Shown: positions 1 through 64,000 of the stretch, piece by piece | How positions within the stretch are numbered: the first letter of the stretch is position 1 | How the letters are laid out: every line of letters starts with the position of its first letter | DNA from: an uncultured bacterium | Lineage (GTDB): Bacteria; Patescibacteriota; Minisyncoccia; Phycocordibacterales; Phycocordibacteraceae | NCBI GenBank assembly: GCA_903825105.1 | Contig: CAIJZI010000006.1 | Span: forward strand, 1,399 to 65,398 | Reading direction: 5' to 3' | Length of the DNA stretch: 64,000 nucleotides | Notes under the pieces: model-generated | Told to the model about the DNA's origin: nothing | Seen by the model: only the letters and a program-made list of their open reading frames with translations | Database searches by the model: none | Program-made: the position numbers and the translations under genes

Positions 1-864
1 GCTCTGCCGATAAAAAATTATCAGGTCGATATCGAAAAGTTAAAAAAGATGATTCGGCCAGAAACCATTTTAGTTTCAATGGACGCCGTCTGTGGCGAGA
101 CGGGCGTGATCTGGAACACGCGCGAAGTCGCCGATGTTTTGAAAAAATTTCGCACGGGCAATCCAGAAAAACAGAGCGCTCCGGCCGCTCGGCCAATTCA
201 ACTCTGTTTTTCCGGCTCGCCCGTGCTCCATATCGACGCGAGTCAGGCACCACTGACAGAAAAAATTTCTCGTGCGCACTTCGGCGCAGATCTGCTTACT
301 TTTGACGCATCGAAAGTGGGCACGACGCGCGGCATTGGCATTTTAATCGCGCATCGCACTATCCCCATTCTTCCTTTTTATTATGGTGGCGGGCAAGAGA
401 GAGGGCTCCACTCGGGGAGCGAAGCGCCCGATCTCGCGCAGAGCTTCGCGAGAGACTTGTGCGCAGTGAATCGTAATCGAGAAAAATTTGTCACGAGAGC
501 GAAGAAAGAACGCGCGCAACTTATAGATTTTATTAAAAAGAATATAAAGTTAAAAGAAAGCGAAGTATATATAAATGAAGCACCAGCCGATAGACAAGTG
601 CCAAACATTCTTAATCTCTCATTCCCAAATCAGGACACCGATTATCTCGTCGCCCTGCTCGACGAAGCAGGCTTCGCTGTCTCGACCAGAAGCGCCTGCG
701 AGACCAACTCTGCCGACGGCTCTCGCGCTGTCTTCTCCTTAACCGGCGACAAATCCCGCGCCCTCGCTACGCTACGCATCTCTTGGGGGGCATCCACTTC
801 TCATCGTTCTCTCTCCCGTTTCGCCAAAGCACTCGCGAAGGCGGCGGAGTTTATTACGACTTGA
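1..864 (+). CDS. Cysteine desulfurase (class V aminotransferase, IscS/NifS-like), 5'-truncated at window edge
   Basis: Frame is open from nt 1. Translation has 'GGGQERGLHSGSEAP', which matches the conserved 'GGGQERGxRSGT' active-site loop region, and a C-terminal 'RISWG' like IscS 'RFSLG'. Confidence 0.6.
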   Translation, partial: ALPIKNYQVDIEKLKKMIRPETILVSMDAVCGETGVIWNTREVADVLKKFRTGNPEKQSAPAARPIQLCFSGSPVLHIDASQAPLTEKISRAHFGADLLTFDASKVGTTRGIGILIAHRTIPILPFYYGGGQERGLHSGSEAPDLAQSFARDLCAVNRNREKFVTRAKKERAQLIDFIKKNIKLKESEVYINEAPADRQVPNILNLSFPNQDTDYLVALLDEAGFAVSTRSACETNSADGSRAVFSLTGDKSRALATLRISWGASTSHRSLSRFAKALAKAAEFITT

Positions 865-877
865 ATTTATATATCAT

Positions 878-1387
878 TTGATATACTTCGTGCATATGAC
901 TAAACATATTTGGGAGGGAGTTCGTGGTCCAAAAGAAGAATGGGTTCCAATCGATGAATTTCCAGATGAAAAAGAGACGGCCTTGAATCCAGAACAACGA
1001 ATCGTTCTTATGGATCTGTATCAAAAGGGATTGTTGAGTGAAGAAGAACGCGAGTTGGCTGAAGAATGTCTCGGGATAATGACTGATGACGCGCCAAAAG
1101 ATGTGAAGGATGAAAAGCCTGTCGATGTAGAAGATGTCCCCATTCAGGAAGATCCAGAGCCTAAGACATTTGAATCACCAGAAATGGAGGATTACGAAGA
1201 CGGATTGTCCGCCAGCGGTCGAGAAGATCTCCTAAAAGTGAAGGGTTGGTTTGTGAAAGCTAGATCTAGACGTGGTGATAATAAAAGAGATTGGAAGTCT
1301 TCCGCCAGTCCGCACGGAAGAAGTACTATACGGAAACCATCAGAAGATGGCGACGCCCAGCTTCGTGATAACCCTTACGATAGATAA
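878..1387 (+). CDS. Hypothetical acidic protein (Glu/Asp-rich)
   Basis: 169-aa ORF immediately after the desulfurase with low-complexity acidic composition; no recognisable motif. Confidence 0.35.
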   Translation: MIYFVHMTKHIWEGVRGPKEEWVPIDEFPDEKETALNPEQRIVLMDLYQKGLLSEEERELAEECLGIMTDDAPKDVKDEKPVDVEDVPIQEDPEPKTFESPEMEDYEDGLSASGREDLLKVKGWFVKARSRRGDNKRDWKSSASPHGRSTIRKPSEDGDAQLRDNPYDR

Positions 1388-1490
1388 AAATTAGAAAGAC
1401 GAAAACGCTTCGTCAATACATAGGAGTTTCCTATGCAATAATTCCTATGCAATAAAAATCAGTAAAGTTTATTGATGTATAATTTTTGCT

Positions 1491-2201
1491 ATGGAAGCAA
1501 AACCCTCTCAAATAGATAACGAGTCTCTTGTCGAGATTAATAGGGAACAAATTGAAAATAATGTTGCATTAAAGATAGAAAAATTGAAACAGTTACCGAT
1601 AATCGCAAAAGCTTTTGAAATGCTCGACGCTTTGCCAGATTATTTGAGATACCACGCGAAATCACACACAGAAGACGTTTTTCACGAGGCAGTACTTTTT
1701 GGGATGGTAGATGGATTGGGAGGAAAAGAAATCGAGAGGCTCGCTGTAGCTGCAGCGTGGCACGATGTCGGATATTTAGTTAGACCAAAAGACAACGAAG
1801 AAGTGGCAGTTGAACTATTTGAAAAAGAAATAGCTGGGTTGAATTTGGAATATGCAGAAGATGTCAAAAAAATGATAATGGACACAAAATTGAAAATGAC
1901 AGAAAAAGGTCCAGAAATACTGATGACCGACCCAGTTTCAGCCCATTTGCTTGATGCGGATGTGAGCAATTTCGGCAGAACGGACTTCTTACAAAAAAGA
2001 GATTTGCTCGTAGAAGAATTAAAAATTGATTTAACTGATAAAGATACAAAAAGAAAATTTTTAGAGTTCGAATTAGCTTTATTAAAAAATCATGAGTGGC
2101 ATACAGAAGCAGCTCGTAAACTCAGACAAGAACAAAAAGATAAAAATACCGAAGAATTGGAAAAAGAAATCGCAGGAATTGACACCAGCGGTCAACGGTA
2201 G
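1491..2201 (+). CDS. HD-domain-like hypothetical protein
   Basis: 'AAWHDVGY' H-D motif. TATAAT-like box at ~1473-1478 is 13 nt upstream of the ATG. Confidence 0.4.
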   Translation: MEAKPSQIDNESLVEINREQIENNVALKIEKLKQLPIIAKAFEMLDALPDYLRYHAKSHTEDVFHEAVLFGMVDGLGGKEIERLAVAAAWHDVGYLVRPKDNEEVAVELFEKEIAGLNLEYAEDVKKMIMDTKLKMTEKGPEILMTDPVSAHLLDADVSNFGRTDFLQKRDLLVEELKIDLTDKDTKRKFLEFELALLKNHEWHTEAARKLRQEQKDKNTEELEKEIAGIDTSGQR

Positions 2202-2213
2202 CATTATAGGGGT

Positions 2214-2978
2214 ATGAATATTGAGGAACTCTCTAAATCACAGCTTATACTCCTCACGATTCTCGTGAACTTCGTTACCTCGGTCGCGACCGGTATCTTG
2301 ACCGTTTCTCTGCTCGATCAAGCGCCGCCATTTGTCACCCAGACCGTGAATCGTGTCGTCGAGCACACCATAGAAACCGTCTCGAAGGTCGCTCCTGCTG
2401 CGATTGTTCAAGCGCCCGCGCCCTCGAATCAGGATCTCGTTATGTCTGCGATTGGTGCTGATGCGACTCGTGCTGTAGTTATCTTCGATGCCAAGACGGG
2501 CACTTCGACTCCGGCGATTTCTGTCGGCACTTATCTGCCAAAGGCGCGCGCGGTCGCTACCGCTTCGCAGGACGCATTACCGAAAGAGGCTCTTATTGAA
2601 TTCCCGGGAGGAACATATGTAGAAGCCTCGCTCTCTCATAATGGAAATGGAATAACGATTTATGGCTTCGCGGACAGCGCTTCGCTCCCAAAGGTGACAT
2701 CACCATCATTGATTGGTGTGGGGGAGTTAAAGCTCGGCCAAACAGTGCTCGCGATTACTTCTGATGGCTCTGCCGCTACGGGGATTGTCGCGCGTGTGAC
2801 TAAGACGAGCATCCGTACAACATTGCCAGACATTGGCGCAGGAAGCGCGGCAGTCGATCTCTCGGGGAATCTGATCGGTATCGGCGCAGGAGTAACACCG
2901 GGGCTTCTTATCGGGAGTGACATCATCACCATACTTCTAAATGCGACCACAACAGCGACCTCGACCGTTTCTAAATGA
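2214..2978 (+). CDS. Membrane-anchored protein with degenerate trypsin-like (S1) fold
   Basis: N-terminal TM segment. C-terminal 'GSAAVDLSGNLIGIGAG' resembles the S1 protease 'GDSGGP…G.LIGI' region but the catalytic Ser is replaced (GSAA). Confidence 0.35.
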   Translation: MNIEELSKSQLILLTILVNFVTSVATGILTVSLLDQAPPFVTQTVNRVVEHTIETVSKVAPAAIVQAPAPSNQDLVMSAIGADATRAVVIFDAKTGTSTPAISVGTYLPKARAVATASQDALPKEALIEFPGGTYVEASLSHNGNGITIYGFADSASLPKVTSPSLIGVGELKLGQTVLAITSDGSAATGIVARVTKTSIRTTLPDIGAGSAAVDLSGNLIGIGAGVTPGLLIGSDIITILLNATTTATSTVSK

Positions 2979-3026
2979 TTATAATTAATTTCACAACGAT
3001 AAACTACTCACCATAATCTATTTATT

Positions 3027-5735
3027 ATGCCACCGTCATTTAATAATTTCACCGCGAAAGCAAAGGAGGCCGTGCAGCGATCGCACGAACTCGCCATTGA
3101 GCGCGGGCAGAATCATGTGTCGTCACTCCACTTGCTCGCTGCGCTCGTCTTCCAAGAAGAGTCGCTCGTTTTTTCTATTCTTGACCGTATGGGAATTGAT
3201 ACGGTTGCCTTCGCAGACGCTGTAGTCGAACGCCTCGAGACTCCAGAGAACGCAACCGTCCTCTCGCCGTCTTATCAGATCTATCTCACGCCAGAACTCG
3301 CACAAGCTCTTGAAGCTTCAGGCAAGATCGCCGCGCGGATGAATGACGCTTTTATCGGCACCGAGCATCTGTTCCTCGCTGTTCTTGAACATTCAGGTAC
3401 TGCGGCAGACATTCTCGCGCGATTTTCTATCACTCAAGCGTCAGCCGCTGCGGTGTTGAAGGAATTAAAAAATTCAAAAGATGGCCAGATCGTAGAGCCG
3501 AAACAGTTCCGCGCGCTCTCGAAGTATGCGCGCAATCTGACAAAACTCGCGGCAGAAAATAAGCTCGACCCCGTCATCGGTAGAGATTTTGAAATCAATC
3601 GCGTGATTCAAATCCTTTCTCGTCGCACCAAAAATAATCCGATTCTCATCGGCGAAGCGGGTGTCGGGAAAACCGCAATCGCTGAAGGCCTCGCCGCGCG
3701 CATGGCGACAAACGATGTGCCAGAATCGCTCAAAGGGAAGGAGCTGCTCTCGCTCGACCTCGGACTTATGGTCGCGGGCACCAAGTATCGCGGCGAATTT
3801 GAAGAACGGATGAAAAATGTGATGAAAGAAGTCGCGCGTGCAGAAGGAAAGATTATTCTCTTTGTTGACGAACTGCACACACTCGTTGGCGCGGGCGGGG
3901 CAGAAGGCTCACTCGACGCTTCGAATATGTTGAAGCCAGCACTCTCGCGCGGCGAGATCCACATCATTGGCGCGACGACGCTGAAGGAATATCAGAAGTA
4001 TATAGAAAAAGATGCTGCACTCACGCGCCGATTCCAATCCGTTTTCGTGAACGAGCCTTCGATTGAAGACGGCATCGCGATTCTCCGCGGACTGCGCGAT
4101 AAATATGAACTCTTCCATGGCGTACGCATCACTGACGGCGCGATTGTTGCTGCGGTTGAACTCTCTTCGCGCTACATCAGTGACCGATTTTTGCCAGACA
4201 AAGCGATTGACCTTATCGACGAAGCTGCGTCGGGCCTTCGTATCGCACTCGAGAATAAACCACCGTTGCTTGAAGAAACGGATAGAAAGATTCGTCGTCT
4301 CGAAATAGAGAAGCAGGCATTACAAAAAGATCTTGATATCGAGAACTCGAGTGGTACTGCTGTCGTCGGAAAAGAAATAAAGGAGCGTATCAAGGTAATC
4401 GATGCAGAGGTCGCCGATCTGCGCGAGAAAACGAGCGAGCTTGAACTCAAATGGAAAAATGAAAAAGAAGTGTTGACGGGCATTCGCGCTGACAAGACAG
4501 AACTCGAGTCATTAAAAATACAAGCAGACAATGCAGAAATCGCCGCCGATCTCGGCACTGCCGCAGAAATTCGCTACGGGAAGATCCCGCATTTGCAAAA
4601 AGATTTGGAGACAAAATTAAAACGCTTGAAAACTTTACAAAAATCGCGTCGCGTTTTGAACGAAGAAGTGAGTGAAGGAAATATCGCAGAAGTGGTGAGT
4701 CGCTGGACCGGTATCCCCGTCGCTCGAATGCTCGAAGAAGAAGCAGCGAAGCTCGCGCGAATGGAGAGTGAACTCAAGGCGTGTGTTATCGGTCAAGATG
4801 ATGCGGTAAAGAAGGTAACGGACGCGGTGAAGCGCTCGCGCGTGGGCATTTCTGATCCGAATCGCCCGATTGGCTCATTCCTCTTCCTTGGTCCAACCGG
4901 CGTGGGGAAGACCGAACTCTCGAAGAAGCTCGCGGAATTTATGTTTAATGACACTGAAGCACTCGTGCGCGTTGATATGAGCGAATTTATGGAGAAGCAT
5001 TCTGTCGCAAAACTGATCGGTGCACCACCGGGCTATGTCGGTTATGAAGAAGCCGGCACTTTGACTGAGCGGATTCGTCATCGCCCCTATGCTGTCGTCC
5101 TTTTTGACGAAATAGAGAAGGCGCACCCAGAAGTCTTCAACATTCTGCTTCAGGTTCTTGATTCTGGGCACCTCACTGACGGCAAGGGGCGCAAGGTGAA
5201 TTTCAAAAATACGATTATCGTGCTCACGAGTAATGTCGGTGGAGAATTTGTCGATCGCCTCGCGCGTATCGGCTTCGGCACGGCGGGCGCGACCGACGCG
5301 ACGCGTTATGAAGAAACAAAAGAGCGCGTGATGGGCGCTTTGAAGGAGCACTTCCGTCCAGAATTCTTAAATCGTCTCGACGACATTATCATCTTCGATC
5401 TTCTTACTAAAGAAGCGCTCACGAAGATTGTCGATAATCAGATCGAAGAAGTCACTGGTCGCCTCGCACACAAGCGTATCGCGCTCGCATTCTCGAGTGA
5501 AGTCCGCCTCTGGCTCGCAGAAAAAGGCTATAGCCCGCTCTATGGCGCACGCCCACTTCGCCGAACGATTCAGGACAAAATCCTCACCCCACTCGCTTCG
5601 CTTATGGTCGCGCAGGGCGTTCGCGAAGGCTGCACAGTCACCATTTCTATCAAGGGTGGCGAACCACACTTCGATGTCGCGAAGAAGCGTGTGGCGCAGA
5701 AAATGCGCATGAAAGAAACAGAGACTATTGCATAA
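3027..5735 (+). CDS. clpB: ATP-dependent chaperone ClpB (Clp/Hsp100, two AAA+ modules with coiled-coil middle domain)
   Basis: Clp_N repeats at the N-terminus. Two Walker A sites ('[15 protein letters not shown]' and '[15 protein letters not shown]'). 'RFQSVFV' sensor region. Long coiled-coil between NBD1 and NBD2. 902 aa. Confidence 0.9.
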
Positions 5736-5762
5736 ATCCATTATTTTTGTTAGATTTTATCT

Positions 5763-5933
5763 ATGTCACAAGACCGCGTTATCCGCATGCAATCATCTGC
5801 ATCGAAACATTTAAGAATTATCCGCAAGAACAAGAAAAAAGTTGAGCGGAAAATACAACTTACTAAATACGACCCTGTCGCGAGGAAGCGTGCGGTGTAT
5901 AAAGAAATTAAATGGAAGGGAAAGGGCGGATAA
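5763..5933 (+). CDS. rpmG: 50S ribosomal protein bL33 (not in ORF track, 56 aa)
   Basis: ATG at ~5763 to TAA at ~5931-5933. Translation 'MSQDRVIRMQSSASKHLRIIRKNKKKVERKIQLTKYDPVARKRAVYKEIKWKGKGG' matches the bL33 pattern '…KNKR..PEKLEL.KYDPV.RKHV.YKE.K'. Confidence 0.55.
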   Translation: MSQDRVIRMQSSASKHLRIIRKNKKKVERKIQLTKYDPVARKRAVYKEIKWKGKGG

Positions 5934-5944
5934 ATAAACTCTGT

Positions 5945-7054
5945 ATGCTGAAAAAGATGTGGTCGACTTGTTCAAGATCAAGTCGTTTTTGGTGTTGGAC
6001 GGGAGTTGGTGTTATCGTGCTCGCTTTCGTTTATCTATTCTTTTTCGCCAACATTTTTCAAACTGAATATCGCTCGCTCGCGGCTGATGCACCGGAAAAA
6101 TTTATTCCATTGCCGGTATTTAATCGCGCTGACTACGACGCGCGCCTCCTCGCCCTCGCACACTTAGGGGTCGGACCGCTAAGTGAACTTAGCGGTCCGA
6201 CCCCTAAGTCGGCCACATCAACAGCGACTTCAACGCCGACGCTCTGGCCCGTAAAGACAGCATATCCAGACGCCGGCGCGATTCTCCCTTTTAAACGCAT
6301 CGTCGCGTACTACGGCAATTTTTATTCAAAAGGAATGGGCGTGCTCGGTGAATATCCTTCTGACCAGATGCTCGATATGCTAAGAAATGAAGTCAAGGTT
6401 TGGTCAGCCGCAGATCCGACCACTCCCGTCGTGCCCGCGATCCAAGAGATCGCTGTCGTCGCGCAGGCGAGTGCTGGCAGAGAAGGGAAATATATTTTAA
6501 GAATGCCAGATGAGCAGATTGATCACGCGCTCGAGCTCGCGCACAAGATAAACGGCATTGTGATTCTCGATGTGCAGGTAGGGAAGAGTACGCTCGAACA
6601 CGAGCTCCCGATGCTCGACAAGTATCTCGCGATGCCTGAAGTGCATCTCGCTATCGACCCAGAATTCTCGATGAAATTTGGCGATAAGCCGGGAACGGTC
6701 ATCGGTACTTTTGATGCAACCGATATCAATTATGCAGTTCAACATCTCGCAACTATTGTAAAAGAAAATAAGCTCGCGCCGAAGATTCTCGTCGTGCACC
6801 GCTTCACTCAAGCGATGGTGACGAATTATGAAAAGATACAGACCTCGCCTGAGGTGCAGATCGTGATGGATATGGACGGCTTCGGCTCGAAGGCAAAAAA
6901 GTTTAATACCTATAAGCGCGTTATTTATCCGGAGCCAGTGCAATTCACGGGCATCAAATTATTTTATAAAAATGACAACAATGCCGACGGCATCCTCTCT
7001 CCCGCAGAAGTGTTAAAAATGCTCCCCACGCCGATTTATATTCAGTATCAATAA
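5945..7054 (+). CDS. Hypothetical membrane-anchored protein (start moved to internal ATG so it does not overlap rpmG)
   Basis: N-terminal TM helix 'WTGVGVIVLAFVYLFFF'. Contains a 46-nt perfect palindrome at 6163-6208, in frame. Confidence 0.45.
   Translation: MLKKMWSTCSRSSRFWCWTGVGVIVLAFVYLFFFANIFQTEYRSLAADAPEKFIPLPVFNRADYDARLLALAHLGVGPLSELSGPTPKSATSTATSTPTLWPVKTAYPDAGAILPFKRIVAYYGNFYSKGMGVLGEYPSDQMLDMLRNEVKVWSAADPTTPVVPAIQEIAVVAQASAGREGKYILRMPDEQIDHALELAHKINGIVILDVQVGKSTLEHELPMLDKYLAMPEVHLAIDPEFSMKFGDKPGTVIGTFDATDINYAVQHLATIVKENKLAPKILVVHRFTQAMVTNYEKIQTSPEVQIVMDMDGFGSKAKKFNTYKRVIYPEPVQFTGIKLFYKNDNNADGILSPAEVLKMLPTPIYIQYQ
6163..6208. repeat. 46-nt perfect palindrome of the same GTCsGAC family inside ORF 5945-7054 (encodes 'LGVGPLSELSGPTPKS')
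   Basis: CTTAGGGGTCGGACCGCTAAGT-GA-ACTTAGCGGTCCGACCCCTAAG. Confidence 0.75.
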
Positions 7055-7088
7055 GCATTTTAAATGTTGGACATCGGAAGTCCAACAT

Positions 7089-7391
7089 TTACTTTTCGCC
7101 CTTCAGAATTATTCGCCCGTCAAATCCGCCGCGGTCGGCGAGCTTTTGGAGACGCAATACCTCCACGTCAGCATACTCGGGTAATCTTTTCAGTGCCTCG
7201 ACGACTTCTATCACATCTGCCAATTCTTCAGGATCGCCAGCTTCGTTAAATTCGCCAACTTCTTCTGCTAATTTTTTAATCAGTTCAGTTTTGTATTCTT
7301 CAGGCGAGGCAATTCTTTTTTCATACGGTACGCCCTTTGCATCCATTATTTCAGGAATGCGATCTCGCACCAGCTTGTTGTAACTTGTCAT
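7089..7391 (-). CDS. MazG-like nucleoside triphosphate pyrophosphohydrolase (house-cleaning NTPase fold)
   Basis: 100-aa all-alpha protein; 'EExGEFNEAGDPEELADVIEV' matches the MazG/HisE EExxE…D metal-binding helices. Confidence 0.55.
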   Translation of the reverse strand: MTSYNKLVRDRIPEIMDAKGVPYEKRIASPEEYKTELIKKLAEEVGEFNEAGDPEELADVIEVVEALKRLPEYADVEVLRLQKLADRGGFDGRIILKGEK

Positions 7392-7409
7392 AAAATAATT
7401 CTATCACGC

Positions 7410-7447
7410 ATAAAAAAAGAAAAGGGCTTCGCCGAAGCGAAGCCCTT
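7410..7447 (-). terminator. Intrinsic terminator for the 7462-8052 gene
   Basis: Hairpin AAGGGCTTCGC-CGAA-GCGAAGCCCTT followed by a T-run on the minus strand. Confidence 0.6.
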
Positions 7448-7461
7448 GTGGTGTTGTGCCG

Positions 7462-8052
7462 TCAGAATGAAAAATCGACAGCAAACGTTGTGTTTGTTTT
7501 TCTGGTATCGCGGTCGTAGAGAGTCGCGCCCCAGACGGTCACATTTTTCCGCGCGGCGTACTCGACACGCGGTCCGATTCCGCTGGCTGTCGCTTCGTCC
7601 ATCATGCCGATGTTGAAATTCTTCGGCAGGTGATATACGGCTGTGATGTAGCGGTATGGACCACTCGCGCCGTTTTCGAAGACTCCGAAGAAATCCGCTT
7701 TTTTGACAGTGGCACTGAACATGCCTGCGTAGCGGATCCCGTTCGGGTTCATTTCGCGTCCAGCAGCGACGCCGAACTGGAGCCACGAAGCGGGCTTCCA
7801 TGTCGGGCCGGCATAGGCCTCGAACCAGCTTGAGCCGCTCCACACCTTCTCGGTGAAACTATAAACACCAATAGAAGATGTCAGTTGGTGTCTGTACATC
7901 CCGATCAGTTGGTAGTGCCCCGTAGCCGATTGGCCGCGGTTTTCGATGAAGATGCCGAGATCTTTCTTCTCGGCTGCTGTCGGTTTGTCCGCCGCGGGGG
8001 CGGAGACCGAAATGATTGCAAACAACATCAAAGAGCAAAAAAACTTGTTCAT
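7462..8052 (-). CDS. Secreted hypothetical protein (signal peptide)
   Basis: Start moved to 'MNKFFCSLMLFAIISVSAPAA', preceded by GGAGGA 6 nt upstream. A cleavable signal peptide is likely. Possible beta-rich protein. Confidence 0.5.
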   Translation of the reverse strand: MNKFFCSLMLFAIISVSAPAADKPTAAEKKDLGIFIENRGQSATGHYQLIGMYRHQLTSSIGVYSFTEKVWSGSSWFEAYAGPTWKPASWLQFGVAAGREMNPNGIRYAGMFSATVKKADFFGVFENGASGPYRYITAVYHLPKNFNIGMMDEATASGIGPRVEYAARKNVTVWGATLYDRDTRKTNTTFAVDFSF

Positions 8053-8159
8053 CGTATCTCCTCCGCTTCCGCGGTTGAAATTTTGGACCTCTGCATATAG
8101 GTTAGCATACTTATAATTATTTGTCAAGTTGTGGAGCGGGGTGGTAGTATTTACCTCAT

Positions 8160-8855
8160 ATGAACACAGAAACAAACAAATATTTTTTACCAGCAGCAGT
8201 AATCCTCGCAGGGCTCTTTATCGCCGGCGCAGTATTCTGGAATGGTTCTCATCCAAAGGCGGCGAATCCGACAGACACGAACACCGCGCCAGTTGTCGAT
8301 ATTAAAAATGTGAAGACGGACGGCGATCCTTTTATTGGCAACGCGAATGCGCCTATCGTAATCGCTGAATGGACGGATTATCAGTGTCCATTCTGTAAGC
8401 AGTTTGAAACCACGACGCTCCCACAAATCGAGAAGAATTATATCGAAGCAGGAAAAGTAAAAATCGTGTTTAAAGATTTTCAATTTCTCGGGGCTGACTC
8501 TCTCGTTGACGCAGAATACGCACGCGCAGTTTGGGCGCTCTACCCGGCGCAGTTCCCAGCTTGGCGCGAGGCACTCTTTAGCCAAGAGCCACAAGAAAAT
8601 AGCTTGAACGCGGCGGACAATCTTAAATTTGTTCTTAAGGTAACCGGCTCGGTCGCGGGCATTGATGTAAATAAAGTGACTGCTGATGTGAAAGCGAATC
8701 AAGCGAAATATGATGCCGTAATCGAAGAAGATAAGACAGAGGCAGGGGACTTCGGCATCCAAGCGACACCATCATTTGTCGTTGGTACTCAAATGATCGC
8801 GGGCGCGTACCCGTACGCGACATTCCAGACCGCGATCGACGCACTTCTGAAGTAG
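8160..8855 (+). CDS. DsbA-like thiol:disulfide oxidoreductase (thioredoxin fold, membrane anchored)
   Basis: N-terminal TM helix. 'WTDYQCPFCKQF' has the CPFC active site. A TTGTCA…TAGTAT promoter-like pair lies upstream (~8132-8155). Confidence 0.75.
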   Translation: MNTETNKYFLPAAVILAGLFIAGAVFWNGSHPKAANPTDTNTAPVVDIKNVKTDGDPFIGNANAPIVIAEWTDYQCPFCKQFETTTLPQIEKNYIEAGKVKIVFKDFQFLGADSLVDAEYARAVWALYPAQFPAWREALFSQEPQENSLNAADNLKFVLKVTGSVAGIDVNKVTADVKANQAKYDAVIEEDKTEAGDFGIQATPSFVVGTQMIAGAYPYATFQTAIDALLK

Positions 8856-8865
8856 TTAAAAAAAT

Positions 8866-8902
8866 AAAACCCCGCCCCTTAGGGGCGGGGTTTTATTTTT
8901 TC
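8866..8902. terminator. Bidirectional intrinsic terminator between convergent dsbA-like and dedA genes
   Basis: AAAACCCCGCCCC-TTA-GGGGCGGGGTTTTATTTTTT: a perfect GC hairpin flanked by A-run and T-run. Confidence 0.75.
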
Positions 8903-9504
8903 CCGCGGAGGTAGCTGATTAAAACGGGGAGTAAAGAGAGTGCGACAATGGTGAGAGAGAATGGAAGTACATAATGTTCGCTATTTGGAACTACCGAGCC
9001 GAGGAAGTAGCCAAGCGAGACCATCCCTGCGCCCCAAGTGACGCCACCGATGACGTTAAAAGAGAGAAATCGAGAATAGTGCATCTGTCCCACTCCCGCC
9101 AAGACGGGCGCGAGCGTTCGTACGATCGGCACGAATCGTGCGAGGATAATCGCCCTGCCACCATACGCTTCAAAAAACTTTTGTGTTCGGCCAACATATT
9201 CCTGTTTAAAAAAACGTGAATTTGGCCTTTTAAATAAAGTGTCGCCCATTTTCGCTCCGAACCAGTAGCCCGTAGAATCGCCCAGTATCGCCGCGAGAAT
9301 GACGATTATGACGAGTAGAGGGAATGAGAGAATACTGTGCGCGGCGAGAAGGCCAGCGATAAAGAGGAGAGAATCACCGGGGAAGAAGACTCCGAGTAAG
9401 ATCCCGCTCTCTGCGAAGATAAGAAGAGCAATGCCGATATAGCCACCAAATTTTATAATGGCGAGCGGGTTGAGATGTATACAGGCGTAGAGAAATGCGT
9501 GCAT
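8893..9504 (-). CDS. DedA/SNARE-associated family membrane protein
   Basis: Multi-TM protein; 'ILARFVPIVRTLAPVLAGVGQMHYSRFLSFNVIGGVTWG' is the conserved DedA core. Confidence 0.7.
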   Translation of the reverse strand: MHAFLYACIHLNPLAIIKFGGYIGIALLIFAESGILLGVFFPGDSLLFIAGLLAAHSILSFPLLVIIVILAAILGDSTGYWFGAKMGDTLFKRPNSRFFKQEYVGRTQKFFEAYGGRAIILARFVPIVRTLAPVLAGVGQMHYSRFLSFNVIGGVTWGAGMVSLGYFLGSVVPNSEHYVLPFSLTIVALSLLPVLISYLRGKK

Positions 9505-9526
9505 CTTATGCAGTATACTAGAGTTA

Positions 9527-12310
9527 ATGGAATCTACACCACGATTGTCATCACCTGAAGAAGAGTTGTCCTATTTGCGTGAGCAGGTTGCACAAAAAGA
9601 AAAAGAATTACAAAAGACGCGAGAAGAAAATCCGACCGCAAATCTGCCAACGCGAGAAGAAATTATTTCTGAACATCTTGATGCGCACAAAACTGCAGCG
9701 CCTGAAATCCTCGCGGGCGAATATCGAATAAGTGAATCAGCGCTAAACGAGACAGCAGAAAAAATTATAAAGGAGTGTACTCTCGGTAGTAGCGAACAGA
9801 TGATACGGAGTTTACAAAAAACGATGGAAGAAAAGGGTATTAAAAACACTTTTGCGATTTTAGAGAAGATGAAAGATCCTCAAATGGTTGACGACTTTCA
9901 TCGCTACATCGTGCGCTACATCGCCGCAGGATTACCGATGACGGGCATAGACGAAAAAGCTCCGCGCTTCCAAGCGCTTAAGATGACGCTTTATGAGATC
10001 TCTCTGCCCGAACCGAAGAGTGATCAAAATGCGCGAGCGAAAACACTCAAAGAACTTATCTCGGCGATGGAACAGCTCTACTCCGGCCTTCTCTCGATAG
10101 AAACAGCGGCAAGTGGCGAGCCGCGCTACTACACGCTCGAGCTCGCGATCCCCGCAGACAGCGCCGAGCTCCAATTCTACGCAGCGATTCCGAATGGAAA
10201 AAGAAATCTTTTTGAAAAGCAGTTGCTCGCTATATTCCCGAACGCGTATCTCGAACAGAAGCCCTACGACTATAATATTTTTTCTCAAAACGGCGTGGCA
10301 CTCGTCTCTGAAGCGCAGTTCACAGAAAGTCCTGCATTGCCGCTCAAGGATTATACCGACTTCGATTATGACCCGCTCAATGCGATTACCAATGCATTTG
10401 CAAAAATAGAAAAGACGAAAGAGGGCGCGGCGCTGCAGATTATTGTCGAGCCGCGCGCCGAGCGGCATGTGAAGCATTATAAAAAAATTCTTCAAGCTCT
10501 GCGCAAGGGTGAGAGTAAGTCGTCTGCATTTGGTACGCCAGAAACAGCGTTTGGTACTTTTATGAGAGATACAAGCCGAGCGCTTTTATCGAATAAGCCG
10601 AAGGATAAAGAAAAGGCAAAACAAGAAGAAACGCGCCAGACCGAAGCGAATAAAACATACATCGAACAAATCGAGAAGAAGATCGCTGCGCCGATTGTCG
10701 GCGCGACGGTTCGTCTCGTGGTCTCTTCAGAAAATGAGGTGAAAGCGAATCAGGTGCTCGAAGAGCTCGAATCGGCATTTAACCAGTTTTCAAATACACA
10801 AGGCAATAGCCTCGAATTCAAGCGTGTTTCAGAAAAGAGAGATAAAGCATTTCGCGCATTAGAAAATTTCTCATTCAGAATTCCTGATGATTCAGCGCTC
10901 CCATTATCACTCCGCGAGCTCACGACGATCTACCACTTCCCGCCAGAGGGAATAGAGTCATCGCCGCACTTGAAACAGGCGCGCTTCACCCACGCACCTG
11001 CGCCACTCTCTCTCCCACAGGCAGGATCGCTTCTCGGTATTAATTCGTATAGAGGCGAGAAAACAGACATTTATCTCGTCCCAGAAGATCGTCTGCGCCA
11101 CCTCTATATTATCGGTCAGACCGGCACGGGTAAAACGGGTTTGATGAAGTCGATGATTATGCAGGATATTAAAAATGGCGAAGGCTGCTGCTTCATCGAC
11201 CCGCACGGTTCAGACATTCTCGACATTCTCGCGTCGGTCCCGCCCGAGCGTTATAAAGATGTTATTTATTTTGACCCCGCCGATCTCTCGCGACCATTCG
11301 GGCTCAACTTCTTGGAATACGATTTCTCGCGACCAGAGCAAAAGACATTTATTGTGAATGAACTGCTCTCGATCTTCCGTCGCCTCTACGGCGATGTGCC
11401 CGAGAGTATGGGCCCGGCCTTCGAACAGTACTTCCGTAATGCGACACTGCTCGTGATGGAGGACCCGGCGAGTGGTTCGACGATTCTCGACATCGCGCGC
11501 GTACTCTCTAACGACGCCTTCCGCGCAGAAAAATTAGAGAAATGTATGAACCCGATCGTGAAGCAATTTTGGAATGACATTGTCGCGAAGACGAAGGGTG
11601 ATTTCTCGCTCGCGGAGATTGTCCCGTACATCACGAACAAGTTTGACGACTTCACCGCGAACGATTTTATTCGCCCGATTATTGGTCAACAGGAATCATC
11701 GTTCAAATTCCGCGAGGTGATGGATACAAAAAAGATTTTGCTCGTCAATCTTTCTAAAGGCAGACTCGGCGAGAGAAATTCAAATCTCCTCGGTCTTATT
11801 ATTGTCGGGAAATTATTTATGGCAGCGCTTGGTCGCGCCGACAATCCGCGCGCAGTGTATCCGCCCTTCTATCTCTACATCGACGAATTCCAAAATGTCA
11901 CCACCGACTCGATCCCGGGCATTCTCTCTGAAGCAAGAAAGTATAAACTCTCGCTCTCGCTCGCGCACCAATTCTTGAAGCAGATCGACGAGAAGTTCCG
12001 CGACGCAGTCTTCGGCAATGTGGGCAATATGGCAGTATTCCGCGTCGGCGAGGAGGATGCAGAATTCTTTGAAAAGCAGTTCGCACCGATCTTTAAAGCG
12101 CTCGATTTCGTGAATATCGAAAATAGAAATGCGTATGTGAAAATCCTCGCCGGTGGCGTGCCACAAAAAGCATTTGATCTGCGCACTGCCGACCTGCCGA
12201 AGGGGAATCCGGATCAAATCGACGATCTTATTCACCTATCCTCTTCTACCTATGGGCGCGACCGTGCTACTGTAGAAACTATGATCCGCGAACGCTATTT
12301 AACGCGATAA
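9527..12310 (+). CDS. VirD4/TraD (TrwB)-like P-loop ATPase (T4SS coupling-protein / DUF87 FtsK-HerA superfamily) with long N-terminal extension
   Basis: Walker A 'IIGQTGTGKTG'; 'FIDPHG' (the DPKGE-like motif of coupling proteins); Walker B 'YLYIDEFQNV'; 'RKYKLSLSLAHQ' sensor region. 927 aa, with a ~480-aa coiled-coil/unknown N-terminus. Confidence 0.55.
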   Translation: MESTPRLSSPEEELSYLREQVAQKEKELQKTREENPTANLPTREEIISEHLDAHKTAAPEILAGEYRISESALNETAEKIIKECTLGSSEQMIRSLQKTMEEKGIKNTFAILEKMKDPQMVDDFHRYIVRYIAAGLPMTGIDEKAPRFQALKMTLYEISLPEPKSDQNARAKTLKELISAMEQLYSGLLSIETAASGEPRYYTLELAIPADSAELQFYAAIPNGKRNLFEKQLLAIFPNAYLEQKPYDYNIFSQNGVALVSEAQFTESPALPLKDYTDFDYDPLNAITNAFAKIEKTKEGAALQIIVEPRAERHVKHYKKILQALRKGESKSSAFGTPETAFGTFMRDTSRALLSNKPKDKEKAKQEETRQTEANKTYIEQIEKKIAAPIVGATVRLVVSSENEVKANQVLEELESAFNQFSNTQGNSLEFKRVSEKRDKAFRALENFSFRIPDDSALPLSLRELTTIYHFPPEGIESSPHLKQARFTHAPAPLSLPQAGSLLGINSYRGEKTDIYLVPEDRLRHLYIIGQTGTGKTGLMKSMIMQDIKNGEGCCFIDPHGSDILDILASVPPERYKDVIYFDPADLSRPFGLNFLEYDFSRPEQKTFIVNELLSIFRRLYGDVPESMGPAFEQYFRNATLLVMEDPASGSTILDIARVLSNDAFRAEKLEKCMNPIVKQFWNDIVAKTKGDFSLAEIVPYITNKFDDFTANDFIRPIIGQQESSFKFREVMDTKKILLVNLSKGRLGERNSNLLGLIIVGKLFMAALGRADNPRAVYPPFYLYIDEFQNVTTDSIPGILSEARKYKLSLSLAHQFLKQIDEKFRDAVFGNVGNMAVFRVGEEDAEFFEKQFAPIFKALDFVNIENRNAYVKILAGGVPQKAFDLRTADLPKGNPDQIDDLIHLSSSTYGRDRATVETMIRERYLTR

Positions 12311-12319
12311 TTTTTTAAT

Positions 12320-14896
12320 ATGCCTGAAAAACCTCGGAAAAAAGAAAATCTAAATACAAATGAGTGGGTAGAAGGTGGAACAAAACACAGCGAACTTCTT
12401 GAGAAATTTGAGGTGCTTCACGATGAAGGTCTCCTGCCAAAGAATTTTATGCCCACATTTAATTTTTTTGTTGGAAAAATGGAACGCGCAGTAGATGCTG
12501 ATGAAGAAGGAAAAATTGAAGGAGAAATAAACGAGTATATTGAAGACGGGCGCGTAAGGGCGACGAGACAACAGGGCGTTCAAAAACCAGAAGCTCCTAT
12601 CGCAGAAGAATTTCCTCAAGTACCTCAAGAAGATGTATTAGGAATACCGGCGGAAGAAAATGAAAACGAAGGAAGATCAGAAACGCCAGCTGAGACGAGA
12701 AGCAAATTGCGAGAGACGGTAGGTAAAATAGAAGATCTTCTTGGAAAAGCAAGTGTCCCAGGAGAATGGGCGACCGAGCGTTTTGCCAATCTCGACACAC
12801 ACCTCAACGAACAGTCCGATAAATTACGCGAAGCAGCGAAGGGATTCGGTTCAAAAGCCGCAGCGTTTGTGCACTCCACGGGAGAAAAAATAAAAGAAGC
12901 TCCAACTAATTTTGGGGCATATTTAGATGAGCGTTTGGATGATTTAAATGAAAAAATCGCTAGACTTGGAGCAGGAGCAAAGAGAATTTTAGGTAACATC
13001 CGTGGCGCTACTGGCAAGGCACTAAATAAATTCTTTGTCGAAAGATATTTTGGATTTGAAAGACGCGAAGTAGACACCGGCCCGCAACTGCCACCGTTCG
13101 CGAGCCAAGAAGATTATAACGAAGCTCTTGGGATAAAAAGTGATGCTGAATTGCCAGATCGGGAGCATCCAGTTGTAGAAGAAGATACAGATGCAAAATC
13201 AGAAGAAGCAGAAGTTCTGCCGCCAGAAAAAAAACCAGAAACAACTCCGCCAGCAAGACAGGAAAAAAACCCAAAACCAACTGTAATAGATGCAGTGAAT
13301 CCAGCCAAGCCAGCGCCTGCACCAGAGCGACCATCACCAAGTTCACAACCTAAAAAACCGTCAGTGCCGGCGCAACAGCCACAAAATGCTGGACAGCCGG
13401 TATCGCCAGAAGGTGATTCTCCAGAGAGAATGAAGGCAGAAATTGGTGAAATTATAGACGGAAGTGAGTCCAGAAAAGATGCATCTGAGAAGATTAAAAA
13501 ATATCTGAAGAACCGCAATGGAGAATTAGATAAAAAAGCCGAAGGATTTGGATCGAAGGTTGAGAAGATGTTCCACTCGCTCGGCGAGAAATATAATAAA
13601 ATGCCGTTGAAGTGGAAGCTCGCGATCGGTGTCGGGCTCGGTGTTGGTGCTGCTTTCGCAGGGCCATTTTCAGCGATCTTTGCCGGAGGGATTGCGCTTC
13701 AGCGCGCCGCAGGTCTCGCGGGGATGTATGTCAAATCTAAAAATATTCTCCAGAAAATGTCTGAAGGAACACACAGAGGATTTTTTGCAAAAGGAGAATA
13801 CAAAGGACTGTTTGCACACGATTATCACGAATTCTTCAAAGACAAATCAGAAACACAGCGAAAGTGGATCGCGTTTGCCATGGCGGGAGTGTACACAGCC
13901 GGTATGGGCCTTGCGATTGGCGAAGCGGTACATTACGCTCCGCAATTTTTGCATCACATGCTTGGCCACGATGGTGGCGTGGACGGAGGGGCGGTTCAAA
14001 GCGGTGGGAATGTTCCAGAGTGGATGCACCCAGCTCAAATGCCGACGCATACAGAAATGCCAAACCTCTCTGTCGACGCGTCGGCGGGGCACGGCTATGA
14101 GTTTATGGCGAAGCGGCTTTGGGAACAGGCACAAGCACAGCATCTCGACCCGAGTAAGTATGCTGCTGACAGCGATATGCATAAATTGCTCACCGCAGAT
14201 GCGCACTCGATAGACAAAGTCGTTCATCAGATCGCCGCTGACCCGAAGCACGCATTCTTTAATCATGATGGAACGAGCGTGATGATTGACCCACACGCGC
14301 ATATGACGATTGGTGCAGACGGCAATATTCATGTTGGAGCAGAAGTTCACGCTGCTGCCGGCGCGCACACGACGCCGGTCTATCCTCACCACGAAGCGCC
14401 CGTAGCTCACGCAGAAGCACCCGCGACAGTCGAGGCACATCACGCCCCAGACTCGAGTGTTGCAGATGTTAAACATGATTTGACGAACGAGAATGTTATC
14501 GATCATCAGTCTCCAACACACGACGCTCCGCACGCTGCGCCAGAAGTTGAACAATTGGCCGGACAAATTCTGCATCACCACGGGATCGATATCCCTACAG
14601 CCGAGCCGCACATCTATGCTGACAATCACACAAAGCACCTCTTTGTATTTGGCGGTAAGCCAGGTCTAGAACAAACAACGCTTATTAAAAATTATCTCTC
14701 AGCCAATCCAGATAAAATAGTATATGGAACGGATGACTCGGGTAAATATCGCATTCCTTTCCATTGGTTCCAAAAGCCAGATGGCGGAGGTGATATCGTT
14801 CCGGGCATACCGGTTCAAAAACGCGGGTTTCTCGGATTCTTCAAATCATTTATGGGCGCGCCAGATCCAAAAGAATTTCATGCTAAAATTAGTTAA
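12320..14896 (+). CDS. Large hypothetical protein with proline-rich linker, central TM hairpin and His/Ala-rich C-terminal region
   Basis: 858-aa ORF adjacent to the ATPase. 'PAKPAPAPERPSPSSQPKKPSVPAQQPQ' low complexity. TM 'LAIGVGLGVGAAFAGPFSAIFAGGIAL'. Repeated 'HAHMTIGADGNIHVGAEVHAAAGAHTT' His-rich segment. Confidence 0.45.
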   Translation: MPEKPRKKENLNTNEWVEGGTKHSELLEKFEVLHDEGLLPKNFMPTFNFFVGKMERAVDADEEGKIEGEINEYIEDGRVRATRQQGVQKPEAPIAEEFPQVPQEDVLGIPAEENENEGRSETPAETRSKLRETVGKIEDLLGKASVPGEWATERFANLDTHLNEQSDKLREAAKGFGSKAAAFVHSTGEKIKEAPTNFGAYLDERLDDLNEKIARLGAGAKRILGNIRGATGKALNKFFVERYFGFERREVDTGPQLPPFASQEDYNEALGIKSDAELPDREHPVVEEDTDAKSEEAEVLPPEKKPETTPPARQEKNPKPTVIDAVNPAKPAPAPERPSPSSQPKKPSVPAQQPQNAGQPVSPEGDSPERMKAEIGEIIDGSESRKDASEKIKKYLKNRNGELDKKAEGFGSKVEKMFHSLGEKYNKMPLKWKLAIGVGLGVGAAFAGPFSAIFAGGIALQRAAGLAGMYVKSKNILQKMSEGTHRGFFAKGEYKGLFAHDYHEFFKDKSETQRKWIAFAMAGVYTAGMGLAIGEAVHYAPQFLHHMLGHDGGVDGGAVQSGGNVPEWMHPAQMPTHTEMPNLSVDASAGHGYEFMAKRLWEQAQAQHLDPSKYAADSDMHKLLTADAHSIDKVVHQIAADPKHAFFNHDGTSVMIDPHAHMTIGADGNIHVGAEVHAAAGAHTTPVYPHHEAPVAHAEAPATVEAHHAPDSSVADVKHDLTNENVIDHQSPTHDAPHAAPEVEQLAGQILHHHGIDIPTAEPHIYADNHTKHLFVFGGKPGLEQTTLIKNYLSANPDKIVYGTDDSGKYRIPFHWFQKPDGGGDIVPGIPVQKRGFLGFFKSFMGAPDPKEFHAKIS

Positions 14897-14910
14897 TAAT
14901 TAAAAATAAT

Positions 14911-15231
14911 ATGCCACCAACACAAAACAATATGCAGGACGAATTAACAGCAGCGATCGCGACTGATCTCGGTATCAAAGATCTCCCGCTCGCTGAGCAA
15001 CAGCAGCTTATCTCGCAGTTCGGCGAAGTCGCGCTGAAGGCGGCGACGATGGCAGTACTCGAGAAGTTGTCTGAAGAAAAGAGAAATGAATTCGCGACGA
15101 TAGCCGAGAGTGGCGACCCAGTAGCGCTTAAAGCATTTCTCGATAGAGAAGTGCCCGATCACGAAAATATCACGAAGACAGCAGTCGCAGACGAGGTAAA
15201 AAGGTTTAAGGATTTTCAATCTGCAGCGTAG
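14911..15231 (+). CDS. Small hypothetical protein
   Basis: 106-aa ORF in operon position between the large protein and the FKBP gene; no motif recognised. Confidence 0.35.
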   Translation: MPPTQNNMQDELTAAIATDLGIKDLPLAEQQQLISQFGEVALKAATMAVLEKLSEEKRNEFATIAESGDPVALKAFLDREVPDHENITKTAVADEVKRFKDFQSAA

Positions 15232-15267
15232 TATACTGGAAGCTATAACAATAAATAATCGTATCGT

Positions 15268-15810
15268 ATGAATCCAACCCAAACAGGTATCGCTGTAGCA
15301 CTCGCGCTCGTTGTTGTTATCTTCTTTTTCGTCTTTGACGGGATGTCATTGTTTCGTCAGTCGGCCTCAGCACCAACACAAGAAATAACAGCAACCACAA
15401 CTGATCAATCTATGGCTACAACTTCAACAAATTCTGTACAAGCAAATGTTACCGAACTCCAGATAACTGACGAAGTCGTCGGTACTGGCGCTGTGGCAAA
15501 AGCGGGCGACACAGTTGTCGTCGCATATACGGGTAGCTTCACAAACGGAAAAGTCTTCGACAGCTCAGTCGGGAAGGCTCCTATCGCAATCGTGACTTGC
15601 CCAAAGGGAGTCACGACCGGACTTTGTATGAATCTTGGCGCAGGGCAGGTGATTAAGGGTTGGGACGAAGGACTTGTCGGTATGAAAGAGGGCGGGAAGA
15701 GAAAGCTTGTTATCCCCGCATCGCTTGGGTACGGCCCAAATGACTATGGATCAATCCCGGGTAATTCGACACTCGTCTTCGAAGTCGAACTCATAAAAGT
15801 CGCGAAATAA
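15268..15810 (+). CDS. FKBP-type peptidyl-prolyl cis-trans isomerase (membrane anchored)
   Basis: 'GDTVVVAYTGSFTNGKVFDSS', 'GAGQVIKGWDEGLVGMKEGGKRKLVIPASLGYGPN' and 'GNSTLVFEVELIKV' are the canonical FKBP signature blocks. Confidence 0.8.
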   Translation: MNPTQTGIAVALALVVVIFFFVFDGMSLFRQSASAPTQEITATTTDQSMATTSTNSVQANVTELQITDEVVGTGAVAKAGDTVVVAYTGSFTNGKVFDSSVGKAPIAIVTCPKGVTTGLCMNLGAGQVIKGWDEGLVGMKEGGKRKLVIPASLGYGPNDYGSIPGNSTLVFEVELIKVAK

Positions 15811-15855
15811 CTTGGGTGTCCGACACCCAAGTAACTTGGAGGTCGGACCTCCAAG
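15811..15855. repeat. Double-hairpin palindromic element (GTCsGAC-core family), intergenic copy
   Basis: CTTGGGTGTCCGACACCCAAG-TAA-CTTGGAGGTCGGACCTCCAAG. The first unit is identical to the units inside leuS at 55443-55489. Confidence 0.75.
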
Positions 15856-15890
15856 TGGAAGGGAAGAAAAATAAAAAAAGAAAGGGCGCG

Positions 15891-15921
15891 ATTTACTTAG
15901 CGGCGAGACACCTAAGTAAAT
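15891..15921. repeat. Palindromic hairpin ATTTACTTAG-(CGGCGAGACAC)-CTAAGTAAAT inside a duplicated terminator segment
   Basis: Perfect 10-bp inverted repeat. The flanking 'AAAAAAGAAAGGGCGC' is repeated 40 nt downstream, where an intact terminator stem follows instead. Confidence 0.5.
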
Positions 15922-15923
15922 TA

Positions 15924-15966
15924 AATAAAAAAGAAAGGGCGCATCCCGCTTCGCGGAATGCGCCCT
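15924..15966 (-). terminator. Intrinsic terminator for the 15974-16552 gene
   Basis: GGGCGCATCCCGC-TTC-GCGGAATGCGCCC hairpin with a T-run on the minus strand. Confidence 0.6.
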
Positions 15967-15973
15967 AGAGTGT

Positions 15974-16552
15974 TTAGTATGTCACAGTGTGCAACACCCG
16001 GATCTTTTCCCTGTATTTGGAAAGATCCAAGACCCCGGCGGTGCACGCGTCGACGACATACTTTCGTAGTTTGAGCCGTGTTGTTACGCCGTTCACAATG
16101 TTCGGTACCGCCATTGCGGAGGCGCCGTATCCTGTATACGAGAGCATATTGGCTCCGGCGAACATCATTGAGCCAACTCCTACACCGACTCCGCCTCCAA
16201 GGCCGCCCGTCATGCCGTCGATCATGCCCATTGCCAAGTAATTCGGCTGTACATTTCGAGTATGCTCCTGACACGCCGGCGTTATCGCCGCCATGACGGC
16301 AAGTGGTTCGGCGAGTTGCACCTCGAGTTGTGCTTCGTTCGTCACTGTCTTGGAAAGACGGACGGCGAAGCTGGGCTGCATGTTCTTGAGCCTGAAGGCG
16401 TATCCGTATGAAACAATCGCGATCTGTTCGCTGTCGGGCAGTGTGACGAGGATCTTGACGGGCTCCTTCTTTTCCTTGGCAGAAACCGTCGCTGGAACTG
16501 CCAGAATCACCATCGCCGTTGCGATGATGCAAAACACTGCGAACTTCTTCAT
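15974..16552 (-). CDS. Secreted glycine-rich hypothetical protein
   Basis: Start moved to 'MKKFAVFCIIATAMVILAVPATVSA' (signal peptide), preceded by AGGAGAG. C-terminal 'GGLGGGVGVGVGS' Gly-rich segment. Confidence 0.5.
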   Translation of the reverse strand: MKKFAVFCIIATAMVILAVPATVSAKEKKEPVKILVTLPDSEQIAIVSYGYAFRLKNMQPSFAVRLSKTVTNEAQLEVQLAEPLAVMAAITPACQEHTRNVQPNYLAMGMIDGMTGGLGGGVGVGVGSMMFAGANMLSYTGYGASAMAVPNIVNGVTTRLKLRKYVVDACTAGVLDLSKYREKIRVLHTVTY

Positions 16553-16687
16553 ATAACTCTCCTTTGGGGAAGCCGCCGAGGGCGGCGTTGTTGGTGATAA
16601 AAGGTACAACCATTTATAAAGATACACGACCCGCGCGTTTTGTCAAGCGCTTGACAGAATTGACAAGATAGTGTATGTATGTAGAAG

Positions 16688-17374
16688 ATGATAACGAAGG
16701 GGCTCGTACACATAGCTGCGCAGATTATCTGCGCGGGGCAGAAGGCGTATGAAAGGAAGTGGATATTCCTCGTTATTTTCGTGCTTGTCTTCGCTCCGAG
16801 CGTCGGGACGCTCGCGCACTTCGATCTTTTGCCGACCTTGGCAGAGGCCGAAGGTAGCGCGAACAGTCTCGGTAGTTCGACGAATCAGCTCGCGGCGATT
16901 AGCTTAAATGCGCTGTCGCCCGCGCTACCAGAACTGCCTACGAAAATTGAAATTCAAAAAATTAATTTGAACGCGACGATTTCTAACCCAGAGACGACTA
17001 ACATCGAGGCTCTCGACAGCGACCTTCTCTCTGGAGCTGTGCGCTATCCGACCTCGGCGCGACTCGGCGAGAATGGCAATGTCGTCATTTTCGGTCACTC
17101 GAGCTACTTGCCGATTGTCGGGAATCAAGCGTATAAAACTTTTGACGGTATTCAGAAGCTCGTCGCGGGTGACACAATCACCGTGTATTCATCTGACCGA
17201 GCGTATGTTTATCAGGTAGAAAGTATGAAAAAGGAGAGCGCGAACGATGCGGTGATCCCGCTCTCGGTCACGGGAAAAGTTTTGACGCTTTCGACCTGTG
17301 ATTCGTTTAGCGCGAAGACCGATCGCTTCGTAGTCGTGGCGAATTTTGTTGAAAGTAACGCGGTTTCGTTTTAA
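16688..17374 (+). CDS. Sortase-family transpeptidase
   Basis: N-terminal TM anchor. 'VIFGHSSY…' His region and 'LTLSTCDSF' (TLxTC catalytic Cys motif). Confidence 0.7.
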   Translation: MITKGLVHIAAQIICAGQKAYERKWIFLVIFVLVFAPSVGTLAHFDLLPTLAEAEGSANSLGSSTNQLAAISLNALSPALPELPTKIEIQKINLNATISNPETTNIEALDSDLLSGAVRYPTSARLGENGNVVIFGHSSYLPIVGNQAYKTFDGIQKLVAGDTITVYSSDRAYVYQVESMKKESANDAVIPLSVTGKVLTLSTCDSFSAKTDRFVVVANFVESNAVSF

Positions 17375-17454
17375 TTAACGAAATCGCGTTACTCTCCGCA
17401 AAGGGAGAGATGTTCTTTCGAGTGTTGTTAGAGCTCGAGGACTGGAGACAGTAA

Positions 17455-18363
17455 ATGAAAATGCGCGTTGTAATCGTGCTGGCGTTCGCGATTGCGACGC
17501 TGGCTGTGACCGCTCATGCGGCCGAATGGAAATGGCAGCACTTTGGTGCTGCCCCGTACGCCACATCGCGAGATGAGGCCATGAGCAAGCGCCATGATGC
17601 TTTCCAAAAACTCGGCCTCACACATAAAGTTATTGATGAGCTTATGCGCGCGACCGAAAAGCCGGGAGAAAAGATTCGTCTAGTGAACGGCTACAAACTG
17701 GCAGCGATGCTGTCTAAGGGTGGTGTCGTGCACAACGATGTCTTAGTGGCCTTCGTCAAGCCGCCTATCAGCGGAAAGATGGAGTATGCTGCACCGGCCG
17801 AAAGGTGGCAGGTTCCAGTGGAGGGAAAGATCTACACGGTTATCCTACCGGAGATCTGCAACAACTGGAGCTCAGAACCCACAAAGCCAGCGCCAGTACC
17901 ACTTCCTCCCCCATGCGACAACTGTGCGGCGCCACCGCCACCGAAAGATAATTGCGTGACGATTTCATTCAACGCACCAATTGGCGGGAAAGTGCGTTGG
18001 GGTGTTGCCTCGGCGATCGGCCCACTGCCTCCAAGTTCCTGCAACGCGCAGAAACAGGGCAATGGCGAATGGACAGCGTGGTACGGTCAGTGTGATTCTT
18101 GCACTGGCGCCATCGAGTTCATCCGCGGAATCATTGGCAGATTCGCCGAGATATTTCACCGATTCGTGTATCCTGTCACACAGACGCACCAAACACTCCG
18201 CTTCCCGGAAGCAGTCAAGGCAGATGTAGTTTATATCTGTCTAGAAGATGCAAACGGGAGGCAAACCTACGGTGTGTATGTCACTCCAGATGATTGGAGT
18301 CACGGGGAAGTCGTTCATGAGATCTCAGATTTTCGATGGAAGTTCGTCGGGTATCCCGAGTAG
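17455..18363 (+). CDS. Secreted cysteine-rich hypothetical protein
   Basis: Signal peptide 'MKMRVVIVLAFAIATLAVTAHA'; multiple Cys pairs and 'PPPCDNCAAPPPP'. Confidence 0.45.
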   Translation: MKMRVVIVLAFAIATLAVTAHAAEWKWQHFGAAPYATSRDEAMSKRHDAFQKLGLTHKVIDELMRATEKPGEKIRLVNGYKLAAMLSKGGVVHNDVLVAFVKPPISGKMEYAAPAERWQVPVEGKIYTVILPEICNNWSSEPTKPAPVPLPPPCDNCAAPPPPKDNCVTISFNAPIGGKVRWGVASAIGPLPPSSCNAQKQGNGEWTAWYGQCDSCTGAIEFIRGIIGRFAEIFHRFVYPVTQTHQTLRFPEAVKADVVYICLEDANGRQTYGVYVTPDDWSHGEVVHEISDFRWKFVGYPE

Positions 18364-18435
18364 TTCTTTGGGGAGGGTGGTGGCTTTTAAAGCATCGCCC
18401 AACCCTTTTTATACGCTACGAAAGTAGCATGGAAA

Positions 18436-20364
18436 ATGAAAAAATTTCACAATGCATTCCAATATCTAAACAATCGACCGATTCTTTTCGGTCTATTCGC
18501 CATGCTCCTTACGGTTATGTTCGGTATGTCGATCGCTTTTATGACAGGAATGGTTACTCCCAATCAAGTTTTGGCAGATGTTATTGGGCCACCTTGTTGC
18601 GAGCCTCCGGTTCCTCCTCCGCCGCCGCCTCCTCCACCTCCGCCACCAGTCCCGATAGTTCCGGTGCCAGTCATTCCTATACCTGTGCCAACTTGTACGC
18701 TCTCGGCGAACCCGACTTCACTGCCAGTTGGCGGTGGGACTTCTGTACTTGATTGGACAACGACCAATGCGACGAGTGCCTCGCTTAATCAAGGCATCGG
18801 CGATGTCGCGCCAATCGATGCAGGCTCGCAGTCTGTTTCTATCGCGACGGATACGAATTTCATCTTGACCGTTTCTGGCCCGGGAGGGCAGACGGCCTGT
18901 TCTGCTAATGTGACCGTTGCTACACCGCCGCCACCTCCTCCGCCAAATACCCCAGCCTGTACGCTTATTGCGAATCCAGTAGCGATTCAAACAGGGTCGT
19001 CATCGTCACTTTCTTGGACAACGACAAATGCGACTTCATTTACGCTCGACAATAATATCGGTGCGGTAACGCCTGTTGCTTCGGGGAATAAATCTGTTTC
19101 TCCAACCACGACCACGACCTACACTGGCACAGCAGTAGGCCCGAATGGTTCGGTAATTTGTACGGCGATTATTACGGTCACGACAACTCCGCCGCCACCT
19201 GGTGGCACTATCGCGTGTACCCTTTCTGCCGCGCCCCCGATTATAAATTCAGGCAATTCATCGGTACTTTCTTGGACAACGACTGGCGCGACTTCTTTCA
19301 TAATCGACAACAATGTCGGTGCATCGACACCGGTCGCGGCTGGAACCGTTTCTGTTTCTCCAACTGTTGACACAACTTATATCGGTACAGCGACTGGCCC
19401 TTATGGAACAATCACTTGTTCGACAACGGTGACGATGAATCACGGCGGTGGCGGGTGTACGAGTAATTGTGGCGGAGGCGGAGGTGGTTCGTCGCCGACA
19501 GTTGTGTTGTCCGCAGTTCCTCATTCGATCTCACAACCATTTGCCTTTTTGTATCTCTCTCAAATCCCGTACACCGGCCTCGACCTCGGCCCTGTCGGCA
19601 CCACTATTTATTGGATCGTGCTCATTCTTGCAGCTCTTGCGATAACCTACTTTGTCCTCTTTGGCATCGTGCCTTTTATAAATCGTTGGGCACACAACTT
19701 CACTGCGCGCGTCTCTGCGGCGATTAATGGTCCGGAAACAGTTACTGTTCAATCAGTTAAATCAGTTCCGTCGCCAGCACCAGCGCCGAAACCTGCGCCA
19801 GAAACTTCGCAAAATTCATATTCTTCATACAACGGATTCAAATCATTCGCACGAAACGGGGCACTCTCGATTGAAGATATCGTGAAGGGCTTGTCACAAG
19901 AACAGCTCTCGCCCGCGTCTGAAGTTTTCGAAGAAGAATCAGTCGGAGATATTGTTGAACAAATGCAACACGAAGAAGAGAAGATTGAGACATTTCAGCC
20001 GCCCGTTCAAGAGGTGACGACAACTGCAGACGCAGGCGCCGCTTCTGTCCGCGGTCTCGCCATCGCTCTTATTGAAGGTGATCGCGCAGCAGTGTTTGCC
20101 GGTCTCCGACAGCAGGTGCGCGGGGGAGGATCTCCGGAACAACTGATTAATTCGATCGTCTGTATTCTCGACGATGTGTACCGTGCGCGTGTTGACGGCA
20201 CGCCGTGTGACGCAGACATTGCGCGTCGAACCGCGCGTTTTGCTACGCCTCTTTTGGAAAAACTGGTCGTGTCGCTCACCACAGCAATCGATGCCAGCTA
20301 TTCAGACGAGATAACCGGAGCGAAGCTCGCCCTCACTCGAGCACTCGCTACTATTGGCGCATAA
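18436..20364 (+). CDS. Surface protein with poly-Pro stalk, three tandem ~85-aa Cys-bracketed Ig-like repeats, a second TM helix and a C-terminal cytoplasmic domain
   Basis: 'PPVPPPPPPPPPPPPVPIVPVPVIPIPVPT'. The repeats begin 'CTLSANPTS…', 'CTLIANPVA…', 'CTLSAAPPI…', each with 'W/DWTTTNATS'. 'IPYTG' lies just before the TM helix. Confidence 0.55.
   Translation: MKKFHNAFQYLNNRPILFGLFAMLLTVMFGMSIAFMTGMVTPNQVLADVIGPPCCEPPVPPPPPPPPPPPPVPIVPVPVIPIPVPTCTLSANPTSLPVGGGTSVLDWTTTNATSASLNQGIGDVAPIDAGSQSVSIATDTNFILTVSGPGGQTACSANVTVATPPPPPPPNTPACTLIANPVAIQTGSSSSLSWTTTNATSFTLDNNIGAVTPVASGNKSVSPTTTTTYTGTAVGPNGSVICTAIITVTTTPPPPGGTIACTLSAAPPIINSGNSSVLSWTTTGATSFIIDNNVGASTPVAAGTVSVSPTVDTTYIGTATGPYGTITCSTTVTMNHGGGGCTSNCGGGGGGSSPTVVLSAVPHSISQPFAFLYLSQIPYTGLDLGPVGTTIYWIVLILAALAITYFVLFGIVPFINRWAHNFTARVSAAINGPETVTVQSVKSVPSPAPAPKPAPETSQNSYSSYNGFKSFARNGALSIEDIVKGLSQEQLSPASEVFEEESVGDIVEQMQHEEEKIETFQPPVQEVTTTADAGAASVRGLAIALIEGDRAAVFAGLRQQVRGGGSPEQLINSIVCILDDVYRARVDGTPCDADIARRTARFATPLLEKLVVSLTTAIDASYSDEITGAKLALTRALATIGA
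18700..19450 (+). repeat. Three tandem ~255-bp coding repeats (inside 18436-20364)
   Basis: Repeated peptide blocks 'SxLxWTTTNATSxxLxxxIGxVxPxxxGxxSVSxxTxTxYxxTxxGPxGxxxC'. Confidence 0.55.
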
Positions 20365-20384
20365 CTTGACACAAAAATAATAAT

Positions 20385-21137
20385 ATGTTAAACATCATAT
20401 ATATGAACAGTCCTGAAAACAGCCCAGCCCGCCGCATTACCCTCATCTGCCTCGCCGCAGTTGGCTTTATCGCACTCGTCGGAGCAGGCGTTTGGCTCGC
20501 TATTTATTCAACACGCTTTGTGCCAAATATAGTCAACGGCGCTGGCGAAGCCGCGGTGCAGTTCGGCGCTTGGTTTATGCCGAATCATAAATCCGATTCT
20601 TCATTATCAACTGCGTCAACGACCATTTCTTTCGGTACCTCAGCGACCTCTACGAGTTCAAATCAAACTACTCCATCAAAACAAGTTTCAACGACTGCAG
20701 GAGAAAAGACCAGTGATGTGTATCAAATAAGTGGGACGACAACGCCATCGCTCTACGGATTCCCCGATCTTATTGTGAATATAAATGCGACGGGATATTT
20801 AACGACAAGCTCGACCGATTCTTTCGTCGCGACTTCGACAATTCATTCTAACAATCGACCAGCGATATCTTTCACTATAAAAAATATTGGTACGAATGCG
20901 ACCGGCCTGTGGCGCTTTAGCGCATCAATCCCAACTCAGAATGCTTATATCTATCAGTCGCAACTCCAACAGTCGCTTAATCCAGGAGAGAGCATCGACT
21001 ACATTCTTGGATTCGACCAGCCGAACACTGGCGTAGACAAAACGATTTCGATTACTGCGAATTCTGATAATAGCGTGAGAGAATCACACACAGACAACAA
21101 CAGCTCTTCGGTGAAGATTACTATTCTCGGGAACTAA
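20385..21137 (+). CDS. Membrane-anchored Ser/Thr-rich hypothetical protein
   Basis: N-terminal TM 'ITLICLAAVGFIALVGAGVWLAIY'. S/T-rich linker followed by a beta-rich domain. Confidence 0.4.
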   Translation: MLNIIYMNSPENSPARRITLICLAAVGFIALVGAGVWLAIYSTRFVPNIVNGAGEAAVQFGAWFMPNHKSDSSLSTASTTISFGTSATSTSSNQTTPSKQVSTTAGEKTSDVYQISGTTTPSLYGFPDLIVNINATGYLTTSSTDSFVATSTIHSNNRPAISFTIKNIGTNATGLWRFSASIPTQNAYIYQSQLQQSLNPGESIDYILGFDQPNTGVDKTISITANSDNSVRESHTDNNSSSVKITILGN

Positions 21138-21152
21138 CGGTATAGTAGCGAT

Positions 21153-22421
21153 ATGAGTGCGATATCTTTTGCGATAGAAAAGCGCGCGCCACTTCGTGGC
21201 GCGCGTGTCGGCATTCTCACCACGCCGCACGGCGTAATTCACACACCTGCTTTTGCGCCAGTAGGAACAAAAGCGAGTGTGAAAGGTATTTTGCCTAGTG
21301 AAGTCGCGAAGCTCGGTGCTGAAGTGGTGCTCGCGAATACCTATCACCTCTATCTTCAGCCGGGCGAGCAGATTGTGAAAGAGGCTGGTGGCCTCGCGAA
21401 GTTTATGGGCTGGTCGGACTCGTCTTCGCCTTTGGGCTCCGGCGCGGCGAAGCCAACCATCACCGATTCAGGCGGTTTCCAAGTGTTTTCGCTCGGTGCT
21501 GCTTTCGGCAAAAAAATCTCCAAATTTGATGGAATGAGGGATTTCGTAAATCCATCATCTGATAAACCAGTAATTTTTGACGAAGAGGTCGCGAGTCAAC
21601 ACGGCCAACTCGCGATTATTGACGACGAAGGCGTCTCGTTTACCTCGCACATCGACGGCTCGCTTCATCGCTTTACGCCAGAGCGATCGGTGGAGATTCA
21701 GCACGCGCTTGGGGCAGACATTTTCTTCGCTTTTGACGAATGCACTGCGCCAACAGAGACCTATGAATATCAGAAAGATGCTATGGAACGCACACATCGC
21801 TGGGCGGAACGGAGTTTGAAGGCACATCGACAAATGGAATATGCCCGCCTTCGTGAGAACTCCGGCGTGGCGAAGCAAGCAATTTTCGGCATCGCACAAG
21901 GCGGGCAGTTTGATGACTTGCGAAAGTTGAGTGCGAAGACAATCGCAGAAATGGGCTTCGATGGATTCGGACTCGGCGGATCGTTTAGTAAAAAGTATGG
22001 CGATGATTCTCTCGAATCAGCGCTTCAAATGCTTAAAGAATTGCCAGACACTATGCCAGTGCACGGCCTTGGTATTGGAGAGCCGGGCGATATCCTCGCC
22101 AGTATTGCCGCAGGTGTTGACCTTTTTGACTGTGTAGCGCCGACACGCCTCGGTAGACATGGCACAATTTATACTAAAAATGGTTTAGTTCATTTGAAAA
22201 ATGAAAAATATAGAAATGATTTTTCGCCACTGGGCGAATCAGGGTTTACCCATGCGTATGTATCGCATCTGATTAGAAGTGGGGAAATGCTCGGTGCGAC
22301 GATCGCCTCGATGCATAATCTGAAATTTATTTTGGATCTTGTCGCTCACGCGCGGCAGGCGATTTTAAACGATACTTTTGAGGAATATCGTGCAGATTTT
22401 GTAAATAAATATTATGGCTAA
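21153..22421 (+). CDS. tgt: Queuine tRNA-ribosyltransferase (with ~36-aa insertion carrying a palindromic repeat)
   Basis: 'TPHGVIHTPAFAPVGTKASVKG', 'LANTYHLYLQPG', 'TDSGGFQVFSLG', 'FAFDECT', 'LFDCVAPTRLGRHG'. 422 aa versus ~375 typical. Confidence 0.85.
   Translation: MSAISFAIEKRAPLRGARVGILTTPHGVIHTPAFAPVGTKASVKGILPSEVAKLGAEVVLANTYHLYLQPGEQIVKEAGGLAKFMGWSDSSSPLGSGAAKPTITDSGGFQVFSLGAAFGKKISKFDGMRDFVNPSSDKPVIFDEEVASQHGQLAIIDDEGVSFTSHIDGSLHRFTPERSVEIQHALGADIFFAFDECTAPTETYEYQKDAMERTHRWAERSLKAHRQMEYARLRENSGVAKQAIFGIAQGGQFDDLRKLSAKTIAEMGFDGFGLGGSFSKKYGDDSLESALQMLKELPDTMPVHGLGIGEPGDILASIAAGVDLFDCVAPTRLGRHGTIYTKNGLVHLKNEKYRNDFSPLGESGFTHAYVSHLIRSGEMLGATIASMHNLKFILDLVAHARQAILNDTFEEYRADFVNKYYG
21526..21562. 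repeat. Degenerate copy of the 'FVNPSS' palindromic element inside tgt (in frame)
   Basis: TGATGG-AATGAGG-GATTTCGTAAATC-CATCATC. Shares the 18-mer TTTCGTAAATCCATCATC with the uvrB copy. Confidence 0.5.
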
Positions 22422-24498
22422 TTTCAAATTACACTTACCGTTTCAGCCGGCGGGCGATCAGCCCGAAGCGATTAAAAAGCTGAATGAAGGCCTCAAAAAA
22501 GGCTTGCATCATCAAACACTTTTCGGCGTGACGGGGAGCGGGAAGACCTTCACGATGGCGAATGTTATCGCACAGAATGATAAGCCGACACTCGTCCTCG
22601 CGCACAACAAGACACTTGCTGCCCAGCTCGCGCAGGAGTATCGCGAATTTTTCCCCGAGAATGCGGTGCATTATTTCGTTTCCTATTATGATTATTATCA
22701 ACCAGAGGCGTACATCGCGCACTCTGACACCTATATTGAAAAAGAGGCGATGATTAATGCTGAGATTGATCGGCTTCGCCACGCTGCGACGCAGGCTCTG
22801 CTCACGAGGAAAGATGTGATTATTGTTGCGTCAGTCTCGGCGATTTATGGGCTCGGTTCGCCAGAAGAATATGAAAAAGTGCATGTGAAAATTGAAAAAG
22901 GTGCACCAGAAAATAGAGCTGCGTTAATCAGAAAACTGGTTGCCATTTATTTTGAGAGAACCAACGCCGATTTGAATCCAGGGCAGCTGCGTGCGATTGG
23001 TAACTCGCTTGAGTTTATGCCGGTGAATGAACGCGTCTTGTATCGCGTTGTCTTCGATGGTGATGCCATCTCGCGCGTCGAACAGCTCGACCCAGTCTCG
23101 CGTGCAAAAGTCGCGGAGCCACAGTCAATCTTCGTCTTCCCGGCGAAGCACTTCGTCACGAGTGAAGAAGAGCGAATCAGAGCGATTGAAGATATTAAAC
23201 TCGAGCTAGAAGAACAACTCGCGAAGTTTAAAAGAGAAGAAAAACCGCTCGAAGCAGAGCGACTGAAGCGCCGCACCTTAAGCGACCTCGCGCTGATTCG
23301 CGAGATCGGTTACACGAACGGCATCGAGAATTATTCTCGCCACTTTGACGGGAGAAAGGCGGGCGAGCCGCCATACACATTGCTCTCCTATTTCCCCAAA
23401 GATTTTTTAACTGTTATCGACGAGTCGCATGTGACCGTACCGCAGATTGGCGGGATGTATGCAGGAGATAGATCAAGAAAAAATGTGCTGATTGAATTCG
23501 GATTCCGTTTGCCGTCGGCGCTCGATAATCGTCCGCTTATGTTTGAAGAATTTGAAAAATGCGTGGGGCAAGTTATTTATACGAGCGCGACGCCGGGCGC
23601 ATATGAAAAAGCGCATTCTGAACAAGTCGTTGAACAAATTATTCGTCCGACTGGTCTTATCGACCCAGAGCTTATCGTGCGCCCTGTCTCTGAAGGCACA
23701 GAACCCATGATGGGTTTCGTAAATCCATCATCAAATGATGGATTTACGAAACCAAAATATCGAGGGCAGATTGCTGATTTTATCGACGAAGCAGAAAAGG
23801 TGATTAAAACGGGTGGGCGCGTTTTGGCTACAACACTCACCAAACAAATGGCAGAAGACCTCTCCTCATTCCTGCGCGATCGCGGCATCAAAGCTGAATA
23901 TTTGCATTCTGATATTAAAACGATTGACCGCATCGACATTCTTACCAATTTCCGCAAAGGTGATTTCGATTTACTCGTCGGCGTGAACCTGCTGCGCGAA
24001 GGGCTCGACCTGCCTGAAGTAGAGCTCATCGGCATTCTCGACGCTGACAAAGAAGGATTCCTCCGTAGCGAAGTTTCTCTTATCCAAACCATCGGTCGCG
24101 CCGCTAGAAATGTTTTAGGCCGCGTGATTCTCTATGCCGATGTGATGACGGGCTCCTTGGAGCGCGCCATCGGCGAGACGAATCGTCGTCGCGATATTCA
24201 GATCGCCTACAACACAAAGCACGGCATCACGCCGAAGACGATTCATAAAGAAATCCACGACATCGCTGCCTCAATGCGCACCGAGCATCAAAAGACGATT
24301 GATGAGTTGCTCGTCTTGGATACGATTGCGTATAAAGAAGATCCAAAAGAGTTTATAAAGAGAAAGAGGGAAGAGATGGCTGAAGCAGTCGAGAAATTGG
24401 ACTTCGAAACCGCCGCGCTTATTCGTGATGAAATTTATAAGCTTGAAGGCACCGGTCCCAAATCTAAAAAATCGCGCGGGCGAAGACTTTTGTCGTGA
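22414..24498 (+). CDS. uvrB: Excinuclease ABC subunit B
   Basis: 'GVTGSGKTFTMANVI' Walker A, 'HYFVSYYDYYQPEAY' beta-hairpin, 'EYLHSDIKTIDRIDIL…' helicase C region, C-terminal UVR-interaction helix. Overlaps the tgt stop by 8 nt. Confidence 0.9.
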   Translation: MANFKLHLPFQPAGDQPEAIKKLNEGLKKGLHHQTLFGVTGSGKTFTMANVIAQNDKPTLVLAHNKTLAAQLAQEYREFFPENAVHYFVSYYDYYQPEAYIAHSDTYIEKEAMINAEIDRLRHAATQALLTRKDVIIVASVSAIYGLGSPEEYEKVHVKIEKGAPENRAALIRKLVAIYFERTNADLNPGQLRAIGNSLEFMPVNERVLYRVVFDGDAISRVEQLDPVSRAKVAEPQSIFVFPAKHFVTSEEERIRAIEDIKLELEEQLAKFKREEKPLEAERLKRRTLSDLALIREIGYTNGIENYSRHFDGRKAGEPPYTLLSYFPKDFLTVIDESHVTVPQIGGMYAGDRSRKNVLIEFGFRLPSALDNRPLMFEEFEKCVGQVIYTSATPGAYEKAHSEQVVEQIIRPTGLIDPELIVRPVSEGTEPMMGFVNPSSNDGFTKPKYRGQIADFIDEAEKVIKTGGRVLATTLTKQMAEDLSSFLRDRGIKAEYLHSDIKTIDRIDILTNFRKGDFDLLVGVNLLREGLDLPEVELIGILDADKEGFLRSEVSLIQTIGRAARNVLGRVILYADVMTGSLERAIGETNRRRDIQIAYNTKHGITPKTIHKEIHDIAASMRTEHQKTIDELLVLDTIAYKEDPKEFIKRKREEMAEAVEKLDFETAALIRDEIYKLEGTGPKSKKSRGRRLLS
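23713..23753. repeat. 41-nt near-perfect palindrome inside uvrB, in frame (encodes 'GFVNPSSNDGFTKP')
   Basis: GGTTTCGTAAATCCATC-ATCAAAT-GATGGATTTACGAAACC: a 17-bp stem that falls in a region absent from E. coli UvrB. Confidence 0.65.
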
Positions 24499-24581
24499 GC
24501 TTGACAGTAGAATTTGGTTGTGTATACTAATATACGGAAGGTAAGAGGCATCCAAATCTCTCAATGAAGGAGGAAATTCCT

Positions 24582-24725
24582 ATGTTGGTGGAATGGGTAA
24601 ATCAGTTTTCGCTACCTGTTCAGATTTTGTTGACCGTCGGCATTACTGCTGTGTTTTGCGCCCTTGTGCTGGTTGTAATAAGCGCTGTGTGTTTCGTTCT
24701 GTCCAAAGGCGGACGCAATCCGTAA
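24582..24725 (+). CDS. Small single-TM membrane protein (47 aa, not in ORF track)
   Basis: AGGAGG is 6 nt upstream of the ATG. A TTGACA…TATACT promoter lies at ~24501-24530. Translation is 'MLVEWVNQFSLPVQILLTVGITAVFCALVLVVISAVCFVLSKGGRNP'. Confidence 0.35.
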   Translation: MLVEWVNQFSLPVQILLTVGITAVFCALVLVVISAVCFVLSKGGRNP

Positions 24726-24876
24726 TTTACAAGAGCTCGCTAGCAATAGCGGGCTCTTTTACTTTTGTTAGCAAGGTCTCGCCTTGATACAAGAAGCTCA
24801 TTTCATAAGGTGCCTTAATTTTATGGCTTATTTGCTTGATATTTTATACCTCACAAACGAGCATTTTGAAAAACGC

Positions 24877-24905
24877 TTGACAAATAAAATTGAGTATGCT
24901 AAACT
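24877..24905 (+). promoter_or_regulatory. Sigma70-like promoter (TTGACA-17-TAAACT) preceding an ORF-free transcript
   Basis: Consensus -35 hexamer with 17-nt spacing to a 4/6 -10 hexamer. Confidence 0.35.
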
Positions 24906-24907
24906 TT

Positions 24908-25166
24908 ATACAGATTCGTAATTGAGAGCAAAACTGCAGATGGCAGGTCTGACTCTCCGAATCTACTAGAAGTGAAATCTTCTAGGGGCGGTCCGTTATC
25001 TCACACGGACAACTCTTGAAAGACCTAGCACATAAATACATAAGCTAGACTTTCTTTGATCCTTAGGAGGATGCCAAAATGGCTTGAGGGAGATATGTGA
25101 GATTCCCTGACAAACTCCTCTCCGTTTTACCGCCCCGCACAAAATGTGCGGGGTTTTGCTTTTGTG
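24908..25166 (+). ncRNA. Candidate structured small RNA (~250 nt) of unknown class
   Basis: No ORF longer than 10 codons. Multiple local hairpins (CTAGAAG-TGAAAT-CTTCTAG; AGGGA…TCCCT). Ends in intrinsic terminator CCCCGCAC-AAAAT-GTGCGGGG-TTTTGCTTTTGTG, just upstream of uvrA. Confidence 0.3.
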
Positions 25167-25220
25167 CTATACTCATACCGTACCTGCCCCGCCACGGGCA
25201 GGAGTTTCCATATTTAAACA

Positions 25221-27962
25221 ATGCCTAAAAAAACAGCAAAAGAATCCCTCGACGATGCTCGGGACAAGGAACACAATTTCAAGCACGGGAGCGACCCCGA
25301 CGCGCGACAAGCGGTCGGGGCTGACTGGCTTACCGTGAAGGGCGCGCGTACCCATAATTTAAAAAATATTAATGTCGAGATGCCACGCGGCGCGATGACG
25401 GTGATCACGGGCGTTTCGGGGAGTGGTAAATCATCGCTCGCTTTTGACACTATTTTTGCCGAAGGGCAACGACGCTATGTTGAATCGCTTTCTGCCTACG
25501 CGCGACAATTTTTAAATCAAATGGCGAAGCCCGATGTCGATGAGATCACCGGACTCTCGCCCGCGATTTCTATTGACCAAAAATCGCGTTCGAATAATCC
25601 GCGTTCGACGGTTGCGACGGTTACAGAAATTTATGATTACTTGCGTGTGCTCTACGCACGCGCCGGTCAGCCGTATTGCGTGAATCATGATGTGCCAATC
25701 GTACGACTTTCAAAAGAAGAAATGATTAAGATGGTTTTCTCGCGGATTGAATCGAAAAGGCACTTAGGAAAGACTTCAAATACGGATTCTGGAAGTCTGA
25801 CTTCTGAAGCGCCTGTGGTTATGGGCGTTGTGGTTGATAAAAGTGCGGTGACGATTTATGCGCCAGTCGTGGTAGGGCGCAAAGGGGAATATTATCAAAT
25901 GCTTTATGACCTGCTCGGGAAAGGTTTTGAAAGAGTGATGATCGACGGGAAGGTGCAGTCGCTACGCGAAAAAGTAATTCTTGATAGAAATAAAAGGCAC
26001 GATATCGACGCGATTGTCGACACGATTTATGTTTCAGAATTTATTCGCTCGACTGATGGCGCGCGCGAACGACTCTCTGAAGCGCTTGAGCTCGCGCTGA
26101 AAGAAACGGACGGCTTGGTGAAAATTGGCCACGCTGATGGCACACTCGAAACCTTATCGTCAAAATTTATTTGTCCTGAAGACGGCGCGTCATTCCCTGA
26201 GGTTGAACCTCGCCTCTTTTCATTTAACTCACCCTACGGCGCATGCCCAGAGTGTCACGGACTCGGCACCGAATCATTCTTCTCTGATGCTCCGTGTCCG
26301 GTCTGCGAAGGGAAGAGACTTCGTCCGGAAGCACTTCGTGTGTATTTAAAAAGTAAAAAAGATAAAACGCTCGGGAAAAATATCGTGGATTTTACAAACA
26401 TGTCGATTCGCGAAGCAAAAGAATTTGTCGACTCGATTGAACTTTCAGAAATGAAAAAGGATATCGCATTGCCGATTTTAAAAGAAATAAATAATCGCCT
26501 CACCTTTATGCTCGATGTCGGGCTCGATTATTTAACACTCAATCGAAGTGCTGCGACTCTCTCTGGCGGCGAGAGTCAACGCATCCGCCTCGCTTCGCAG
26601 CTCGGCAGTGGGCTCACGGGCGCTTTGTATGTGCTCGACGAGCCAACGATTGGTCTCCACCAACGCGACAATGACCGACTGATTAAAACATTGCTCACGC
26701 TGAAAGAGCTTGGCAATACGATTGTTATCGTCGAGCACGATGAGGACACGATTTATTCTGCAGATTATATTGTCGACATTGGTCCGGGCGCGGGTGTCCA
26801 CGGCGGCCGCGTAGTTGAGTCAGGATGGTTGGATGACCTTTTAACTGCCAAGAGCAATGAAACAGGCTCGTTGACTCTTGCTTATTTACGCGGTGAGCGG
26901 GAGATAGTAATGCCTGAGTCGCGACGCGAAGGCGAGCGCGGGTGGATCAAGGTGCGCGGAGCGACTTTGCACAATTTGGTAAATCAAAATATCGATGTCC
27001 CGCTTGGTAAATTGGTCTGCATCACGGGCGTTTCGGGGAGCGGGAAGTCGACCTTTCTCTATCATATTTTGCATAAAAACATTGACGCGCGATTCGGTAG
27101 GAAAGAGGCGAAGCTACAAAATGTCGCTTCGCTCACCGGTAGCGAATATCTCGGGCGCGCCGTTTTAATCGATCAATCGCCGATCGGCAGAACGCCGCGC
27201 AGCAACCCTGCGACCTACACTGGCGCATTCACGCACATTCGCGATCTTTTTGCCGCGACTTCTGAAGCGCGTGCGCGAGGCTGGAAGCCGGGCAGATTTT
27301 CTTTTAATGTTTCTGGCGGTCGCTGCGAAGCGTGTCAGGGCAATGGCTCGATCGCAGTTGAAATGCATTTCTTGCCGACGGTATATGTGACCTGTGATGT
27401 CTGCGAAGGAAAACGATTTATGAAAGAAACACTCGAAGTCACCTATCACGGGAAAAATATTTATGAAGTTCTCCAAATGACGGTTGAAGAAGCCGAAAAG
27501 TTTTTTAAAGATATTCCGGCAATTTCCGATCGTCTCGCCTCGCTGAATGCGACTGGCCTTGAATATTTAACACTCGGACAAAGCGCGACAACACTTTCGG
27601 GCGGAGAAGCACAGCGCGTGAAGATCGCGAGCGAGCTCTATCGGCCGATGCCGATGAAGACGATTTATCTCCTCGATGAACCAACGGTCGGTCTGCATTA
27701 TGAAGATGTGAAAAAATTGATTGAAATTTTGCAGGAGCTCGTACGCCGCGGCAACACTGTTGTTGTTATTGAACACAATCTCGATGTGATAAAAAATGCT
27801 GATTATATTATCGACTTCGGGCCCGAAGGCGGCGAAAAGGGCGGCAGAATAGTCGCGAAGGGCACGCCTGAAGAAGTTGCCGATACTAAAGGCTCCTACA
27901 CGGGCGAGTATTTAGCGAGAGTTTTGCATAACCATGGAAAAAAGCGATCTAAAAAAGTCTAA
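25221..27962 (+). CDS. uvrA: Excinuclease ABC subunit A
   Basis: Two ABC modules ('[15 protein letters not shown]', '[15 protein letters not shown]'); signature '[12 protein letters not shown]' / '[12 protein letters not shown]'; zinc-finger Cys pairs ('CPECHG', 'CEACQG'). Confidence 0.9.
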
Positions 27963-29253
27963 CCTACCGGACAGTCCCGGTATTTATATCTTCAAGCAGG
28001 GAAGAAAGATTTTGTATATCGGCAAGGCGACCAGCTTACGCGATCGTACGCGTTCTTATTTTGACGATGATTTAATCATTACGCGAGGCCCTCGCATTGT
28101 CGATATGGTGACGAAGGCCGATAAAATTTCGCATGAGGTGACGCCAACGGTGCTCGAAGCTCTTGTGCGCGAAGCGGCATTGATTAAAAAATATCATCCG
28201 ATAGCAAACACGGACGGCAAAGATGATTCAACATTTCTATATGTTGTTATTACGGAAGAAAAAATTCCGCGGGTGCTCACGCTTCGTGGCAAAGAAATTG
28301 ATTTTAAAAACCGAAAAACAATCGGCAAAAGGTCAGACCTTAATGCAAGTTCCTCAAGGTCTGACCTTAATCCGAGGCCGATTGTTTTTCGTGCGATTTA
28401 CGGCCCATTCCCGAGTGGTGCACAACTTAAAGAAGCTTTGCGAATTATTCGGCGCATCTTTCCATTTTTTGACACGCCGAAGCCTGTTGAAACAAAAAAT
28501 AAACATCAAGCGGCAAACATAGAGTTTAATAAACAGATTAAACAGTATCCGACTAATTTCGACGCTAAAGAATATCGCCGCACGATTCGGAGCGTGATGC
28601 TTTTCTTAAGTGGGCGCGCAAAAGATTTGAGAATAAAACTTGAAAAAGAAATGCACACGGCGAGCGAAGAAGAGCGATTTGAAGATGCTGCAGAACTGCG
28701 TCGACAACTTTTTGCATTGAATCATATACAAGATGTCTCGCTGATTAAGGATGAGAATCTTGAACGCAGCCCTTCGACAAGCTCAGGGCGATTCGCTTCG
28801 CGAATCGAAGCCTATGACACCGCGCATTTGTCTGGCACGAATGCGATTGGGGTAATGACGGTGGTCATCGACGGCACGCCAGTTAAAAAAGAATATCGCA
28901 CCTTTCGCATCCGTGGCAATGTGGGACTTCCGATGTCCCACATGAAAAACGACGATATTGCCTCATTAAAAGAAATTTTATCGCGTCGCTTTAATCATCC
29001 AGAATGGCAGTTCCCAGAAGTGATTGTCGTTGATGGTGGCAAGACACAGAAAAAAGCAGCAGAAGATTTTTTGAAAGAAAAGGATTTAAAAATTCCTGTC
29101 GTCGCGGTCGTGAAAGATGAAAGGCACCGCCCGCGCGAAGTCTTGGGCGCGCGTGTAGGGAAAATCTCTGAAGCAGACGCTGTTCTAGCGAATAGCGAAG
29201 CGCATCGATTCTCCCTTGTTCGTCACCGCCAAGCCCGCTCGCGTTTGGTATAA
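27934..29253 (+). CDS. uvrC: Excinuclease ABC subunit C, short form lacking the C-terminal HhH region
   Basis: GIY-YIG 'PGIYIFKQGRKILYIGKATSLRDR'; UVR helix 'EERFEDAAELRRQLFALNHI'; RNase H-like endonuclease region 'IEAYDTAHLSGTNAIGVMTVV'. 439 aa. Overlaps uvrA by 29 nt. Confidence 0.7.
   Translation: MEKSDLKKSNLPDSPGIYIFKQGRKILYIGKATSLRDRTRSYFDDDLIITRGPRIVDMVTKADKISHEVTPTVLEALVREAALIKKYHPIANTDGKDDSTFLYVVITEEKIPRVLTLRGKEIDFKNRKTIGKRSDLNASSSRSDLNPRPIVFRAIYGPFPSGAQLKEALRIIRRIFPFFDTPKPVETKNKHQAANIEFNKQIKQYPTNFDAKEYRRTIRSVMLFLSGRAKDLRIKLEKEMHTASEEERFEDAAELRRQLFALNHIQDVSLIKDENLERSPSTSSGRFASRIEAYDTAHLSGTNAIGVMTVVIDGTPVKKEYRTFRIRGNVGLPMSHMKNDDIASLKEILSRRFNHPEWQFPEVIVVDGGKTQKKAAEDFLKEKDLKIPVVAVVKDERHRPREVLGARVGKISEADAVLANSEAHRFSLVRHRQARSRLV
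28329..28370. repeat. Double-hairpin element (GTCwGAC core) in frame inside uvrC
   Basis: AAGGTCAGACCTTAA-TGCAAGTTCCTC-AAGGTCTGACCTTAA, which encodes 'RSDLNASSSRSDLN'. Confidence 0.55.
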
Positions 29254-29260
29254 TAAATAT

Positions 29261-30247
29261 ATGCAAACCGTCGTTGGGATACTGCGAGGCGGGCCTTCGC
29301 GTGAACACGAGGTCTCGCTTAAAACGGGCGCGGCGATAATCGCGAACCTGCCTGAAGACCGATTCGTCGCGCGCGATATTTATATTGATAAAAACGGCGT
29401 TTGGCACGATCGAGGAATCCCGACAACTCCAGATAAAATTCTGCGACAAGTCGATGTGATTTTAAACGGTCTTCATGGCGACTACGGTGAAGACGGCGAG
29501 GTGCAAAAACTGCTCGAACAATTCAGTATTCCTTTTGCCGGTTCAGATTCATTTGGCTCGTATCTCGCGATGCATAAACTAATGTCGAAGAAGCGTGCGC
29601 AGGAGGCGGGACTGCTCACGCCAAAATTTCATTACATCGAAAATATTTCAGACAGCGAAAAAGCGGCAATAGAAATCACGCGAGCCTTTCATCAGCCCGT
29701 TATTGTAAAGCCGGTGAGTTGGGGCTCTTCGATCGGCGTCTCAATAGTTGGCGGCTATGTGCCGGTGCTTCAATCAATTGAAAAACTTTTTGGAGATGGG
29801 GCTAAAAGCGTTTTAGTAGAAGAATATATTCGCGGCAAGGAGGCGACGGCTGGAGTGGTCGAAGGACTGCGCGGAGAGAAGTTGTATGCACTCCCAACAG
29901 TTGAAATTGTTGCTCCAGAAAATGATTTCTTTTCATATAATTCAAAATATTCGGGGAAATCGCGCGAAGTCTGCCCGGGTAAATTCTCGCGCGTGATGTC
30001 TGAAGAGCTGCAGCGCGCCGCGCGCGTGATGCACCGGGCTCTTGGCCTGCGCCATTATTCGCGTAGCGATTTTATTGTCGCACCGCGGAAGGGCGAGCTT
30101 GGTGCAGAGAGTGTGTATTATCTCGAAACAAATACGCTTCCCGGACTCACTTCAGAATCGTTATTGCCAAAATCTCTCGCCGCCGTCGGCGTCTCCTTCT
30201 CTGATTTCTTATCACATCTGGTCAATTTAGCACTAGGGAAAAATTGA
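29261..30247 (+). CDS. ddl: D-alanine--D-alanine ligase (ATP-grasp)
   Basis: 'VVGILRGGPSREHEVSLKTG', 'DVILNGLHGDYGEDGEVQKLLE', 'FHQPVIVKPVSWGSSIGVS', 'ETNTLPGLT'. Start set at 'MQTVVG'. Confidence 0.75.
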   Translation: MQTVVGILRGGPSREHEVSLKTGAAIIANLPEDRFVARDIYIDKNGVWHDRGIPTTPDKILRQVDVILNGLHGDYGEDGEVQKLLEQFSIPFAGSDSFGSYLAMHKLMSKKRAQEAGLLTPKFHYIENISDSEKAAIEITRAFHQPVIVKPVSWGSSIGVSIVGGYVPVLQSIEKLFGDGAKSVLVEEYIRGKEATAGVVEGLRGEKLYALPTVEIVAPENDFFSYNSKYSGKSREVCPGKFSRVMSEELQRAARVMHRALGLRHYSRSDFIVAPRKGELGAESVYYLETNTLPGLTSESLLPKSLAAVGVSFSDFLSHLVNLALGKN

Positions 30248-30291
30248 CTTCAAATTATTGGAAAGAAGTGATAGTATAGAAACACCCTAAC

Positions 30292-30364
30292 GGGCCGTTA
30301 GCTCAGTTGGTAGAGCACCACATTTGCAATGTGGGGGTCGCAGGTTCGAATCCTGTACGGTCCA
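30292..30364 (+). tRNA. tRNA-Ala (anticodon UGC)
   Basis: Cloverleaf GGGCCGT-TA-GCTC-AGTTGGTA-GAGC-A-CCACA-TTTGCAA-TGTGG-GGGTC-GCAGG-TTCGAAT-CCTGT-ACGGTCC-A. Has the G3:U70 Ala identity pair. CCA is not encoded. Confidence 0.8.
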
Positions 30365-30592
30365 CAAAACAAAAGAGCCGTACGCGAGAGCGTTCGGCGA
30401 TTATTGTTTTGTAGGGCTGTACGGGATTCGAAGAGACGGAGCGGGGAACCCGTCGAGCACGACGGGTCGCGAGTCGCGGACACGACCAAAACCGAGTGCC
30501 GACGAGGTTTTGAGTTGCGGACGAAAAGCGTAATCGCGGTCCTGCACAACAGTGGTATTATGTCAGTTATGAACACACCAAACAAAGTTTTG

Positions 30593-31168
30593 ATGACACA
30601 AGCGCGGGAGTAGCTCGAAGGGAAGTGGAGTTCTGCTATCGGATTTTATTTTGTGTATCTCGTGATCACAATCTCGATTAGTCTGTTATTGGGGCTCTTT
30701 AAGATCAAAGGGCTGGCTCCAATCGTGTCGCTTATTCTCACGGGTCCATTCATGCTCGGTGTATCTCTTTTCACCCTGTCATTTTCTCGTGGGCAGCATA
30801 CAGACTACGGTTTTTTGTTTAAAGGATTCAACTACTTCGGTAGGACAGTTGGTGCATATCTTTGGGTGATGCTCTTTACAGTGCTTTGGTCGCTCCTTCT
30901 CATTGTCCCTGGGATTATTGCTGGTATCTCCTATTCTCAAACATTCTTCATAATGGCAGACGATACTTCAACCGACTTTAGAGAAGCGGTGAAGAAGAGT
31001 AAAAGAATGATGCAGGGAAATAATAAGTGGAGATATTTTTATCTTCATATGCGATTCTTGGGCTGGGCTTTGCTCTCACTCCTGACGCTCGGGATTGGCT
31101 TTTTGTGGTTTATCCCGTATGTACGAATAAGCGAAGCGAAATTTTACGAAGATATAAAACACGGATAA
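30593..31168 (+). pseudogene. DUF975-family integral membrane protein interrupted by in-frame TAG at ~30611-30613 (alternatively an N-truncated CDS from GTG 30653)
   Basis: 'MTQARE*LEGKWSSAIGFYFVYLVITISI…' reads through as a typical DUF975 N-terminus. The downstream track ORF 30653-31168 is in the same frame. TAG is a genuine stop elsewhere in the window (e.g. the 8853-8855 stop of the dsbA-like gene). Confidence 0.5.
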
Positions 31169-31214
31169 TTGTTCCCGACAAAATGAAAAATCCGCAAAAA
31201 GCGGATCAGGGAAT

Positions 31215-31260
31215 TTAAAAAACGGACTGTTTGCAATTAATGCATTCAGTCCGTTTTGTT
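31215..31260. terminator. Bidirectional terminator between the DUF975 gene and the receiver gene
   Basis: AACGGACTG-…-CAGTCCGTT hairpin with A/T runs on both sides. Confidence 0.55.
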
Positions 31261-31652
31261 TACGAGCTCAAAGCGGCGGAGAGCTGCCTCTTTAGCGTCA
31301 TCTGTGGCCCGCGCTTACGCCGGGTCACATCCTTGATTGTCTCCAGTAATTCGCCGGCCGAATTACTTTTGTTCAAAAGGGCATTGGCGGCGTCACTCGA
31401 TGCCTCGAACAGAATTATAGGAACGCGCGAGTCCAGCCGTTTTAAATTTTCAGTGAGTTGTACGCTGGTGTCCGGATTCATAAATCTTATAATCACGAGA
31501 TCAATAACCGGATTTTTCAGAAACTGCTTTTCCGCCTCGAGTGGGTCACTCGCCCGTATCAGGTGGAAACAATTTGTCTTAAGCAGATAGGCAAGGATCG
31601 AAATCCTCTCCTCGTCTCCTGCCAAAAGCACCATCTTTCTCGGTCTCCCCAT
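31260..31652 (-). CDS. Stand-alone response-regulator receiver (CheY-like) domain protein
   Basis: Start at 'MGRPRKMVLLAGDEE', preceded by GGAGGA. 'VIDLVIIRF' phospho-acceptor Asp region. 130 aa with no output domain. Confidence 0.55.
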   Translation of the reverse strand: MGRPRKMVLLAGDEERISILAYLLKTNCFHLIRASDPLEAEKQFLKNPVIDLVIIRFMNPDTSVQLTENLKRLDSRVPIILFEASSDAANALLNKSNSAGELLETIKDVTRRKRGPQMTLKRQLSAALSS

Positions 31653-31725
31653 ACAAATCCTCCACAAATCCTTTTGTATTATAGCATAACGCGAAAAATC
31701 CGCAAAAAGCGGATTTTTCGTTTTG

Positions 31726-31796
31726 TCGGGCCGCCGAGAATTGAACTCGGTCTACACGCACCCGAAGCGTGCGTACTACCGGCATACTCCGGCCCG
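31726..31796 (-). tRNA. tRNA-Pro (anticodon CGG)
   Basis: Minus strand: CGGGCCG…; anticodon stem CACGC/GCGTG with loop TTCGGGT; T-arm CCGAG-TTCAATT-CTCGG; acceptor 3' strand CGGCCCG-A; C1:G72 pair. Confidence 0.6.
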
Positions 31797-31867
31797 AAGC
31801 ACCTCAACAGTCTAGCTATTTTTTTGGATAAAGTAAAAGCCCGCCGAGGATCTGGCGGGCTAGGGAA

Positions 31868-32212
31868 CTACTCAAGCAGCACAAGCGATTTGATCAGGCT
31901 CGGAGTGTTCACTTTTTTAGGCAAGATTACAATCTTGTCGCTCGGCACTTTGTCGACGAGTAGAATGACTCTGATGTGCGGATGATCACTGCTTACCGTT
32001 TCCGCTTCCATAATCATTGCACTGGAAGTGAAGATCATCACATCCACCTTACCTTCGTCGGCGAGTTCCATCGCGCTCGTAATAGATCCGACTGTTTGTA
32101 CTGATGCGACGGGGCCTCCGCCGCTCTCTGTGCGGCAAATGTCGTTAACTGCGCAGGTTACCATTTCGACGGTAACATGGTCGCTTGTATCGACTACCAA
32201 AACCTTTTTCAT
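31868..32212 (-). CDS. Small hypothetical protein, possibly a divergent receiver-like fold
   Basis: 'MKKVLVVDTSDH…VDVMIFTSS' resembles the beta1/beta3 strands of receiver domains. Sits between tRNA genes. Confidence 0.35.
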   Translation of the reverse strand: MKKVLVVDTSDHVTVEMVTCAVNDICRTESGGGPVASVQTVGSITSAMELADEGKVDVMIFTSSAMIMEAETVSSDHPHIRVILLVDKVPSDKIVILPKKVNTPSLIKSLVLLE

Positions 32213-32272
32213 CTACCCTCCTTTTTTCAAATTTCCATTTATGACAATAATACTTTTTATGGGAAATGCAAG

Positions 32273-32346
32273 TGCGCTCTACAGGATTCGGACCTGTGAC
32301 CTTACGCGTGTGAAGCGTACGCTCTAACCAACTGAGCTAAGAGCGC
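32273..32346 (-). tRNA. tRNA-Val (anticodon CAC)
   Basis: Minus strand: GCGCTCT-TA-GCTC-AGTTGGTTA-GAGC-GTACGC-TTCACAC-GCGTA…-GGTCC-GAATCCTGT-AGAGCGC-A. Confidence 0.7.
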
Positions 32347-32388
32347 GCATATAGACAATAGCAGACATATCGCGATATTCACAAATTG

Positions 32389-32461
32389 TGGACCCGAGGG
32401 GGATCGAACCCCTTGCCTCGTCCATGCCATGGACGCGCTCTACCAAGTGAGCTACGGGCCC
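32389..32461 (-). tRNA. tRNA-Ala (anticodon GGC)
   Basis: Minus strand: GGGCCCG-TA-GCTC-ACTTGGTA-GAGC-G-CGTCC-ATGGCAT-GGACG-…-GGGGTTCGATCCCCC-TCGGGTCC-A. Has the G3:U70 pair. Confidence 0.7.
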
Positions 32462-32537
32462 GGTTTATTGTGGCGCCGTAATAGGAATTACGGCATCCTA
32501 CAAAATTATACTCGCCGATTACGGCTCGTTAATTTTG

Positions 32538-32610
32538 TGGACCTGAGCGGACTTGAACCGCTTACCTCGTCAATGCGAATGACGCGCTCTACCAGATGAG
32601 CTACAGGCCC
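32538..32610 (-). tRNA. tRNA-Ala (anticodon CGC)
   Basis: Minus strand: GGGCCTG-TA-GCTC-ATCTGGTA-GAGC-G-CGTCA-TTCGCAT-TGACG-…-GCGGTTCAAGTCCGC-TCAGGTCC-A. Has the G3:U70 pair. Confidence 0.7.
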
Positions 32611-32640
32611 TAATCGAACAGATTTTAACATACATAACAA

Positions 32641-32690
32641 AAACACAAAACCCGCCGCGCGGAACGCGCGGCGGATTTTTTGTTTTGCGA
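32641..32690. terminator. Bidirectional GC hairpin terminator upstream of the tRNA cluster and downstream of the SWIB gene
   Basis: CCCGCCGCGCGG-AA-CGCGCGGCGG flanked by an A-rich 5' run and a TTTTTTGTTTTG 3' run. Confidence 0.6.
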
Positions 32691-32692
32691 AT

Positions 32693-32968
32693 TTATTTCA
32701 AATGCGCCGAGACGAGCTTCGTCATCTCGAACATCGTCACTTCGCCTTTACCGAAGACTATCTTCAGCTTCTCATCCGCGAGGATGTTGCGCTTGTTCGC
32801 TGGGTTCTGAAGGTCGTGCTTCTTGATGTATTCCCAAAGTTTCTTAACCACTTCAGTTCTCGGCATCGGGCCTGCGCCAATAACGGCTTCAAGTTCCGGT
32901 GAAAGGGTAAGCGGTTTTGATAGAGCTGAGTTTATTGCCATAATGAATATAATTCGATTAATGCGCAC
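32693..32968 (-). CDS. SWIB/MDM2-domain protein
   Basis: 'LSPELEAVIGAGPMPRTEVVKKLWEYIKKHDLQNPANKRNILADEKLKIVFGKGEVTMFEMTKLVSAHL' is the SWIB/MDM2 consensus. Track start appears to be a GTG; an internal ATG at 'MAINS' is possible. Confidence 0.65.
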   Translation of the reverse strand: MRINRIIFIMAINSALSKPLTLSPELEAVIGAGPMPRTEVVKKLWEYIKKHDLQNPANKRNILADEKLKIVFGKGEVTMFEMTKLVSAHLK

Positions 32969-33000
32969 ACTGCCGTCTACTAGTATACCGCACTTGAGGG

Positions 33001-33249
33001 ATGTATACTAGGGGTATGTCAATACAAAGTTTCTTATTAAATCAGTACGCGAAGTGGAAGTTGAAGGATATGCCGGTCGAGCAGCGCGAACAGATGACCG
33101 CTCTCGTCTCAAAGGATCCAGAACTTTTTAAAAAAATCGGTGAAGAAATCGAGCGAAGGAAGAAGGGCGGGGAGCCAGAGATGAAGGCAGCGATGGAGGT
33201 GATGAAGAAGTATCGCGCCGAGCTCTCGGTGCTGATGCAAAATAAATAA
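33001..33249 (+). CDS. Small charged hypothetical protein
   Basis: 82-aa Lys/Glu-rich helical ORF. Confidence 0.35.
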   Translation: MYTRGMSIQSFLLNQYAKWKLKDMPVEQREQMTALVSKDPELFKKIGEEIERRKKGGEPEMKAAMEVMKKYRAELSVLMQNK

Positions 33250-33259
33250 TACATAAAAT

Positions 33260-33769
33260 ATGATCGCCCTCGTCTTCTTCCTTATCTTCTTTCAAGCGTT
33301 CGGCGCTTGTGTCGGGGCATTCTCCGCGCTTTGGGGCGAAGTGGTCTACATTGTAGCGATGCGTGATGGAAAAATAGATAAAGCAGAACGCGCACATCTC
33401 ACCGCGATCGGGCAGGGACTGCGCTTCGGGATGGCGATGCTTCTCCTCGCATCATTCGCGCTCATTATCGTTGACTTCACACTCCGCGTCTCGCGCCAGC
33501 CGGCGCTCACGCCGAGCTATTGGATCTTTATCTTCCTCGCTCTCGCTGTTATCGTCGCTTCGTGGCTTCTCGCGCGAAAAAAGATTTCTTTTATCGCCGG
33601 CTCCGCGATTCTCATAACCTCGTGGGCGCTGCTCGTCTTCTTAACCCTAGGGCTTTTGCCCGTTATCTCATTCCTCGCGATCGTAGCCCTTTTTGTCATT
33701 CTCGTCGTCGTTTTATATGCCGTGATTTATTACGCCCGTCTTATCGCATCGTCACCTAGAAATAGATGA
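33260..33769 (+). CDS. Hypothetical multi-TM membrane protein
   Basis: Four predicted TM helices; no motif recognised. Confidence 0.45.
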   Translation: MIALVFFLIFFQAFGACVGAFSALWGEVVYIVAMRDGKIDKAERAHLTAIGQGLRFGMAMLLLASFALIIVDFTLRVSRQPALTPSYWIFIFLALAVIVASWLLARKKISFIAGSAILITSWALLVFLTLGLLPVISFLAIVALFVILVVVLYAVIYYARLIASSPRNR

Positions 33770-33796
33770 CATAGTAATTACCGCTCGTATTGTATA

Positions 33797-34966
33797 ATGA
33801 ATCAGAATTCTTTTAATCAAAATTACTTATTAAACATGAATAAACCATCCGCTTTCCAAACCCAATATCCTTTAAGTCAGAAGAAGTTTTGGAAAAAAAT
33901 AATACCTAGTTTTATCTTTTGGTTTATTATTTCGGTTGGACTTGCGATCTTTCAAATAATTTTTGTCACACAGCTTTTTGGCGCATCAGATCTGATAGAC
34001 ATGGCTAATTTTATAAATATATCTCTCTTGGTATTTTATAGTGTAGTCGTAGTCTCTTTTGTAATCTATATTTTTTATATTAAAGCCTACATAAAAAGAT
34101 ATTATTACGATTGTGGTGATCAGTTTGTCACAATCAAAAAAGGCGTCTTCGCCCCAACTGAAATTCATGTTCAATATCAAAAGATTCAGGATGTTTATGT
34201 GGATCAAGACTTATGGGATAGAATAATGGGGCTTTATGATGTTCATATCGCAAGCGCCACTGTGACTTCTGGAATTGAAGCTCATATCGATGGGGTAAAT
34301 GTAGATGTGGCGGAAAATTTAAAAAATATAATTCTAGAGAAAATTCATGGCGGGAATAATCCACCATCTATACAAGCAAGTAGCGGTCAGCCACAAAGTC
34401 AACAGTCGAGCTCTGTTCAATTTGCTCAAAAAATTTCAAGCGATACATATCCTATCGACGGCGCGTGGGTAGTCTCAATGCTTGGCAGTTCTTTGTTTTC
34501 TGGGATCATTTGGTCTCTTATTATCATAGGCTGTTCTCTAGGTAATGTAGATTATCATTCTACTTCGATTTTTTTGATATTATTTTTGTCACTATTATTA
34601 ATAATATTTTTTTTCCGTCTCGTTTATTTGTTAATTTGGAAAAAGAATTACTATTTTGAATTTATGCCGGAGTATATCTTGCTTCGCACGGGAGTGATTA
34701 GTAAATCAGAAAATCACTTACCATATAAATCAATCCAGAATGTTTTAAATAAGCAAAGTATCTTAAATAGAATATTGGGATTATCAACTGTGATAATTCA
34801 AAACGCTGCACAACAAATGGTTTCTTCTCGCGGGCAAGCAATCGGTCAAGGATCCGCCATTTCTCTCGTTTGGCAACCTAAAGATAAAGCGGAAGAATTA
34901 AGCAATATGCTAAATGAAATTGTTACTAAAGCAAATGCTCAAAATTCAAATAGTATGGGGTTGTAA
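33797..34966 (+). CDS. YdbT-like membrane protein with two bacterial PH (bPH_2/DUF304) domains
   Basis: TM hairpins followed by 'FVTIKKGVFAPTEIHVQYQKIQDVYVDQDLWDRIMGLYDV', then again 'ILLRTGVISKSENHLPYKSIQNVLNKQSILNRILGLSTV'. Gene is AT-rich. Confidence 0.55.
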   Translation: MNQNSFNQNYLLNMNKPSAFQTQYPLSQKKFWKKIIPSFIFWFIISVGLAIFQIIFVTQLFGASDLIDMANFINISLLVFYSVVVVSFVIYIFYIKAYIKRYYYDCGDQFVTIKKGVFAPTEIHVQYQKIQDVYVDQDLWDRIMGLYDVHIASATVTSGIEAHIDGVNVDVAENLKNIILEKIHGGNNPPSIQASSGQPQSQQSSSVQFAQKISSDTYPIDGAWVVSMLGSSLFSGIIWSLIIIGCSLGNVDYHSTSIFLILFLSLLLIIFFFRLVYLLIWKKNYYFEFMPEYILLRTGVISKSENHLPYKSIQNVLNKQSILNRILGLSTVIIQNAAQQMVSSRGQAIGQGSAISLVWQPKDKAEELSNMLNEIVTKANAQNSNSMGL

Positions 34967-35003
34967 GATAATAACGAAAATCATTAATAATTATATCTAA
35001 CAT

Positions 35004-35711
35004 ATGCTTAACACTTACATAAGCATCTTTAAAAAATATACCGTTTTTGACGGCCGTGCAGGGAGAAGGGAATATTGGATATTTATGCTCACGAACATCG
35101 TTCTCTATTTTTTTATTGAGTTTGTATGCAACGTAATTGCTCTTTCTACGGAAATAATGTGGATTACCGATCTCTCGTATCTCTTTGTGTTAGTAATCCT
35201 TCTCCCGAGCCTTGCGGTACAGGTGCGCAGACTTCACGATACGAATCGTAGCGGATGGTGGATATTAATCGGTCTGGTGCCGCTTTTTGGCGTAGTAGTG
35301 CTATTAGTGTTCGGATTGTTGGATGGTGAATCCAAAAATAATACACATGATTCTCTTATCACACAAAATGGAATAACCGGAATAAATTCCGTGACACCCC
35401 TGAATTCAGTTGTTCCTATTCAAAAAACAGGTTCACCGCTATCAAAGATCACGGCGATTACTTTTAGCGTCATCGCTTTCATTGCTTCTGGCGTCCATAT
35501 CTTGTTCGCTTTGGTATTCATTGTTTTTTGTGACAGTGGACCCGTGTCTCGATGTCTCAAATTTTCTAGTGTAGCGATGCTCTTTTGTTTGACGGAAGTT
35601 TCGGTGGCTATCACTGCTCTGGTGATGGTGAACAAAAAAACAAAGCTTGCATTACTTCTTTCTCTGCTTTCTATGATAATAGCTTTAGGATCTTTGGCAT
35701 TATTAAATTAA
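35004..35711 (+). CDS. DUF805-family inner-membrane protein with extra C-terminal TM domain
   Basis: 'FDGRAGRREYWIFMLTNIVLYFF' (GRxxRxEYW motif) and 'RLHDTNRSGWWILI'. Confidence 0.55.
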   Translation: MLNTYISIFKKYTVFDGRAGRREYWIFMLTNIVLYFFIEFVCNVIALSTEIMWITDLSYLFVLVILLPSLAVQVRRLHDTNRSGWWILIGLVPLFGVVVLLVFGLLDGESKNNTHDSLITQNGITGINSVTPLNSVVPIQKTGSPLSKITAITFSVIAFIASGVHILFALVFIVFCDSGPVSRCLKFSSVAMLFCLTEVSVAITALVMVNKKTKLALLLSLLSMIIALGSLALLN

Positions 35712-35712
35712 T

Positions 35713-36135
35713 ATGAAAAAGTTTTTAAATAAAACATTCAATCTCGCGGGTCTTTTAAGAGGGTTTTTAACAGGGGTAACGATCGGGCTGCTTCTATTCT
35801 TTCTTATAATTATTATCGGAGGATTAAAAGTAATTGAATCTGACGCTATATCTTTTATCTTTTACACAGTAACATTTCTTCCGGCTATCATTTTAGCGAT
35901 TTTAAAAGCGCGATCCAGCCCTGCTAAAATAAGCGAAGGTATTAAAAGATGGGTTGACTCAACAAGATCAGTTACCAATCTTAGTTTCGCCGCTGGTTCT
36001 GGGTTTGCGGATTCACTATTCCCAGAACAAATTACCATCAAGAGATTTCTTATAGAAACAATTTATTGGTTAAGCATAATAGCTTTTGTTATCTGTTTGA
36101 ATATGGCGGCATACTATGTGTACAGTAATCAATAA
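35713..36135 (+). CDS. Hypothetical membrane protein
   Basis: Four hydrophobic segments. Start is adjacent to the previous stop (operon). Confidence 0.4.
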   Translation: MKKFLNKTFNLAGLLRGFLTGVTIGLLLFFLIIIIGGLKVIESDAISFIFYTVTFLPAIILAILKARSSPAKISEGIKRWVDSTRSVTNLSFAAGSGFADSLFPEQITIKRFLIETIYWLSIIAFVICLNMAAYYVYSNQ

Positions 36136-36398
36136 TTAATCATCATTCTGAATTTATTTTTCTTTTTAAACAAAAACAAGCATTTAAAGCGCAAATAGTG
36201 TAAATTAAAAAGATGTTGAAAATTGGCATAGTGTGAACACTATCTGCCATCACTCTGGGTTAGAAAGAGAGAAACGCATCCCATTTTCATTTGTTATCAA
36301 GCTCCCTCCTCCGGATCATCGGACGGTAAAGCGAGCATTAAGAGAACTTCCTGTTTCCTAACCCTATATACCGTCAGGAAGCAGGAAGATGGTTCGGG

Positions 36399-37556
36399 TT
36401 GTGGCATACTTTTCCTATGGAGACCAAAACTCCTATCGAGCCATCCCTTCGTGCTCGTCAGCATTATTCCGATTTGTACGACAAGCACACGGTCGAGCAT
36501 TGCCGCTGGTGGGAGCAACATTCTCCGACGGTCGAGGATCTGAGGAAGGGCTGGACCAAGAAGGATAAGAAATTTGATGAGAAGGAGGCGCTGCGCACAG
36601 CCAATGCCTTTGGTCGTATGCACATGTATTTCATTAAGGGCGACCGTTATATCAAGAAAGACCAGACAATTAGGGAATGGATGGAGAGAGACGAGCAAAG
36701 AGACCGATTCTTTGAGGCCGCTAGTGCTCCCGAGAATATAAACTGTTTGACCTGCGGACGGCTCATGTTTGTGGGTTCAAAACATCTCCATAGCGGAGGA
36801 TTGAAGGAGCCCGATCGCATTCTATTTTTCTACGAGTGTCCGCTAGAGCATTTTCCGCTCAGAGCTTTCTATGACAATGGTGAGGAATTCAGGCGAGAAA
36901 AACCTCTTTGTCCCAAGTGCGGTGCAGCAGTTGTAGAGGAAGACAAAACTGCCGATGAGAAGTTCACCACCATCATCACCTGCTCAAAATGTGGCCACAC
37001 GGAGACGAGCGAGATAGAGCGTACGGTGAATAAGCCAGATCCGAACTTTGATAGAGATCGTGCTCGCTTTTGCCTAACAGAAAAAGAAGGCCAAGAATTT
37101 ATCCAAGGCCAAGAGAACATTAAAGGGCTAGCAAAGCTCATGGATGAAATAGAAGAGAAAAAGAAGCATAAGGATACCTATGACAAGGTGGCAAAATTAA
37201 AGAAGCTGAAAATCATTGAACTCGAAGAGTTGCTCACCCCTGTTCTCGAGAAGGCCGGGTACATCAAACTCCAGCTGAAGAACCCCGAGATCACCAAGGA
37301 CGTGATTGTTCCGTTTGTTGTGTATGAAAAGCGACCGGATAGAGAGGGGCGTGCAAGCACCTACGAGCTTGAGAAGCTTCTCAGGAAGACGCTCCTGGAG
37401 ACAAATTGGCGACTTATGACGGATGGCACAACTTACCGTTTGGGCATGCTAGAGGGGCGTTTTAGAGGCTATGAGAGGGAAGAAGACCTACTTGAGCTGG
37501 TACGGACCAAAGAAAAAAGAGAGGCGAAGCGAAAGAATGGTGAGGCTGGTAATTGA
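36399..37556 (+). CDS. Hypothetical protein with three CxxC zinc-ribbon-like pairs and a Lys/Glu-rich C-terminus
   Basis: 'CLTCGRLMF', 'CPKCGAAV', 'CSKCGHTE'. First gene of the accessory block. Confidence 0.45.
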   Translation: MWHTFPMETKTPIEPSLRARQHYSDLYDKHTVEHCRWWEQHSPTVEDLRKGWTKKDKKFDEKEALRTANAFGRMHMYFIKGDRYIKKDQTIREWMERDEQRDRFFEAASAPENINCLTCGRLMFVGSKHLHSGGLKEPDRILFFYECPLEHFPLRAFYDNGEEFRREKPLCPKCGAAVVEEDKTADEKFTTIITCSKCGHTETSEIERTVNKPDPNFDRDRARFCLTEKEGQEFIQGQENIKGLAKLMDEIEEKKKHKDTYDKVAKLKKLKIIELEELLTPVLEKAGYIKLQLKNPEITKDVIVPFVVYEKRPDREGRASTYELEKLLRKTLLETNWRLMTDGTTYRLGMLEGRFRGYEREEDLLELVRTKEKREAKRKNGEAGN

Positions 37557-37833
37557 GAGATTTCTACGGATTTACGTCCGAAACGAGGCTTTACAGGCAC
37601 TTTTATCCTAATTAATCTGAATCAATCCGAAAAAAGTGAGCATTTAAGCCGTATTCAAAAACCACAGTTTAAGAAAAAGTGCTCAAAAAGGCACTTTTAC
37701 TGCTATTTTCGTGTAAAAAACGTGTATTTTTGTGTCATTTTTTGCTACTTTTAACCACTCAGAGAAGTGACGTTATAAAACACATCATGCACAAAATTGG
37801 TGTCAAATATGGAAAAGTCCTATACTTCTTGTA

Positions 37834-39915
37834 ATGGACACAAACGGCAAGTATCTGAGAACGACTCTCGAAGCGCTTCATTTGGAAGATGCGACAGAAG
37901 TTGCAGAGACCACAAGAAATGCTTCTAACATAGTTGGTGCAATAATTTCTGCTTATGGTGGCACCACTGAGATCGGAATAGATCGTATAGCAGTTCCTCC
38001 CGGTCCTGCAACAGGGTTGGTTTATGGCCGTATACAGAGTGGTAAAACTCGAGCTATGATCGCAAGTACTGCTCTGGCTTTTGATAATGGTTTCCGAATC
38101 TCAATAGTGATGACGAGTAACATTAATGATCTGGTAAGTCAGACACATCTAGATTTTTCAAGTGGATTGCCAGGCGTGATGACTTTTACGAAGGACAATG
38201 ATTTCGACAAAGAAGTTGCAAATACAAAGGTCCAAATGGAAAAAGGTGATGCACGACTGTTGATCGTTTGTTCAAAGGGCGCGGGAAGTCTCCAAAACGT
38301 TTCTGCTTTCCTCAGAACTATAGGAGGCGAAAATTATCCAGCAATAATTTTTGACGACGAAGGAGATCAGGCTTCCTTAGATACTAACACTCATCGTCGT
38401 TCCTCTGGTGCTGCGCTTGCTCCGAGTAGTATAAATCAAATCATTCAGTCGCAACTTCGAATCGCATTAACACGTCATGTGTACGTAAGTGTGACAGGAA
38501 CACCACAAGCTGTCCTTCTTCAAAGCGCTGATGCTAGTCATCGCCCATCATTTATTGTTATGTTGCCTCCAGGTGCTTCCTATATCGGCGGCGACCACTT
38601 CTTTGGGAAAGACGAGCCGGAAGATAATGAAGACCATCTCGTTAGTATTATCGAGCAAAACGAGAAGGAAGAAATTCTCAATGACGCCGCGCCTATTCCT
38701 AACGGACTACGACGCTCAATCCTATTTTTTCTTATAGCTTCTGCAGCAGCTATCAAAAATAAAGGTCCTCAGGAAAAGGGTTATTCCTACCTGTGCCACC
38801 CTAGTCTTAAAAATATTGAACAGGATCGTGCTGAAGCTAGAATAAACACGTTTCTCACTGAGATTACTGAAACATTGCTGGATAATAATGAGAACGCAAT
38901 TCTTCGAGAATTACGAGAAGCTTATGAGGAGTTAAAACGGACGCTTGGAGAAGAGACTCCAAATTTTGATGAACTGAAAGGGATTGTACGTCAACAATTG
39001 GCAACACGACGACTGCTGGTGATTAACGCAAAAATAAAACGCCAGGGTATCGCATACGGGGGAGGACTGAATTTCCTTATAGGAGGTAACACTCTCGGAA
39101 GAGGTATCGCCGTAAAAAATCTTCTCGTAACCTACTACGTACGCGATTCCAAAATGTCTCAGATTGATACTATGCACCAGCACGCTCGTATGTACGGGTA
39201 TCGTTCTGCAACCCTGAAATATACAAAGCTGTATATTCCGCGTCATCTGTACTATAGATTCCGTGACATTCATTTTTCTGATACTGATCTTCGGAACTTT
39301 ATTGATGCTCATAAAGATGACCTCCCGTCGTCTTTCCCAGTCGAGTACACAAATGTCTTAAGAGCAACCCGTCCTAGTGTATTGGATGCTGATAAGACTG
39401 ACACACTACGACCCGGTCTTCAGATCTACCCTAATTATGTGGTCGTTCCTCAGCCTTCGATTAAATACGCGAATGTGCTAACACGTATTCGTTCGCACCT
39501 CGGTTTTACTACTGAGCTAGAGAATGCAATGGCGGAAACTGGTCGGGCAGGAGTCACCATAACAAGAGACGAGGCTATTGAGCTTGTAGAGATGATAAAG
39601 ACGCGATCACAAAATACGTGGCGTGATAAAACTATTGGGGCCGTTATAACAAAAGTCGCCGAGAGAATGGGAGATAGTGTGACTTTGAAGTTTAGAACCG
39701 CAGAGCGTACTGTCCGCGAAGACGGCTTTATGTCGACTGGTACATTGTCTGGTGATGAACTGACACAGGCACGTGGGGCTACCATACCCACACTATGGAT
39801 CATGGCTGTACACACGACACCGGATAGCGCCGCCGGTGCTGGCCAACAGTTTATGTATCCCACTTTTGTGATACCCGAGAGTCTTGGTAGCCTTTTCATT
39901 TTCAACAAAGGGTAG
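37834..39915 (+). CDS. Z1-domain-like P-loop protein (a family often found next to Dcm-type methyltransferases)
   Basis: 'GLVYGRIQSGKTRAMIASTALAFDNGFRISIVMTSNINDL' Walker A-like motif; 'AIIFDDEGDQASLDT' DE(G)D Walker B-like motif. 693 aa. The Z1 assignment is from memory of the Pfam Z1 pattern and needs an HMM check. Confidence 0.5.
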   Translation: MDTNGKYLRTTLEALHLEDATEVAETTRNASNIVGAIISAYGGTTEIGIDRIAVPPGPATGLVYGRIQSGKTRAMIASTALAFDNGFRISIVMTSNINDLVSQTHLDFSSGLPGVMTFTKDNDFDKEVANTKVQMEKGDARLLIVCSKGAGSLQNVSAFLRTIGGENYPAIIFDDEGDQASLDTNTHRRSSGAALAPSSINQIIQSQLRIALTRHVYVSVTGTPQAVLLQSADASHRPSFIVMLPPGASYIGGDHFFGKDEPEDNEDHLVSIIEQNEKEEILNDAAPIPNGLRRSILFFLIASAAAIKNKGPQEKGYSYLCHPSLKNIEQDRAEARINTFLTEITETLLDNNENAILRELREAYEELKRTLGEETPNFDELKGIVRQQLATRRLLVINAKIKRQGIAYGGGLNFLIGGNTLGRGIAVKNLLVTYYVRDSKMSQIDTMHQHARMYGYRSATLKYTKLYIPRHLYYRFRDIHFSDTDLRNFIDAHKDDLPSSFPVEYTNVLRATRPSVLDADKTDTLRPGLQIYPNYVVVPQPSIKYANVLTRIRSHLGFTTELENAMAETGRAGVTITRDEAIELVEMIKTRSQNTWRDKTIGAVITKVAERMGDSVTLKFRTAERTVREDGFMSTGTLSGDELTQARGATIPTLWIMAVHTTPDSAAGAGQQFMYPTFVIPESLGSLFIFNKG

Positions 39916-39961
39916 GATTGTCCCTCTCGAGTTTTCTCCCAATTAGTTCTATAATGGGCAC

Positions 39962-41050
39962 ATGACAGCCAAGAGCTCGCTAAAGAAGAGTGACGTAAAA
40001 ATAGTTGATCTATTTTGTGGAGTTGGCGGTTTAACACACGGCCTCATTCTTGAAGGGTTGGACGTTGTTGCTGGTGTCGACAATGATGAATCCTGTCGCT
40101 TCGCTTTCGAGAAGAATAATTCCTCTGAGTTCATATACAAAGATGTTGCTGAGTTTTCAGCCAAAGAACTTCGGCGTCTTTATGCCGACGCCCCCATTAA
40201 AGTTCTTGTGGGTTGTGCTCCATGTCAACCATTTTCTACAATGAATCGAACAAAGAACACAGCTAAGGATCGAAAGAAGCGGTGGGGTCCTCTCTATCAC
40301 TTCATGGCACTTATTAAAAACACGCATCCCGACGTTATTTCCATGGAGAATGTCCCGGATCTAGCAAATACAAAAAAATATCCCGTGTTTGGTGAATTTC
40401 TAAAGACTCTAAATACGGAAGGCTATAATGTGGAGTACCGTGTTGTTGATGTGTCACGATATGGAGTACCTCAGAAACGAAGAAGGTTAGTACTTCTTGC
40501 TTCATTGCTTGGAGATATATCGTTGATTCCAGAAACTCACGATAAGGATAACGCTGTGACTGTACGCGAAACTATAGGCCATCTGCCTGCAATTAAAGAT
40601 GGTCAAGTCCATAAGGACGATCCTCTTCACTGGGCAAGTAAACTTAGTGAGACCAATAAGAAAAGAATTGTAGCCACTCCAAAGAACGGAGGGAGCGCGA
40701 AGAGCTGGAGCAAGGAGTTGGTCCCAGATTGTTACACACGGGAAAGTGGGAAAGGGTATATGTCGACTGTGTATGGAAGAATGCGATGGGATGATGCTTC
40801 TGCCACAATAACTACACACTGCACAACATTGGGAGCTGGACGATACGGACATCCAAAACAAAATCGTGCAATTTCTTTGCGAGAAGCAGCATTGTTGCAA
40901 AGCTTTCCTGAATACTATGAGTTTGAACGACCAGAGAATATTTCTATGGTTAAAACAGCGCGGCATATAGGGAATGCCGTGCCAGTCTTGCTAGGGCGTA
41001 CCATAGGGAAAAGCATTAGAAAGCATATCGAAGAACATCTTGCGGCTTAA
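39962..41050 (+). CDS. dcm: DNA (cytosine-5)-methyltransferase
   Basis: Motif I 'DLFCGVGGLTHG', motif IV 'GCAPCQPFS', motif VI 'ISMENVPDL', motif VIII 'QKRRRLVLL', motif X 'IGNAVPV'. Confidence 0.85.
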   Translation: MTAKSSLKKSDVKIVDLFCGVGGLTHGLILEGLDVVAGVDNDESCRFAFEKNNSSEFIYKDVAEFSAKELRRLYADAPIKVLVGCAPCQPFSTMNRTKNTAKDRKKRWGPLYHFMALIKNTHPDVISMENVPDLANTKKYPVFGEFLKTLNTEGYNVEYRVVDVSRYGVPQKRRRLVLLASLLGDISLIPETHDKDNAVTVRETIGHLPAIKDGQVHKDDPLHWASKLSETNKKRIVATPKNGGSAKSWSKELVPDCYTRESGKGYMSTVYGRMRWDDASATITTHCTTLGAGRYGHPKQNRAISLREAALLQSFPEYYEFERPENISMVKTARHIGNAVPVLLGRTIGKSIRKHIEEHLAA

Positions 41051-41175
41051 TCGTGGACCTATCACCGACCTCCCTCAGAGATGATGGTGGAGTATACAAC
41101 TTGTGTTCTCGAATGACCTCGATTATTTATACAATCGCGCAAAATGTCATAAACGGCCTTTTCTGCTAGGATTAC

Positions 41176-42168
41176 ATGAACATGGCTTTGTTCAAGATAA
41201 ATGGCTCGGCAGTGAGGAAATTGGCCGCTAAAGACCTCGATTTAGAGAAGCATCTTCAGGCACTCTTTGAAGGAAATCTTGATGAGCTCTTAAACATAAG
41301 TTTCCTGGCCCACGAATATTCCACGAGTTCTGGTGGGCGGATCGACACTCTCGGTATCGATAAAAATGGCTCGCCTTGCATCATCGAATATAAACGAGGA
41401 CAGGACGATAATGTCATAAACCAAGGACTTTCATATTTACTGTGGCTTCTTGACCATAAAGCTGATTTCGAGAAACTTGTCGCAGAGTCGTCACACTTAC
41501 AACTTGAGGAAGTGATAGCGGAACAAGATTTACGTAACGGAGATGCTGTTCCTGTAATGAAGAAACGCGCGCCGTCAATCGACTGGGATTCGCCGCGAGT
41601 GATTTGCATTGCAGAAAGCTATAACAAATTCGATCTTGATACCGTCGATATATTGCCGATTAAGGTGGAGCTTTTCCGCTATCGCATATACGACGACAAT
41701 ATTCTATATCTCGAGCCAGAGAGTCACAAAAAAGTCCGTGTCTCAACGTCTAGCATTGTTCGCAAAGAAAAGACTGTTAAGGATAAGGAGACACAGCTAC
41801 AAAAGAGTTACTCGGTCGATGATCATCTTGTTGGTGTTAATCGAGATACGGTGACGCTTTTTCAGGCACTCCGGGAACAAATTCTATCGCTCGATGAGGA
41901 AATCCGAGAAGAACCCATGAAGTTCTATATCGCCTATAAATTGGCCACGAATTTTCTGGATATCGAGCTCCATAAGAATGATATGAAGCTTTTTCTTAAT
42001 ATAAAGACAGGACAACTAGATGACCCGTATGGTCTAGCTCGTGACATGGAAACGCCGAAGCATATTGGGCACCACGGTAATGGTGACTACGAAATTAAGC
42101 TTGAGAGAGCAGAAGATTTAGATAAAGCATTCGCTTTGGTTAAACAGAGCTATGATTTGAATAAATAG
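41176..42168 (+). CDS. PD-(D/E)xK-fold nuclease-like protein (restriction endonuclease-like/DUF91-like N-terminal domain) with unknown C-terminal domain
   Basis: 'GGRIDTLGIDKNGSPCIIEYKRG' fits a D…(E)xK nuclease core. The stop is 1 nt before the next methyltransferase gene. Confidence 0.5.
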   Translation: MNMALFKINGSAVRKLAAKDLDLEKHLQALFEGNLDELLNISFLAHEYSTSSGGRIDTLGIDKNGSPCIIEYKRGQDDNVINQGLSYLLWLLDHKADFEKLVAESSHLQLEEVIAEQDLRNGDAVPVMKKRAPSIDWDSPRVICIAESYNKFDLDTVDILPIKVELFRYRIYDDNILYLEPESHKKVRVSTSSIVRKEKTVKDKETQLQKSYSVDDHLVGVNRDTVTLFQALREQILSLDEEIREEPMKFYIAYKLATNFLDIELHKNDMKLFLNIKTGQLDDPYGLARDMETPKHIGHHGNGDYEIKLERAEDLDKAFALVKQSYDLNK

Positions 42169-42169
42169 T

Positions 42170-43243
42170 ATGGAAGCCAAAGTTTTAAATACAGGCCTTA
42201 ACAAAGCTGGTCAAGCAAAGAAAGATGAGTTTTATACTCAGCTCGTTGATATTGAAAAGGAACTGAAGCACTACAAAAGTCAGTTCCGTGGCAAAGTGGT
42301 GTATTGCAATTGCGACGATCCATTCGAGAGCAACTTCTTTAAATATTTTGCCGCCAATTTCAACGCACTCGGGTTGAAGAAACTTATCGCCACGAGTTAC
42401 AAGCCGTCTCCCATAGCAAACACGCAGTTGGGTTTATTTGGCGACATCAAAGCGTTAGACACCCCCAAAGGCCGCCCTAAAGTAACCGCTAACAAATTCA
42501 TTATCAATGAAGTTGATGATATAGACGGCGACGGAGCTTTTGACTTGCGTGATATTGCCGAGCAGCTCAAGGCTAATAAAAACAACGAATGGGCTCCATT
42601 AGAAGATGAGGGGGATTTTAGAAGCAAAGAAAGCATAGAACTGCTAAAGCAAGCTGATATTGTTGTAACAAATCCACCGTTCTCCCTTTTTCGTGAGTAT
42701 GTTGCACAGTTAATGGAACACGGTAAGAAGTTTTTGATTCTTGGTAATCAAAATGCCATTATCTACAAAGAGGTTTTTATGTTCATTAAAGAAAACAAGT
42801 TATGGCTTGGTTATGACAACGGCGGTACAAAGTGGTTTCAGGTTCCCAATGACTATGATATTCAAACCGAATCGAGAATTAAAACTGAAAACGGTGTGAA
42901 ATATTTCAGTATGGGTAGCGTTGTTTGGTTTACAAATCTTGATACCACAAAACGTCACGAGGAGCTGACGTTATACAAGAAATACAGCCCAAGAGAATAT
43001 CCAAAGTACGACAATTACGACGCAATTGAAGTCTCGAAATATCTCGACATCCCTATGAATTACGATGATGTGATGGGAGTGCCTATCACTTTTCTTGATA
43101 AATATAATCCAAATCAATTTGAGATCATTGGCTCAAACCGTGGCATCGATCAGGATTCGAAAGGGGTATACGGCAGGGGGTCTTTTTTGAAAGGCAGAGA
43201 AACTTTTAAGCGAATTTTTATCAAAAACAAAAATGTAAAATAA
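42170..43243 (+). CDS. N6-adenine DNA methyltransferase, EcoRI-methylase-like
   Basis: 'KKDEFYTQLVDIEKELKHYKSQFRGKVVYCNCDDPFESNFFKYF' and 'IVVTNPPFSLFREY' (NPPF motif IV). Confidence 0.6.
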   Translation: MEAKVLNTGLNKAGQAKKDEFYTQLVDIEKELKHYKSQFRGKVVYCNCDDPFESNFFKYFAANFNALGLKKLIATSYKPSPIANTQLGLFGDIKALDTPKGRPKVTANKFIINEVDDIDGDGAFDLRDIAEQLKANKNNEWAPLEDEGDFRSKESIELLKQADIVVTNPPFSLFREYVAQLMEHGKKFLILGNQNAIIYKEVFMFIKENKLWLGYDNGGTKWFQVPNDYDIQTESRIKTENGVKYFSMGSVVWFTNLDTTKRHEELTLYKKYSPREYPKYDNYDAIEVSKYLDIPMNYDDVMGVPITFLDKYNPNQFEIIGSNRGIDQDSKGVYGRGSFLKGRETFKRIFIKNKNVK

Positions 43244-43248
43244 TCAAT

Positions 43249-44340
43249 ATGAAAATCGAACCACATCAAATCCCAATACGCGAAGTAGTTGCCGACTATA
43301 GGGACAGCGATGAAGAGGGAGTTGTTGCTTACGGTGGCAAGCTTGATGTACGTCCGAAATATCAGCGGGAATTTGTGTATAAACCTGAACAGCGCAATGC
43401 TGTATTGCACTCCGTCCGGCACCAGTTTCCTCTCAATATTATGTATTGGATAGAAAATAGCGGCGGGAATTACGAAGTGCTTGATGGTCAGCAACGCACT
43501 TTAAGCATTTGTCAGTACGTTAATGGCGACTATTCAATCAATGATCGCTATTTTCATAACCTTACAAAAGAGGAGAAGGATCAGATATTGGACTACGAGC
43601 TCATGATTTACTTTTGTGACGGCACAGACAAAGAACGTATCGAGTGGTTTGATGTCATAAATACAGCAGGTGAAAAGCTCACGCCGCAAGAATTACGTAA
43701 CGCCGTTTATACCGGTCCGTGGCTTTCTGATGCAAAACTCAAATTCAGCAAAAGGAACTGTGTAGCATATTTACTTTCTAACGATGGTGGGCAACTAATC
43801 AGCGGAGATACAATTCGTCAAGAATACCTGGAAACCGCGCTCTCGTGGATAAACAACGGTGAAGTGGCGGACTACATGGCGAAGCATCAGCATGATAAAA
43901 ACGCTAACGACTTGTGGGAGTACTTCCAAAACGTCATCGCGTGGGTGCGCAAGACGTTCCCGAATCATCGCAAAGAAATGGCAAGCGTGAATTGGGGCGA
44001 GTTGTACAACGAGTTCAAAGATGAAAACCTGGATGCCAAGAAACTAGAAGCCGAGGTTGCGAAGCTGATGCAAGATGAGGACGTGACAAAGAAATCAGGG
44101 ATCTATCCATTCTTACTCACAAGGCAAGAAAGGCATCTTTCAATTCGCGCTTTCAATGACAAGATGAAGCGCGAGGCGTACGAGAGGCAGAATGGAATCT
44201 GCGTAAAATGTGAAGAGCGTTTTGTGATAGAAGAAATGGAAGCCGACCACATAAAGCCGTGGCACGAAGGCGGCAAAACCATCGCCGAGAATTGCCAGAT
44301 GCTATGCAAGCAAGATAATCGGACGAAGTCGGGAAAATAA
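43249..44340 (+). CDS. DUF262 (ParB/GmrS-like NTPase) – HNH endonuclease fusion; GmrSD-like type IV restriction candidate
   Basis: '[13 protein letters not shown]' DGQQR motif. C-terminal '[40 protein letters not shown]' HNH motif. Confidence 0.75.
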
Positions 44341-44345
44341 TATTT

Positions 44346-45623
44346 ATGAATGAAATCATCTGCCCACATTGTAAAAAAGCTTTCAAAATTGATGAGGCTG
44401 GCTTTGCTGACATATTGAAGCAAGTGCGAGACCGTGAGTTTGATAAGGAGCTACACGACCGCCTTGAGTTATTGGAAAAAGACAAAGAAAACGCTGTAAA
44501 GCTTGCTGAAGCAAACATCAAGAATGTCTTGCAAGCTGAAGTTGCCAAGAAAGACACTGAACTCGCAGAGCTAAAAGCTCAGAAAGATGCTCTTGTTGGT
44601 GAACTTAAGGCAGAGAAGGATACCGAAATTGCTCGCTTGCAAGCGAGGGTTGAGTCTGCTGAGACCGAGAAGAAGCTGGCCGTCACGGAAGCGGTGGTCA
44701 AGGTTGAAAAGGAGCGTGATAGGTTATCAGGCGAATTGAAGAATAAAGATACTGAAAAGCAGTTGATCGAGACCTCGCTTAAGGAGAAATTTACAGCGGA
44801 GCTCAAGACTAAGGACGACATCATCCGGCACAAGGATGAGGAAATCGCGTTGCGCAAGGATATGAAACTACGGCTTTCTACAAAAATGATAGGTGAGACT
44901 CTCGAGCAGCATTGCGAGACGGAGTTCAATAAGCTTCGCGCAACAGCCTTTCAAAATGCGTATTTTGAAAAGGACAACGATTCTAAAACCGGTAGTAAGG
45001 GCGATTATGTATATCGCGAGAGTGACCCGGATGGCAACGAGATCGTCTCTATTATGTTTGAAATGAAGAATGAGGGTGATGAGACCACCACAAAACACAA
45101 AAACGAGGACTTTCTGCGCGAACTCGATAAGGATCGTACAGAGAAAAAATGCGAATATGCTGTCCTCGTGTCGTTACTGGAGGTAGAAAATGAGCTATAC
45201 AATACCGGCATTGTCGACGTTTCCCACAAGTACCCCAAAATGTATGTGGTTCGGCCGCAGTTTTTCATCCCCATAATCACACTTTTGCGCAATGCAGCAA
45301 TGAACTCTCTCAAATATAAGGCAGAGCTTGCTCTCGTACGAAATCAGAATGTTGATATAACCAACTTTGAGGAGAACATGAATAACTTTAAGGAAGGCTT
45401 TTCAAAAAATTACGAGCTTGCCAGCCGTAAATTCAAAACCGCGATTGAGGAAATCGACAAAACCATTGAACATCTACAGAAAACAAAAGATGCGCTCGTG
45501 TCGTCTGAAAATAATCTTCGTCTTGCCAATAACAAAGCAGAAGATCTGACCATTAAGAAATTGACGCGGGGAAACCCCACGATGACAGCTAAGTTTGAAG
45601 AAATTTCTGATACCAATAAGTAG
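44346..45623 (+). CDS. DUF2130-family coiled-coil protein
   Basis: '[36 protein letters not shown]' is the characteristic DUF2130 N-terminus, followed by a long coiled coil. Confidence 0.65.
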
Positions 45624-45718
45624 CAAGCGCGTTCTTGCTTAATCCGGCGTCGGAAATTATTAAAACTTGCGGGACTGGACCTGGGCGATACGTTAGAGAT
45701 TTGACAGGCAAGGTGATT

Positions 45719-46087
45719 CTAATAGGGGATTCCCTTCTCGACGTTTCCAGGCGGGAGCAGATTCTGTACCCGTTCGTTTTGAATTATTGAGGTGTGAGTG
45801 AACCACATCATGAGGGCTAAAAAGAAGACCCACACATATGTGAAGGTGAAGTCTTTATTCATATCTTTCTTGCCTTCGAAGTATGACCTCCAAAAGAAGA
45901 AAAGAATGAAAACGAGAGCGACGAGCTGCAATGGTCGACCAATAGAATCATGCACCACATCCACTACGAGTATGAAATAGCTCAGGGCGATCGTACCAAC
46001 CCATGTGGCGATTAATGCCAGAATCTCTCGCTTGAGCTCCTCCTGAGCCTTTTTAGCCTTGAATTCGTCCAAATTGGTCGTACCCAT
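45719..46087 (-). CDS. Small three-TM membrane protein
   Basis: 122-aa hydrophobic ORF; no motif recognised. Confidence 0.35.
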   Translation of the reverse strand: MGTTNLDEFKAKKAQEELKREILALIATWVGTIALSYFILVVDVVHDSIGRPLQLVALVFILFFFWRSYFEGKKDMNKDFTFTYVWVFFLALMMWFTHTSIIQNERVQNLLPPGNVEKGIPY

Positions 46088-46122
46088 ATGACAAGTATAC
46101 TTGGTAGAAGGATAGTTGTCAT

Positions 46123-46359
46123 TTGCCCATACTCAGAGGTATGGGGAAGCACCCGCCAATCGTGCCTAAATTCGCCAGGAAGCTCAGGAGCGAGCGTGAA
46201 GAACGTGGTTTTAGCCAAGAGTCTTTAGCGACCGCAGCAGGCCTGAGCCGGAACTACATAGGCATGATTGAACGTGGGGAGTCCAATCTTACTCTCGGTA
46301 CAGTCGAGAGGCTGGCACGAGCTCTTCGTATGGAGAGTTGGGAACTTCTCAAATTTTGA
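46123..46359 (+). CDS. XRE-family helix-turn-helix transcriptional regulator
   Basis: 'FSQESLATAAGLSRNYIGMIERGESNLTLGTVERLARAL' is the HTH_XRE consensus. Confidence 0.65.
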   Translation: MPILRGMGKHPPIVPKFARKLRSEREERGFSQESLATAAGLSRNYIGMIERGESNLTLGTVERLARALRMESWELLKF

Positions 46360-46368
46360 TAGTCTATC

Positions 46369-47151
46369 TTGATGCCGGTCGACAAAGACATCCTGGGTAT
46401 AACCGACCAGCTTCCTGAGCCGAAACAAAGGATATTTCTAACACTCACTAAATTTATACAAGCTCGTCAGAGGCGTGCTGCTGGAACGAAAAAACTTCGT
46501 GCAATTGCCATTGAGGATTTTGCAGATACTGAAATTACGGAGACAGACATTTGGCACTTTCTTGAAATTTTACGGAAGGTTTATCGCACTGTACAAGAAC
46601 CGCCGATCACAAGTGTGCTTACGGTTCATAAGTCATTGCCAAATCCCGGGATCACTTCTGGCCCCGATGGAAAGAAATATGCCACTGGCCTAGAGCCGGA
46701 AGTTATTACAAAAATTTACGAGCTTCTACTCGAAAAGTTTGGTGAAATCAAACCAGTATTCACAAAGGTTGAAAAACCGATCGTACAGGAGATTGTAATG
46801 CCGGGTTCGCGCTACCCATTGCTTATTGCAGATGACAACAGGGGGTATCTAAAATTTTATAAAGAAGGCCGTCGAATAGATATCGGTAAAATTACTGGCA
46901 GAAAATATCTTTTACTTTCCGTACTCATGAAGCCTCTTGGAACAGCTCGCACTATTGATTCAGTCTTTGATGTCATTTCGCAACCGAAGGACTGGCGTGA
47001 TTCCGACTTAAAAGACGCGTATAGAAGCGATTTTCGAAAACGCGAGCTCATAGACTATGCAATAAAGGATTTACAGAAGATTAAAGGTCTCACGGGTAAA
47101 ATAACCCTCCGCAATTACGGCAAAGATAAAATTGCACTAAAACTTGGTTAG
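46369..47151 (+). CDS. Hypothetical protein of the mobile-element module
   Basis: 260-aa ORF immediately downstream of the XRE gene. Confidence 0.4.
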   Translation: MMPVDKDILGITDQLPEPKQRIFLTLTKFIQARQRRAAGTKKLRAIAIEDFADTEITETDIWHFLEILRKVYRTVQEPPITSVLTVHKSLPNPGITSGPDGKKYATGLEPEVITKIYELLLEKFGEIKPVFTKVEKPIVQEIVMPGSRYPLLIADDNRGYLKFYKEGRRIDIGKITGRKYLLLSVLMKPLGTARTIDSVFDVISQPKDWRDSDLKDAYRSDFRKRELIDYAIKDLQKIKGLTGKITLRNYGKDKIALKLG

Positions 47152-47299
47152 AGGGTTTTAAAACACCGAGCTCATGGGAGCTTCGGGCTCTTTCGTGGAA
47201 GCCTTATTTCTAGGCGTATTTTTGACACAAAATTAGAGAAATCCCTCTCAATCCCTCTGATTCAAGCTGAGTGAGAGGGTTCTATACGCTCGGTCTCAT

Positions 47300-47608
47300 A
47301 TGACCAAAAATATAAAAGCAGGTGCGGAAGAAAGTGAACTTAATAAGGAAGTGCGAAAGTTCTTTCCAAAAGACTTGGATGTAGGGCTTGTTGAGTTTAG
47401 TGGCGCAGAAGATCGGCCGGTTCTACGAGCTGAATATGAGGCCAACATGTGCCCTTGCCCCACGTGCACGACAGACCCGATCTGTACTTGCGGGTCGTTG
47501 GGAGTAAATGGCCCGTGCAGCACATGCGTACCTGACTGCGTTTGCAGTGACGCAGATTATTATCACCCTTGTCCTTGCGACACGTGTGCCTCACAAGACA
47601 TCGTATGA
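47300..47608 (+). CDS. Small Cys-rich protein
   Basis: 15 Cys in 'CPCPTCTTDPICTCGSLGVNGPCSTCVPDCVCSDADYYHPCPCDTC'. Its stop overlaps the next start (ATGA). Confidence 0.4.
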   Translation: MTKNIKAGAEESELNKEVRKFFPKDLDVGLVEFSGAEDRPVLRAEYEANMCPCPTCTTDPICTCGSLGVNGPCSTCVPDCVCSDADYYHPCPCDTCASQDIV

Positions 47609-49497
47609 AGCCGCTCACTCAAAGCGAATTCATTGCGTTGTTTCCTCACACACGCTTCCGTTACATACATGATGTAAAGAAGCTGGTCGTGCAGGGGAGC
47701 GATTCGCTCGATTCATCATGGAATGAAAAGGGGTACGGCGTTTTCTATACCGTCAACGGGTTTCCATCCACCGGTAAAGCTGACGAATCACGCCTGCTGT
47801 CTCTCAATGCAAATTATGTCGACTTCGATGTTGATGCGAGCTTGTCTCAAGAAGAGAAAGAAAAGCTTATCCAAGAGACGCTCATGTCTGGTCTCGAGTC
47901 CGGCGCTCCAACGCCAACGATTGTAAATCGCACCCAGAAAGGCGCGCACCTTATCTGGCTCTATCCGGAACCACTTGAGCCAACTTCTGAGAATGTTGCG
48001 AAGTGGCGTCAGGTGCAGAAGCGAATGGTGCAGTGCTTTAAGGGCGATCCGGCAGCAAAAGATCCTTCTCGAGTGCTCCGCGTTCCGTATACGCTCCACT
48101 TGAAGAATCCCGCGAATCCTTTCGAAATCAAGATTGCCTCATACAAGCCTGACGCACGCTTTACGCTGGAGGAGCTAGATGTGTCAGCTCCGCAGTATGC
48201 GGAACTCGAAGCTGACGAGAAAGTCCCAGCAAAGGACTTGCTGACGCAGGGAGTGGAAATCGGTAAGGGGCAGCGACACACGTCGATGGCACAAGTCGCT
48301 GGATTGTTGCTCAAGGACGCAACAACACTGGAGCATGTCCGGAATGCTCGGTTGGCTCTCTATGGATGGGACAGAACCGTGGTGAAGTCACCCGAGCCTT
48401 TCCAACAGCGTAAGTCGGAATTGGATAGCACGATAGACGGGATATGGAAGCTTGAACTTGAGCGCAGAACAAAAGACGAACCGCAAAAGGATTCCCCAAA
48501 GACATTTCGCTTGTGGAGCCTCGCCGAGATATTGGGTCATGACTTTGGTGAAGAGCAGTGGCTTGTAGAACCCCTGATCACCAAACAGGGAATAACGGCG
48601 CTCTCTGGTAATCCAGGTGACTACAAGACCTGGAATGCAATCCATATCGCACTCTGCGTAGCGCGAGGTGGTCTCGTATACGGAAAATTCCAAGCGACTC
48701 AGGGCAGTGTCCTCATTATTGACGAAGAAGATCATCTTCGTTTGATAAAAGGTCGCTTGGAACTACTTGGTGCGAACGACACCGATTCGATTAGCTACAT
48801 CTCGCAAGGTGGTTTCAAGGCAGACGATAAAGATGCGCTCGCAGCTGTTCTTGAAATCGTTAAAGAGAAGGACATCAAACTCGTTATCCTTGACTCGCTC
48901 GTGCGTATTCACCAGCAAGATGAGAACGACGCGATGGGCATGGCTAAGGTCTTCAGTAGCATCCAACAGCTGATTGGCGCGGGCGCATCCATTCTCTTCA
49001 CTCACCATCATCGCAAGCAACAGGGCTTGGGGAATCACAACCCCGGACAGAGCATGCGGGGCTCGTCTGACATCCTCGCGGCTGTAGATTCGCATCTCAC
49101 CATCGAGAAGAAACGTGACGACAAGGATAGTTTGGTTATTACGCAAACGAAGTCGCGGCAGGCTGAGGCGCTCACACCGTTTCAGATCCATCTGCTCAAA
49201 GGGCCGTCAGGTCCCTCGGGGTTTGAGTATGTAGGCGAATACGATGAGAAGAAACTCAAGGCTGCTGAAGTTGCAGCTTCAATCGTCTTCTTGCTTGCGG
49301 ATGGACAAAAGAGCCGTCCAGAAATACATGAGGCTCTCAATGAGGATTTTGGGAAATCGGCGATAGATAGCGGTCTCAAAATCGCAGAAGGAGAGGGGAC
49401 CGTTGTCCGTGTCCCCAAAGAAGAACTTTCTCCTGAGGAACGCCGCAAAACCCACTATCGTCTCCCAGGCGTGTCTTCGAGTCCGGCCGTCGAATAG
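47605..49497 (+). CDS. Primase-polymerase (Prim-Pol) N-terminal domain fused to RepA/DnaB-like AAA_25 helicase domain
   Basis: 'YGVFYTVNGF…NYVDFDVD' is a Prim-Pol DxD motif. 'ALSGNPGDYKTWNAIHIALCVARG' Walker A-like motif; 'LVILDSLVRIHQQDENDA' Walker B. Confidence 0.6.
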   Translation: MKPLTQSEFIALFPHTRFRYIHDVKKLVVQGSDSLDSSWNEKGYGVFYTVNGFPSTGKADESRLLSLNANYVDFDVDASLSQEEKEKLIQETLMSGLESGAPTPTIVNRTQKGAHLIWLYPEPLEPTSENVAKWRQVQKRMVQCFKGDPAAKDPSRVLRVPYTLHLKNPANPFEIKIASYKPDARFTLEELDVSAPQYAELEADEKVPAKDLLTQGVEIGKGQRHTSMAQVAGLLLKDATTLEHVRNARLALYGWDRTVVKSPEPFQQRKSELDSTIDGIWKLELERRTKDEPQKDSPKTFRLWSLAEILGHDFGEEQWLVEPLITKQGITALSGNPGDYKTWNAIHIALCVARGGLVYGKFQATQGSVLIIDEEDHLRLIKGRLELLGANDTDSISYISQGGFKADDKDALAAVLEIVKEKDIKLVILDSLVRIHQQDENDAMGMAKVFSSIQQLIGAGASILFTHHHRKQQGLGNHNPGQSMRGSSDILAAVDSHLTIEKKRDDKDSLVITQTKSRQAEALTPFQIHLLKGPSGPSGFEYVGEYDEKKLKAAEVAASIVFLLADGQKSRPEIHEALNEDFGKSAIDSGLKIAEGEGTVVRVPKEELSPEERRKTHYRLPGVSSSPAVE

Positions 49498-49689
49498 CTA
49501 TGGCAGGTCGCTCGGCAAAGCAGGATATGGAAGTCCTCTACAAAGAGGCTGATGCTTTGTCGGAGCACGAGCATGACTTGGACGCCGCATTCGATTTGCT
49601 CTTTGAGAAAGTACTGAAGCGGCGGATGGAGTTGTCCACAACGCCTCTTCACAAAGAAATGACAACTGTGTATAATTAAGCATATCACT

Positions 49690-49884
49690 ATGGCCATCAA
49701 ATTTCTTACCAGAGAGGAAGTGGGAACTTATCTGCGAGTTAATCCTCGGACCGTTGATCGCTGGCTGAAGAAAGGTCTCTTGAAAGGCTACAAGCTCGGG
49801 AAGGGTTCGACTTCAATGTGGCGAATACCGGAGAGCGAGATAGAGAAATTCCTCAAGAAACACGCTAACAAGAAAACACAATGA
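49690..49884 (+). CDS. Excisionase/MerR-like HTH DNA-binding protein
   Basis: 'LTREEVGTYLRVNPRTVDRWLKKGLLKGYKLG' matches the HTH_17/Xis pattern. Overlaps the recombinase start by 4 nt. Confidence 0.55.
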   Translation: MAIKFLTREEVGTYLRVNPRTVDRWLKKGLLKGYKLGKGSTSMWRIPESEIEKFLKKHANKKTQ

Positions 49885-51524
49885 ATGATTCCGCATCAAA
49901 ACCAATACGACTCATTTCGATATATGCTCGTGTCTCAACTGCACGGCAAGAGGAAGACGGCACTATTGAAACTCAATTAGCGGCAGTACGTGAATACGCC
50001 AAGAAGAACGAGTACACCGTGGTGAGAGAGTATGTCGACGAAGGATGGAGCGGAGACACACTCAAACGTCCAAATCTGGATGAGTTGCGGCAGGATGCAA
50101 AGGACAAGCTTTGGGACGGGGTTTTGTTTTATGATCCGGACCGGCTTGCGCGTCGATATTCATATCAGGAGCTCGTTATGGATGAGCTCAAAGAAGCTGG
50201 GGTCGAAGTCATGTTTGTTACAGTGCCTGCCCCTAAAAATAGCGAGGATAAAATACTCCACGGGGTGCGAGGGCTTTTTGCCGAATATGAGCGAACGAAA
50301 ATTGCTGAGCGATTTCGTCTGGGTAAGCTGCGTTCAATAAAGGAAGGTCACATCATTGCGAGCCGCCCTCTGTATGGGTACACCCGTGTTGTCAGAAATG
50401 GTAATGAGCAGGGTTACTACGTTATTAACGAAGAAGAAGCGGTCGTCGTGAGAAAAATCTTTGCCTGGATTGCCAACGGGGGACTAACCATTCGGCAAGT
50501 CGTTCGAGAACTGCAAGTACTCGGTATTAAGCCGCAGCGAAGTAAGCGTGGCGTCTGGAGCACAAGTACTCTAACGACCATGCTCCGTAACGAGGGCTAT
50601 ATTGGAAGAGCGCATTGGTATAGCTCTGTTGCTGTAGAACCTAAGAACCCGATTAGTAAAGAAAAGTATAGAAAGATAAAGAAAAGCAGCACAAAAAAGC
50701 GACCCAAAAGCGAGTGGATGTATGTCGCCGTCCCAGCAATCGTTGACGAGGAGTTGTTTAATCGGGCAGGCTCTAGACTCACCGAGCACGCTACGCTCAA
50801 CCCTAGAAGCAAGAAATATGAGTATTTGCTGGGAGGAAAGATTAAATGTCCGTGCGGACAGAAACGAATTGGAGCTGGGCGAAAGCTCGGTCAATATCTC
50901 TACTACGACTGTTGCGATAAGGTCTTGTGTTTTCCGCTCCCGAGAAAGTGTTACGAGCAGGCTATAAATGCACGAATCGCGGATAAGCTGGTCTGGGCAA
51001 AACTATCTGATCTTATGAGTTCGCCCGACCTGCTCACGAAGCAAGCGGGTCGGTGGGCAAAGGCGCGACAAGACAAAGCCAAAGTGTCAGTTGGTGATAG
51101 TGCCGGAATGGAGAAGCAAATCGCTAAATTGAAGGAGGAACAAGAGCGGTACACAAAAGCCTACGGTTCAGGTGTCTTCACTATGGAGCAGCTTAAGGAG
51201 TACACAACCCCTGTACGTGAGAAAATAACCTCCCTCGAAACACAAATCTCAAAGGTTCAGCAGGCGGTGCGACGAGTCGATCTCGAGGCTCCGCCAACTG
51301 AGAAGGAGATAGAAGCTTTTGCAAAAGAGGCTCACGAAGCTTTGCTCGACTTGAATTTCCAAGAGAAACGAGCAATAGTGCTTTATACCGTAGAAGAAAT
51401 CATTGGCACCCAGCAGCAGTTGCAGGTGTCCGGATACATCCCGGTAACAACTACTAATGGCTGGTACAAAACTAAAGATAGGAATCGTCGGACTGCCGAA
51501 TGTTGGGAAGTCGACATTATTTAA
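49881..51524 (+). CDS. Large serine recombinase (integrase)
   Basis: Resolvase catalytic domain 'IYARVSTARQEEDG…'; recombinase domain; zinc ribbon 'CPCGQK…CCDKVLC'; coiled-coil C-terminus. Last 68 nt overlap ychF. Confidence 0.85.
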   Translation: MNDSASKPIRLISIYARVSTARQEEDGTIETQLAAVREYAKKNEYTVVREYVDEGWSGDTLKRPNLDELRQDAKDKLWDGVLFYDPDRLARRYSYQELVMDELKEAGVEVMFVTVPAPKNSEDKILHGVRGLFAEYERTKIAERFRLGKLRSIKEGHIIASRPLYGYTRVVRNGNEQGYYVINEEEAVVVRKIFAWIANGGLTIRQVVRELQVLGIKPQRSKRGVWSTSTLTTMLRNEGYIGRAHWYSSVAVEPKNPISKEKYRKIKKSSTKKRPKSEWMYVAVPAIVDEELFNRAGSRLTEHATLNPRSKKYEYLLGGKIKCPCGQKRIGAGRKLGQYLYYDCCDKVLCFPLPRKCYEQAINARIADKLVWAKLSDLMSSPDLLTKQAGRWAKARQDKAKVSVGDSAGMEKQIAKLKEEQERYTKAYGSGVFTMEQLKEYTTPVREKITSLETQISKVQQAVRRVDLEAPPTEKEIEAFAKEAHEALLDLNFQEKRAIVLYTVEEIIGTQQQLQVSGYIPVTTTNGWYKTKDRNRRTAECWEVDII

Positions 51525-52566
51525 TGCACTGACAAAAGCGTCGGTGCCGGCGGAGAATTATCCCTTTTGTACCATCGATCCTTCGGTCGGCGTGGTCGGC
51601 GTGCCTGACGAGAGACTCCAAAAACTTTCTGACCTTTCAAAGTCGGCGAAGACGATTCCTGCCGCGATAGAATTCGTCGACATCGCCGGGCTCGTGAAGG
51701 GCGCTGCAGATGGTGAAGGATTGGGGAATCAATTTCTCGCAAACATTCGCGAGACGGATGCGATTCTTCAAGTTGTGCGTTTTTTTGACGATACGAATAT
51801 TCTTCATGTCGACGGGACCGTCGAGCCGTATAAAGATATTGAAATAATTAATCTCGAACTCGCGCTCGCTGATATGGAGCAGGTGAAGAAACGACGGGAG
51901 AAGATTGTGCGCGATATTAAAGCGGGAGATAAAAACGCGATCGCGGAGGACGCCGCGCTCGCGAAGCTTGAACAAAATTTTCAACTCGGGAAGCTCGCGA
52001 TTCATGCCGGATTAACTGCGGATGAGAAAAAAATAATCGCGTCGCTGAACCTGCTCACGATGAAGCCGATTCTCTATGCTTTTAATAAAAAAAGTGGTGG
52101 GCACAATCTCGACGAGCTCGCTGACGGTCGCGCGGAGCGCGCGCATGAGCTCGTTAAATCGCTCGGCTTTAGATATGTGATGGTTGACGCAGCGACCGAG
52201 AGGGAATTAAACGATGTCGCGGACGATGATAAAATTGGATTCCGCCAAGAGTTTGGCGTGCCCGAAGATGGCCTCGTTGATCTGATCCGCGGAGCATACG
52301 ATACGCTCGGGCTGATTTCATTTTTTACCACCGGAGAGGACGAGACGCGCGCGTGGACGATTGTTCGAGGGAGCAGCGCTCCTGTCGCTGGTGCTGCGAT
52401 CCACACGGACTTCTTAGATAAATTTATTCGCGCTGAAGTCGTCTCGACTACTGACCTTCTCGCTGCTGGTAGCTGGGCCACCGCACGTGAAAACGCCAAA
52501 GTCCGCACCGAAGGAAAAGAATACATTGTTAAGGACGGAGATGTAATGGTCTTCTTGCACGGATAA
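51457..52566 (+). CDS. ychF: Ribosome-binding ATPase YchF (Obg-family GTPase)
   Basis: 'GIVGLPNVGKSTLFNALT' G1 motif, 'FCTIDP', 'EFVDIAGLVKGA', and a C-terminal TGS domain. Confidence 0.85.
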   Translation: MAGTKLKIGIVGLPNVGKSTLFNALTKASVPAENYPFCTIDPSVGVVGVPDERLQKLSDLSKSAKTIPAAIEFVDIAGLVKGAADGEGLGNQFLANIRETDAILQVVRFFDDTNILHVDGTVEPYKDIEIINLELALADMEQVKKRREKIVRDIKAGDKNAIAEDAALAKLEQNFQLGKLAIHAGLTADEKKIIASLNLLTMKPILYAFNKKSGGHNLDELADGRAERAHELVKSLGFRYVMVDAATERELNDVADDDKIGFRQEFGVPEDGLVDLIRGAYDTLGLISFFTTGEDETRAWTIVRGSSAPVAGAAIHTDFLDKFIRAEVVSTTDLLAAGSWATARENAKVRTEGKEYIVKDGDVMVFLHG

Positions 52567-52612
52567 AGCAATTATGGTATTATAAAATCGGGATTTAGCG
52601 TGGAGGATTCAG

Positions 52613-52834
52613 ATGGAAAAGAGAAGAGTAAGTCTTGACCTCAGTGTTCCTGATTTTGATGAGGTTGAGAGGATGCAAAATGAAGAAGGCATTGCTTCAA
52701 AAGCAGAATTCTTTCGAAGTTCCGTGGCTGCAAAAAAGTATCTTTACAGGGTCAAAAGGCTTCTTGACGGGAAAGATGTTTTTATTAAAGACGAAAATGG
52801 GGAGCTTGTGCGCGTAGAAATTCTGTTCCCTTGA
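52613..52834 (+). CDS. Small protein, possibly ribbon-helix-helix-like
   Basis: 'KRRVSLDLSVPDFDEVERM…' has the beta-strand-helix pattern of CopG/RHH proteins. Followed by a terminator. Confidence 0.3.
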   Translation: MEKRRVSLDLSVPDFDEVERMQNEEGIASKAEFFRSSVAAKKYLYRVKRLLDGKDVFIKDENGELVRVEILFP

Positions 52835-52854
52835 ATTGCTCGGCGAGACACCTC

Positions 52855-52890
52855 AAAGCCGCCCCTCATCGGGCGGCTTTTGTTTTTATT
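52855..52890 (+). terminator. Intrinsic terminator
   Basis: AAAGCCGCCC-CTCATC-GGGCGGCTTT-TGTTTTTATT. Confidence 0.65.
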
Positions 52891-52908
52891 GTGGTATAAT
52901 TCGCGGAT

Positions 52909-53448
52909 ATGGAAACAACACATCAACCGAAGTTTGTCCGTTGGGCACTTATGCTCGGCATCATCATTATTCTTAATGTTTTCTTCTCGGTCATTGTCTC
53001 GCTTGCTTATCCCGCACCTGATTACAATAAGTATTGTCCAAATATTCAGCCGTCAGTGACAGCTGCAGACTCTGCGGCCTGTGAGGCACAGGGTGGTGTT
53101 TGGAATGCCCAAGCTGTTGATCAGACTGGCGCGTCAAAGGCTTCACCTTCTGGTTACTGCGATATGTACGCAAAATGTCAGCCGCTCTATCAAGCCGCGA
53201 ATGATCAGCACGCGCTTTACGCATTCGTGATTACTGTTGGGCTTGGTATTCTCGCTCTTATTGTCGGCTTGTTTGTCCCGATCGGTTCGTCGATCGTTTC
53301 TTCAGGTCTTTCTTATGGCGGGGTGCTCGCCTTCGTCGTCGCCTCGACTGAATATTGGGGCACTGCCGGTAATTGGGTTCGCCTCTTTATCTCTACCGTC
53401 GGCCTCATCGCGCTGATTTATATCGGTTGGCGCCGATTTAAGGATTAA
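52909..53448 (+). CDS. Hypothetical membrane protein
   Basis: N-terminal TM, a Cys-containing extracytoplasmic segment, and two C-terminal TM helices. Confidence 0.4.
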   Translation: METTHQPKFVRWALMLGIIIILNVFFSVIVSLAYPAPDYNKYCPNIQPSVTAADSAACEAQGGVWNAQAVDQTGASKASPSGYCDMYAKCQPLYQAANDQHALYAFVITVGLGILALIVGLFVPIGSSIVSSGLSYGGVLAFVVASTEYWGTAGNWVRLFISTVGLIALIYIGWRRFKD

Positions 53449-53503
53449 GATGTAAGGTACAAGGTTTAAGTATATGAAATTTCTTTTCACTTACACCTTA
53501 CTG
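53447..53503. repeat. Inverted-repeat element upstream of leuS, related to a segment inside leuS
   Basis: GTAAGGTACAAGGTTTAAGT…ACTTACACCTTAC. Its reverse complement shares AAGGTGTAAGTG and CTTAAACCTTG with 54201-54254. Confidence 0.5.
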
Positions 53504-53516
53504 CTTATAACTGCTC

Positions 53517-55943
53517 ATGGAATACGATCATAAAAAAATTGAAAAAGAGGCTCAAGAAAAGTGGAAGGAGCTCGGGCTCTATAAAGCGGATTTAACTGAT
53601 GAAAAAGATCCGTATTATCTGCTTGTTGAATTCCCGTATCCTTCGGGCGATCTCCATATCGGACATTGGTACGCCTTCGCGGTGACTGACATCTATGCGC
53701 GCATGCTTCGCGCTCGCGGGAAGAATGTGTTGTTCCCGATTGGCTTTGACGCCTTCGGCCTGCCCGCAGAAAACGCCGCGATGAAGCACGGCGCGAACCC
53801 ACGCGATTGGACCTATAAAAATATGGAGTCGATGCGCGCGCAGTTCGCCTCGATGGGGAGCTCTTTTGATTGGTCAAAAGAGGTGATCACCTGCGAGCCA
53901 GATTATTATCAATGGACACAGTGGCTCTTCTTAAAATTGTTTGAGAATAATCTCGCCGAACATCGCGAAGCGGCGGTGAAGTGGTGCCCTCATGATCAAA
54001 CAGTGCTCGCGAACGAGCAGGTTACCGACGGCTGCTGCGAGCGCTGTGGCACACCAGTTGAAGAAAAGAGACTCACCCAATGGTTTTTGAAGATTACCGA
54101 TTATGCGGAGCGATTACTCGAAGGCCTTGAGAGACTTCCGTGGCGCGAAGAAATAAAAACGGCGCAGAGAGCGTGGATAGGGAAATCGGAGGGGGCGAAA
54201 TTAAGGTTTGAGGTGCAAGGTGTAAGTGGTAAGGATAATCCCTTAAACCTTGAACCTGCCGCCTGTATTGAGGTGTTCACGACTCGACCAGACACGATCT
54301 TCGGCGCGACGTATGTAGTGCTCGCGCCAGAACACTCTCTCGTTTCATCACTACTGTCGAGTGTTTCAAATACAAAAGAAGTCCAAGAATATATAAATGT
54401 TACGAAGAAAAAGACTGAACGCGAACGCAGCGAGAATAAAGATAAGACCGGCGTGAAATTAGAAGGTGTTTCAGCTATCAACCCAGCGACAAAAAAAGAA
54501 ATCCCGATTTATGTCGCCGATTATGTGCTCGGCTCCTACGGCACTGGCGCGGTGATGGCGGTTCCGGCACACGACGAACGCGACTGGGACTTCGCGAAGA
54601 AATTTAATCTGCCGATTGTCGAAGTAATAAAAAATGAAGAAGCGACAAATTTGTACACAGGTGACGGTGTGCTTATTAACTCCGGAGAATTCGATGGTAG
54701 AGATAATCGCGACGCGATGAATGATATTGTCGCTTATGTTGGTGGCGAGAAGACGACGCAATACAGAATTCGTGATTGGCTCGTGAGTCGTCAGCGTTAC
54801 TGGGGCTGCCCGATACCGATTGTCTATGATCCTGCTGGTGAGCCGCACGCGATTCCTGCAGAACATTTGCCGTGGCTCTTGCCGACTGATGTCGACTTTA
54901 ATCCGACCGGTGAAGCGCCGCTCGCCTCGTCTAAAGAGTTGAAAGAGCGCGTGATAAAAATCTTCGGTGAAGGCTGGACGCCAGAATATGACACGCTCGA
55001 CACCTTCGTCGATTCTTCGTGGTACTTCCTTCGCTATCTCGATCCAAAAAGCGTTGAGCATTTTTCTGATGCAAATTTGATGAAAAAATGGATGCCGGTG
55101 CACCGCTATTCTGGAGGAAGCGAACATACGACGATGCATGTACTCTATGCACGATTCTTTATGAAGGCGCTTTATGATCTCGCGCTCGTCCCCGTCGACG
55201 AACCATTTAACGAGCGTTTTAATCGTGGTCTTATTATGGGTCCTGACGGAGCGAAGATGAGCAAGTCAAAAGGGAATGTAGTGAACCCAGACGAATTTGT
55301 TCTGAAGTACGGAGCTGACGCCGTGCGGCTCTATCTCGCTTTTATCGGCCCCTACAACGAACCAGGGAATTATCCTTGGAATCTCGAAGGCGTCGCCTCG
55401 ATGCGGAAGTTCTTGGAGCGCATCGTGCGGCTCTCAGAGAAACTTGGGTGTCCGACACCCAAGTCTGACTTGGGTGTCGGACACCCAAGTGGAATACCAC
55501 AGGCGCTGGCGCGCGCGAGCGCCAAAGTTTCTGGAGATGGCGATCGATTTAAGTTTAATACCGGAGTCGCGGCGCTGATGATCTTGATGAATGAATGTGA
55601 AGCCGTTGAAACTATCTCGATAGCAGACTTTTCTACACTGCTCATTCTACTCGCGCCATTCGCTCCGCATCTCGCAGAAAGCCTTTGGGAAAAAATCGGG
55701 CAGTCTGGATCGGTGCACGAACAGGCTTGGCCAGCATTTTCTCGAGATGCAGTGAGCGAGAGCGAGATCATCGTTCAGGTGATGGGGAAAAAACGCGGGA
55801 GCATTCTTCTTTCAGTAGAAGCGACAGAAGCCGAGGCAGTAGCAGAAGCTTTAAAACTCGAAACTGTTATAAGAGCGCTGGACGGCAAAGAGCCAAAACG
55901 GACCATTTTTGTTGCGGGTAAAATCATAAATTTTGTGGTATAA
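53517..55943 (+). CDS. leuS: Leucine--tRNA ligase
   Basis: 'PYPSGDLHIGHWYAF' HIGH motif; 'KMSKSKGNVV' KMSKS motif; CP1 editing domain; 808 aa. Contains two in-frame repeat-derived segments. Confidence 0.9.
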   Translation: MEYDHKKIEKEAQEKWKELGLYKADLTDEKDPYYLLVEFPYPSGDLHIGHWYAFAVTDIYARMLRARGKNVLFPIGFDAFGLPAENAAMKHGANPRDWTYKNMESMRAQFASMGSSFDWSKEVITCEPDYYQWTQWLFLKLFENNLAEHREAAVKWCPHDQTVLANEQVTDGCCERCGTPVEEKRLTQWFLKITDYAERLLEGLERLPWREEIKTAQRAWIGKSEGAKLRFEVQGVSGKDNPLNLEPAACIEVFTTRPDTIFGATYVVLAPEHSLVSSLLSSVSNTKEVQEYINVTKKKTERERSENKDKTGVKLEGVSAINPATKKEIPIYVADYVLGSYGTGAVMAVPAHDERDWDFAKKFNLPIVEVIKNEEATNLYTGDGVLINSGEFDGRDNRDAMNDIVAYVGGEKTTQYRIRDWLVSRQRYWGCPIPIVYDPAGEPHAIPAEHLPWLLPTDVDFNPTGEAPLASSKELKERVIKIFGEGWTPEYDTLDTFVDSSWYFLRYLDPKSVEHFSDANLMKKWMPVHRYSGGSEHTTMHVLYARFFMKALYDLALVPVDEPFNERFNRGLIMGPDGAKMSKSKGNVVNPDEFVLKYGADAVRLYLAFIGPYNEPGNYPWNLEGVASMRKFLERIVRLSEKLGCPTPKSDLGVGHPSGIPQALARASAKVSGDGDRFKFNTGVAALMILMNECEAVETISIADFSTLLILLAPFAPHLAESLWEKIGQSGSVHEQAWPAFSRDAVSESEIIVQVMGKKRGSILLSVEATEAEAVAEALKLETVIRALDGKEPKRTIFVAGKIINFVV
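54201..54254. repeat. Imperfect inverted-repeat element inside leuS (in frame)
   Basis: TTAAGGTTTGAGG-[TGCAAGGTGTAAGTGGTAAGGATAATC]-CCTTAAACCTTGAA, which encodes 'LRFEVQGVSGKDNPLNLE'. Confidence 0.45.
55443..55489. repeat. Double-hairpin palindromic element inside leuS, in frame (encodes 'LGCPTPKSDLGVGHPSG')
   Basis: CTTGGGTGTCCGACACCCAAG-TCTGA-CTTGGGTGTCGGACACCCAAG. Unit is identical to the intergenic copy at 15811. Confidence 0.75.
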
Positions 55944-55987
55944 TCCACTCTATTGACTCATTATAAGATATTTGCTATAAATAACCT

Positions 55988-57034
55988 ATGAAGAAACAGA
56001 CAAAAACAGTGACTTTTTCATTTGACAGTGCTGCCTTGGTGAAGCGCCTTTTAGCTGCCACTCCAGAGCGTGCGCGCGGCGTTATTATCGAGCGTTTTGG
56101 CCTTGGGACGAATCCTGAACGCGAGACACTTGAAGCGATCGGTGACCGCTCGAGCATCACGCGTGAGCGTGTCCGCCAGATCGAGGCTGCAGGTCTCGAC
56201 GCGATTCGCGCGAGCAAAGTTTTTAAAGAATCGAGGGTTGCTTTTGATGAGATTGTTAAGTACATCCACTCGCTCGGAGCGATGGTTCCTGAAGAGGCAC
56301 TCCTCGCTGGATTTGGAAAAGATGAAAAGAGTCGTAACCGATTCCGTTTTTTCCTTATGCTCGACTCCGCTTTCATTCGTGAACGCGAGACCAATGACTT
56401 CCTCGCGCGTTGGCATGTTGACGCAGGGACAGCGAAGAGCATCCACGACGCCCTCTCTAAACTCTATTCAAAGTTGTCAGACGATGAGGTGATTACCGAA
56501 AGCGACATTCTCGATCGCTTCCTCGACGAGCTTAAAAGCGTGAACGACGCATACAAAAATGAAGAAGTGTTGAAACGATGGCTATCGCTCTCGAAGCACA
56601 TCGGTAGCAATCCACTTTCTCAGTGGGGTAAGACGACTGCGCCAGCGATTCGTATTAAGGGTATTCGCGATTATGCGTATCTCGCTATCAAGAGAAACGG
56701 CGCACCGATGCACTTCTCTGATGTTTCAAAAGCGATCGGCACACTCTTTTCTAAAGAGGCACACATCGCGACGACACATAACGAGCTTATTAAAGATCCT
56801 CGCTTTGTTCTTGTTGGTCGCGGCCTCTACGCGCTCTCTGAATGGGGATATGCTCCGGGGGTGGTACGCGATGTAATCCGCGAGACACTCGACAAGAATG
56901 GCCCGATGAAGAAGGAAGAAATAATGACTCATGTGAAGAAAGCTCGCTTTGTGAAAGACAATACGATTCTCGTTAACTTAAACGATTCACATTACTTCAA
57001 GCGCTTGAAAGACGGAAGATATTCAGCAGTGTAA
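55988..57034 (+). CDS. Hypothetical protein with N-terminal sigma-70 region-4-like HTH
   Basis: 'TLEAIGDRSSITRERVRQIEAAGLDAIRAS' matches the sigma-70 r4 'T.EE.G..F.VTRERIRQIE.KAL.KLR' pattern; rest of the protein unassigned. Confidence 0.45.
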   Translation: MKKQTKTVTFSFDSAALVKRLLAATPERARGVIIERFGLGTNPERETLEAIGDRSSITRERVRQIEAAGLDAIRASKVFKESRVAFDEIVKYIHSLGAMVPEEALLAGFGKDEKSRNRFRFFLMLDSAFIRERETNDFLARWHVDAGTAKSIHDALSKLYSKLSDDEVITESDILDRFLDELKSVNDAYKNEEVLKRWLSLSKHIGSNPLSQWGKTTAPAIRIKGIRDYAYLAIKRNGAPMHFSDVSKAIGTLFSKEAHIATTHNELIKDPRFVLVGRGLYALSEWGYAPGVVRDVIRETLDKNGPMKKEEIMTHVKKARFVKDNTILVNLNDSHYFKRLKDGRYSAV

Positions 57035-57054
57035 GATTCAATAATAAGTTATTA

Positions 57055-57088
57055 AGCACCCGTGTTCATAAACACGGGTGCTTTTTGA
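57055..57088 (+). terminator. Intrinsic terminator
   Basis: GCACCCGTGTT-CAT-AAACACGGGTGC-TTTTTG. Confidence 0.65.
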
Positions 57089-57100
57089 TATACTGAAAGA

Positions 57101-58528
57101 ATGGCGCCTCCAAGTAAAGATAAAAAACCAGAAAAAAAGCCAGAAAAAAAACCTGAACCAAAAAAAGATTCAAAAAAAAGTGGGGGGTTAAAGTTGCCGT
57201 ATTTCGACGACATTAAAAAGTACAATGATAAGTTAGTTGAAAACACCGGCATTCGGTTGAGTCCATGGCTTATATTCATTGTTGGTACTGTTATTCTCAT
57301 CCTTGGATTTCTCATCGCAGGGAATATGGTGTCGCTCGCGCTCTCGATCGCACTTTTCTTGGCGCCACTCTGGTTGCCGGTTCTCCTCCTTGGCGGAGCA
57401 TCAGCGCTCGGGATTATTTTAAAACGCTCTGAATTTATCTTTTCTCAAAAAACAATTTTGCTTGAGATAAAGCCGCCTCGCGACTTGGTGAAGACACCGC
57501 TCGCGATGGAAGCCTTTCTCTCTAATATGAACATCGGTTCTGGCGAGGGAACCTGGTATGCAAAGTCGCAGGGTAAGGTTCGCCCGTGGTGGTCACTTGA
57601 GATCGCCTCGCTTGAGGGCCAAGTACATTTCTTTATTTGGACGCGAGTAATTTTTAAACCGGTTATTGAAGCGCAGTTGTACGCGCAGTATCCAGGCGTG
57701 CAGGTTGTCGAAGCGCCTGACTATACCCGATTTATTTCTGCAGATCCTGAAGAATTTGGCTCGTGGGGCTGTGATTTTATTCATGTCGACAAAGATCCGA
57801 TACCGATTAGAACCTATATTGAATACGGGCTCGATAAGGTGCAGAAGGAACCAGAACAGGTCGACCCACTCGCGAACATTATTGAATTTATGGGCTCACT
57901 TGGGAAAGGAGAATATCTCTGGCTCCAATTTGTGATCAGAATGCACAAGGGCGAGAAATATAATAAATTAAATGCGAAAGGCAAGGTGTATACATGGACC
58001 GATGAAGCAGGAGAATTGGTAAATGAAATTCGTGCTGCGGCGAAAGATAAAGATGCACCTGGCCCAGGAATGCCAACTAAAGGTCAGGCAGATAAAATTG
58101 CTGCGATTGAGAGAAATGTTTCAAAACAAGCCTTCGATGTTGGCGCACGCGGGATTTATATCGCGAAGAAAGAGTCGTTTAATGCGGCACGCATACAAGG
58201 GATAATAAGTATGTTCAATGTCGTGAGTTCGAAGGGTTGGAATGGGCTTCGCCCGACGGGGTGGATGACTATGTTTAGTGATTACCCGTGGGAATTCGGC
58301 GTAGATAAATTAAAAAATGCGGTGAGAAGGGCAATGGTTGAAGCGTATCGCCGTCGACAATTTTTCTTCGAGCCATTTTCATTTGGTGTTGCGAAGGACA
58401 AAATAATGGTGATGAGTACCGAAGAGATCGCGACAGTATTTCACATCCCATCTCGCGCGGTAGAGACGCCAACCTTGGGCCGTATCCAGTCAGCGACGAG
58501 CGAGGCCCCGAGCAATCTGCCGGTATAA
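57101..58528 (+). CDS. Hypothetical membrane protein with Lys/Pro/Glu-rich N-terminus
   Basis: 'KKPEKKPEKKPEPKKDSKK' followed by two TM helices and a large soluble domain. Confidence 0.45.
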   Translation: MAPPSKDKKPEKKPEKKPEPKKDSKKSGGLKLPYFDDIKKYNDKLVENTGIRLSPWLIFIVGTVILILGFLIAGNMVSLALSIALFLAPLWLPVLLLGGASALGIILKRSEFIFSQKTILLEIKPPRDLVKTPLAMEAFLSNMNIGSGEGTWYAKSQGKVRPWWSLEIASLEGQVHFFIWTRVIFKPVIEAQLYAQYPGVQVVEAPDYTRFISADPEEFGSWGCDFIHVDKDPIPIRTYIEYGLDKVQKEPEQVDPLANIIEFMGSLGKGEYLWLQFVIRMHKGEKYNKLNAKGKVYTWTDEAGELVNEIRAAAKDKDAPGPGMPTKGQADKIAAIERNVSKQAFDVGARGIYIAKKESFNAARIQGIISMFNVVSSKGWNGLRPTGWMTMFSDYPWEFGVDKLKNAVRRAMVEAYRRRQFFFEPFSFGVAKDKIMVMSTEEIATVFHIPSRAVETPTLGRIQSATSEAPSNLPV

Positions 58529-58530
58529 CT

Positions 58531-59457
58531 ATGGATAAAGTGAAGCGAAATCTTTCGTTAGTAATAGCTTTTGTCTTAAAACATAAAATAAAGTTCTCTA
58601 TCGGATTTGCTTTTGTCGTTATACTTTTTAGTGTTTATTATTCTCTCTTGGCTCCGCCAAGAAATTTCCCGTCAGGGAATATCGTGATTATCGCACAGGG
58701 GACATCAGCGCCGGATGTGGCCAGTGAGCTCGCTCGTGCGCATATTATTTCTCACTCTGGAGTACTGCGTTTTATTCTTCGTCTCTCGGGCGAGAGCGAG
58801 CGAATACATGTCGGCGCATATCGTTTTGCATCGCCAGAAAATGTGTGTGTTGTCGCTTATCGCCTCATCGTGGGCGATTATGGTCTGCCACTCGTTCGTC
58901 TCACTTTCCCCGAAGGGGTGACGGTGCGTGATATCGCCGCACAAGTGGCAGATAACTTTCCATCCATTTCTGCAGAGAGTTTTGGAGAAGAAGCAAAAGC
59001 GTATGAAGGGTATCTCTTCCCAGATACTTATTTTTTCCCTTCGGGCACTGAAGCATCGACCATTCTTTCTGCTTTGCGAAATAATTTTAATTCAAAAACA
59101 GCGTCGTTATCTGGAAAAGTTTTGTCATCAGGGCACTCACTTTCAGACAGTATTATTATGGCGTCGATTATTGAAAAAGAGGCGAATACTGACAAAGATC
59201 GCCATATCATTTCTGGCATTCTCTGGAGCCGGCTCGCTATCGGGATGCCACTTCAGGTCGATGTCGCGCGCGAGACTTATACTCACAAAGGCCTGCCGAG
59301 AGAGCCGATTTGTAATCCGGGGCTTGAATCAATCAAAGCCGCGCTCGAGCCGACGAAGACGAATTATCTTTATTATCTCACCGGCAGAGACGGCCTGATG
59401 CACTACTCCACCACCTTCGCTGGTCATCAGGCGAATGTACGAAAGTATTTGAATTAA
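58531..59457 (+). CDS. mltG: Endolytic murein transglycosylase MltG (YceG-like)
   Basis: N-terminal TM; 'MASIIEKEA' and 'THKGLPREPICNPGLESIKAALEPTKTNYLYYL' match the YceG core. Confidence 0.7.
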   Translation: MDKVKRNLSLVIAFVLKHKIKFSIGFAFVVILFSVYYSLLAPPRNFPSGNIVIIAQGTSAPDVASELARAHIISHSGVLRFILRLSGESERIHVGAYRFASPENVCVVAYRLIVGDYGLPLVRLTFPEGVTVRDIAAQVADNFPSISAESFGEEAKAYEGYLFPDTYFFPSGTEASTILSALRNNFNSKTASLSGKVLSSGHSLSDSIIMASIIEKEANTDKDRHIISGILWSRLAIGMPLQVDVARETYTHKGLPREPICNPGLESIKAALEPTKTNYLYYLTGRDGLMHYSTTFAGHQANVRKYLN

Positions 59458-59522
59458 ATCGCGAGGTTCGACCTCACGGGAAGGAGATAGTCATACATTG
59501 ATGAATGTGATTAGATACAGTT

Positions 59523-60467
59523 ATGAACGCGAAGGGCAAGAAAATATTTGTTGGATTATCTGGCGGAGTGGACTCGGCGGTCTCTGCTGCACTGCTCAAA
59601 AAGGCAGGCGCCCTCGTGACCGGTGTTTTTATTAAAGGCTGGTACCCGGAGGGGATGCCGTGCACTTGGGCCGAGGAACGCCGCGACGCGATGCGAACAG
59701 CGGCGCGGCTCCAGATCCCTTTCCGTACCCTTGACGCGAGCGCGGAATATAAAAAGAGCGTGATTGACTACCTGCTCGCCGAATATCGCGCGGGGAGAAC
59801 GCCCAATCCTGATGTGATGTGCAATAAGGAAATAAAGTTCGGCGTCTTTTATCGCTATGCGCTTAGTCAGGGCGCTGACGCGATCGCGACCGGGCATTAT
59901 CGAAGTGGTGAAAAGAATCAAAGTTATTTTCTTTGGGCAGTGCCAAAAGAAATTTTGTCAAAAACATTTTTTCCGGTGGGTGAAATGAAAAAGGAAGAAG
60001 TGCGCAAACTCGCAAAAAAATTCAACATCCCCGTTTCAGAAAAGAAGGATAGCCAAGGAATCTGTTTTCTCGGCGCAGTCTCGGCAAAAGAATTTTTGAT
60101 AAAAGAATTGGGAACTGACAACCCTGCGCTCCTTTACACCCTTGGTCAGAGAGTCTCATCTCTAGGTGGAGGCGAGAGACAGTATGTCGTTGGGAAAAAT
60201 GTTGAGAAAAAAGAATTAATAGTGAGTAAGAGTAGGCAGCAGGAGACAGTTTCAGAAATAAAATTCACTGACGCGAATTGGTTTAGCGATCAGACGAATG
60301 CCGCTACCGCACAATGCCGTTATCGAGGGCGCTTTACGCCGGGGAAGATAGAAGGCGAGCGTTTTATAGCCTCAGAGCCGCTTCAAGAGATCCCCACGCC
60401 CGGGCAGTCAATTGTCTTTTATGATGCTGGTGGCGAACTCGTCGGAGGTGGTATTATTACTGAATGA
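59523..60467 (+). CDS. mnmA: tRNA-specific 2-thiouridylase MnmA
   Basis: PP-loop 'VGLSGGVDSAVSA'; 'ATGHY' motif; catalytic Cys region 'SQGICFLG'. Confidence 0.8.
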   Translation: MNAKGKKIFVGLSGGVDSAVSAALLKKAGALVTGVFIKGWYPEGMPCTWAEERRDAMRTAARLQIPFRTLDASAEYKKSVIDYLLAEYRAGRTPNPDVMCNKEIKFGVFYRYALSQGADAIATGHYRSGEKNQSYFLWAVPKEILSKTFFPVGEMKKEEVRKLAKKFNIPVSEKKDSQGICFLGAVSAKEFLIKELGTDNPALLYTLGQRVSSLGGGERQYVVGKNVEKKELIVSKSRQQETVSEIKFTDANWFSDQTNAATAQCRYRGRFTPGKIEGERFIASEPLQEIPTPGQSIVFYDAGGELVGGGIITE

Positions 60468-60874
60468 AACATAAGCGCTTCTGGATCGCCGCCTCCATCA
60501 TTGCTTGTATCGTCATTATCGGCTTTGTGCTTTCGGTCCCGCACACGCACGATGTAAAAACATCCTTGAATAAAAATGATGCCACTGCTGTTCCGGTGGT
60601 CGCTCTTCACGATTCTTTTAAAAAAGGAGTACACACGATTACTGGCTCGATAGAAGTGCCGAATGCGTGCACACTCGCCACAGCGAATGCGACACTTTCA
60701 GGCGATGCGTCGAGTACACAAAAAATCGTTGTACAAGTTTCTGTGCCAGCTGATGAGGGTATGTGCCTACAAGTCCCGACGAAAATAAATTTCGGGGTGA
60801 AACTCTCTGCACCAGCACACCTGCCGATTGAGGCGACGATAAATGGGAGTGAGGCTTCGACCACTCTTTTATAA
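60464..60874 (+). CDS. Hypothetical membrane-anchored/secreted protein
   Basis: N-terminal TM 'FWIAASIIACIVIIGFVL'. Confidence 0.4.
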   Translation: MKHKRFWIAASIIACIVIIGFVLSVPHTHDVKTSLNKNDATAVPVVALHDSFKKGVHTITGSIEVPNACTLATANATLSGDASSTQKIVVQVSVPADEGMCLQVPTKINFGVKLSAPAHLPIEATINGSEASTTLL

Positions 60875-60877
60875 ATT

Positions 60878-61717
60878 ATGACGACGCTCCCGATCATCAC
60901 AAAAGCTGATGGTTCAAAAGAACATTTTGATCCGGAACGACTTACCGTCTCGCTTGAGCGATCAGGCGCGAGCGAATATTCTGCACAGAAAATTACTGAT
61001 TCGATTACCAGCACGATAGCGCCAGGCGCTTCATCAAAAGAGATTTATACGCGCGCCTTCTCACTCCTTCGTAGCGAAGCCCGCCCGGTCGCCGCGCGCT
61101 ACGCACTGCGTCGCGCACTGCTCGAGCTCGGACCCTCTGGGCACCCCTTTGAAGATTTCATCTCGCATCTCTATCGAAAAGAAGGTTGGAAGGTAGAGAC
61201 GCGGAAGATATTGCAGGGGAAGTGTGTTGCGCACGAAGTCGATTTCTACGCATCACACCCGGAGCGCAATATGTATATCGCCGCAGAGCTGAAATATCAC
61301 AATGATCCGGCATATAAAACAGATTTGAAAGTTGCTCTCTATGTAAAAGCTCGTTTTGATGACATCTTCGCATCAGATGAAGAGGTGCGATCACACCATA
61401 TCGATCGAGGGTTACTTGTAACGAATACGAAATTTACTTCAGAGGCGATCGCGTATGCAGAGTGCGCGGGCGTCGAACTCCTCGGTTGGGGGCACCCGGA
61501 TGAAAATAATCTTTTTATGCGGATGAGCCGAATGAAAGTGTATCCGATTACCGCCCTCACCGGGCTCTCGCGCGCAGAAAAGAGGTTGCTTATCGAACAG
61601 GGAACAATCGCTGTTGATGAAATCCTGCAGAACCGCAAGGCGCTCGATGTCTGTCACTTGTCTCCAGCGCAAGTCGGGGAGATTGTCGCCGAAGCGAACG
61701 GCCTTCTTGAACTATGA
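60878..61717 (+). CDS. ATP-cone domain fused to Mrr-like (PD-(D/E)xK) restriction-endonuclease domain
   Basis: N-terminus 'ITKADGSKEHFDPERLTVSLERSGAS…' fits the ATP-cone pattern. 'HEVDFYAS…IAAELKYH' fits the Mrr_cat D…ExK core. Confidence 0.55.
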   Translation: MTTLPIITKADGSKEHFDPERLTVSLERSGASEYSAQKITDSITSTIAPGASSKEIYTRAFSLLRSEARPVAARYALRRALLELGPSGHPFEDFISHLYRKEGWKVETRKILQGKCVAHEVDFYASHPERNMYIAAELKYHNDPAYKTDLKVALYVKARFDDIFASDEEVRSHHIDRGLLVTNTKFTSEAIAYAECAGVELLGWGHPDENNLFMRMSRMKVYPITALTGLSRAEKRLLIEQGTIAVDEILQNRKALDVCHLSPAQVGEIVAEANGLLEL

Positions 61718-62202
61718 AATTTTCAACCGGATCTTTTATCGCAGGTGTGATGCTCGGAGTGCTCCTCGCTGGTGCATGGTTCTTAAGTGGTAATCCGCCG
61801 ACACTCTCGTCGCTCTCGCCGTCATCTTTTTCTTTAGCGACAAGCACCGAGTCTTCTTCAGCAATTCAATTGGGCCAAAAAAGTGATGCGCTTTCTGTTT
61901 CGAATCAGTCGTTTGGCGCCACAGTTACTATTGAGTCAGTCACGGTGCCGCCACCGGGCGTGTGGGTCGCGGTACGCGAAGTAAATGGAAATACGCTCGG
62001 CAATGTGCTCGGCGCTGAACGAGTCGCTGGCCCAAGAAGCAATGTCTCGATTTCTCTTCTTCGCAATACTGAACCGAATCATCTCTACGCAGTCGAGCTC
62101 TACCGCGACGACAACAGTGGCGCATTCGATCCGTTCGCGAATAGTACTTATATAGACTTTGACACCGGAAACCGCGTTATTGTTTATTTTTCAACCAATT
62201 AA
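61714..62202 (+). CDS. Hypothetical membrane-anchored protein
   Basis: TM 'FIAGVMLGVLLAGAWFL' followed by a beta-rich domain. Confidence 0.4.
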   Translation: MKFSTGSFIAGVMLGVLLAGAWFLSGNPPTLSSLSPSSFSLATSTESSSAIQLGQKSDALSVSNQSFGATVTIESVTVPPPGVWVAVREVNGNTLGNVLGAERVAGPRSNVSISLLRNTEPNHLYAVELYRDDNSGAFDPFANSTYIDFDTGNRVIVYFSTN

Positions 62203-62204
62203 TT

Positions 62205-62981
62205 ATGGCAAGACGCTCATCAACCTTTGATCCAAACTCCGGCGATCCATTTAAGGTGAGTCGTTCGAAGATTGATATGTTTTCAGAATGCCGCCGTTGT
62301 TCGTATCTCGATTTAAAACTCGGTGTGAAGCGGCCTTCAGGCCCATCATTCACCTTAAATAATGCGGTCGACGAATTATTAAAAAGAGAATTCGATATTC
62401 ACCGCGAGAATAAAACAACACATCCGCTTTTAAAAAAGTACGGACTCGATGCGGTACCGCTGGCTGATGAACGAATGGACGAATGGCGCGACGCGCTTCG
62501 CCGCGGCATTGCCTATCTCCACAAACCGACCAATCTTCTCGTGCGTGGCGGCATTGACGATGTGTGGGTGAATCCCGCAGGCGAACTCATTATTGTTGAT
62601 TATAAAGCGACGAGTAAAAAACTGGGCCCGAGTTCTGAAGACGATCTCTATGATTCGTATAAAAGGCAGATGGAAATTTATCAATGGCTCTTTCGTAGAA
62701 ATGACTTCGCGGTGTCGCCCGTGGGTTACTTTGTTTATGTAAATGGAAAATCTGATGCAAAAGCCTTTGACGGTAAACTCGAATTCGATATCGAGCTCAT
62801 CCCCTACGCCGGTAGCGACGCTTGGGTCGAGCCGGCGATTTATGATTTAAAAGAAATGTTAATGAGCGACGAGATCCCACCGATCGGTACCTCCTTTGGC
62901 GGCGGCCCCTGCGACTTCTGTACCTATCGCGAAGCCGCGGGCAAAAAACTGCAAGAATTACATAAAAATCATAAAGCATGA
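62205..62981 (+). CDS. Cas4/RecB-like PD-(D/E)xK nuclease with four-Cys cluster
   Basis: 'GGIDDVWVNPAGELIIVDYKA' (D…DYK) and 'QMEIYQ' (QxxxY); Cys pairs 'CRRC' at the N-terminus and 'CDFC' at the C-terminus. No CRISPR context. Confidence 0.6.
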   Translation: MARRSSTFDPNSGDPFKVSRSKIDMFSECRRCSYLDLKLGVKRPSGPSFTLNNAVDELLKREFDIHRENKTTHPLLKKYGLDAVPLADERMDEWRDALRRGIAYLHKPTNLLVRGGIDDVWVNPAGELIIVDYKATSKKLGPSSEDDLYDSYKRQMEIYQWLFRRNDFAVSPVGYFVYVNGKSDAKAFDGKLEFDIELIPYAGSDAWVEPAIYDLKEMLMSDEIPPIGTSFGGGPCDFCTYREAAGKKLQELHKNHKA

Positions 62982-63667
62982 ATGTGAGAATCGATCCGTC
63001 GTGGGAGGAAAGGCTGAAAGAAGAATTCGAGAAGCCATATTTTAAAGAGCTGACGGAGTTTGTGAAGAATGAATATAAAAATGAAATCGTCTATCCGGCG
63101 CCTGGGTTTATCTTCCGCGCTTTTGATTTGTGTCCATTTGAAAAAGTAAAAGTCGTGATCTTAGGTCAAGACCCGTATCACGGGAAGGGCCAGGCGAATG
63201 GCCTCGCATTCGCTGTTGATGAAAAAATAACTGTCCCGCCATCTTTGCAAAATATTTATAAAGAAATTCAAAGCGATTTTGCTGTGCCCTGCGTAGCTTT
63301 TAGCGAAGCAGGGGCGAAGAAGAGTAGTCTTGAACATTGGGCAGAGCAGGGCGTTTTACTTCTTAATGCAACGCTGACCGTTCGCGCGAACATCGCTGGC
63401 TCGCATCAGGGTAAAGGCTGGGAACTTTTTACCGATGCAGTTATTAAAAAACTTTCAGACGAGCGCGAGAATCTCGTCTTTATCTTGTGGGGGAATTATG
63501 CGAAGGCGAAGGGCGCGCAGATTGATCGAGAGAAACATCTCGTTCTCGAAGCGCCGCACCCATCGCCCTTTTCTGCCTACAGCGGCTTCTTCGGCTGTAA
63601 ACATTTTAGTAAAGCGAATGAGTATTTAATCGTTCAGGGAGAGACACCAATCGATTGGCTCTCGTAA
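62978..63667 (+). CDS. ung: Uracil-DNA glycosylase (family 1)
   Basis: 'VVILGQDPYHGKGQANGLAF' and 'HPSPFSAYSGFFGCKHF' are the UNG catalytic motifs. Confidence 0.85.
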   Translation: MNVRIDPSWEERLKEEFEKPYFKELTEFVKNEYKNEIVYPAPGFIFRAFDLCPFEKVKVVILGQDPYHGKGQANGLAFAVDEKITVPPSLQNIYKEIQSDFAVPCVAFSEAGAKKSSLEHWAEQGVLLLNATLTVRANIAGSHQGKGWELFTDAVIKKLSDERENLVFILWGNYAKAKGAQIDREKHLVLEAPHPSPFSAYSGFFGCKHFSKANEYLIVQGETPIDWLS

Positions 63668-63728
63668 GTTGCTTTTATAAATAAATGTGGTAGATTAAAC
63701 GGCAGATTCGTACCAAAAGGAGTAGTTC

Positions 63729-63968
63729 ATGGTAACCAAAATAACGGCAATTGTTGGAATCCTTGCGTTTTTCGTGGCCGCGATTGCACTTTTCTACAGA
63801 GACTCTCTCAGAGCACAGATTCGTGCACTCACACAAGCGAGAGACTATAAGGGCATAGAACTCGGACCGTACATCAACAGAATCGAGTTCTTCACTAAGC
63901 TTGCATGGTGGGCCGGAGTCGTACTGGCGATCAGCACTGTTACCTGCTATCTATCTGCGCAATGGTGA
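63729..63968 (+). CDS. Small two-TM hypothetical protein
   Basis: 79-aa hydrophobic ORF. Confidence 0.3.
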   Translation: MVTKITAIVGILAFFVAAIALFYRDSLRAQIRALTQARDYKGIELGPYINRIEFFTKLAWWAGVVLAISTVTCYLSAQW

Positions 63969-64000
63969 ATTGAGGAATTTTGAAAAGGCCGTGGGGAACC

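Follow-up and report, generated by a model that had tools for sequence, protein, structure and literature searches.

The amber codon that interrupts the DUF975 gene downstream of tRNA-Ala(UGC) is probably a genuine and recently fixed nonsense mutation. It lies at codon 15 of a membrane-protein gene that is intact in all other respects, and the host, an uncultured Kaiserbacteria-like bacterium, has the standard genetic code. All positions given here refer to the window, that is the whole stretch of 64,000 nucleotides that was analysed. A previous sequence-only reading of this DNA had listed four options for the stop: a recent nonsense mutation, programmed readthrough, a sequencing error and use of a downstream GTG start. 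The first of these is the best supported. The features of the locus are collected in Table 1.

Table 1. Features of the tRNA-Ala(UGC) and DUF975 locus, with their positions in the window
Feature	Position	Strand	Basis
Complete tRNA-Ala(UGC)	30292..30365	+	ARAGORN; Rfam tRNA model, 72.8 bits
88-nt near-perfect hairpin	30345..30432	+	Folding, inverted repeat
187-nt lineage-specific insertion, from tRNA-Ala to the DUF975 leader	30366..30552	+	Comparison with L005 and L111
Trailer motif AGCCG..CGGCGA..TTTGTAGG	30376..30415	+	Paralogous to the trailer of tRNA-Ala(CGC), 32497-32526 (-)
Insertion core of ~100 nt with two stable hairpins	30433..30535	+	+ strand -41.2 kcal/mol, z -2.8; - strand z -1.3
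Imperfect direct repeat GCGGTCCTGCACAACA of the tRNA 3' end and trailer start (ACGGTCCACAAAACA, 30357-30371)	30536..30552	+	Read from sequence; modest statistical support
Conserved DUF975 5' leader GTGGTAT...	30553..30568	+	L111 homology resumes at 30553; motif also before the ATG in L005 and L111
Ancestral start ATG and first 14 codons (MNTPNKVLMTQARE) of DUF975	30569..30610	+	P0121 start, tblastn HSP
In-frame amber codon (codon 15)	30611..30613	+	Translation, orthologue alignment; identical in L001-L004
Thirteen intact codons LEGKWSSAIGFYF with invariant L, K, W and the start of TM1; untranslated if TAG terminates	30614..30652	+	Alignments
171-codon DUF975 ORF from GTG (gene call P0001); would begin in the middle of TM1	30653..31168	+	ORF list, Pfam, AlphaFold2 model of P0003
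Extra hydrophobic TM1 residues, window-specific (VITISISLLLGLF vs VIVLLIGS)	30668..30700	+	Alignment, segment lengths

The ATG at 30593-30595, the TAG and the GTG at 30653-30655 share one frame, as translation confirms for the sequence-only reading, and this frame stays open until the TAA at 31166-31168. It reads MSVMNTPNKVLMTQARE*LEGKWSSAIGFYFVYLVI (the asterisk is the stop) and matches the N-terminal consensus of DUF975: where the homologues have MKTENxxLMxxARESLxGKWGLAIG, the window has MSVMNTPNKVLMTQARE*LEGKWSSAIG. All residues of the AR..L.GKW motif are encoded, and the TAG interrupts the translation of helix motif and TM1 as a single polypeptide. With the Pfam model PF06161 (DUF975, cut-off 34.8 bits) the ORF from GTG scores 98 bits; when 20 upstream residues are added and the stop is replaced, the score is 116.8 bits. 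Both forms exceed the cut-off, and because of the rise in score the upstream residues must be assigned to DUF975. The gene thus has a coherent DUF975 N-terminus upstream of the GTG, just as had been claimed.

A search of about 5.8 billion proteins returned 1574 homologues. Among the best 120 of them, 118 cover the N-terminus; the two exceptions are P0001, which is the window's own gene call from GTG, and a truncated relative, P0002. No relative closer than 68% amino-acid identity is present in the databases searched. The nearest full-length relative, P0121 on Logan contig L111, begins MNTPNAVLMERARES / MNTPNAVLMERARESLKGKW. Its residues 1-190 align to window positions 30569-31159 in a single tblastn HSP with 67.5% identity, uninterrupted across the stop, and MNTPN... 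from ATG 30569 is identical to its first five residues. By this colinear single-segment alignment ATG 30569 is the ancestral start of the gene, and ATG 30593 is the conserved internal Met9. The sequence-only reading, which had the gene begin at ATG 30593, placed the start 24 nt too far downstream. Shine-Dalgarno strength is uninformative for picking between the starts: neither ATG 30569 nor GTG 30653 has a match above background, and all candidate starts lie near it.

The 171-aa product from GTG is recorded from seven contigs. Contigs L001-L004, each from an ENA assembly of its own, do not differ from the window in a single base from the 5' end of the tRNA through the TAG and beyond, and two further assemblies, represented without DNA, have the same 171-aa call and the same 406-nt gap to ddl. 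Because four separately assembled contigs carry identical DNA, a one-off sequencing error, proposed earlier as one of the options, is unlikely. It seems to us extremely improbable that an error of sequencing or assembly, or a minority allele, accounts for the TAG, the general error rate of metagenome-assembled genomes being the only point in favour of this. As the four contigs may come from related samples, they show the TAG to be the majority allele there and do not establish its fixation in the whole species.

Nor does the window suggest any change of the genetic code. Among its 69 ORFs of at least 150 codons, 37 end with TAA, 21 with TGA and 11 with TAG, so that TAG indeed terminates other genes, as was noticed before. 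If TAG is read as sense, the genes ended by it are lengthened by just 9-41 codons. Just one junction of this kind is long, that at TAG 2199; behind it come a Shine-Dalgarno-like AGGGG and, at 2214, the ATG of a separate gene. The idea of another TAG-split gene at 1476-2978 was rejected, since two separate genes are present there. None of the five tRNAs which ARAGORN finds in the 64-kb window has a CUA anticodon. In the orthologues the amber column is occupied by Ser (TCC in L111) or Met (ATG in L005, Kaiserbacteria), in most others by Ser or Ala, and a stop is absent from it in all aligned orthologues (alignments of 25 and 40 sequences). As TAG ends other genes, no tRNA of the window reads UAG and no orthologue has the stop, recoding is without support and the earlier opinion that it is unlikely genome-wide is strengthened. 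Reassignment of TAG is an unlikely explanation that nothing in the window favours, with the reservation that a suppressor tRNA could lie outside the 64 kb seen. By comparison with the orthologues, a premature stop at codon 15 of about 199 is a disabling lesion.

Several observations indicate the age of this lesion. In comparison with L005, pN/pS is 0.275 for the 27 N-terminal codons; the 164 codons that follow the GTG give 0.276, with synonymous sites nearly saturated. The window still encodes N5, M9, A12, R13, L16, G18, K19 and W20, which are all eight of the N-terminal residues that are invariant or almost so. Because the N-terminal constraint equals that downstream and the conserved residues are intact, we consider the stop recent. 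Among 76 highly conserved columns the window protein has 3 deviations (its relatives have 0 to 7), and dN/dS downstream of the GTG is 0.126 relative to L085. The gene contains no second stop or frameshift, and relaxed selection was likewise not detected in it. By these comparisons, selection acted on the N-terminus until a short time ago, and no other part of the gene has decayed.

An N-terminus without a second lesion is also what is expected under selection for readthrough. The UAG could be leaky, with near-cognate readthrough in the UAG-C context giving enough full-length DUF975 and possibly lowering its expression; both flanks of the TAG are perfectly kept in frame, and a C after the stop codon makes a weak termination context in E. 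coli. However, the preservation of frame is equally explained by a recent mutation, and no relative in either alignment has a stop at the amber column. We therefore find readthrough rather improbable: of the programmed readthrough suggested earlier, the intact frame on both sides speaks for it and the sense codons of the orthologues against it.

What the truncation removes can be judged from the family and from a predicted structure. The first 20 residues hold 4 of the 31 invariant columns of the family, and a restart product would lose these four. In the AlphaFold2 model of the orthologue P0003 (pLDDT 88, pTM 0.83), the N-terminal helix spans residues 5-16 and TM1 residues 20-38; on this model the first helix contains the stop, and the GTG lies midway through TM1. 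The form started from GTG has an uncharged N-terminal segment of 16 residues, compared with 17 residues in P0002, and it reaches this length partly because of the extra hydrophobic residues in TM1, which are absent from aligned relatives.

The P0003 model is an all-helical membrane fold. Its best match among solved folds is CysZ (PDB 3tx3, a putative sulfate permease), with TM-score 0.59 and probability 1.00; given an E-value of 0.13 and 12% identity, the resemblance is at the level of fold only and establishes no function for DUF975. In the literature DUF975 receives passing mentions, none of which addresses its function.

The lengthening of TM1 just after the GTG could be a sign that use of the short form goes back some time, which is awkward for a very recent stop. 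It belongs to another explanation, namely that the protein started from GTG 30653 is the functional product and that the 28 codons upstream are a dispensable remnant in which selection tolerates or even favours the stop. The dN/dS value and the three column deviations given above document an intact and conserved 171-codon ORF, and the extra hydrophobic residues provide the short form with a first segment similar to that of P0002. Moreover, L085, the contig of this close relative (68% identity), has lost the entire N-terminal coding region: its gene starts with a TTG five codons before the equivalent of the GTG, and a TTGACT-N19-TAATAT box, noticed by eye, precedes this TTG. However, L085 shares 97.2% DNA identity with the full-length L111, and homology between them ends exactly before codon 25. 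Because of this high identity the truncation of L085 is strain-level; the short gene goes back to a rearrangement at that level, or perhaps to an assembly chimera, and is not a long-maintained short form. Further, the N-terminus of all other homologues holds the invariant residues, the N-terminal codons of the window are undecayed, so they were needed until recently, and no good Shine-Dalgarno match precedes GTG 30653. On balance we think of a functional short form as possible, yet unlikely. The option of a downstream GTG start thus stands as far as L085 begins near the equivalent position, and it is weakened by the strain-level nature of that truncation and by the full length of the other homologues.

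If the stop is a recent nonsense mutation, as we prefer, a single step from Ser TCG to TAG would be its likely mutational path. Ribosomes that start at ATG 30569 would make a 14-residue peptide and then terminate, and since termination occurs at codon 15, full-length DUF975 would no longer be made in quantity. The protein would lose its conserved N-terminal helix and TM1 up to the middle, and with them the invariant A, L, K and W. Whatever product is still made would come from restart at GTG 30653, 40 nt downstream of the stop. Either the DUF975 gene is freshly inactivated or it is reduced to an N-truncated form.

Early amber mutations are known to permit translational restart, the classical case being the lacI restart proteins of E. 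coli. The early amber of the DUF975 gene is similar in that an in-frame GTG within ~40 nt could give an N-truncated product; it differs in that this GTG has no Shine-Dalgarno above background. With young bacterial pseudogenes the gene shares a single in-frame stop in a region conserved across orthologues, an ORF that is otherwise intact, and the standard code; the gene caller re-started it at the next GTG. Unlike typical pseudogenes, it has one lesion and no measurable relaxation of constraint.

We now turn to the DNA between the tRNA and the gene. The distance of 230 nt that the sequence-only reading gave for it has to be corrected to 203 nt, measured from the tRNA end to the true start. The spacer was also described as ORF-poor; in fact three spurious ORFs of 69-95 aa cross it, none with homology, and these fit a spacer that is stop-poor and G+C-rich. 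In L005, where the tRNA has its end at 2447 and the gene its ATG at 2477, 29 nt separate the two, and the slot of the insertion holds 15 nt. In L111 the 3' end of tRNA-Ala(UGC) is followed at once by a 135-aa NUDIX gene in the slot. Because homology to both relatives resumes at 30553 and the content of the slot differs, we regard the segment from 30366 to 30552 as a lineage-specific insertion. In the region 1-1044 of L111, the NUDIX hydrolase gene starts 2 nt past the encoded CCA of the tRNA, and 4 nt are shared between its stop and the start of DUF975. We considered whether the insertion is a remnant of this NUDIX gene and rejected it, there being no similarity in protein or DNA.

The most conspicuous part of the locus is a hairpin that unites the tRNA with the insertion. 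Its left arm (30345-30375) consists of the T-loop, the 3' T-stem and the 3' acceptor strand of the tRNA together with the trailer; its centre (30377-30398) is a small hairpin with a GAGA loop, and its right arm (30398-30432) is an inverted copy. The folding energy amounts to -56.7 kcal/mol on the + strand (z -11.45) and -42.2 kcal/mol on the - strand (z -9.19). In the arms 30345-30363 and 30414-30432, 19 nt are repeated in inverted orientation with 84% complementarity, and the three mismatches in the tRNA part, read from the sequence, are all G.U pairs on the + strand. The inverted copy of the T-arm and acceptor sequence seen in the sequence-only reading is hence real, and with the trailer included it is larger than stated there. 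Throughout the insertion the + strand gives better folds than the - strand, since the mismatched positions of the stems are G.U pairs; with so few mismatches this bias is weak evidence of selection on RNA. The + strand of 30366-30600 folds with z -4.0, and the fold of the whole precursor, in which the direct repeat at 30536-30552 pairs with the 5' acceptor strand of the tRNA, has z -7.4. A short imperfect repeat, CGGTCC..CACAA..CA, is present at 30357-30371 and at 30536-30552. The inverted copy derives from tRNA-Ala(UGC), since the trailer of this tRNA is included in it; a remnant of some other minus-strand tRNA was rejected as its source, the downstream Pro, Val and Ala tRNAs having no shared sequence.

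The 187-nt insertion contains no integrase or mobile-element gene and no credible ORF, and it has no match to an Rfam family even at E<=10. No further copies of it occur in the window, the fetched loci, phage genomes or viral contigs. The trailer motif has two matches in the window where 0 are expected; its 29 matches in viral contigs, none of which adjoins a tRNA, are by a rough estimate about as many as chance would give.

The 3' ends of tRNA genes are hot spots of integration and rearrangement, and integrases leave duplications of att sites there. In keeping with such scars, the insertion directly adjoins the tRNA 3' end and has a partial direct repeat at its far side. The slot differs in three related genomes (29 nt, a NUDIX gene and the 187-nt element), and some strain assemblies (L002 and L004) show a second context upstream of the same tRNA. 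Unlike att scars, the insertion has just 187 nt and carries no gene for an integrase or mobile element, and its most conspicuous repeat is inverted, not direct. A scar left by rearrangement at the 3' end of the tRNA suits the insertion best, better than a known RNA gene. The suspicion of a past rearrangement at this tRNA thereby gains support, as the insertion is absent from both nearest relatives and comes with inverted and direct copies of tRNA sequence.

In two of the four same-species contigs (L002 878-970, L004 1-83), the 82 nt that lead up to tRNA-Ala(UGC) differ from the window, in which positions 30240-30291 precede this tRNA. In the L002 scaffold, ddl and the first 53 nt of the tRNA are followed by 10 Ns and then by the differing 82 nt and a full copy of the tRNA. 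Some strains probably carry two copies of tRNA-Ala(UGC) with intervening DNA.

Alternatively, the spacer might encode a functional RNA, either a permuted or minimal tmRNA-like gene or a cis element that couples processing of tRNA-Ala to expression of DUF975. Such an RNA would capture the T-loop and 3' acceptor strand of tRNA-Ala(UGC) with its 5' arm in a 38-bp hairpin, its 3' arm would overlap the DUF975 leader, and tRNA-Ala(UGC) would be co-transcribed with it. The strong structure of the + strand, its advantage over the - strand and the G.U pairs in place of mismatches in the long stem are all in line with this idea. The 5' end of the insertion resembles a tmRNA 5' end: the spacer 5' end GGGCUGUACGGGAUUCGAAG is similar to the 5' acceptor strand and D-loop analogue of tmRNA (ssrA), and, as in a permuted tmRNA, the spacer follows a 3' half of tRNA-Ala type. 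An acceptor-like stem that includes a G3.U pair can be built from GGGCUGU at 30414 and GCGGUCC at 30536, and at a relaxed threshold (-ps90, 90% of threshold) ARAGORN reports a permuted tmRNA.

However, ARAGORN finds no tmRNA with default settings, and its relaxed call comes with 'Tag not identified' and a 25-residue tag that runs into the DUF975 ORF. The spacer has no match to tmRNA or any other family of Rfam at E<=1 or E<=10 and no T-arm ahead of its 3' strand; in contrast to tmRNA, it lacks a credible tag, pseudoknots and its own T-arm. When the 18-mer GGGCTGTACGGGATTCGA was scanned for in metagenomes, it appeared only as the reverse complement of ordinary tRNA 3' ends (tRNA-Asp, tRNA-Val and tRNA-Lys) and in chance coding matches, never as a tmRNA start. 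The resemblance to tmRNA exists because the spacer is the reverse complement of the T-loop (with its TTCGAA palindrome) and the acceptor strand. We rejected tmRNA identity on the basis of Rfam, of ARAGORN under both settings and of the metagenome scan. The element is also absent at the same position in both nearest relatives, and we give the functional-RNA proposal as a whole little chance. A combined version, in which the insertion is a functional + strand RNA that links tRNA-Ala maturation to DUF975 while a leaky amber acts as second brake, would be highly unlikely. A rearrangement scar remains our reading of the insertion.

Some features of the neighbourhood deserve a description of their own. 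The trailers of tRNA-Ala(CGC) (32462-32536, -) and tRNA-Ala(UGC) (30366-30415, +) are paralogous; both have a small hairpin and a TATAAT-like box followed by TTTTGTAGG. On the strength of this similarity in sequence, we suggest that the tRNA-Ala genes may have been duplicated together with their 3' flanks. The minus-strand cluster of tRNA-Pro, Val, Ala(GGC) and Ala(CGC) lies downstream of DUF975 in the window (31725-32610), and upstream of tRNA-Ala and DUF975 in L005 (1910-2447). Its genes are arranged head to tail with almost no spacers in L005, while the window has spacers of 41-75 nt, and a 114-aa ORF (31868-32212) is situated between its tRNA-Pro and tRNA-Val.

An exact 22-nt direct repeat GAAAAATCCGCAAAAAGCGGAT, a hairpin of terminator type, occurs at 31185-31206 and 31693-31714. 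The two copies flank a 135-aa ORF on the minus strand (31260-31667), which weakly resembles response-regulator receiver domains (29 bits with the PhoB model, far below cut-off). Because the DUF975 stop of L085 lies 4 nt from tRNA-Pro, we take this segment of ~550 nt for a second lineage-specific insertion.

The sole sigma-70-like promoter match in 30100-31400 is TTGTGA-17-TAAAAT at 30643-30671 (-), a count no higher than in shuffled sequence. It would drive antisense transcription through the TAG region and the insertion. Further upstream, a UvrC-like ORF (27934-29253) and the ddl ORF (29216-30247) overlap by 38 nt if TTG 29216 is taken as the start of ddl, which probably begins further downstream.

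Taken together, the amber stop is an event of an ordinary kind and not a change of the genetic code, and the tRNA flank is a rearrangement scar with striking structure. For annotation this means that the 171-aa gene call from GTG is what the gene caller left of a gene with a premature stop, not a natural short variant of DUF975; the true start is to be set at ATG 30569 and the locus flagged as interrupted. The DNA just 3' of the tRNA gene is variable in these small-genome Patescibacteria, as the slot is filled differently in each of three related genomes. Were the truncated form functional, the invariant N-terminal helix of DUF975 would be dispensable, which would give a small clue to a family without known function.

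Follow-up and report, generated by a model that had tools for sequence, protein, structure and literature searches.

A probable integrative island at the first codons of ychF in a Patescibacteria genome, with its predicted attachment site inside the serine integrase gene

Introduction

Why does the gene of a large serine recombinase run, in another reading frame, over the start of the housekeeping GTPase gene ychF? In the 64,000-nucleotide stretch of Patescibacteria DNA, of Paceibacteria-like type, analysed here (the window), the original prediction took this overlap and the same-strand genes before it for an integrative island, inserted by its terminal recombinase, with limits near 36.2 kb and at the start of ychF. 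Our analysis supported this main interpretation and sharpened it. We placed the putatively mobile island at 36227-51482 (15,256 bp, ~15.3 kb), with the first codons of ychF as its target. We consider it about 85% probable that this is an integrated member of a family of islands, driven by large serine recombinases (LSRs), that targets these codons. The two predicted limits were borne out by a native ychF start kept at 36213-36226 and by 35 related junctions.

The integrase and its overlap with ychF

The right end of the island carries the following features.

49648-49676, + strand: promoter-like site, TTCACA-17-TATAAT, 11/12, consensus match only
49690-49884, + strand: HTH_17/excisionase-family protein, directly upstream of the integrase
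49881-51524, + strand: large serine recombinase in its integrated form, 547 aa
51457-52566, + strand: ychF, 369 aa, beginning with 8 codons and a GG of element origin (MAGTKLKI-G)

HMM searches confirmed the expected serine recombinase domains. The resolvase catalytic domain (PF00239, Resolvase, E=9e-31) occupied residues 14-156, and PF07508 (Recombinase, E=3e-17) occupied residues 184-302. R17 and S19, the latter the nucleophilic serine of the RVS motif, were invariant across 25 sequences. The cysteines C323, C325, C344 and C357 were all invariant in the integrase alignment, and PF13408 was precomputed for many close relatives. By these domain criteria the enzyme is a large serine recombinase, with attP x attB catalysis and excision as putative activities.

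The integrase and ychF overlap by 68 nt in different frames, as predicted. The element encodes residues 1-534 of the integrase; the remaining 13 (NRRTAECWEVDII) come from ychF DNA, translated in a frame other than that of ychF. The claim that the element supplies the region upstream of ychF also held, with the refinement that the first 8 ychF codons are themselves element-derived.

Attachment sites at the two borders

The two borders could be mapped as attL and attR, and the left one lies near 36.2 kb as expected, where a ychF stub and an orphan integrase end sit together.

~36201-36250, + strand: attL; host B arm, GG at 36225-36226, element P' arm ending in GCCAT (36246-36250)
36213-36236, + strand: orphaned native ychF start, ATG TTG AAA ATT GG/C ATA GTG TGA
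36227-36361, + strand: displaced integrase 3' end, 44 codons HSVNTICHHSGLEREKRIPFSFVIKLPPPDHRTVKRALRELPVS (36227-36358), then TAA
51457-51506, + strand: attR; P arm from 51457 (ATGGC at 51457-51461) to 51480, GG at 51481-51482, host B' arm

The host B arm of attL consists of the ychF 5' UTR, the ATG and 4 codons of the native start. At 36213-36236 this orphaned start now forms a 7-codon mini-ORF (MLKIGIV and a stop). The stub at 36213-36226 equals native ychF starts at the empty sites of relatives, among them L004 (ATGTTGAAAATCGG) and L006 (ATGTTGAAGATTGG). The host B' arm of attR consists of the ychF P-loop codons. For the displaced integrase end, a profile was built from the long uninterrupted integrase C-termini of 11 other loci, and its sole match in the six-frame translation of the window was at 36209-36358 (E=6.7e-10). 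In BLASTP the orphan segment was up to 50% identical to full-length relatives (E=4e-10). Joined at the GG, its 44 codons are in frame with integrase codon 534 and extend the ORF to 578 aa. The fragment is free of stops and frameshifts, and the family motif IPFxFxIxLPPP is preserved in it.

Rejoining the arms gave an attP that is a 50-bp dyad, ATGGC-N19-GG-N19-GCCAT, within the 3' end of the 578-aa ORF (junction sequence CTAAAGATAGGCATAGTGTGAAC); its arms match each other at only 12/24 positions. The rejoined attB is intact and encodes MLKIGIVGLPNVGK (junction sequence ATGTTGAAAATTGGAATCGTCGGACTGCC). Between attL and attR only the GG and a codon-level similarity are common. A short dyad, a 2-bp centre and the lack of a long flanking direct repeat are the features of LSR attachment sites. 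The attachment site deduced in this way lies inside the integrase ORF, with the true integrase C-terminus found at the opposite border. The overlap is therefore to be read as a recombination junction, and insertion would both rebuild the ychF start and swap the integrase tail.

From the dyad symmetry and the invariance of the GG, we infer that crossover takes place at this dinucleotide in the first P-loop glycine codon. The bare half-site ATGKC-N19-GG occurred in the window at chance frequency (9 found, 10 expected) and is for that reason uninformative, so the argument rests on position and on conservation in the family. The coding logic by itself permits a shift of the crossover by a few bases.

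Conservation of the junction in related loci

The closest sampled genome (L001, YchF 80% identical) provided the empty-site comparison. Its ychF has an uninterrupted start (ATG AAA ATT GG) and no element, consistent with recombination at the 5' end of ychF, as proposed. In 35 of 80 metagenome loci, ychF was located at the 3' end of the integrase gene, with integrase identity down to 35-37%; this recurrence of the junction agrees with insertion by the terminal recombinase. Of 36 ychF genes linked to an integrase, 31 had an in-frame ATG exactly 24 nt before the P-loop GG; none of the 76 empty sites had one there. The ychF scan had returned a -24 ATG in 2 of 78 sites, and both proved to be integrase-linked, leaving the 76. 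Native ychF starts are at -9, -12 or -15 from the GG.

Across the related elements only the excisionase-like HTH and the integrase were conserved, and the cargo, mostly restriction-modification and defence genes, differed between loci. The HTH_17 gene was directly 5' of the integrase in 31 related loci as well as in L174 and L175. From this position we infer a role in excision, and the protein is a candidate recombination directionality factor or regulator.

The dyad itself recurred as ATGTC-N19-GG-N19-GACAT. It was present at the matching position of the integrase ORF in five unrecombined loci (L087, L089, L094, L110 and L128); in L129 it terminates an integrase-like ORF that lies upstream. 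The 50-bp geometry of attL is common to the unrecombined sites of relatives. Two further complete elements (L106 and L130) have an attL of this build, with a ychF stub, the P' arm and an orphan fragment. Uninterrupted integrase genes with attP were also found on large chromosomal contigs, namely L112 (1.5-Mb) and Bradyrhizobium AP014685 (in an IS-rich region). Because these two copies are chromosomal, an intact attP is not always a free circle, and the idea that every such copy is a free circle or plasmid was untenable for them.

Proposed mechanism

We propose that an excised circle would encode the 578-aa integrase, whose dimers would pair attP with attB, the latter made up of the ychF 5' UTR, start codon and P-loop codons. 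Strand exchange would occur at the GG with which the first glycine codon of the P-loop begins. As the GG dinucleotide of a glycine codon, this core would be immune to synonymous drift. Both products are present in the window. At attL, the host ychF start is severed as a 7-codon stub and fused to the orphaned last 44 integrase codons. At attR, the P arm, lying in the ychF frame, gives a new ATG followed by 8 codons, so that MAGTKLKIG replaces MLKIG and YchF remains intact. The integrated integrase ends in 13 out-of-frame ychF codons, at 547 aa. Transcription of ychF probably comes from inside the element, because the promoter-like site at 49648-49676 lies upstream of the HTH-integrase-ychF gene string, the real genes all point toward ychF, and no terminator-like site was present between integrase and ychF. 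Excision would require a directionality factor, for which the conserved HTH_17 protein is the candidate, and the primase-helicase described below could replicate the circle after excision.

It is possible, and we suggest it tentatively, that attP inside the integrase gene works as a built-in state switch, with a dual-coding P arm and a drift-proof GG crossover. Only the excised circle would make the 578-aa enzyme with the conserved IPFxFxIxLPPP tail; the 547-aa enzyme of the integrated copy would end in 13 residues without meaning, and stability or the favoured direction of recombination would differ from one form to the other. The P arm would code in two frames, for the integrase C-terminus and for the replacement YchF N-terminus with its start codon. 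If this is true, a crossover on the GG of a P-loop glycine that is conserved universally would account for the use, by one integrase clade, of hosts whose YchF identity falls to 41%. The locus would offer a natural case of a serine integrase that alters its own gene through the recombination it carries out, with an att site that doubles as a repair patch for the target gene. The long and short integrase forms would allow a direct test of the role of the C-terminal tail, and a core in a P-loop motif that ranks among the best conserved known could make a broadly portable landing site for genome engineering.

A rather unlikely alternative is that the island entered as described and is now fixed and immobile, with the overlap as a scar and the genes kept for defence and ychF expression. 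Within the same population, we found neither an excised circle nor an empty site. The reconstructed attP junction had no match in IMG/VR, and exact-protein look-ups gave no result for the window integrase, the window YchF or P0001, the 100% identical database entry. Decay is also documented in L033, where a frameshifted integrase remnant still provides the ATGTC start of ychF. Against fixation, the integrase ORF in the window is intact, the 44-codon orphan keeps its frame and motif, and both att arms, the HTH partner and the replication gene are intact.

Comparison with known systems

The element that we regard as mobile resembles phiC31, Bxb1, SPbeta SprA and A118 in three respects. These are the Resolvase, Recombinase and cysteine-rich zinc domains, the dyad att sites of ~50 bp with a 2-bp non-palindromic centre and no long direct repeats, and the insertion into a protein-coding gene. 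It differs from them in that attP lies in the integrase ORF, so that insertion would swap the last 44 residues, and in that the target gene is restored instead of being broken. SCCmec/Ccr inserts at the 3' end of rlmH (orfX) and SXT/R391 at the 5' end of prfC. Both elements provide replacement codons that keep the housekeeping gene intact, and SXT, which uses a tyrosine recombinase, also provides a new 5' end and promoter. Site-specific insertion at the end of a conserved housekeeping gene, with replacement codons supplied, is common to all three. The target end is 3' in SCCmec and 5' here, and the present recombinase is not of the tyrosine type used by SXT. Here the replacement codons form part of the recombinase gene, which is read in a different frame, an arrangement not known from either of the two.

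In SSV1-type archaeal viruses, insertion partitions the integrase gene, also by means of a tyrosine recombinase. Mycobacteriophage BPs shows integration-dependent immunity, in which attP lies in the repressor gene and insertion by a tyrosine recombinase alters the repressor C-terminus, with a demonstrated functional effect of the tail swap (PMC4557955). Like these, our element has attP inside a coding gene, and insertion changes the encoded C-terminus or splits the gene. The affected gene here is a serine integrase instead of a repressor, and the effect of the tail swap is hypothetical. The suggested state switch would parallel the immunity system of BPs while acting on the integrase.

LSR-encoding pipolins of Actinomycetota with defence cargo have ychF named as their integration site (bioRxiv 10.1101/2024.05.22.595293), so that ychF as an LSR-island target and the carriage of defence genes are common to both. 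The accessible part of that preprint gives neither att-site anatomy nor an attP in the integrase gene (10.1101/2024.05.22.595293). In contrast to pipolins, the present element, in a Patescibacteria host, has an AAA_25 primase-helicase as replication gene; no element protein matched a PolB family (piPolB) in Pfam, NCBIfam or PHROGs. A literature search on Patescibacteria serine-recombinase islands and on attP inside a serine integrase gene returned nothing relevant. As a serine-recombinase target, ychF had already been reported for pipolins, and an attP in the integrase gene with dual coding appears undescribed. Patescibacteria have tiny genomes whose mobile elements are poorly described, and widespread modular islands of this type would bring restriction and defence genes into these genomes at one conserved site.

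Cargo genes

All genes listed in the original prediction were present on the + strand with HMM support, which was weak for the Zn-ribbon protein.

36399-37556, + strand: Zn-ribbon-like cargo protein, weak match (E ~0.003), likely start ATG 36417
37834-39915, + strand: Z1-domain ATPase (Z1, 3e-34; PADLOC Helicase_II, 3e-75), restriction-associated protein
39962-41050, + strand: Dcm-type C5-cytosine DNA methyltransferase (1e-59)
41176-42168, + strand: NucS-like PD-(D/E)xK nuclease with DUF5655 (PADLOC defence candidate PDC-S18, 3e-96)
42170-43243, + strand: EcoRI-family N6-adenine methyltransferase (2e-137)
43249-44340, + strand: DUF262/GmrSD_N and HNH endonuclease (PADLOC REase_II PDLC03418, 5e-129, full-length match)
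44346-45623, + strand: DUF2130 protein (1.5e-88)
45719-46087, - strand: possible small membrane protein, weak matches only, doubtful gene
46123-46359, + strand: XRE-type HTH regulator/control protein (HMM)
46369-47151, + strand: protein without family match, partially similar to ORFs in L130, L082 and L092
47569-49497, + strand: replication protein, AAA_25 helicase with weak N-terminal primase-polymerase PHROG matches

Methyltransferase genes adjoin nuclease genes twice. The EcoRI-type methyltransferase is next to the DUF262-HNH protein (REase_II), and Dcm adjoins the Z1 ATPase and the PDC-S18 nuclease. By family assignment the cargo genes belong to restriction-modification or are defence candidates, and they comprise two methyltransferase/nuclease sets with accessory proteins. 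A protein at the position of the replication gene in L174 has NrS1-1_pol-like and AAA_25 domains. The ORF at 45719-46087 is the only one on the minus strand of the element. Promoter-like sites at 46088-46122 point in both directions.

The XRE regulator, excisionase-like HTH, primase-helicase and integrase form a typical satellite module set, and the element might accordingly be taken for a prophage or a satellite of a phage instead of a plasmid-like island. We consider this unlikely. No capsid, terminase, tail or lysis genes were found with PHROGs; no element protein matched a structural, packaging or lysis family, and matches were limited to HNH, primase/helicase, regulator and excisionase families. 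Integrase relatives in IMG/VR were only distant (~30% identity), giving no evidence for a phage origin, and the cargo is restriction and defence genes. No relaxase, oriT or coupling protein was found in the element of the window. Replic_Relax and TrwB-like genes occur in some distant relatives with uninterrupted integrase (L089 and L123).

Base composition and host flanks

The restriction-module genes had been described as visibly lower in GC than the backbone. The difference is real and modest: the GC content was 0.437 for the restriction part, 0.486 for the replication/integrase part and 0.455 for the whole element, against 0.484 for the backbone. The AT-rich membrane-gene block at 33.8-36.1 kb was the most deviant part of the region (0.349).

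An island that reaches further back, to 33.8 kb or to the tRNA cluster (32.3-32.6 kb), and takes in the AT-rich block is very unlikely. The composition of the block would fit it, as would the comparison with L001, in which all of 33770-51474 is missing between orthologous flanks. The ychF start of L001 lies 21 bp downstream of the ortholog of window gene 33260-33769, and DNA homology resumes at 51475. Nevertheless, both the orphan integrase end and the native ychF start, the latter preceded by its own AT-rich stretch, are at 36.2 kb, downstream of the block, and the integrase C-terminus profile had no other match in the window, 33.8-36.2 kb included. The genes at 32657-33769 are backbone in synteny with L001, which speaks against the suggested extension back to the tRNA cluster. 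We place both the block and the cluster outside the element. A left border at 33.77 kb, based on the L001 gap and on an 'ATGAA' at 33797 resembling the L001 ychF start, was dropped because of the position of the stub and the orphan end.

A reading of the overlap as a resident feature, by which a domesticated recombinase is coupled to ychF for regulation and in which insertion plays no part, would suit its conservation in many lineages and is extremely improbable, given the 76 empty ychF sites without any recombinase, the completely different cargo between loci, and an attL whose displaced integrase end is only possible via recombination within the ORF.

The inverted repeat noted at the left border is present at 36224-36249, inside attL. 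A gapless repeat tool paired 36237-36247 with 36191-36201 instead.

Gene content of the island

An ORF listing and HMM scans of the window bore out the gene string of the original prediction, all of it on one strand:

36399/36417-37556, +, unknown protein with a weak Zn-ribbon (E about 0.003)
37834-39915, +, Z1 ATPase (Pfam 3e-34; PADLOC Helicase_II 3e-75)
39962-41050, +, Dcm (1e-59)
41176-42168, +, NucS-like nuclease with DUF5655 (PADLOC PDC-S18 3e-96)
42170-43243, +, EcoRI-type methyltransferase (2e-137)
43249-44340, +, DUF262-HNH (PADLOC REase_II 5e-129, full length)
44346-45623, +, DUF2130 (1.5e-88)
46123-46359, +, XRE/control protein (HMM scans)
47569-49497, +, AAA_25 helicase (weak primase-polymerase PHROG hits at the N-terminus)
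49690-49884, +, excisionase-family HTH_17 (HMM scans)
49881-51524, +, large serine recombinase (Resolvase 9e-31, Recombinase 3e-17)
51457-52566, +, ychF (HMM scan)

The domain hits agreed with the proposed serine recombinase, and the protein has the sequence-level characters of a large serine recombinase (LSR). Its 3' end overlapped the ychF start as had been described, the two ORFs having 68 nt in common that are read in different frames. The lower GC claimed for the restriction genes was real but modest (0.437 vs 0.484 in the backbone); the whole element had 0.455, and its replication/integrase part 0.486. HMM scans of the element proteins, including PHROG, found no relaxase or structural genes. 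The empty site, both junctions and the family pattern support an LSR-driven defence island inserted at the 5' end of ychF, as originally read, with a more precise anatomy.

Attachment site within the integrase reading frame

Insertion splits the integrase ORF at an attachment site inside it. The integrase had more than 2000 relatives, the best 120 of which were 55-71% identical and came mostly from Patescibacteria MAGs. In 25 aligned relatives the C-terminal tails were unusually conserved, such as ..DRNRRTAECWEVDII and ..RNxRxAECW. These tails are ychF P-loop DNA (GIVGLPNVGKSTLFN) read out of frame. Among 80 metagenome loci retrieved by means of the integrase alignment, 35 had the ychF P-loop immediately at the integrase 3' end, including some whose integrases were just 35-37% identical to that of the window. 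The YchF of integrase-linked hosts ranged from 41% to 85% identity to the window YchF.

Twelve loci carried a longer integrase without ychF downstream. They agreed with the ychF-linked copies up to '..CTAACGATAGGCATCGTC..', and then ran on as '..GACACACCTCGACAT..', encoding '..DRHRRDTPRH..IPFRFDVNIP..'. At that point the attP motif ATG[TG]C-N19-GG-N19-G[AC]CAT was exact in 5 of the 12 (L087, L089, L094, L110 and L128), and it was also present in locus L129, in the terminal part of an integrase-like ORF located upstream. The motif is a 50-bp dyad, whose arms agree at 17 of 24 positions in L087. A tail profile from 11 of these long integrase C-termini, searched against all 2279 six-frame segments of the window, gave a single match at 36209-36358 (E=6.7e-10; runner-up E=0.72). 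Joining 49881-51482 to 36227-36358 restored an uninterrupted 578-aa ORF ending ..KTKDRHSVNTICHHSGLEREKRIPFSFVIKLPPPDHRTVKRALRELPVS*, with the last 62 residues up to 50% identical to full-length relatives (E=4e-10).

The left junction, attL, reads ...AAAAAG ATG TTG AAA ATT GG|C ATA GTG TGA ACA CTA TCT GCC AT, in which the bases before the bar form the native ychF start; empty-site starts in relatives were ATGTTGAAAATCGG (L004), ATGTTGAAGATTGG (L006) and ATGCTCAAAATTGG (L003). The right junction, attR, reads ATG GCT GGT ACA AAA CTA AAG ATA GG|A ATC GTC GGA CTG CCG AAT GTT GGG AAG. The attB from the recombined halves encodes MLKIGIVGLPNVGK, and the reconstructed attP, which begins with ATGGC (51457) and ends with GCCAT (36250), is exactly 50 bp long at any assumed crossover position. 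The non-palindromic GG at the dyad centre (36225-36226 and 51481-51482) was kept in every attP, attL and attR examined. As positions 1 and 2 of a glycine codon, it admits no synonymous change. From this symmetry and invariance in the sequences, we infer that crossover occurs at the GG; on this placement the element is 36227-51482, or 15,256 bp.

The heptamer ATAGTGT occurs around attL in two direct copies (36195-36201 and 36228-36234) and one inverted copy (ACACTAT, 36237-36243). These copies explain the inverted repeat first noted at the left border, as well as the different pair reported by a repeat tool; they may have arisen by chance or serve to bind a protein. A 21-nt inverted repeat (36347-36388, 81% complementary, arms adjacent) covers the stop codon that ends the displaced integrase fragment, immediately 5' of the first cargo gene. 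In another integrase, P0096 (629 aa), the att-encoding stretch at the C-terminus is duplicated (..VELFTNDRHGVNTNPPDYVEFKTNHRHGVNTIRH..), resembling two half-sites in tandem within the ORF.

Empty site and flanking regions

The closest YchF matches were all from Patescibacteria/Paceibacteria MAGs. In the closest genome, L001 (YchF 80% identical), the ychF start (ATG AAA ATT GGA ATC GTG) was uninterrupted and lay only 21 bp from the end of the ortholog of window gene 33260-33769. DNA homology between the window and L001 was lost at about 33662 and came back at 51475. A tblastn search of 80 ychF loci with the window integrase gave no matches; later inspection found a truncated or decayed integrase end in two of them, L009 and L033. 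Searches for the attP junction in IMG/VR and exact-protein look-ups of the integrase and YchF turned up neither an excised form nor an empty site from the same population.

The suggestion that the element might reach back to the tRNA cluster was not borne out, since the genes at 32657-33769 are backbone syntenic with L001, and the cluster is therefore no border. Five tRNA genes (30292-32610; Ala-TGC on the + strand, Pro-CGG, Val-CAC, Ala-GGC and Ala-CGC on the - strand) lie upstream of these genes and have no connection with the border of the island. An AT-rich block (33797-36135; GC 0.349 vs 0.484 in the backbone) immediately precedes the native promoter region and start of ychF; it encodes two recognizable proteins, one with bPH_2 (a membrane protein) and one with DUF805, and a small 140-aa ORF. 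L001 lacked this block between the corresponding orthologs, and an HMM scan and the tail-profile search found no integrase or recombinase trace in it; it represents an insertion or deletion distinct from the island. L001 has its own 6.4-kb insertion (2853-9234), flanked by the orthologs of window 32657-32953 and window 32997-33249, so the ychF upstream neighbourhood is variable in both genomes.

The rebuilt ychF start

ATG(T/G)C, the outer motif of the P arm, lies in the ychF frame, 24 nt upstream of the GG. An in-frame ATG at -24 was present in 31 of 36 integrase-linked ychF genes (30 with ATGTC; ATGGC in the window), vs 2 of 78 in the genome scan, where the native ATG was mostly at -15 (48), -9 (14) or -12 (8). 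Both exceptions are integrase-marked, L009 by a truncated and L033 by a frameshifted integrase end, which leaves 0 of 76 truly empty sites with an ATG at -24. Thus, insertion swaps the 3-5-codon N-terminus of ychF for one of 8 codons. In the window the new YchF N-terminus is MAGTKLKI-G, and the same bases also code for ..NGWYKTKDR.. of the integrase in the other frame. In L033, ychF still takes its ATGTC start from a decayed, frameshifted remnant at about 9400-10025, which looks like the fixed scar of an old insertion.

Proposed mechanism and comparison with known systems

The 578-aa integrase would be expressed from the excised circle, which the primase-helicase could replicate. Recombination of attP with attB at the GG would then leave a 547-aa enzyme in the integrated state, with 13 residues from ychF DNA. 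The HTH_17 protein is a candidate directionality factor. Judging from sequence features, transcription of ychF probably starts inside the element: the best promoter-like match in the region (TTCACA-17-TATAAT, 49648-49676) is immediately 5' of the HTH gene, and no + strand terminator-like site was found between integrase and ychF. The host ychF promoter would now be directed into the leftmost genes of the element.

SXT at prfC and SCCmec at rlmH also repair the end of a housekeeping gene, and the ychF repair appears analogous. The SSV1 integrase likewise has attP inside its coding gene, and insertion changes its C-terminus; however, it is a tyrosine recombinase, whereas the window element encodes a serine integrase. 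The same likeness and difference hold for the BPs repressor, whose C-terminus is altered on insertion by a tyrosine recombinase (PMC4557955). Work on LSR-encoding pipolins of Actinomycetota names ychF as an insertion site (10.1101/2024.05.22.595293); to that extent ychF is not new as a target, but the window element lacks piPolB. The mechanism is different in a prophage of pneumococcus that lies between dnaN and ychF: it uses a 14-bp direct repeat within the promoter of ychF and changes ychF expression (PMC6375853). Within an incomplete coverage of the literature, we came across no account of a serine integrase with attP in its own ORF that also codes the new start of its target.

Related elements and their cargo

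Two related loci, L106 and L130, had both junctions inside the fetched DNA. At attL each had a short ychF start stub followed by the P' arm and a displaced integrase end (E=8e-12 and 3e-14, respectively), and at attR ATGTC-N19-GG, implying elements of about 10.7 and 11.3 kb. L106 carried a type III restriction-modification pair. Another Paceibacterota MAG (L174), with a 65% identical integrase and the same 68-nt overlap and ATGGC start as the window, carried type I restriction genes and a GmrSD_N protein. Of the other element proteins, HTH_17 was the sole one shared widely (31 loci, always immediately upstream of the integrase); the remaining window element proteins had 0 to 4 matches each among related loci. 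In this family, therefore, the HTH-integrase module is conserved and the cargo for replication and defence is exchangeable.

In L130, a tyrosine recombinase gene (8513-9625) lies near the serine integrase of the ychF-inserted element. L129 has two family integrases (3-593 and 7563-8732) on a single contig, separated by about 7 kb; the former has an uninterrupted C-terminus and a complete 50-bp attP, and this arrangement may represent tandem or nested elements. An uninterrupted integrase with an unrecombined attP-like site was also seen in chromosomes, in L112 (a 1.5-Mb contig) and in L161 (Bradyrhizobium diazoefficiens AP014685, 4434065-4455879), where the integrase lies amid transposase/IS genes and a coupling-protein gene.

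Follow-up and report, generated by a model that had tools for sequence, protein, structure and literature searches.

A probable Type II-like restriction–modification pair and a separate DUF2130 gene packed together in a low-GC island of a patescibacterial genome

The window analysed here, that is, the whole 64-kb stretch of DNA, carries at positions 41176 to 45623 a string of four genes on the forward strand. The first (41176–42168) encodes a protein with NucS-like nuclease and DUF5655 domains (Pfam DUF5655, E = 1e-12; NucS_C, E = 5e-4; PADLOC PDC-S18, E = 3.3e-96) and stops 1 nt short of a gene for an EcoRI-family N6-adenine DNA methyltransferase (M; 42170–43243), the stop codon of which lies 5 nt before the start of a gene for a 363-aa protein joining a ParB-like DUF262 domain to an HNH domain (R; 43249–44340). 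Another 5 nt (TAA-TATTT-ATG) separate the latter from the gene for a 425-aa DUF2130 protein (44346–45623). A preliminary description of this DNA, the frame of which opened one gene late and left out the methyltransferase, had placed the last two ORFs and the gap between them exactly, and its DUF262, HNH, and DUF2130 domain calls agree with the Pfam matches. It had also taken the tight spacing as a sign of a two-gene system, a reading that does not hold. In the window, 39% of the adjacent same-strand ORF pairs are spaced by 10 nt or less (median 32 nt), which makes a 5-nt gap ordinary. A scan of the region between 37 and 47 kb detected promoter-like sites at a frequency not above that in shuffled sequences and no forward-strand terminator-like sites in the intergenic gaps of the four-gene string. 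The surrounding island, in which GC content drops to 0.36–0.45 (about 33–47 kb), carries the R, M, DUF2130, and NucS-like genes and has at its right end a gene for a large serine recombinase (49881–51524, forward strand; Pfam Resolvase and Recombinase), which is directly followed by the gene for the YchF GTPase; an HTH_17 excisionase-like gene is found at 49690–49884 and a tRNA cluster at 30.3–32.6 kb.

The methyltransferase matches nearly the entire Pfam EcoRI_methylase profile (E = 2.3e-137, profile positions 2–344 of 345) and, over its full length, the PADLOC MTase_II model PDLC03297 (E = 2.9e-122), and its translation contains the NPPF motif. In the DUF262-HNH protein, residues 34–154 match Pfam GmrSD_N/DUF262 with part of the profile skipped (E = 1.7e-19), and residues 318–361 match Pfam HNH (PF01844; E = 2.3e-11) of the classical Cys4 type. 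PF01844 and HNH_5 are the only nuclease-domain matches, with no Pfam match to DUF1524/GmrSD_C at E ≤ 0.01. The DGQQR motif of the DUF262 domain (residues 79–83; 43483–43497, forward strand) is invariant in an alignment that includes relatives of 34–38% identity (A3), and the residues of the HNH catalytic core with its Cys4 zinc site (44200–44319, forward strand; C318, C321, D333-H334, N348, C349, C353, and N357) are all invariant in this and a further alignment (A4), down to 34% identity. An AlphaFold2 model of the protein (mean pLDDT 53) is confident for the HNH part only (86–94 at residues 300–330), and a PDB sequence search with the DUF262-HNH and DUF2130 proteins returned a generic HNH structure (4h9d, E = 1e-3) and coiled-coil noise, and nothing else. 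More than 8000 homologues of the DUF262-HNH protein were found, mainly in Patescibacteria.

The gene context of these homologues is nearly uniform on the upstream side. An EcoRI-family methylase lies directly upstream of the R homologue in 62 of 64 metagenome loci. In the viral collection, all 74 loci have one no farther than about 1.2 kb away, in 70 of them directly upstream; the same pairing with an EcoRI-family methylase recurs on plasmids of Firmicutes, Proteobacteria, Actinobacteria, and Bacteroidota. The DUF262-HNH protein itself matches the PADLOC REase_II model PDLC03418 from end to end (residues 1–363 against profile positions 1–372 of 372; E = 5.3e-129), being assigned to the Type II REases rather than to the GmrSD/BrxU models of that collection. 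Given the near-constant upstream methylase and the full-length PADLOC matches to Type II models, we read the protein as a restriction subunit, most likely that of a widespread Type II-like restriction–modification (R-M) module, where the label "Type II" rests on the name of the PADLOC model and on gene linkage. In such a module, the methyltransferase would mark host DNA by N6-adenine methylation and the DUF262-HNH protein would cleave unmarked DNA through its Cys4 HNH active site, with the DUF262 domain probably serving in DNA binding and/or nucleotide-dependent control. Certain palindromes are depleted in the window (observed/expected ratio of 0.33 for ACGT and 0.55 for CATG); in the pooled loci carrying the M-R pair, a search for the recognition site through palindrome avoidance yielded several mildly depleted sites, none of them outstanding. 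The M-R pair was also found on small plasmids and mobile elements.

As in classical Type II R-M systems that combine an HNH nuclease with a gamma-class m6A methylase (PF13651), the genes for the methylase and the nuclease are tightly linked, the methylase fits the PF13651 profile over its full length, and the Cys4 HNH site of the nuclease is intact. Unlike in those systems, the nuclease bears an N-terminal ParB-like DUF262 domain with the DGQQR motif, a domain more familiar from Type IV enzymes stimulated by NTP. Its two-domain plan, DUF262 with DGQ(Q/H)R at the N terminus and a His-Me-finger-type nuclease at the C terminus, is shared with the GmrSD, BrxU, and SspE family of Type IV and PT-dependent nucleases, the named Type IV members of which are described as acting on modified DNA (PMC12707154). 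The R protein differs from these enzymes in its C terminus, which is a PF01844 HNH domain with a Cys4 site instead of DUF1524, and in being far shorter and obligately linked to a methylase. The named Type IV DUF262 enzymes are not known to have a cognate methylase.

The DUF2130 protein matches its Pfam family (PF09903) over residues 152–408 (E = 1.5e-88; 296.9 bits against a gathering cut-off of 26.7), and no PADLOC model matched it. It appears to be built of an N-terminal CxxC, a long helical (coiled-coil-like) region, a PD-(D/E)xK-type core, and C-terminal helices. The long coiled coil proposed earlier agrees with the long helices in the AlphaFold2 secondary structure, at residues 17–151 and 156–200 (together 44394–44945, forward strand; pLDDT up to 90), and the N-terminal motif that had been quoted, like DGQQR, is present and invariant among homologues. 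The helical region differs in length among homologues, those of 513–571 aa holding insertions of 90–150 residues, and in representatives ranging from 198 to 632 aa the core is always C-terminal. Within the putative nuclease core (residues 205–320; 44958–45305, forward strand), D220 (45003–45005), E239, and K241 (E239-x-K241, 45060–45068) are invariant in the alignment, and the predicted order of elements is beta-beta-beta-alpha-beta, at a pLDDT of about 55 that leaves the fold unconfirmed. Core identity amounts to 56–81% among the best 150 of 1516 clusters defined at 50% identity, and whole-protein identity across phyla to 59–88%. DUF2130 is listed among the PD-(D/E)XK families, as is RmuC, in a census of the superfamily (PMC3424549). 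The conserved residues point to a D...ExK nuclease-like protein with a putative PD-(D/E)xK fold. The literature searched assigns no function to DUF2130, COG4487, or PF09903, in line with the earlier description of the family, and an exact-sequence look-up of the DUF2130 protein encoded in the window returned no record.

Whether the DUF2130 gene belongs to the R-M pair can be judged from the loci in which either occurs. A two-gene system of the DUF262-HNH and DUF2130 proteins, as first proposed, is contradicted by these loci: DUF2130 directly follows R in 4 of 127 cases (4/60 metagenome and 0/67 viral loci), and the M-R pair is present at just 3 of 80 species-level DUF2130 loci. As 97% of the M-R loci are devoid of DUF2130, the R-M pair cannot require it. 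The tight slot downstream of R is otherwise taken by genes for a KAP NTPase, an SMC-like ATPase, an SF1 or UvrD helicase, a kinase, a recombinase, or a C5 methyltransferase, and around DUF2130 no single family is seen as a neighbour at more than 3 of 77 loci. Nor do R and DUF2130 diverge together: loci L165 and L170 are 99% identical in DUF2130, 67% in R, and 68% in M, and the divergences of DUF2130 and R are not significantly correlated (Spearman rho 0.23, p = 0.13). Elsewhere, a 95%-identical DUF2130 gene trails, with a 4-nt overlap, an unrelated C5 methyltransferase gene and a gene for a 506-aa protein in which a D...ExK-like motif can be read by eye; nucleotide similarity to that locus is limited to the DUF2130 ORF, and the blastn match to L169 spans positions 44345–45613 alone, within the DUF2130 ORF and 1 nt before it. 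An 84%-identical copy lies 4 nt downstream of a gene for an OLD nuclease. DUF2130 is thus a separate gene found beside many different defence genes, with no fixed R-M partner. It would behave as a free-standing cassette, swapped at ORF boundaries and widely transferred between lineages, which repeatedly lands in last place in defence operons built around nucleases. We consider it likely, with a probability of roughly two in three, that the locus consists of two evolutionarily independent modules, the R-M pair and DUF2130, which happen to lie side by side in a defence island carried by an integrative element.

The immediate company of DUF2130 bears on what the cassette may do. Among 120 immediate neighbours, 9 belong to AAA_21, 5 to OLD-TOPRIM, 5 to ResIII, 4 to DUF4011/MTES_1575, and 3 to HSDR_N. 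These genes match 165 PADLOC families (up to 6 members each), as against 16 (at most 2 members each) for 120 genes at positions ±4/5 of the same loci, a control drawn from within the DUF2130 loci. The enrichment, which involves OLD, HsdR, Hhe, and R-M genes, is limited to the genes directly adjoining DUF2130. DUF2130 repeatedly trails nuclease operons (the M-R pair, another R-M system, Type I HsdR, and OLD), and it also occurs inside plasmid defence islands; for about three quarters of the DUF2130 genes, neither immediate neighbour is a recognisable defence gene. The preliminary description had left a link between DUF2130 and restriction open and suggested neighbourhood statistics as the check. 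Given the enrichment at adjacent genes and the repeated trailing of nuclease operons, DUF2130 does associate with nuclease genes; this part of the idea stands, whereas a dedicated partnership with DUF262-HNH proteins does not. The idea that DUF2130 is a conserved "anchor" at the edge of an integration hotspot was considered and dropped, as synteny is conserved on neither side of the gene.

DUF2130 would most likely be an autonomous or accessory DNA nuclease for defence or for the processing of DNA breaks. The stronger proposal, that the family is an unrecognised, widely transferred defence-associated nuclease that works either by itself or behind a variety of nuclease-based partners (Type II and Type I R-M systems and OLD-family nucleases), is a tentative one and, in our view, more likely wrong than right. 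If true, DUF2130 could be a back-up effector or a break-processing factor, and the recurrent OLD+DUF2130 pair (as on Citrobacter plasmid NZ_CP056645, 105132–108424) and the DUF2130+SMC-like pair would represent new two-gene defence systems.

Less probable, and in our view unlikely, is that DUF2130 joins M and R in a true operon of three genes in this sub-lineage of Patescibacteria, often followed by an SMC-like ATPase gene, with DUF2130 as an accessory. Under this reading, inhibition of the primary nuclease might unleash DUF2130 as a back-up or "guard" nuclease, much as with PrrC in Type Ic loci; alternatively, DUF2130 might act on the breaks that R makes. The M-R-DUF2130 order, with gaps of about 6 nt, is present in 3 of 5 relatives of at least 91% identity among the closest DUF2130 relatives examined, in three genomic contexts, and is kept down to about 72% nucleotide identity across different contexts; in these loci DUF2130 shares the strand of M and R without exception and in nearly all cases comes directly after them. 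In loci L010 and L044, it comes after DUF262-HNH genes of a highly divergent subfamily (34–38% identity). Such order exceeds what random co-residence predicts, so that an accessory role of DUF2130 in this sub-lineage may be considered. Weighing against a three-gene unit are, besides the rarity of DUF2130 at M-R loci and the lack of co-divergence described above, the shortness of gaps throughout these compact genomes, a locus (L001) in which DUF2130 and a T5orf172 gene lie between M and R, and a range of DUF2130 partners too varied for one specific protein–protein interaction. PrrC, from Type Ic hsd loci, and RloC serve as abortive or back-up nucleases and are encoded within R-M loci without belonging to the R-M enzyme; both are anticodon nucleases with ABC-ATPase heads, and RloC contains a zinc element together with a long coiled coil. 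DUF2130 resembles them as a nuclease-like gene that rides in or ends restriction operons, but it has no ATPase domain and its predicted nuclease fold is different.

We regard as improbable that DUF2130 serves DNA recombination or repair in general, as an analogue of RmuC that plays no part in defence and adjoins the R-M pair incidentally. In overall plan the protein resembles RmuC (PF02646), with extended helices at the N terminus ahead of a putative PD-(D/E)xK-type core, and its very high conservation across phyla is more typical of a housekeeping gene than of a fast-evolving immune gene. The absence of matches among 50,697 phage records, the prevalence of loci without a recognisable defence neighbour, and the metabolic or housekeeping nature of some neighbours (Tex, GH6, an ion channel) would also fit. 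However, the distribution of DUF2130 is patchy, with no conserved synteny in any lineage and no fixed chromosomal location, its ORF is exchanged precisely between operons, it occurs on conjugative plasmids within defence islands, and the defence genes are concentrated at ±1 as compared with ±4/5. The N-terminal CxxC is a further difference from RmuC, and a comparison of the DUF2130 alignment (A1) with Escherichia coli RmuC gave an hhalign probability of 0.1%, a weak negative given the shallow profiles. The remaining reading, in which the DUF262-HNH protein is a Type IV-like modification-dependent nuclease forming a dedicated two-gene system with DUF2130, draws on the DUF262 domain common to GmrSD/BrxU/SspE-type enzymes (PMC12707154) and on the 5-nt gap, and is largely refuted and hardly credible in view of the linkage statistics (123 of 127 R loci without DUF2130), the cognate-type methylase directly upstream at nearly all loci, the HNH domain in place of DUF1524, and the Type II REase class given by PADLOC.

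The R-M pair itself is routine. What it adds is that the ParB-like DUF262 domain, usually a hallmark of Type IV enzymes, apparently also fronts a very common methylase-linked restriction enzyme, spread among Patescibacteria (CPR bacteria), plasmids, and phage-like contigs; DUF262-HNH genes should thus be checked for an upstream methylase before they are labelled "GmrSD-like". The more useful lead is DUF2130, a family of about 1500 clusters (50% identity) in which the ORF is swapped precisely among defence operons, and as a defence-island gene without an assigned function it merits modest follow-up. The NucS-like/DUF5655 gene, in turn, was considered as a member of the R-M system and excluded because it is not upstream of the M-R pair at any other locus; it represents a separate candidate defence module (PADLOC candidate PDC-S18). 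In current annotation, PGAP labels members of the R family merely as "DUF262 domain-containing protein".

Both flagged reading frames exist on the forward strand of the window, a DUF262-HNH gene (43249-44340; 363 aa; Pfam GmrSD_N/DUF262, E = 1.7e-19, and HNH, E = 2.3e-11) and, directly downstream, a DUF2130 gene (44346-45623; 425 aa; Pfam DUF2130, E = 1.5e-88). The 5-nt gap between them (TATTT in its entirety), from which the preliminary description had read a two-gene system, is real but not distinctive, since in the window 39% of 44 adjacent ORF pairs on a common strand are separated by 10 nt or less. Overlooked were two tightly packed genes just upstream: an EcoRI-family adenine methyltransferase (42170-43243; full-profile Pfam match, E = 2e-137), whose stop lies 5 nt before the DUF262-HNH gene, and a protein with a NucS-like PD-(D/E)xK domain and DUF5655 (41176-42168; PADLOC defence candidate PDC-S18, E = 3e-96), which ends 1 nt before the methylase and was not found upstream of the pair at any other locus examined. 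We assign a probability of about 0.68 to the reading that the locus combines a restriction-modification (R-M) pair with an independent DUF2130 gene.

The sequence comparisons indicate that the DUF262-HNH protein is a Type II-like restriction enzyme linked to a methylase and unusual in its ParB-like N-terminal domain. Both the DGQQR motif and the Cys4-HNH residues of the protein are invariant in the alignment of homologues, and the PADLOC Type II restriction enzyme model PDLC03418 aligns over its full length (1-372/372) to residues 1-363 (E = 5e-129), while the corresponding methyltransferase model PDLC03297 matches the upstream gene (E = 3e-122). Of 80 metagenome loci encoding nucleases 75-84% identical to that of the window, 64 extend 1.1 kb or more upstream, and 62 of these have the methylase as the next gene upstream, typically 7 nt away; in a further 80 loci from a viral-contig collection (51-76% identity), it occurs within ~1.2 kb in all 74 with enough upstream sequence. 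The pairing is also annotated on plasmids of Firmicutes, Proteobacteria, Actinobacteria, and Bacteroidota. Unlike GmrSD, BrxU, and SspE, of which DUF1524 is the second defining domain (PMC12707154), the protein has no DUF1524 match in Pfam. The domain fusion recognized previously therefore stands, but its filing as GmrSD-like Type IV was rejected because of the methylase linkage, the Type II model matches, and the lack of DUF1524. The R-M pair itself belongs to an already known kind of system. Across loci L081-L160, the methylase varies more than the nuclease (54-87% against 75-84% identity to the respective protein of the window), and the two identities correlate only weakly, which suggests swapping of methylase or specificity modules within this family. 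The palindromes ACGT and CATG are depleted in the window (observed/expected 0.33 and 0.55), but no single palindrome stood out in the pooled carrier loci as a recognition site.

DUF2130 was listed as a PD-(D/E)XK family in a 2012 census (PMC3424549), and, as previously described, it is a conserved family with no function assigned in the literature searched. Its N-terminal CPHC segment is invariant among homologues, as are C6, C9, H189, C190, D220, E239, K241, and E270 in the alignment. An exhaustive search with the core yielded 1516 clusters (50% identity). In the best 150 of them, identity is 56-81% and length 198-632 aa; the core invariably occupies the C-terminal part, and the length variation is limited to the N-terminal helical region. 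The likeness to E. coli RmuC is architectural only, since hhalign detects no relation. For a gene of such patchy distribution, DUF2130 shows unusual conservation: in 80 species-representative genomes (L001-L080) of Patescibacteria, Bacteroidota, Proteobacteria, Actinobacteria, Firmicutes, and Campylobacterota, the proteins are 59-88% identical, a range that holds over the full length between the first five of these groups. Of 72,556 plasmid records, 74 contain it, whereas 50,697 phage records yielded no copy.

DUF2130 keeps company with defence genes. The 120 genes at positions ±1 in the species set include 9 AAA_21, 7 AAA_15, 5 OLD-TOPRIM, 5 ResIII, 4 DUF4011/MTES_1575, and 3 HSDR_N matches in Pfam, and they match 165 PADLOC families (E ≤ 1e-10) with up to 6 members each (Old, AriA, GajA, Hhe, and PDC-S37), against 16 families, each with at most 2 members, for 120 control genes at ±4/5 in the same loci. 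Type I HsdR is the tight upstream partner in L003 and L019, and Hhe-like helicase-nucleases lie downstream in L006, L008, and L016; plasmid copies neighbour dGTPase, methylases, and AAA proteins. OLD-family nucleases are tight upstream partners in L060 (8118-11392), L061 (6548-9613), and L065, with further OLD-DUF2130 pairs in L163/L164 (4101-7281) and on the Citrobacter plasmid NZ_CP056645 (L161, 6118-9410); gaps in the pairs with coordinates are 2-18 nt, and in L068, L078, and L037 an upstream OLD gene is more widely spaced. This adjacency spans Proteobacteria, Bacteroidia, Saccharimonadales, and enterobacterial plasmids. The paired OLD proteins are 22-34% identical to each other and the accompanying DUF2130 copies 60-85%. 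The OLD class scheme as outlined in abstracts, with Class 1 acting alone and Class 2 with a UvrD-like helicase, does not name DUF2130 as a partner, and the OLD literature searched makes no mention of it. Many loci nonetheless have metabolic or unassigned neighbours, which makes the link with defence genes a tendency rather than a rule.

Where enough sequence is available downstream of the nuclease gene, DUF2130 follows it in only 4 of 60 metagenome loci and in none of 67 from the viral collection, and the R-M pair lies near DUF2130 in 3 of the 80 species-representative genomes, all three Patescibacteria; the two flagged genes thus do not form a system. Over 77 DUF2130 loci, no family of neighbouring proteins appears at more than 3. 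Elsewhere the nuclease gene is tightly followed by a KAP NTPase, an SMC-like ATPase, an SF1 or UvrD helicase, a Ser/Thr kinase, a serine recombinase, or a C5 methylase, so that this position is a variable slot. Three DUF2130 proteins 91-93% identical to that of the window reside, in three unrelated genomic contexts (L165, 3801-9503; L170, 2702-8503; L171, 2904-8506), in cassettes ordered EcoRI-family methylase, DUF262/HNH, DUF2130, and a 733-740 aa SMC_N-like protein that is absent from the window. Another copy, 95% identical, has a 4-nt overlap with the end of an unrelated R-M system with a C5 methylase; the second gene of that system encodes 506 aa and has a D...ExK-like motif, recognised by eye. 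Nucleotide similarity between this locus and the window is confined to 44345-45613, the DUF2130 ORF alone. A gene for an OLD-family ATPase-TOPRIM nuclease ends 4 nt before an 84%-identical copy; of other close relatives, one is solitary and one follows function-unassigned genes. Between L165 and L170, DUF2130 and the SMC-like gene are 99% and 97% identical, the nuclease and methylase 67% and 68%, and nuclease and DUF2130 identities are uncorrelated over ten linked loci (rho 0.23, p = 0.13). The R-M and DUF2130 modules recombine independently of each other. In L001 (8951-13008), one of the three patescibacterial loci with the R-M pair nearby, DUF2130 (10001-11290) and a T5orf172/MUG113-domain gene (11250-11915) lie between methylase and DUF262-HNH, an arrangement resembling an insertion into the R-M operon. 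A lineage-specific accessory role of DUF2130 in a methylase-nuclease-DUF2130 operon is unlikely; a repair function outside defence is improbable; and the dedicated Type IV-like pair proposed earlier for the adjacent genes is very improbable.

Beyond the observed gene content, linkage statistics, motif conservation, and module independence, our preferred reading of an R-M pair plus independent DUF2130 would have the methylase protect host DNA and the HNH domain cut unmethylated DNA, with DUF262 supplying DNA clamping or nucleotide control. DUF2130, a putative metal-dependent DNA nuclease, may multimerise through its helical stalk and act on its own or as an accessory to nuclease-based defence. 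What remains of interest is DUF2130 itself, a highly conserved, uncharacterised gene associated with defence islands, together with the OLD and SMC-like genes that repeatedly accompany it.

The flagged genes probably sit in a string of defence genes on an integrative island, as judged from the flanking gene content, the fall in GC (to 0.36-0.45 across ~33-47 kb), and a cluster of five tRNA genes (30292-32610) on its left. Downstream of DUF2130 follow an XRE regulator (46123-46359), a 642-aa AAA_25 ATPase-domain protein (47569-49497) that is primase-like by position alone, with no primase domain detected, an HTH_17 excisionase-like gene (49690-49884), and a large serine recombinase (49881-51524) abutting the housekeeping gene YchF. 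The low-GC island, which spans ~32700-51524 from tRNA cluster to recombinase, is a probable integrative element with the defence genes as cargo. A very cysteine-rich 102-aa ORF (47300-47608; CPCPTCTTDPICTCGSLGVNGPCSTCVPDCVCSDADYYHPCPCDTC), which overlaps the start of the AAA_25 gene and has no Pfam match, could encode a genuine small metal-binding protein or be spurious. A bPH_2 (bacterial PH-domain) protein and a DUF805 membrane protein are encoded where the GC content of the island is lowest (33797-35711).

Follow-up and report, generated by a model that had tools for sequence, protein, structure and literature searches.

Organisation of the four-gene region and its transcription unit

The window, by which we mean the whole 64,000-nucleotide stretch of DNA that was analysed, contains four co-oriented genes between positions 60878 and 63667 of the plus strand. 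The source organism is a tiny, Kaiserbacteria-like member of the Paceibacteria, within the candidate phyla radiation (CPR). Stops and starts of the four genes overlap or nearly abut: the first and third junctions are overlaps of 4 nt, and at the second junction a gap of 2 nt separates the genes. The products are, in the same order, an ATP-cone/Mrr-type/AF1548-like nuclease, a DUF7282 protein, a Cas4-like nuclease and a uracil-DNA glycosylase (UNG). The original prediction had described four same-strand genes with overlapping stops and starts, and all four open reading frames were recovered. The genes, domains and flanking features were as follows.

57054..57083, plus strand: terminator-like hairpin of 13 pairs, 3' of the sigma-like gene
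57101..59457, plus strand: p475 and MltG/YceG, upstream members of the tightly packed co-oriented run and of the syntenic block
59523..60467, plus strand: MnmA (tRNA 2-thiouridine synthase), whose stop overlaps the p136 start
60464..60874, plus strand: p136, small and membrane-anchored; a variable passenger that was seen in just 31 loci
60878..61717, plus strand: ATP-cone/PD-ExK (Mrr_cat)/AF1548-like C-terminal helix-hairpin-helix (HhH) protein, 279 aa
60893..61123, plus strand: ATP-cone domain, aa 6-82, with residue conservation in a 91-sequence family alignment
61136..61489, plus strand: PD-ExK nuclease domain, aa 87-204, with E120, D122, E137 and K139 invariant (91/91)
61490..61714, plus strand: AF1548-like C-terminal helical domain, aa 205-279
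61714..62202, plus strand: DUF7282 protein with an N-terminal membrane anchor, 162 aa (DUF7282 36.8 bits; N-terminal hydrophobic stretch)
62205..62981, plus strand: stand-alone Cas4/Dna2/RecB-type PD-(D/E)xK nuclease, 258 aa (D118/D119, D132-Y-K134, Q155..Y159)
62978..63667, plus strand: family-1 UNG, 229 aa (GQDPYH and HPSPFS motifs)

Although the four genes of the proposed unit are real, the boundary drawn around them was arbitrary, as the packed run begins at MnmA or further upstream. In particular, the co-oriented run starts at least at MnmA (59523) and probably as far up as p475 (57101), and the transcription unit of the four genes is likely bounded upstream by the hairpin at 57054-57083; no comparable hairpin was found between there and 63667. 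The genes of this DNA-maintenance set probably share a transcript with MnmA, and perhaps with p475 and MltG too. We found no Pfam match for p475 and no family match for p136.

The UNG assignment was secure, with scores of 315 bits for NF003589 (cut-off 223) and 272 bits for TIGR00628 (cut-off 186) and both motifs present in the translation. The membrane protein that had been proposed between the two nucleases was likewise recognised by its DUF7282 match and its hydrophobic anchor. In relatives, its slot was occupied by MgtC, by an opposite-strand Mur ligase or by nothing; the small membrane proteins among the maintenance genes are passengers.

Domain structures of the two nucleases

The ATP-cone nuclease has a three-domain architecture that is fixed throughout its family. 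An ATP-cone fused to a restriction-endonuclease-fold domain had been predicted; this list was correct but overlooked the third, AF1548-like C-terminal domain. Pfam Mrr_cat (PF04471) scored 28.6 bits against a gathering cut-off (GA) of 21, and the catalytic residues were intact. Pfam ATP-cone (PF03477) scored 24.7 bits (E=3.4e-5) and narrowly missed its GA of 25.8, yet it matched 76 of 87 diverse homologues (E<=1e-3), which upheld the assignment at the level of the family. Residues 94-275 aligned with PDB 1y88 (AF1548) with an E-value of 3e-22, and the alignment included the C-terminal domain PF22357; the homology to AF1548 therefore spans both the nuclease domain and the C-terminal helical domain, the latter of which resembles the helix-hairpin-helix domains found at the RAD51 N-terminus and in Pol X. 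The AF2 model showed a pLDDT of 96.4 and a pTM of 0.91, and the ATP-cone fold, a β-hairpin lid and a four-helix bundle, was present in the N-terminal domain.

We compared the protein with known systems. AF1548 of Archaeoglobus fulgidus shares Mrr_cat and the AF1548-like C-terminal domain, but it is a structural-genomics protein of 199 aa without an ATP-cone, and the match names the fold of the window protein, not its role. The GOS paper predicted AF1548 to be restriction-endonuclease-like, which was the sole functional prediction found; literature on ATP-cone nucleases and AF1548 yielded no experimental or functional study of any family member, while a crystal structure exists for one truncated homologue. 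Mrr proper, the type IV restriction enzyme, was ruled out by the housekeeping synteny and by the lack of a match to the Mrr_N winged helix, the N-terminus being the ATP-cone. Of the features of NucS/EndoMS, the window protein has neither the N-terminal domain nor a PCNA/clamp motif, and the HMM of archaeal Hjc was touched by only 3 of the 87 family members. JGI labels some members of the family Holliday junction resolvase.

The conserved positions of the ATP-cone in the 91-sequence alignment were K9 (91/91), G12 (91/91), K/R21 (89/91), Y/F75 (91/91) and K/R78 (90/91). Upon alignment with NrdD of Prevotella copri (PcNrdD), whose nucleotide-contacting residues have been reported (PMC11226230), K9, K/R21, Y/F75 and K/R78 mapped onto Lys7, Tyr83 and Arg87. 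As these predicted binding residues are conserved, the nuclease may plausibly be gated by nucleotides. The cone is shared with class I-III ribonucleotide reductases (RNRs) and NrdR, but their outputs are a reductase or a zinc-ribbon DNA binder, whereas the output domain of the window protein is a nuclease. Position 10, directly after the hairpin lysine K9, also differs; it is Ala or Ser throughout the family, whereas RNR cones carry an Arg that serves as a phosphate ligand. ATP-cones work via nucleotide-driven oligomerisation (PMC5794259, PMC9110341). By analogy with RNRs and NrdR, the cone may bind ATP or dATP and shift the oligomeric state of the nuclease, and DNA incision would then be allowed solely when the nucleotide or energy state is suitable.

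The missing Arg, the sub-GA score of the window protein and the JGI label would also agree with a degenerate ATP-cone that no longer binds nucleotides and is left with a purely structural or dimerisation role in a constitutive structure-specific nuclease, such as one acting on Holliday junctions or flaps. We consider this improbable. The near-invariance of K9, K/R21, Y/F75 and K/R78 across 91 sequences at ~35-45% identity is hard to reconcile with the lack of a ligand, and the ATP-cone HMM still recognises most of the family. Additionally, AF1548 and other short homologues do without the domain, which marks it as an add-on, like regulatory cones.

The gene at 62205-62981 had been described as a Cas4/RecB-like four-Cys nuclease with no cas genes nearby, and both points were confirmed. 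PDDEXK_1 (PF12705) scored 39.4 bits, and HMM, fold and catalytic motifs all placed the protein in the RecB/Cas4/Dna2-like superfamily. The cysteine pairs CRRC (C29, C32) and CDFC (C236, C239) were present, and all four cysteines were invariant in 69 relatives. No cas genes occurred among the neighbours at 47.5-64 kb, all of which were identified, or among the neighbour families that recur in CPR loci. Identity with Cas4, the CRISPR adaptation nuclease, was rejected, as the curated Cas4 model (TIGR00372) scored 27.2 bits, far short of its cut-off of 65, and the cysteine pattern was 2+2 (CxxC...CxxC) instead of the 1+3 of Cas4 (C...CxxCx5C). In a weak alignment with SSO0001, the third C-terminal Cys was absent from the window protein. 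The PADLOC Cas4 models gave sub-threshold scores of 23-28 bits, and Pfam Cas_Cas4 matched 16 of 39 relatives. A direct PDB sequence search returned nothing at E<=1, and a PDB profile search returned only Cas4 alignments, which were non-significant. The nearest known class comprises the Fe-S-cluster nucleases Cas4, Dna2, AddB, AdnAB and EXO5, from which the protein differs in being stand-alone, with neither a helicase domain nor cas neighbours, and in its cysteine arrangement. It is probably a metal-cluster nuclease that acts as a 5'-3' ssDNA or flap exonuclease.

Conservation of the neighbourhood in CPR relatives

The co-occurrence of the genes in relatives, on which the original prediction had hinged, was found within a much longer block. 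Its order is LeuRS, sigma-like, p475, MltG, MnmA, ATP-cone nuclease, Cas4-like nuclease, Ogt (in some loci), uracil-DNA glycosylase (UDG) and AlaRS, and it is kept from LeuRS to AlaRS down to ~40% identity. The arrangement of the four genes is far from chance and was seen again in dozens of genomes and metagenome contigs that are independent of one another. Across three identity bins, the ATP-cone nuclease had MnmA on its upstream side in 31/31, 11/11 and 30/35 loci and the Cas4-like gene on its downstream side in 27/27, 9/9 and 26/36; among distant loci, the sigma-like gene was kept in 21/26. The adjacency of the two nucleases is thus kept no better than that with MnmA, and in some relatives the two are separated by unrelated genes, one of which is a Mur ligase on the opposite strand; these data therefore gave no evidence for a dedicated two-nuclease system. 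As synteny is equally strong with unrelated genes, adjacency alone is no proof of a shared pathway.

The median identities in 32 syntenic loci were 69% for the ATP-cone nuclease, 62% for the Cas4-like protein, 71% for UNG, 61% for MnmA and 47% for MltG; the three DNA-maintenance proteins were conserved at least as well as MnmA and well above MltG. Ogt was inserted in 16 of 56 loci. UDG was found in 43 of the 56, as family 1 (35 loci) or family 4 (8 loci) and never as both; for UNG, counts by tblastn were more reliable than those by ORF picking, which missed some UNG genes (e.g. in L021). Where the Cas4-like gene was absent (L077, L098 and L112), a family-4 UDG directly followed the ATP-cone nuclease. 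A repair theme is visible in the CPR neighbourhood, in the Ogt insertions and in the exchange of family-1 and family-4 UDG in one slot. An HD/YfbR-like 5'-deoxynucleotidase lay directly 3' of the ATP-cone nuclease in three CPR loci (L096, L104 and L113).

With moderate confidence, we favour the reading that the region belongs to a co-oriented and deeply conserved housekeeping block of Paceibacteria (CPR/Patescibacteria) that carries several independent DNA-maintenance enzymes. It is based on the domain architecture, the intact catalytic and nucleotide-binding residues, the conservation, the deep synteny and the absence from mobile elements. The members of the block would be an ATP-cone PD-ExK endonuclease that ends in an HhH DNA-binding tail, a Cas4/Dna2-type nuclease, UNG and, in many relatives, Ogt. 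The target of the ATP-cone nuclease would be chromosomal DNA, such as repair or recombination intermediates, and not that of invaders. Against this reading stand the equal synteny with MnmA and the sigma-like gene, the interrupting genes, the window cone just under its Pfam cut-off with Ala or Ser in place of the Arg beside K9, and the loci outside CPR described below.

More tentatively, the ATP-cone/PD-ExK/HhH protein may be the first ATP-cone effector to act outside ribonucleotide reduction, namely a DNA endonuclease whose incision is allosterically switched by ATP/dATP or energy state, core in Paceibacteria and common in Bacteroidota. In CPR, it would make the incisions of DNA repair or recombination depend on whether nucleotides are available for resynthesis; possible roles are cutting downstream of abasic sites made by UDG or resolving branched intermediates with the Cas4-like exonuclease. 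To our knowledge, CPR bacteria have no de novo nucleotide synthesis. If the ATP-cone does gate the nuclease, this domain would sense nucleotide pools not only in dNTP synthesis but also in DNA cutting, and the gated nuclease could fill one gap in the sparse CPR repair toolkit.

Family members outside CPR and the question of defence

The ATP-cone nuclease family is the part of this locus that deserves attention, as it is widespread, with thousands of members, and its putative nucleotide-binding and catalytic residues are intact. Among the matches listed, we counted >2,500 homologues on the CPR side, the best 120 of which were all at least 74% identical, and >7,500 on the Bacteroidota side; the family formed 381 clusters at 50% identity (E<1e-30). 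The metagenome scan used a 12-sequence alignment as its query, and the taxonomic spread of the branch at 40-46% identity was inferred only from synteny.

The ten non-CPR loci had no Cas4-like or UDG neighbour beside the ATP-cone nuclease. Instead, a run of three genes comes directly after it in Pontibacter, in Criblamydia and in two metagenomic/MAG loci of the Bacteroidota branch, one of them named Cyclobacterium. The run encodes a beta-CASP MBL nuclease, a protein of the thymidine/AMP-phosphorylase family (TIGR02645, 589 bits) and a PRPP synthetase (NF005537, 404 bits); in Salegentibacter only the beta-CASP gene follows. Outside CPR the family lies in stress islands, and genes for PPK2, Usp, Hsp20, P-type ATPase and glycolysis are often close by. 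This context points to nucleic-acid turnover or energy sensing, not repair.

It is possible, though rather unlikely, that the CPR block represents frozen synteny only. The four genes would then be functionally independent, and the ATP-cone nuclease would act in nucleic-acid turnover and salvage controlled by energy or nucleotides, degrading DNA or RNA at low ATP or dNTPs and so supplying nucleotide recycling. The run outside CPR, the stress-related genes close by, the 5'-deoxynucleotidase that adjoins in three CPR loci and the equal synteny of MnmA and the Cas4-like gene are in agreement with this, and such a role would suit CPR bacteria, which rely on salvaged nucleotides. However, none of the beta-CASP, phosphorylase and PRPP synthetase genes was found in its vicinity, either in the window or in 37 CPR genome loci, where the neighbours Ogt, UNG/UDG4 and the Cas4-like nuclease are repair-type and not salvage enzymes. 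The HhH tail and the NucS/Hjc-like core are, moreover, typical of structure- or lesion-specific DNA nucleases. The UDG family-1/family-4 swap and the beta-CASP/phosphorylase/PRPP synthetase context elsewhere provide two contrasting functional hypotheses.

The original prediction had left a choice between a housekeeping repair operon and a defence unit; the housekeeping repair neighbourhood was favoured, and the defence alternative was disfavoured by the lack of phage or viral matches and by the fixed synteny. As a nucleotide-sensing anti-phage or abortive-infection unit, the ATP-cone would detect a (d)NTP pool altered by phage and free the Mrr-type nuclease, with the Cas4-like protein as its partner. 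The Mrr-type catalytic domain fits this idea, as do weak matches in PADLOC-DB v2, which comprised only a 13.5-bit partial match to the ZorD nuclease domain and the sub-threshold Cas4 matches. PADLOC-DB v2 gave no full-length model match and nothing for the DUF7282, UNG and p136 proteins. No match to the ATP-cone nuclease was found in phages by tblastn or in a scan of IMG/VR, and only 2 of 72,556 plasmids matched. In all of the ~100 CPR loci long enough to show flanks, the gene was highly conserved and held a fixed housekeeping position. Can2, Card1, Cap4 and NucC are also ligand-gated PD-ExK nucleases, but their sensors are CARF or SAVED domains in place of the ATP-cone predicted here, and the window nuclease has no cyclase or CRISPR partner and behaves in its genomic context as a housekeeping gene. 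A defence function for the four genes was rejected as very unlikely, and the cluster should be regarded as ordinary chromosome housekeeping and not be tallied as a defence system or a CRISPR-related orphan. The GC content of the four-gene region was also normal, whereas the actual R-M/defence island of the window lies elsewhere and looks different. This separate island occupies ~37.8-51.5 kb, with low GC at ~34-46 kb and a serine recombinase, and lies 3' of a tRNA cluster at 30.3-32.6 kb.

Domains and conserved residues of the ATP-cone nuclease

The fusion of an ATP-cone to a restriction-endonuclease-fold domain, as claimed in the original prediction, was confirmed. Pfam matched the window protein with Mrr_cat at 28.6 bits (gathering cut-off, GA, 21) and with ATP-cone at 24.7 bits (GA 25.8), and an alignment of 87 diverse members revealed ATP-cone in 76, Mrr_cat in 75 and AF1548-like_C in 39. 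The last of these raises the domain count to three, compared with two in the earlier prediction; AF1548 (PDB 1y88), a structural-genomics protein, aligned to residues 94-275 (E=3e-22), a likeness that spans the nuclease part and the C-terminal AF1548-like_C domain. A full-library HMMER search matched 1,036 representatives of 50%-identity clusters (E<1e-30 in 381), and almost every one of the 150 top representatives listed was approximately 280 aa long and aligned end to end.

In a 91-sequence alignment, K9, G12, E120, D122, E137, K139, R159, D162 and N183 were invariant, and K/R21 (89/91), Y/F75 (91/91) and K/R78 (90/91) were nearly so. In the family profile, K9 corresponded to the hairpin Lys and K21 to the helix-1 Lys of Prevotella copri NrdD and E. 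coli NrdR, while Y75-R79 aligned with the Tyr83/Arg87 region of these proteins. Nucleotides are held in P. copri NrdD by Lys7, Arg8, Tyr83, Arg87 and Arg91 (PMC11226230), whereas the position equivalent to Arg8 is Ala or Ser in the nuclease family. The architecture and fold are established, with intact catalytic and putative nucleotide-contact residues. Taken with the domain matches, these residues identify a PD-ExK endonuclease that is intact and carries a tail of helix-hairpin-helix type for DNA binding, as well as an ATP-cone that is apparently ligand-competent; with the contact residues retained, a degenerate, non-sensing cone appears improbable.

The comparison nucleases include FokI, AspBHI and other restriction nucleases, and structural likeness was also found to CARF- or SAVED-gated PD-ExK nucleases. 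The ATP-cone nuclease is a variant joining known kinds, namely ligand-gated PD-ExK nucleases and ATP-cone-regulated proteins, and the variant itself is new. Our literature search turned up no experimental study of any member; one paper touches the family, a 2007 prediction of AF1548 as restriction-endonuclease-like. Being widespread and uncharacterised, the nuclease is a clean testable target, although no first-order surprise.

Gene order in the window and in CPR relatives

Genes of the region
55988-57034, sigma-like 348-aa protein; Sigma70 region-4 the only match
57101-58528 (+), p475, 475-aa membrane protein, no Pfam match (ORF listing)
58531-59457 (+), MltG (ORF listing)
59523-60467 (+), MnmA (ORF listing)
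60464-60874 (+), p136, no family match (ORF listing)
60878-61717 (+), ATP-cone nuclease (ORF listing, Pfam)
61714-62202 (+), DUF7282 protein (36.8 bits)
62205-62981 (+), Cas4-like nuclease (PDDEXK_1, 39.4 bits)
62978-63667 (+), UNG, family-1 (NF003589, 315 bits; cut-off 223)

The four genes originally described as a same-strand cluster (60878-63667) were all present and tightly packed, but they do not bound a unit, as the run extends upstream to p475. The plus-strand ORFs from 57101 to 63667 were near-contiguous, with a single sizeable gap of 65 nt 5' of MnmA, and the sole strong terminator-like hairpin (13 pairs, 57054-57083) lay directly 3' of the sigma-like gene; the co-oriented unit is thus longer than the four genes, which make up its 3' half.

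The names of homologues assign the source bacterium to Paceibacteria/Kaiserbacteria, a part of Patescibacteria (CPR). We compared 38 genome loci and 80 metagenome loci by tblastn and clustering of all ORFs, and neighbours were assigned by Pfam and NCBIfam. The common CPR order (brackets, optional or alternative) was LeuRS, sigma-like, p475, MltG, MnmA, [p136], ATP-cone nuclease, [DUF7282 / MgtC / opposite-strand Mur ligase], Cas4-like, [Ogt], [UNG or family-4 UDG], [HD_4], peptidases, AlaRS.

Neighbours in loci binned by how closely their ATP-cone nuclease matches that of the window (identity >=60%; 50-60%; 30-50%)
Cas4-like <=2.5 kb downstream: 27/27; 9/9; 26/36
UNG <=4.5 kb downstream: 22/22; 8/8; 11/27
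MnmA <=2.5 kb upstream: 31/31; 11/11; 30/35
Sigma-like upstream: 25/26; 11/11; 21/26

The genes co-occur in relatives, so the original prediction escaped refutation on this ground, and synteny is deep. The association of the nuclease with Cas4-like and UNG was no stronger than that with unrelated housekeeping genes. Co-transcription of the two nucleases is not obligatory, because some Kaiserbacteria-like genomes carry an opposite-strand Mur ligase between them (L006 8826-10094 (-), L018, L019, L021, L047). Synteny of the sigma-like gene and p475 was equally deep by tblastn across CPR loci; they are a conserved CPR pair between LeuRS and MltG.

The original prediction left the choice between a housekeeping repair operon and a defence/repair unit; the evidence favours the former. 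In the 32 loci with the full set of seven genes, the ATP-cone nuclease, Cas4-like and UNG had median identities to their window counterparts of 69%, 62% and 71%, compared with 61% for MnmA and 47% for MltG, and the nuclease is under strong purifying selection. Its behaviour is non-mobile: the family was found in none of 50,697 phage records, nor in IMG/VR, and in 2 of 72,556 plasmids. PADLOC gave weak partial matches only, and regional GC was normal (0.47-0.49). These several lines point to housekeeping and make a defence unit very improbable. All components belong to annotated families; as a whole, the cluster is a conserved stretch of CPR chromosome of an ordinary kind.

Cas4-like nuclease and repair-type neighbours

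The predicted CRRC and CDFC cysteines were present in the window translation (C29/C32 codons at 62289-62300, C236/C239 at 62910-62921). PDDEXK_1 matched 39/39 diverse relatives and Cas_Cas4 also 16/39, with D118/D119, D132-Y-K134, Q155, Y159 and all four cysteines invariant. In a weak alignment to SSO0001, the C-terminal "C-x2-C" corresponded to the leading pair of cysteines in the Cas4 motif "C-x2-C-x5-C"; the last Cys of that motif was lacking, and an extra N-terminal Cys (CxxC) was found instead. Whereas Cas4, AddB and Dna2 have C...CxxCx5C, the window protein has CxxC...CxxC (2+2); zinc, or else an Fe-S cluster of a variant type, may occupy its metal site. Given the PDDEXK_1 matches and cysteine layout, we assign a stand-alone nuclease of the Fe-S-type RecB/Cas4/Dna2 clade. 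CRISPR Cas4 identity was rejected, as the curated equivalog scored 27 bits, well short of its cut-off (65), and the cysteine pattern differs. Conservation is high, as for the ATP-cone nuclease: at least 7,852 matches were found, and the best 120 were all >=77% identical.

In 16 of 56 loci, an 85-aa Ogt (TIGR00589, 86.6 bits) separated Cas4-like from the glycosylase. Loci lacking UNG often had a family-4 UDG (TIGR00758, 189-195 bits) in its slot; one or the other occurred in 43/56 loci and both in 0/56, and among the CPR relatives compared they were never found together within 5 kb. The exchange looks like in-place non-orthologous replacement. In loci without Cas4-like (L077, L098, L112), family-4 UDG followed the ATP-cone nuclease directly. 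Family-4 UDG occupied the UNG position at L036 10142-10747 and L098 8355-8957, and further such loci were L061, L062, L069, L077, L089, L095, L096, L105, L112 and L113.

Neighbourhoods outside CPR and the proposed role

The Ogt insertion and the UNG/family-4 UDG slot argue for a real DNA-repair flavour, and we somewhat favour a housekeeping role in nucleotide-gated DNA maintenance. From established ATP-cone biology (PMC5794259, PMC9110341, PMC11226230), binding of ATP or dATP would change the oligomeric state and thereby switch the nuclease, a logic analogous to CARF- or SAVED-gated PD-ExK nucleases. Judging by the CPR neighbours, the substrate would be chromosomal DNA in repair or recombination, Cas4-like may process 5'-3' ends or flaps, and removal of damaged bases would fall to UNG or UDG4 and Ogt.

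The ten non-CPR loci (Salegentibacter, Pontibacter, Criblamydia, Sporocytophaga, Flavobacterium, Cyclobacterium and four metagenomic/MAG Bacteroidota-branch loci) had a Cas4-like or UDG neighbour in 0/10. Directly after the ATP-cone nuclease, four of them carried, in this order, genes for a beta-CASP MBL nuclease, a protein of the thymidine/AMP-phosphorylase family (TIGR02645, 589 bits) and PRPP synthetase (NF005537, 404 bits); in Salegentibacter, the beta-CASP gene alone followed. Beta-CASP-type islands lay at L039 1972-6597, L040 6995-11602, L123 5001-9666, L125 4501-9171 and L038 7980-10194. Other non-CPR loci had P-type ATPases, PPK2, Usp, Hsp20 and glycolytic genes close by. With the beta-CASP set, such genes make up a recurrent stress/energy island without Cas4-like or UDG. 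These neighbours, together with an HD/YfbR-like 5'-deoxynucleotidase directly after the nuclease in three CPR loci, are the main evidence for a tentative alternative, in which the CPR association is synteny only and the nuclease acts in energy- or nucleotide-state-controlled nucleic-acid turnover or salvage, not repair.

We also observed that a P-type cation/heavy-metal ATPase gene with HMBD domains overlapped or lay near the ATP-cone nuclease in several non-CPR loci (L122 808-4282; L078 6222-9364; L040 131-2839; downstream in L124 and L127).
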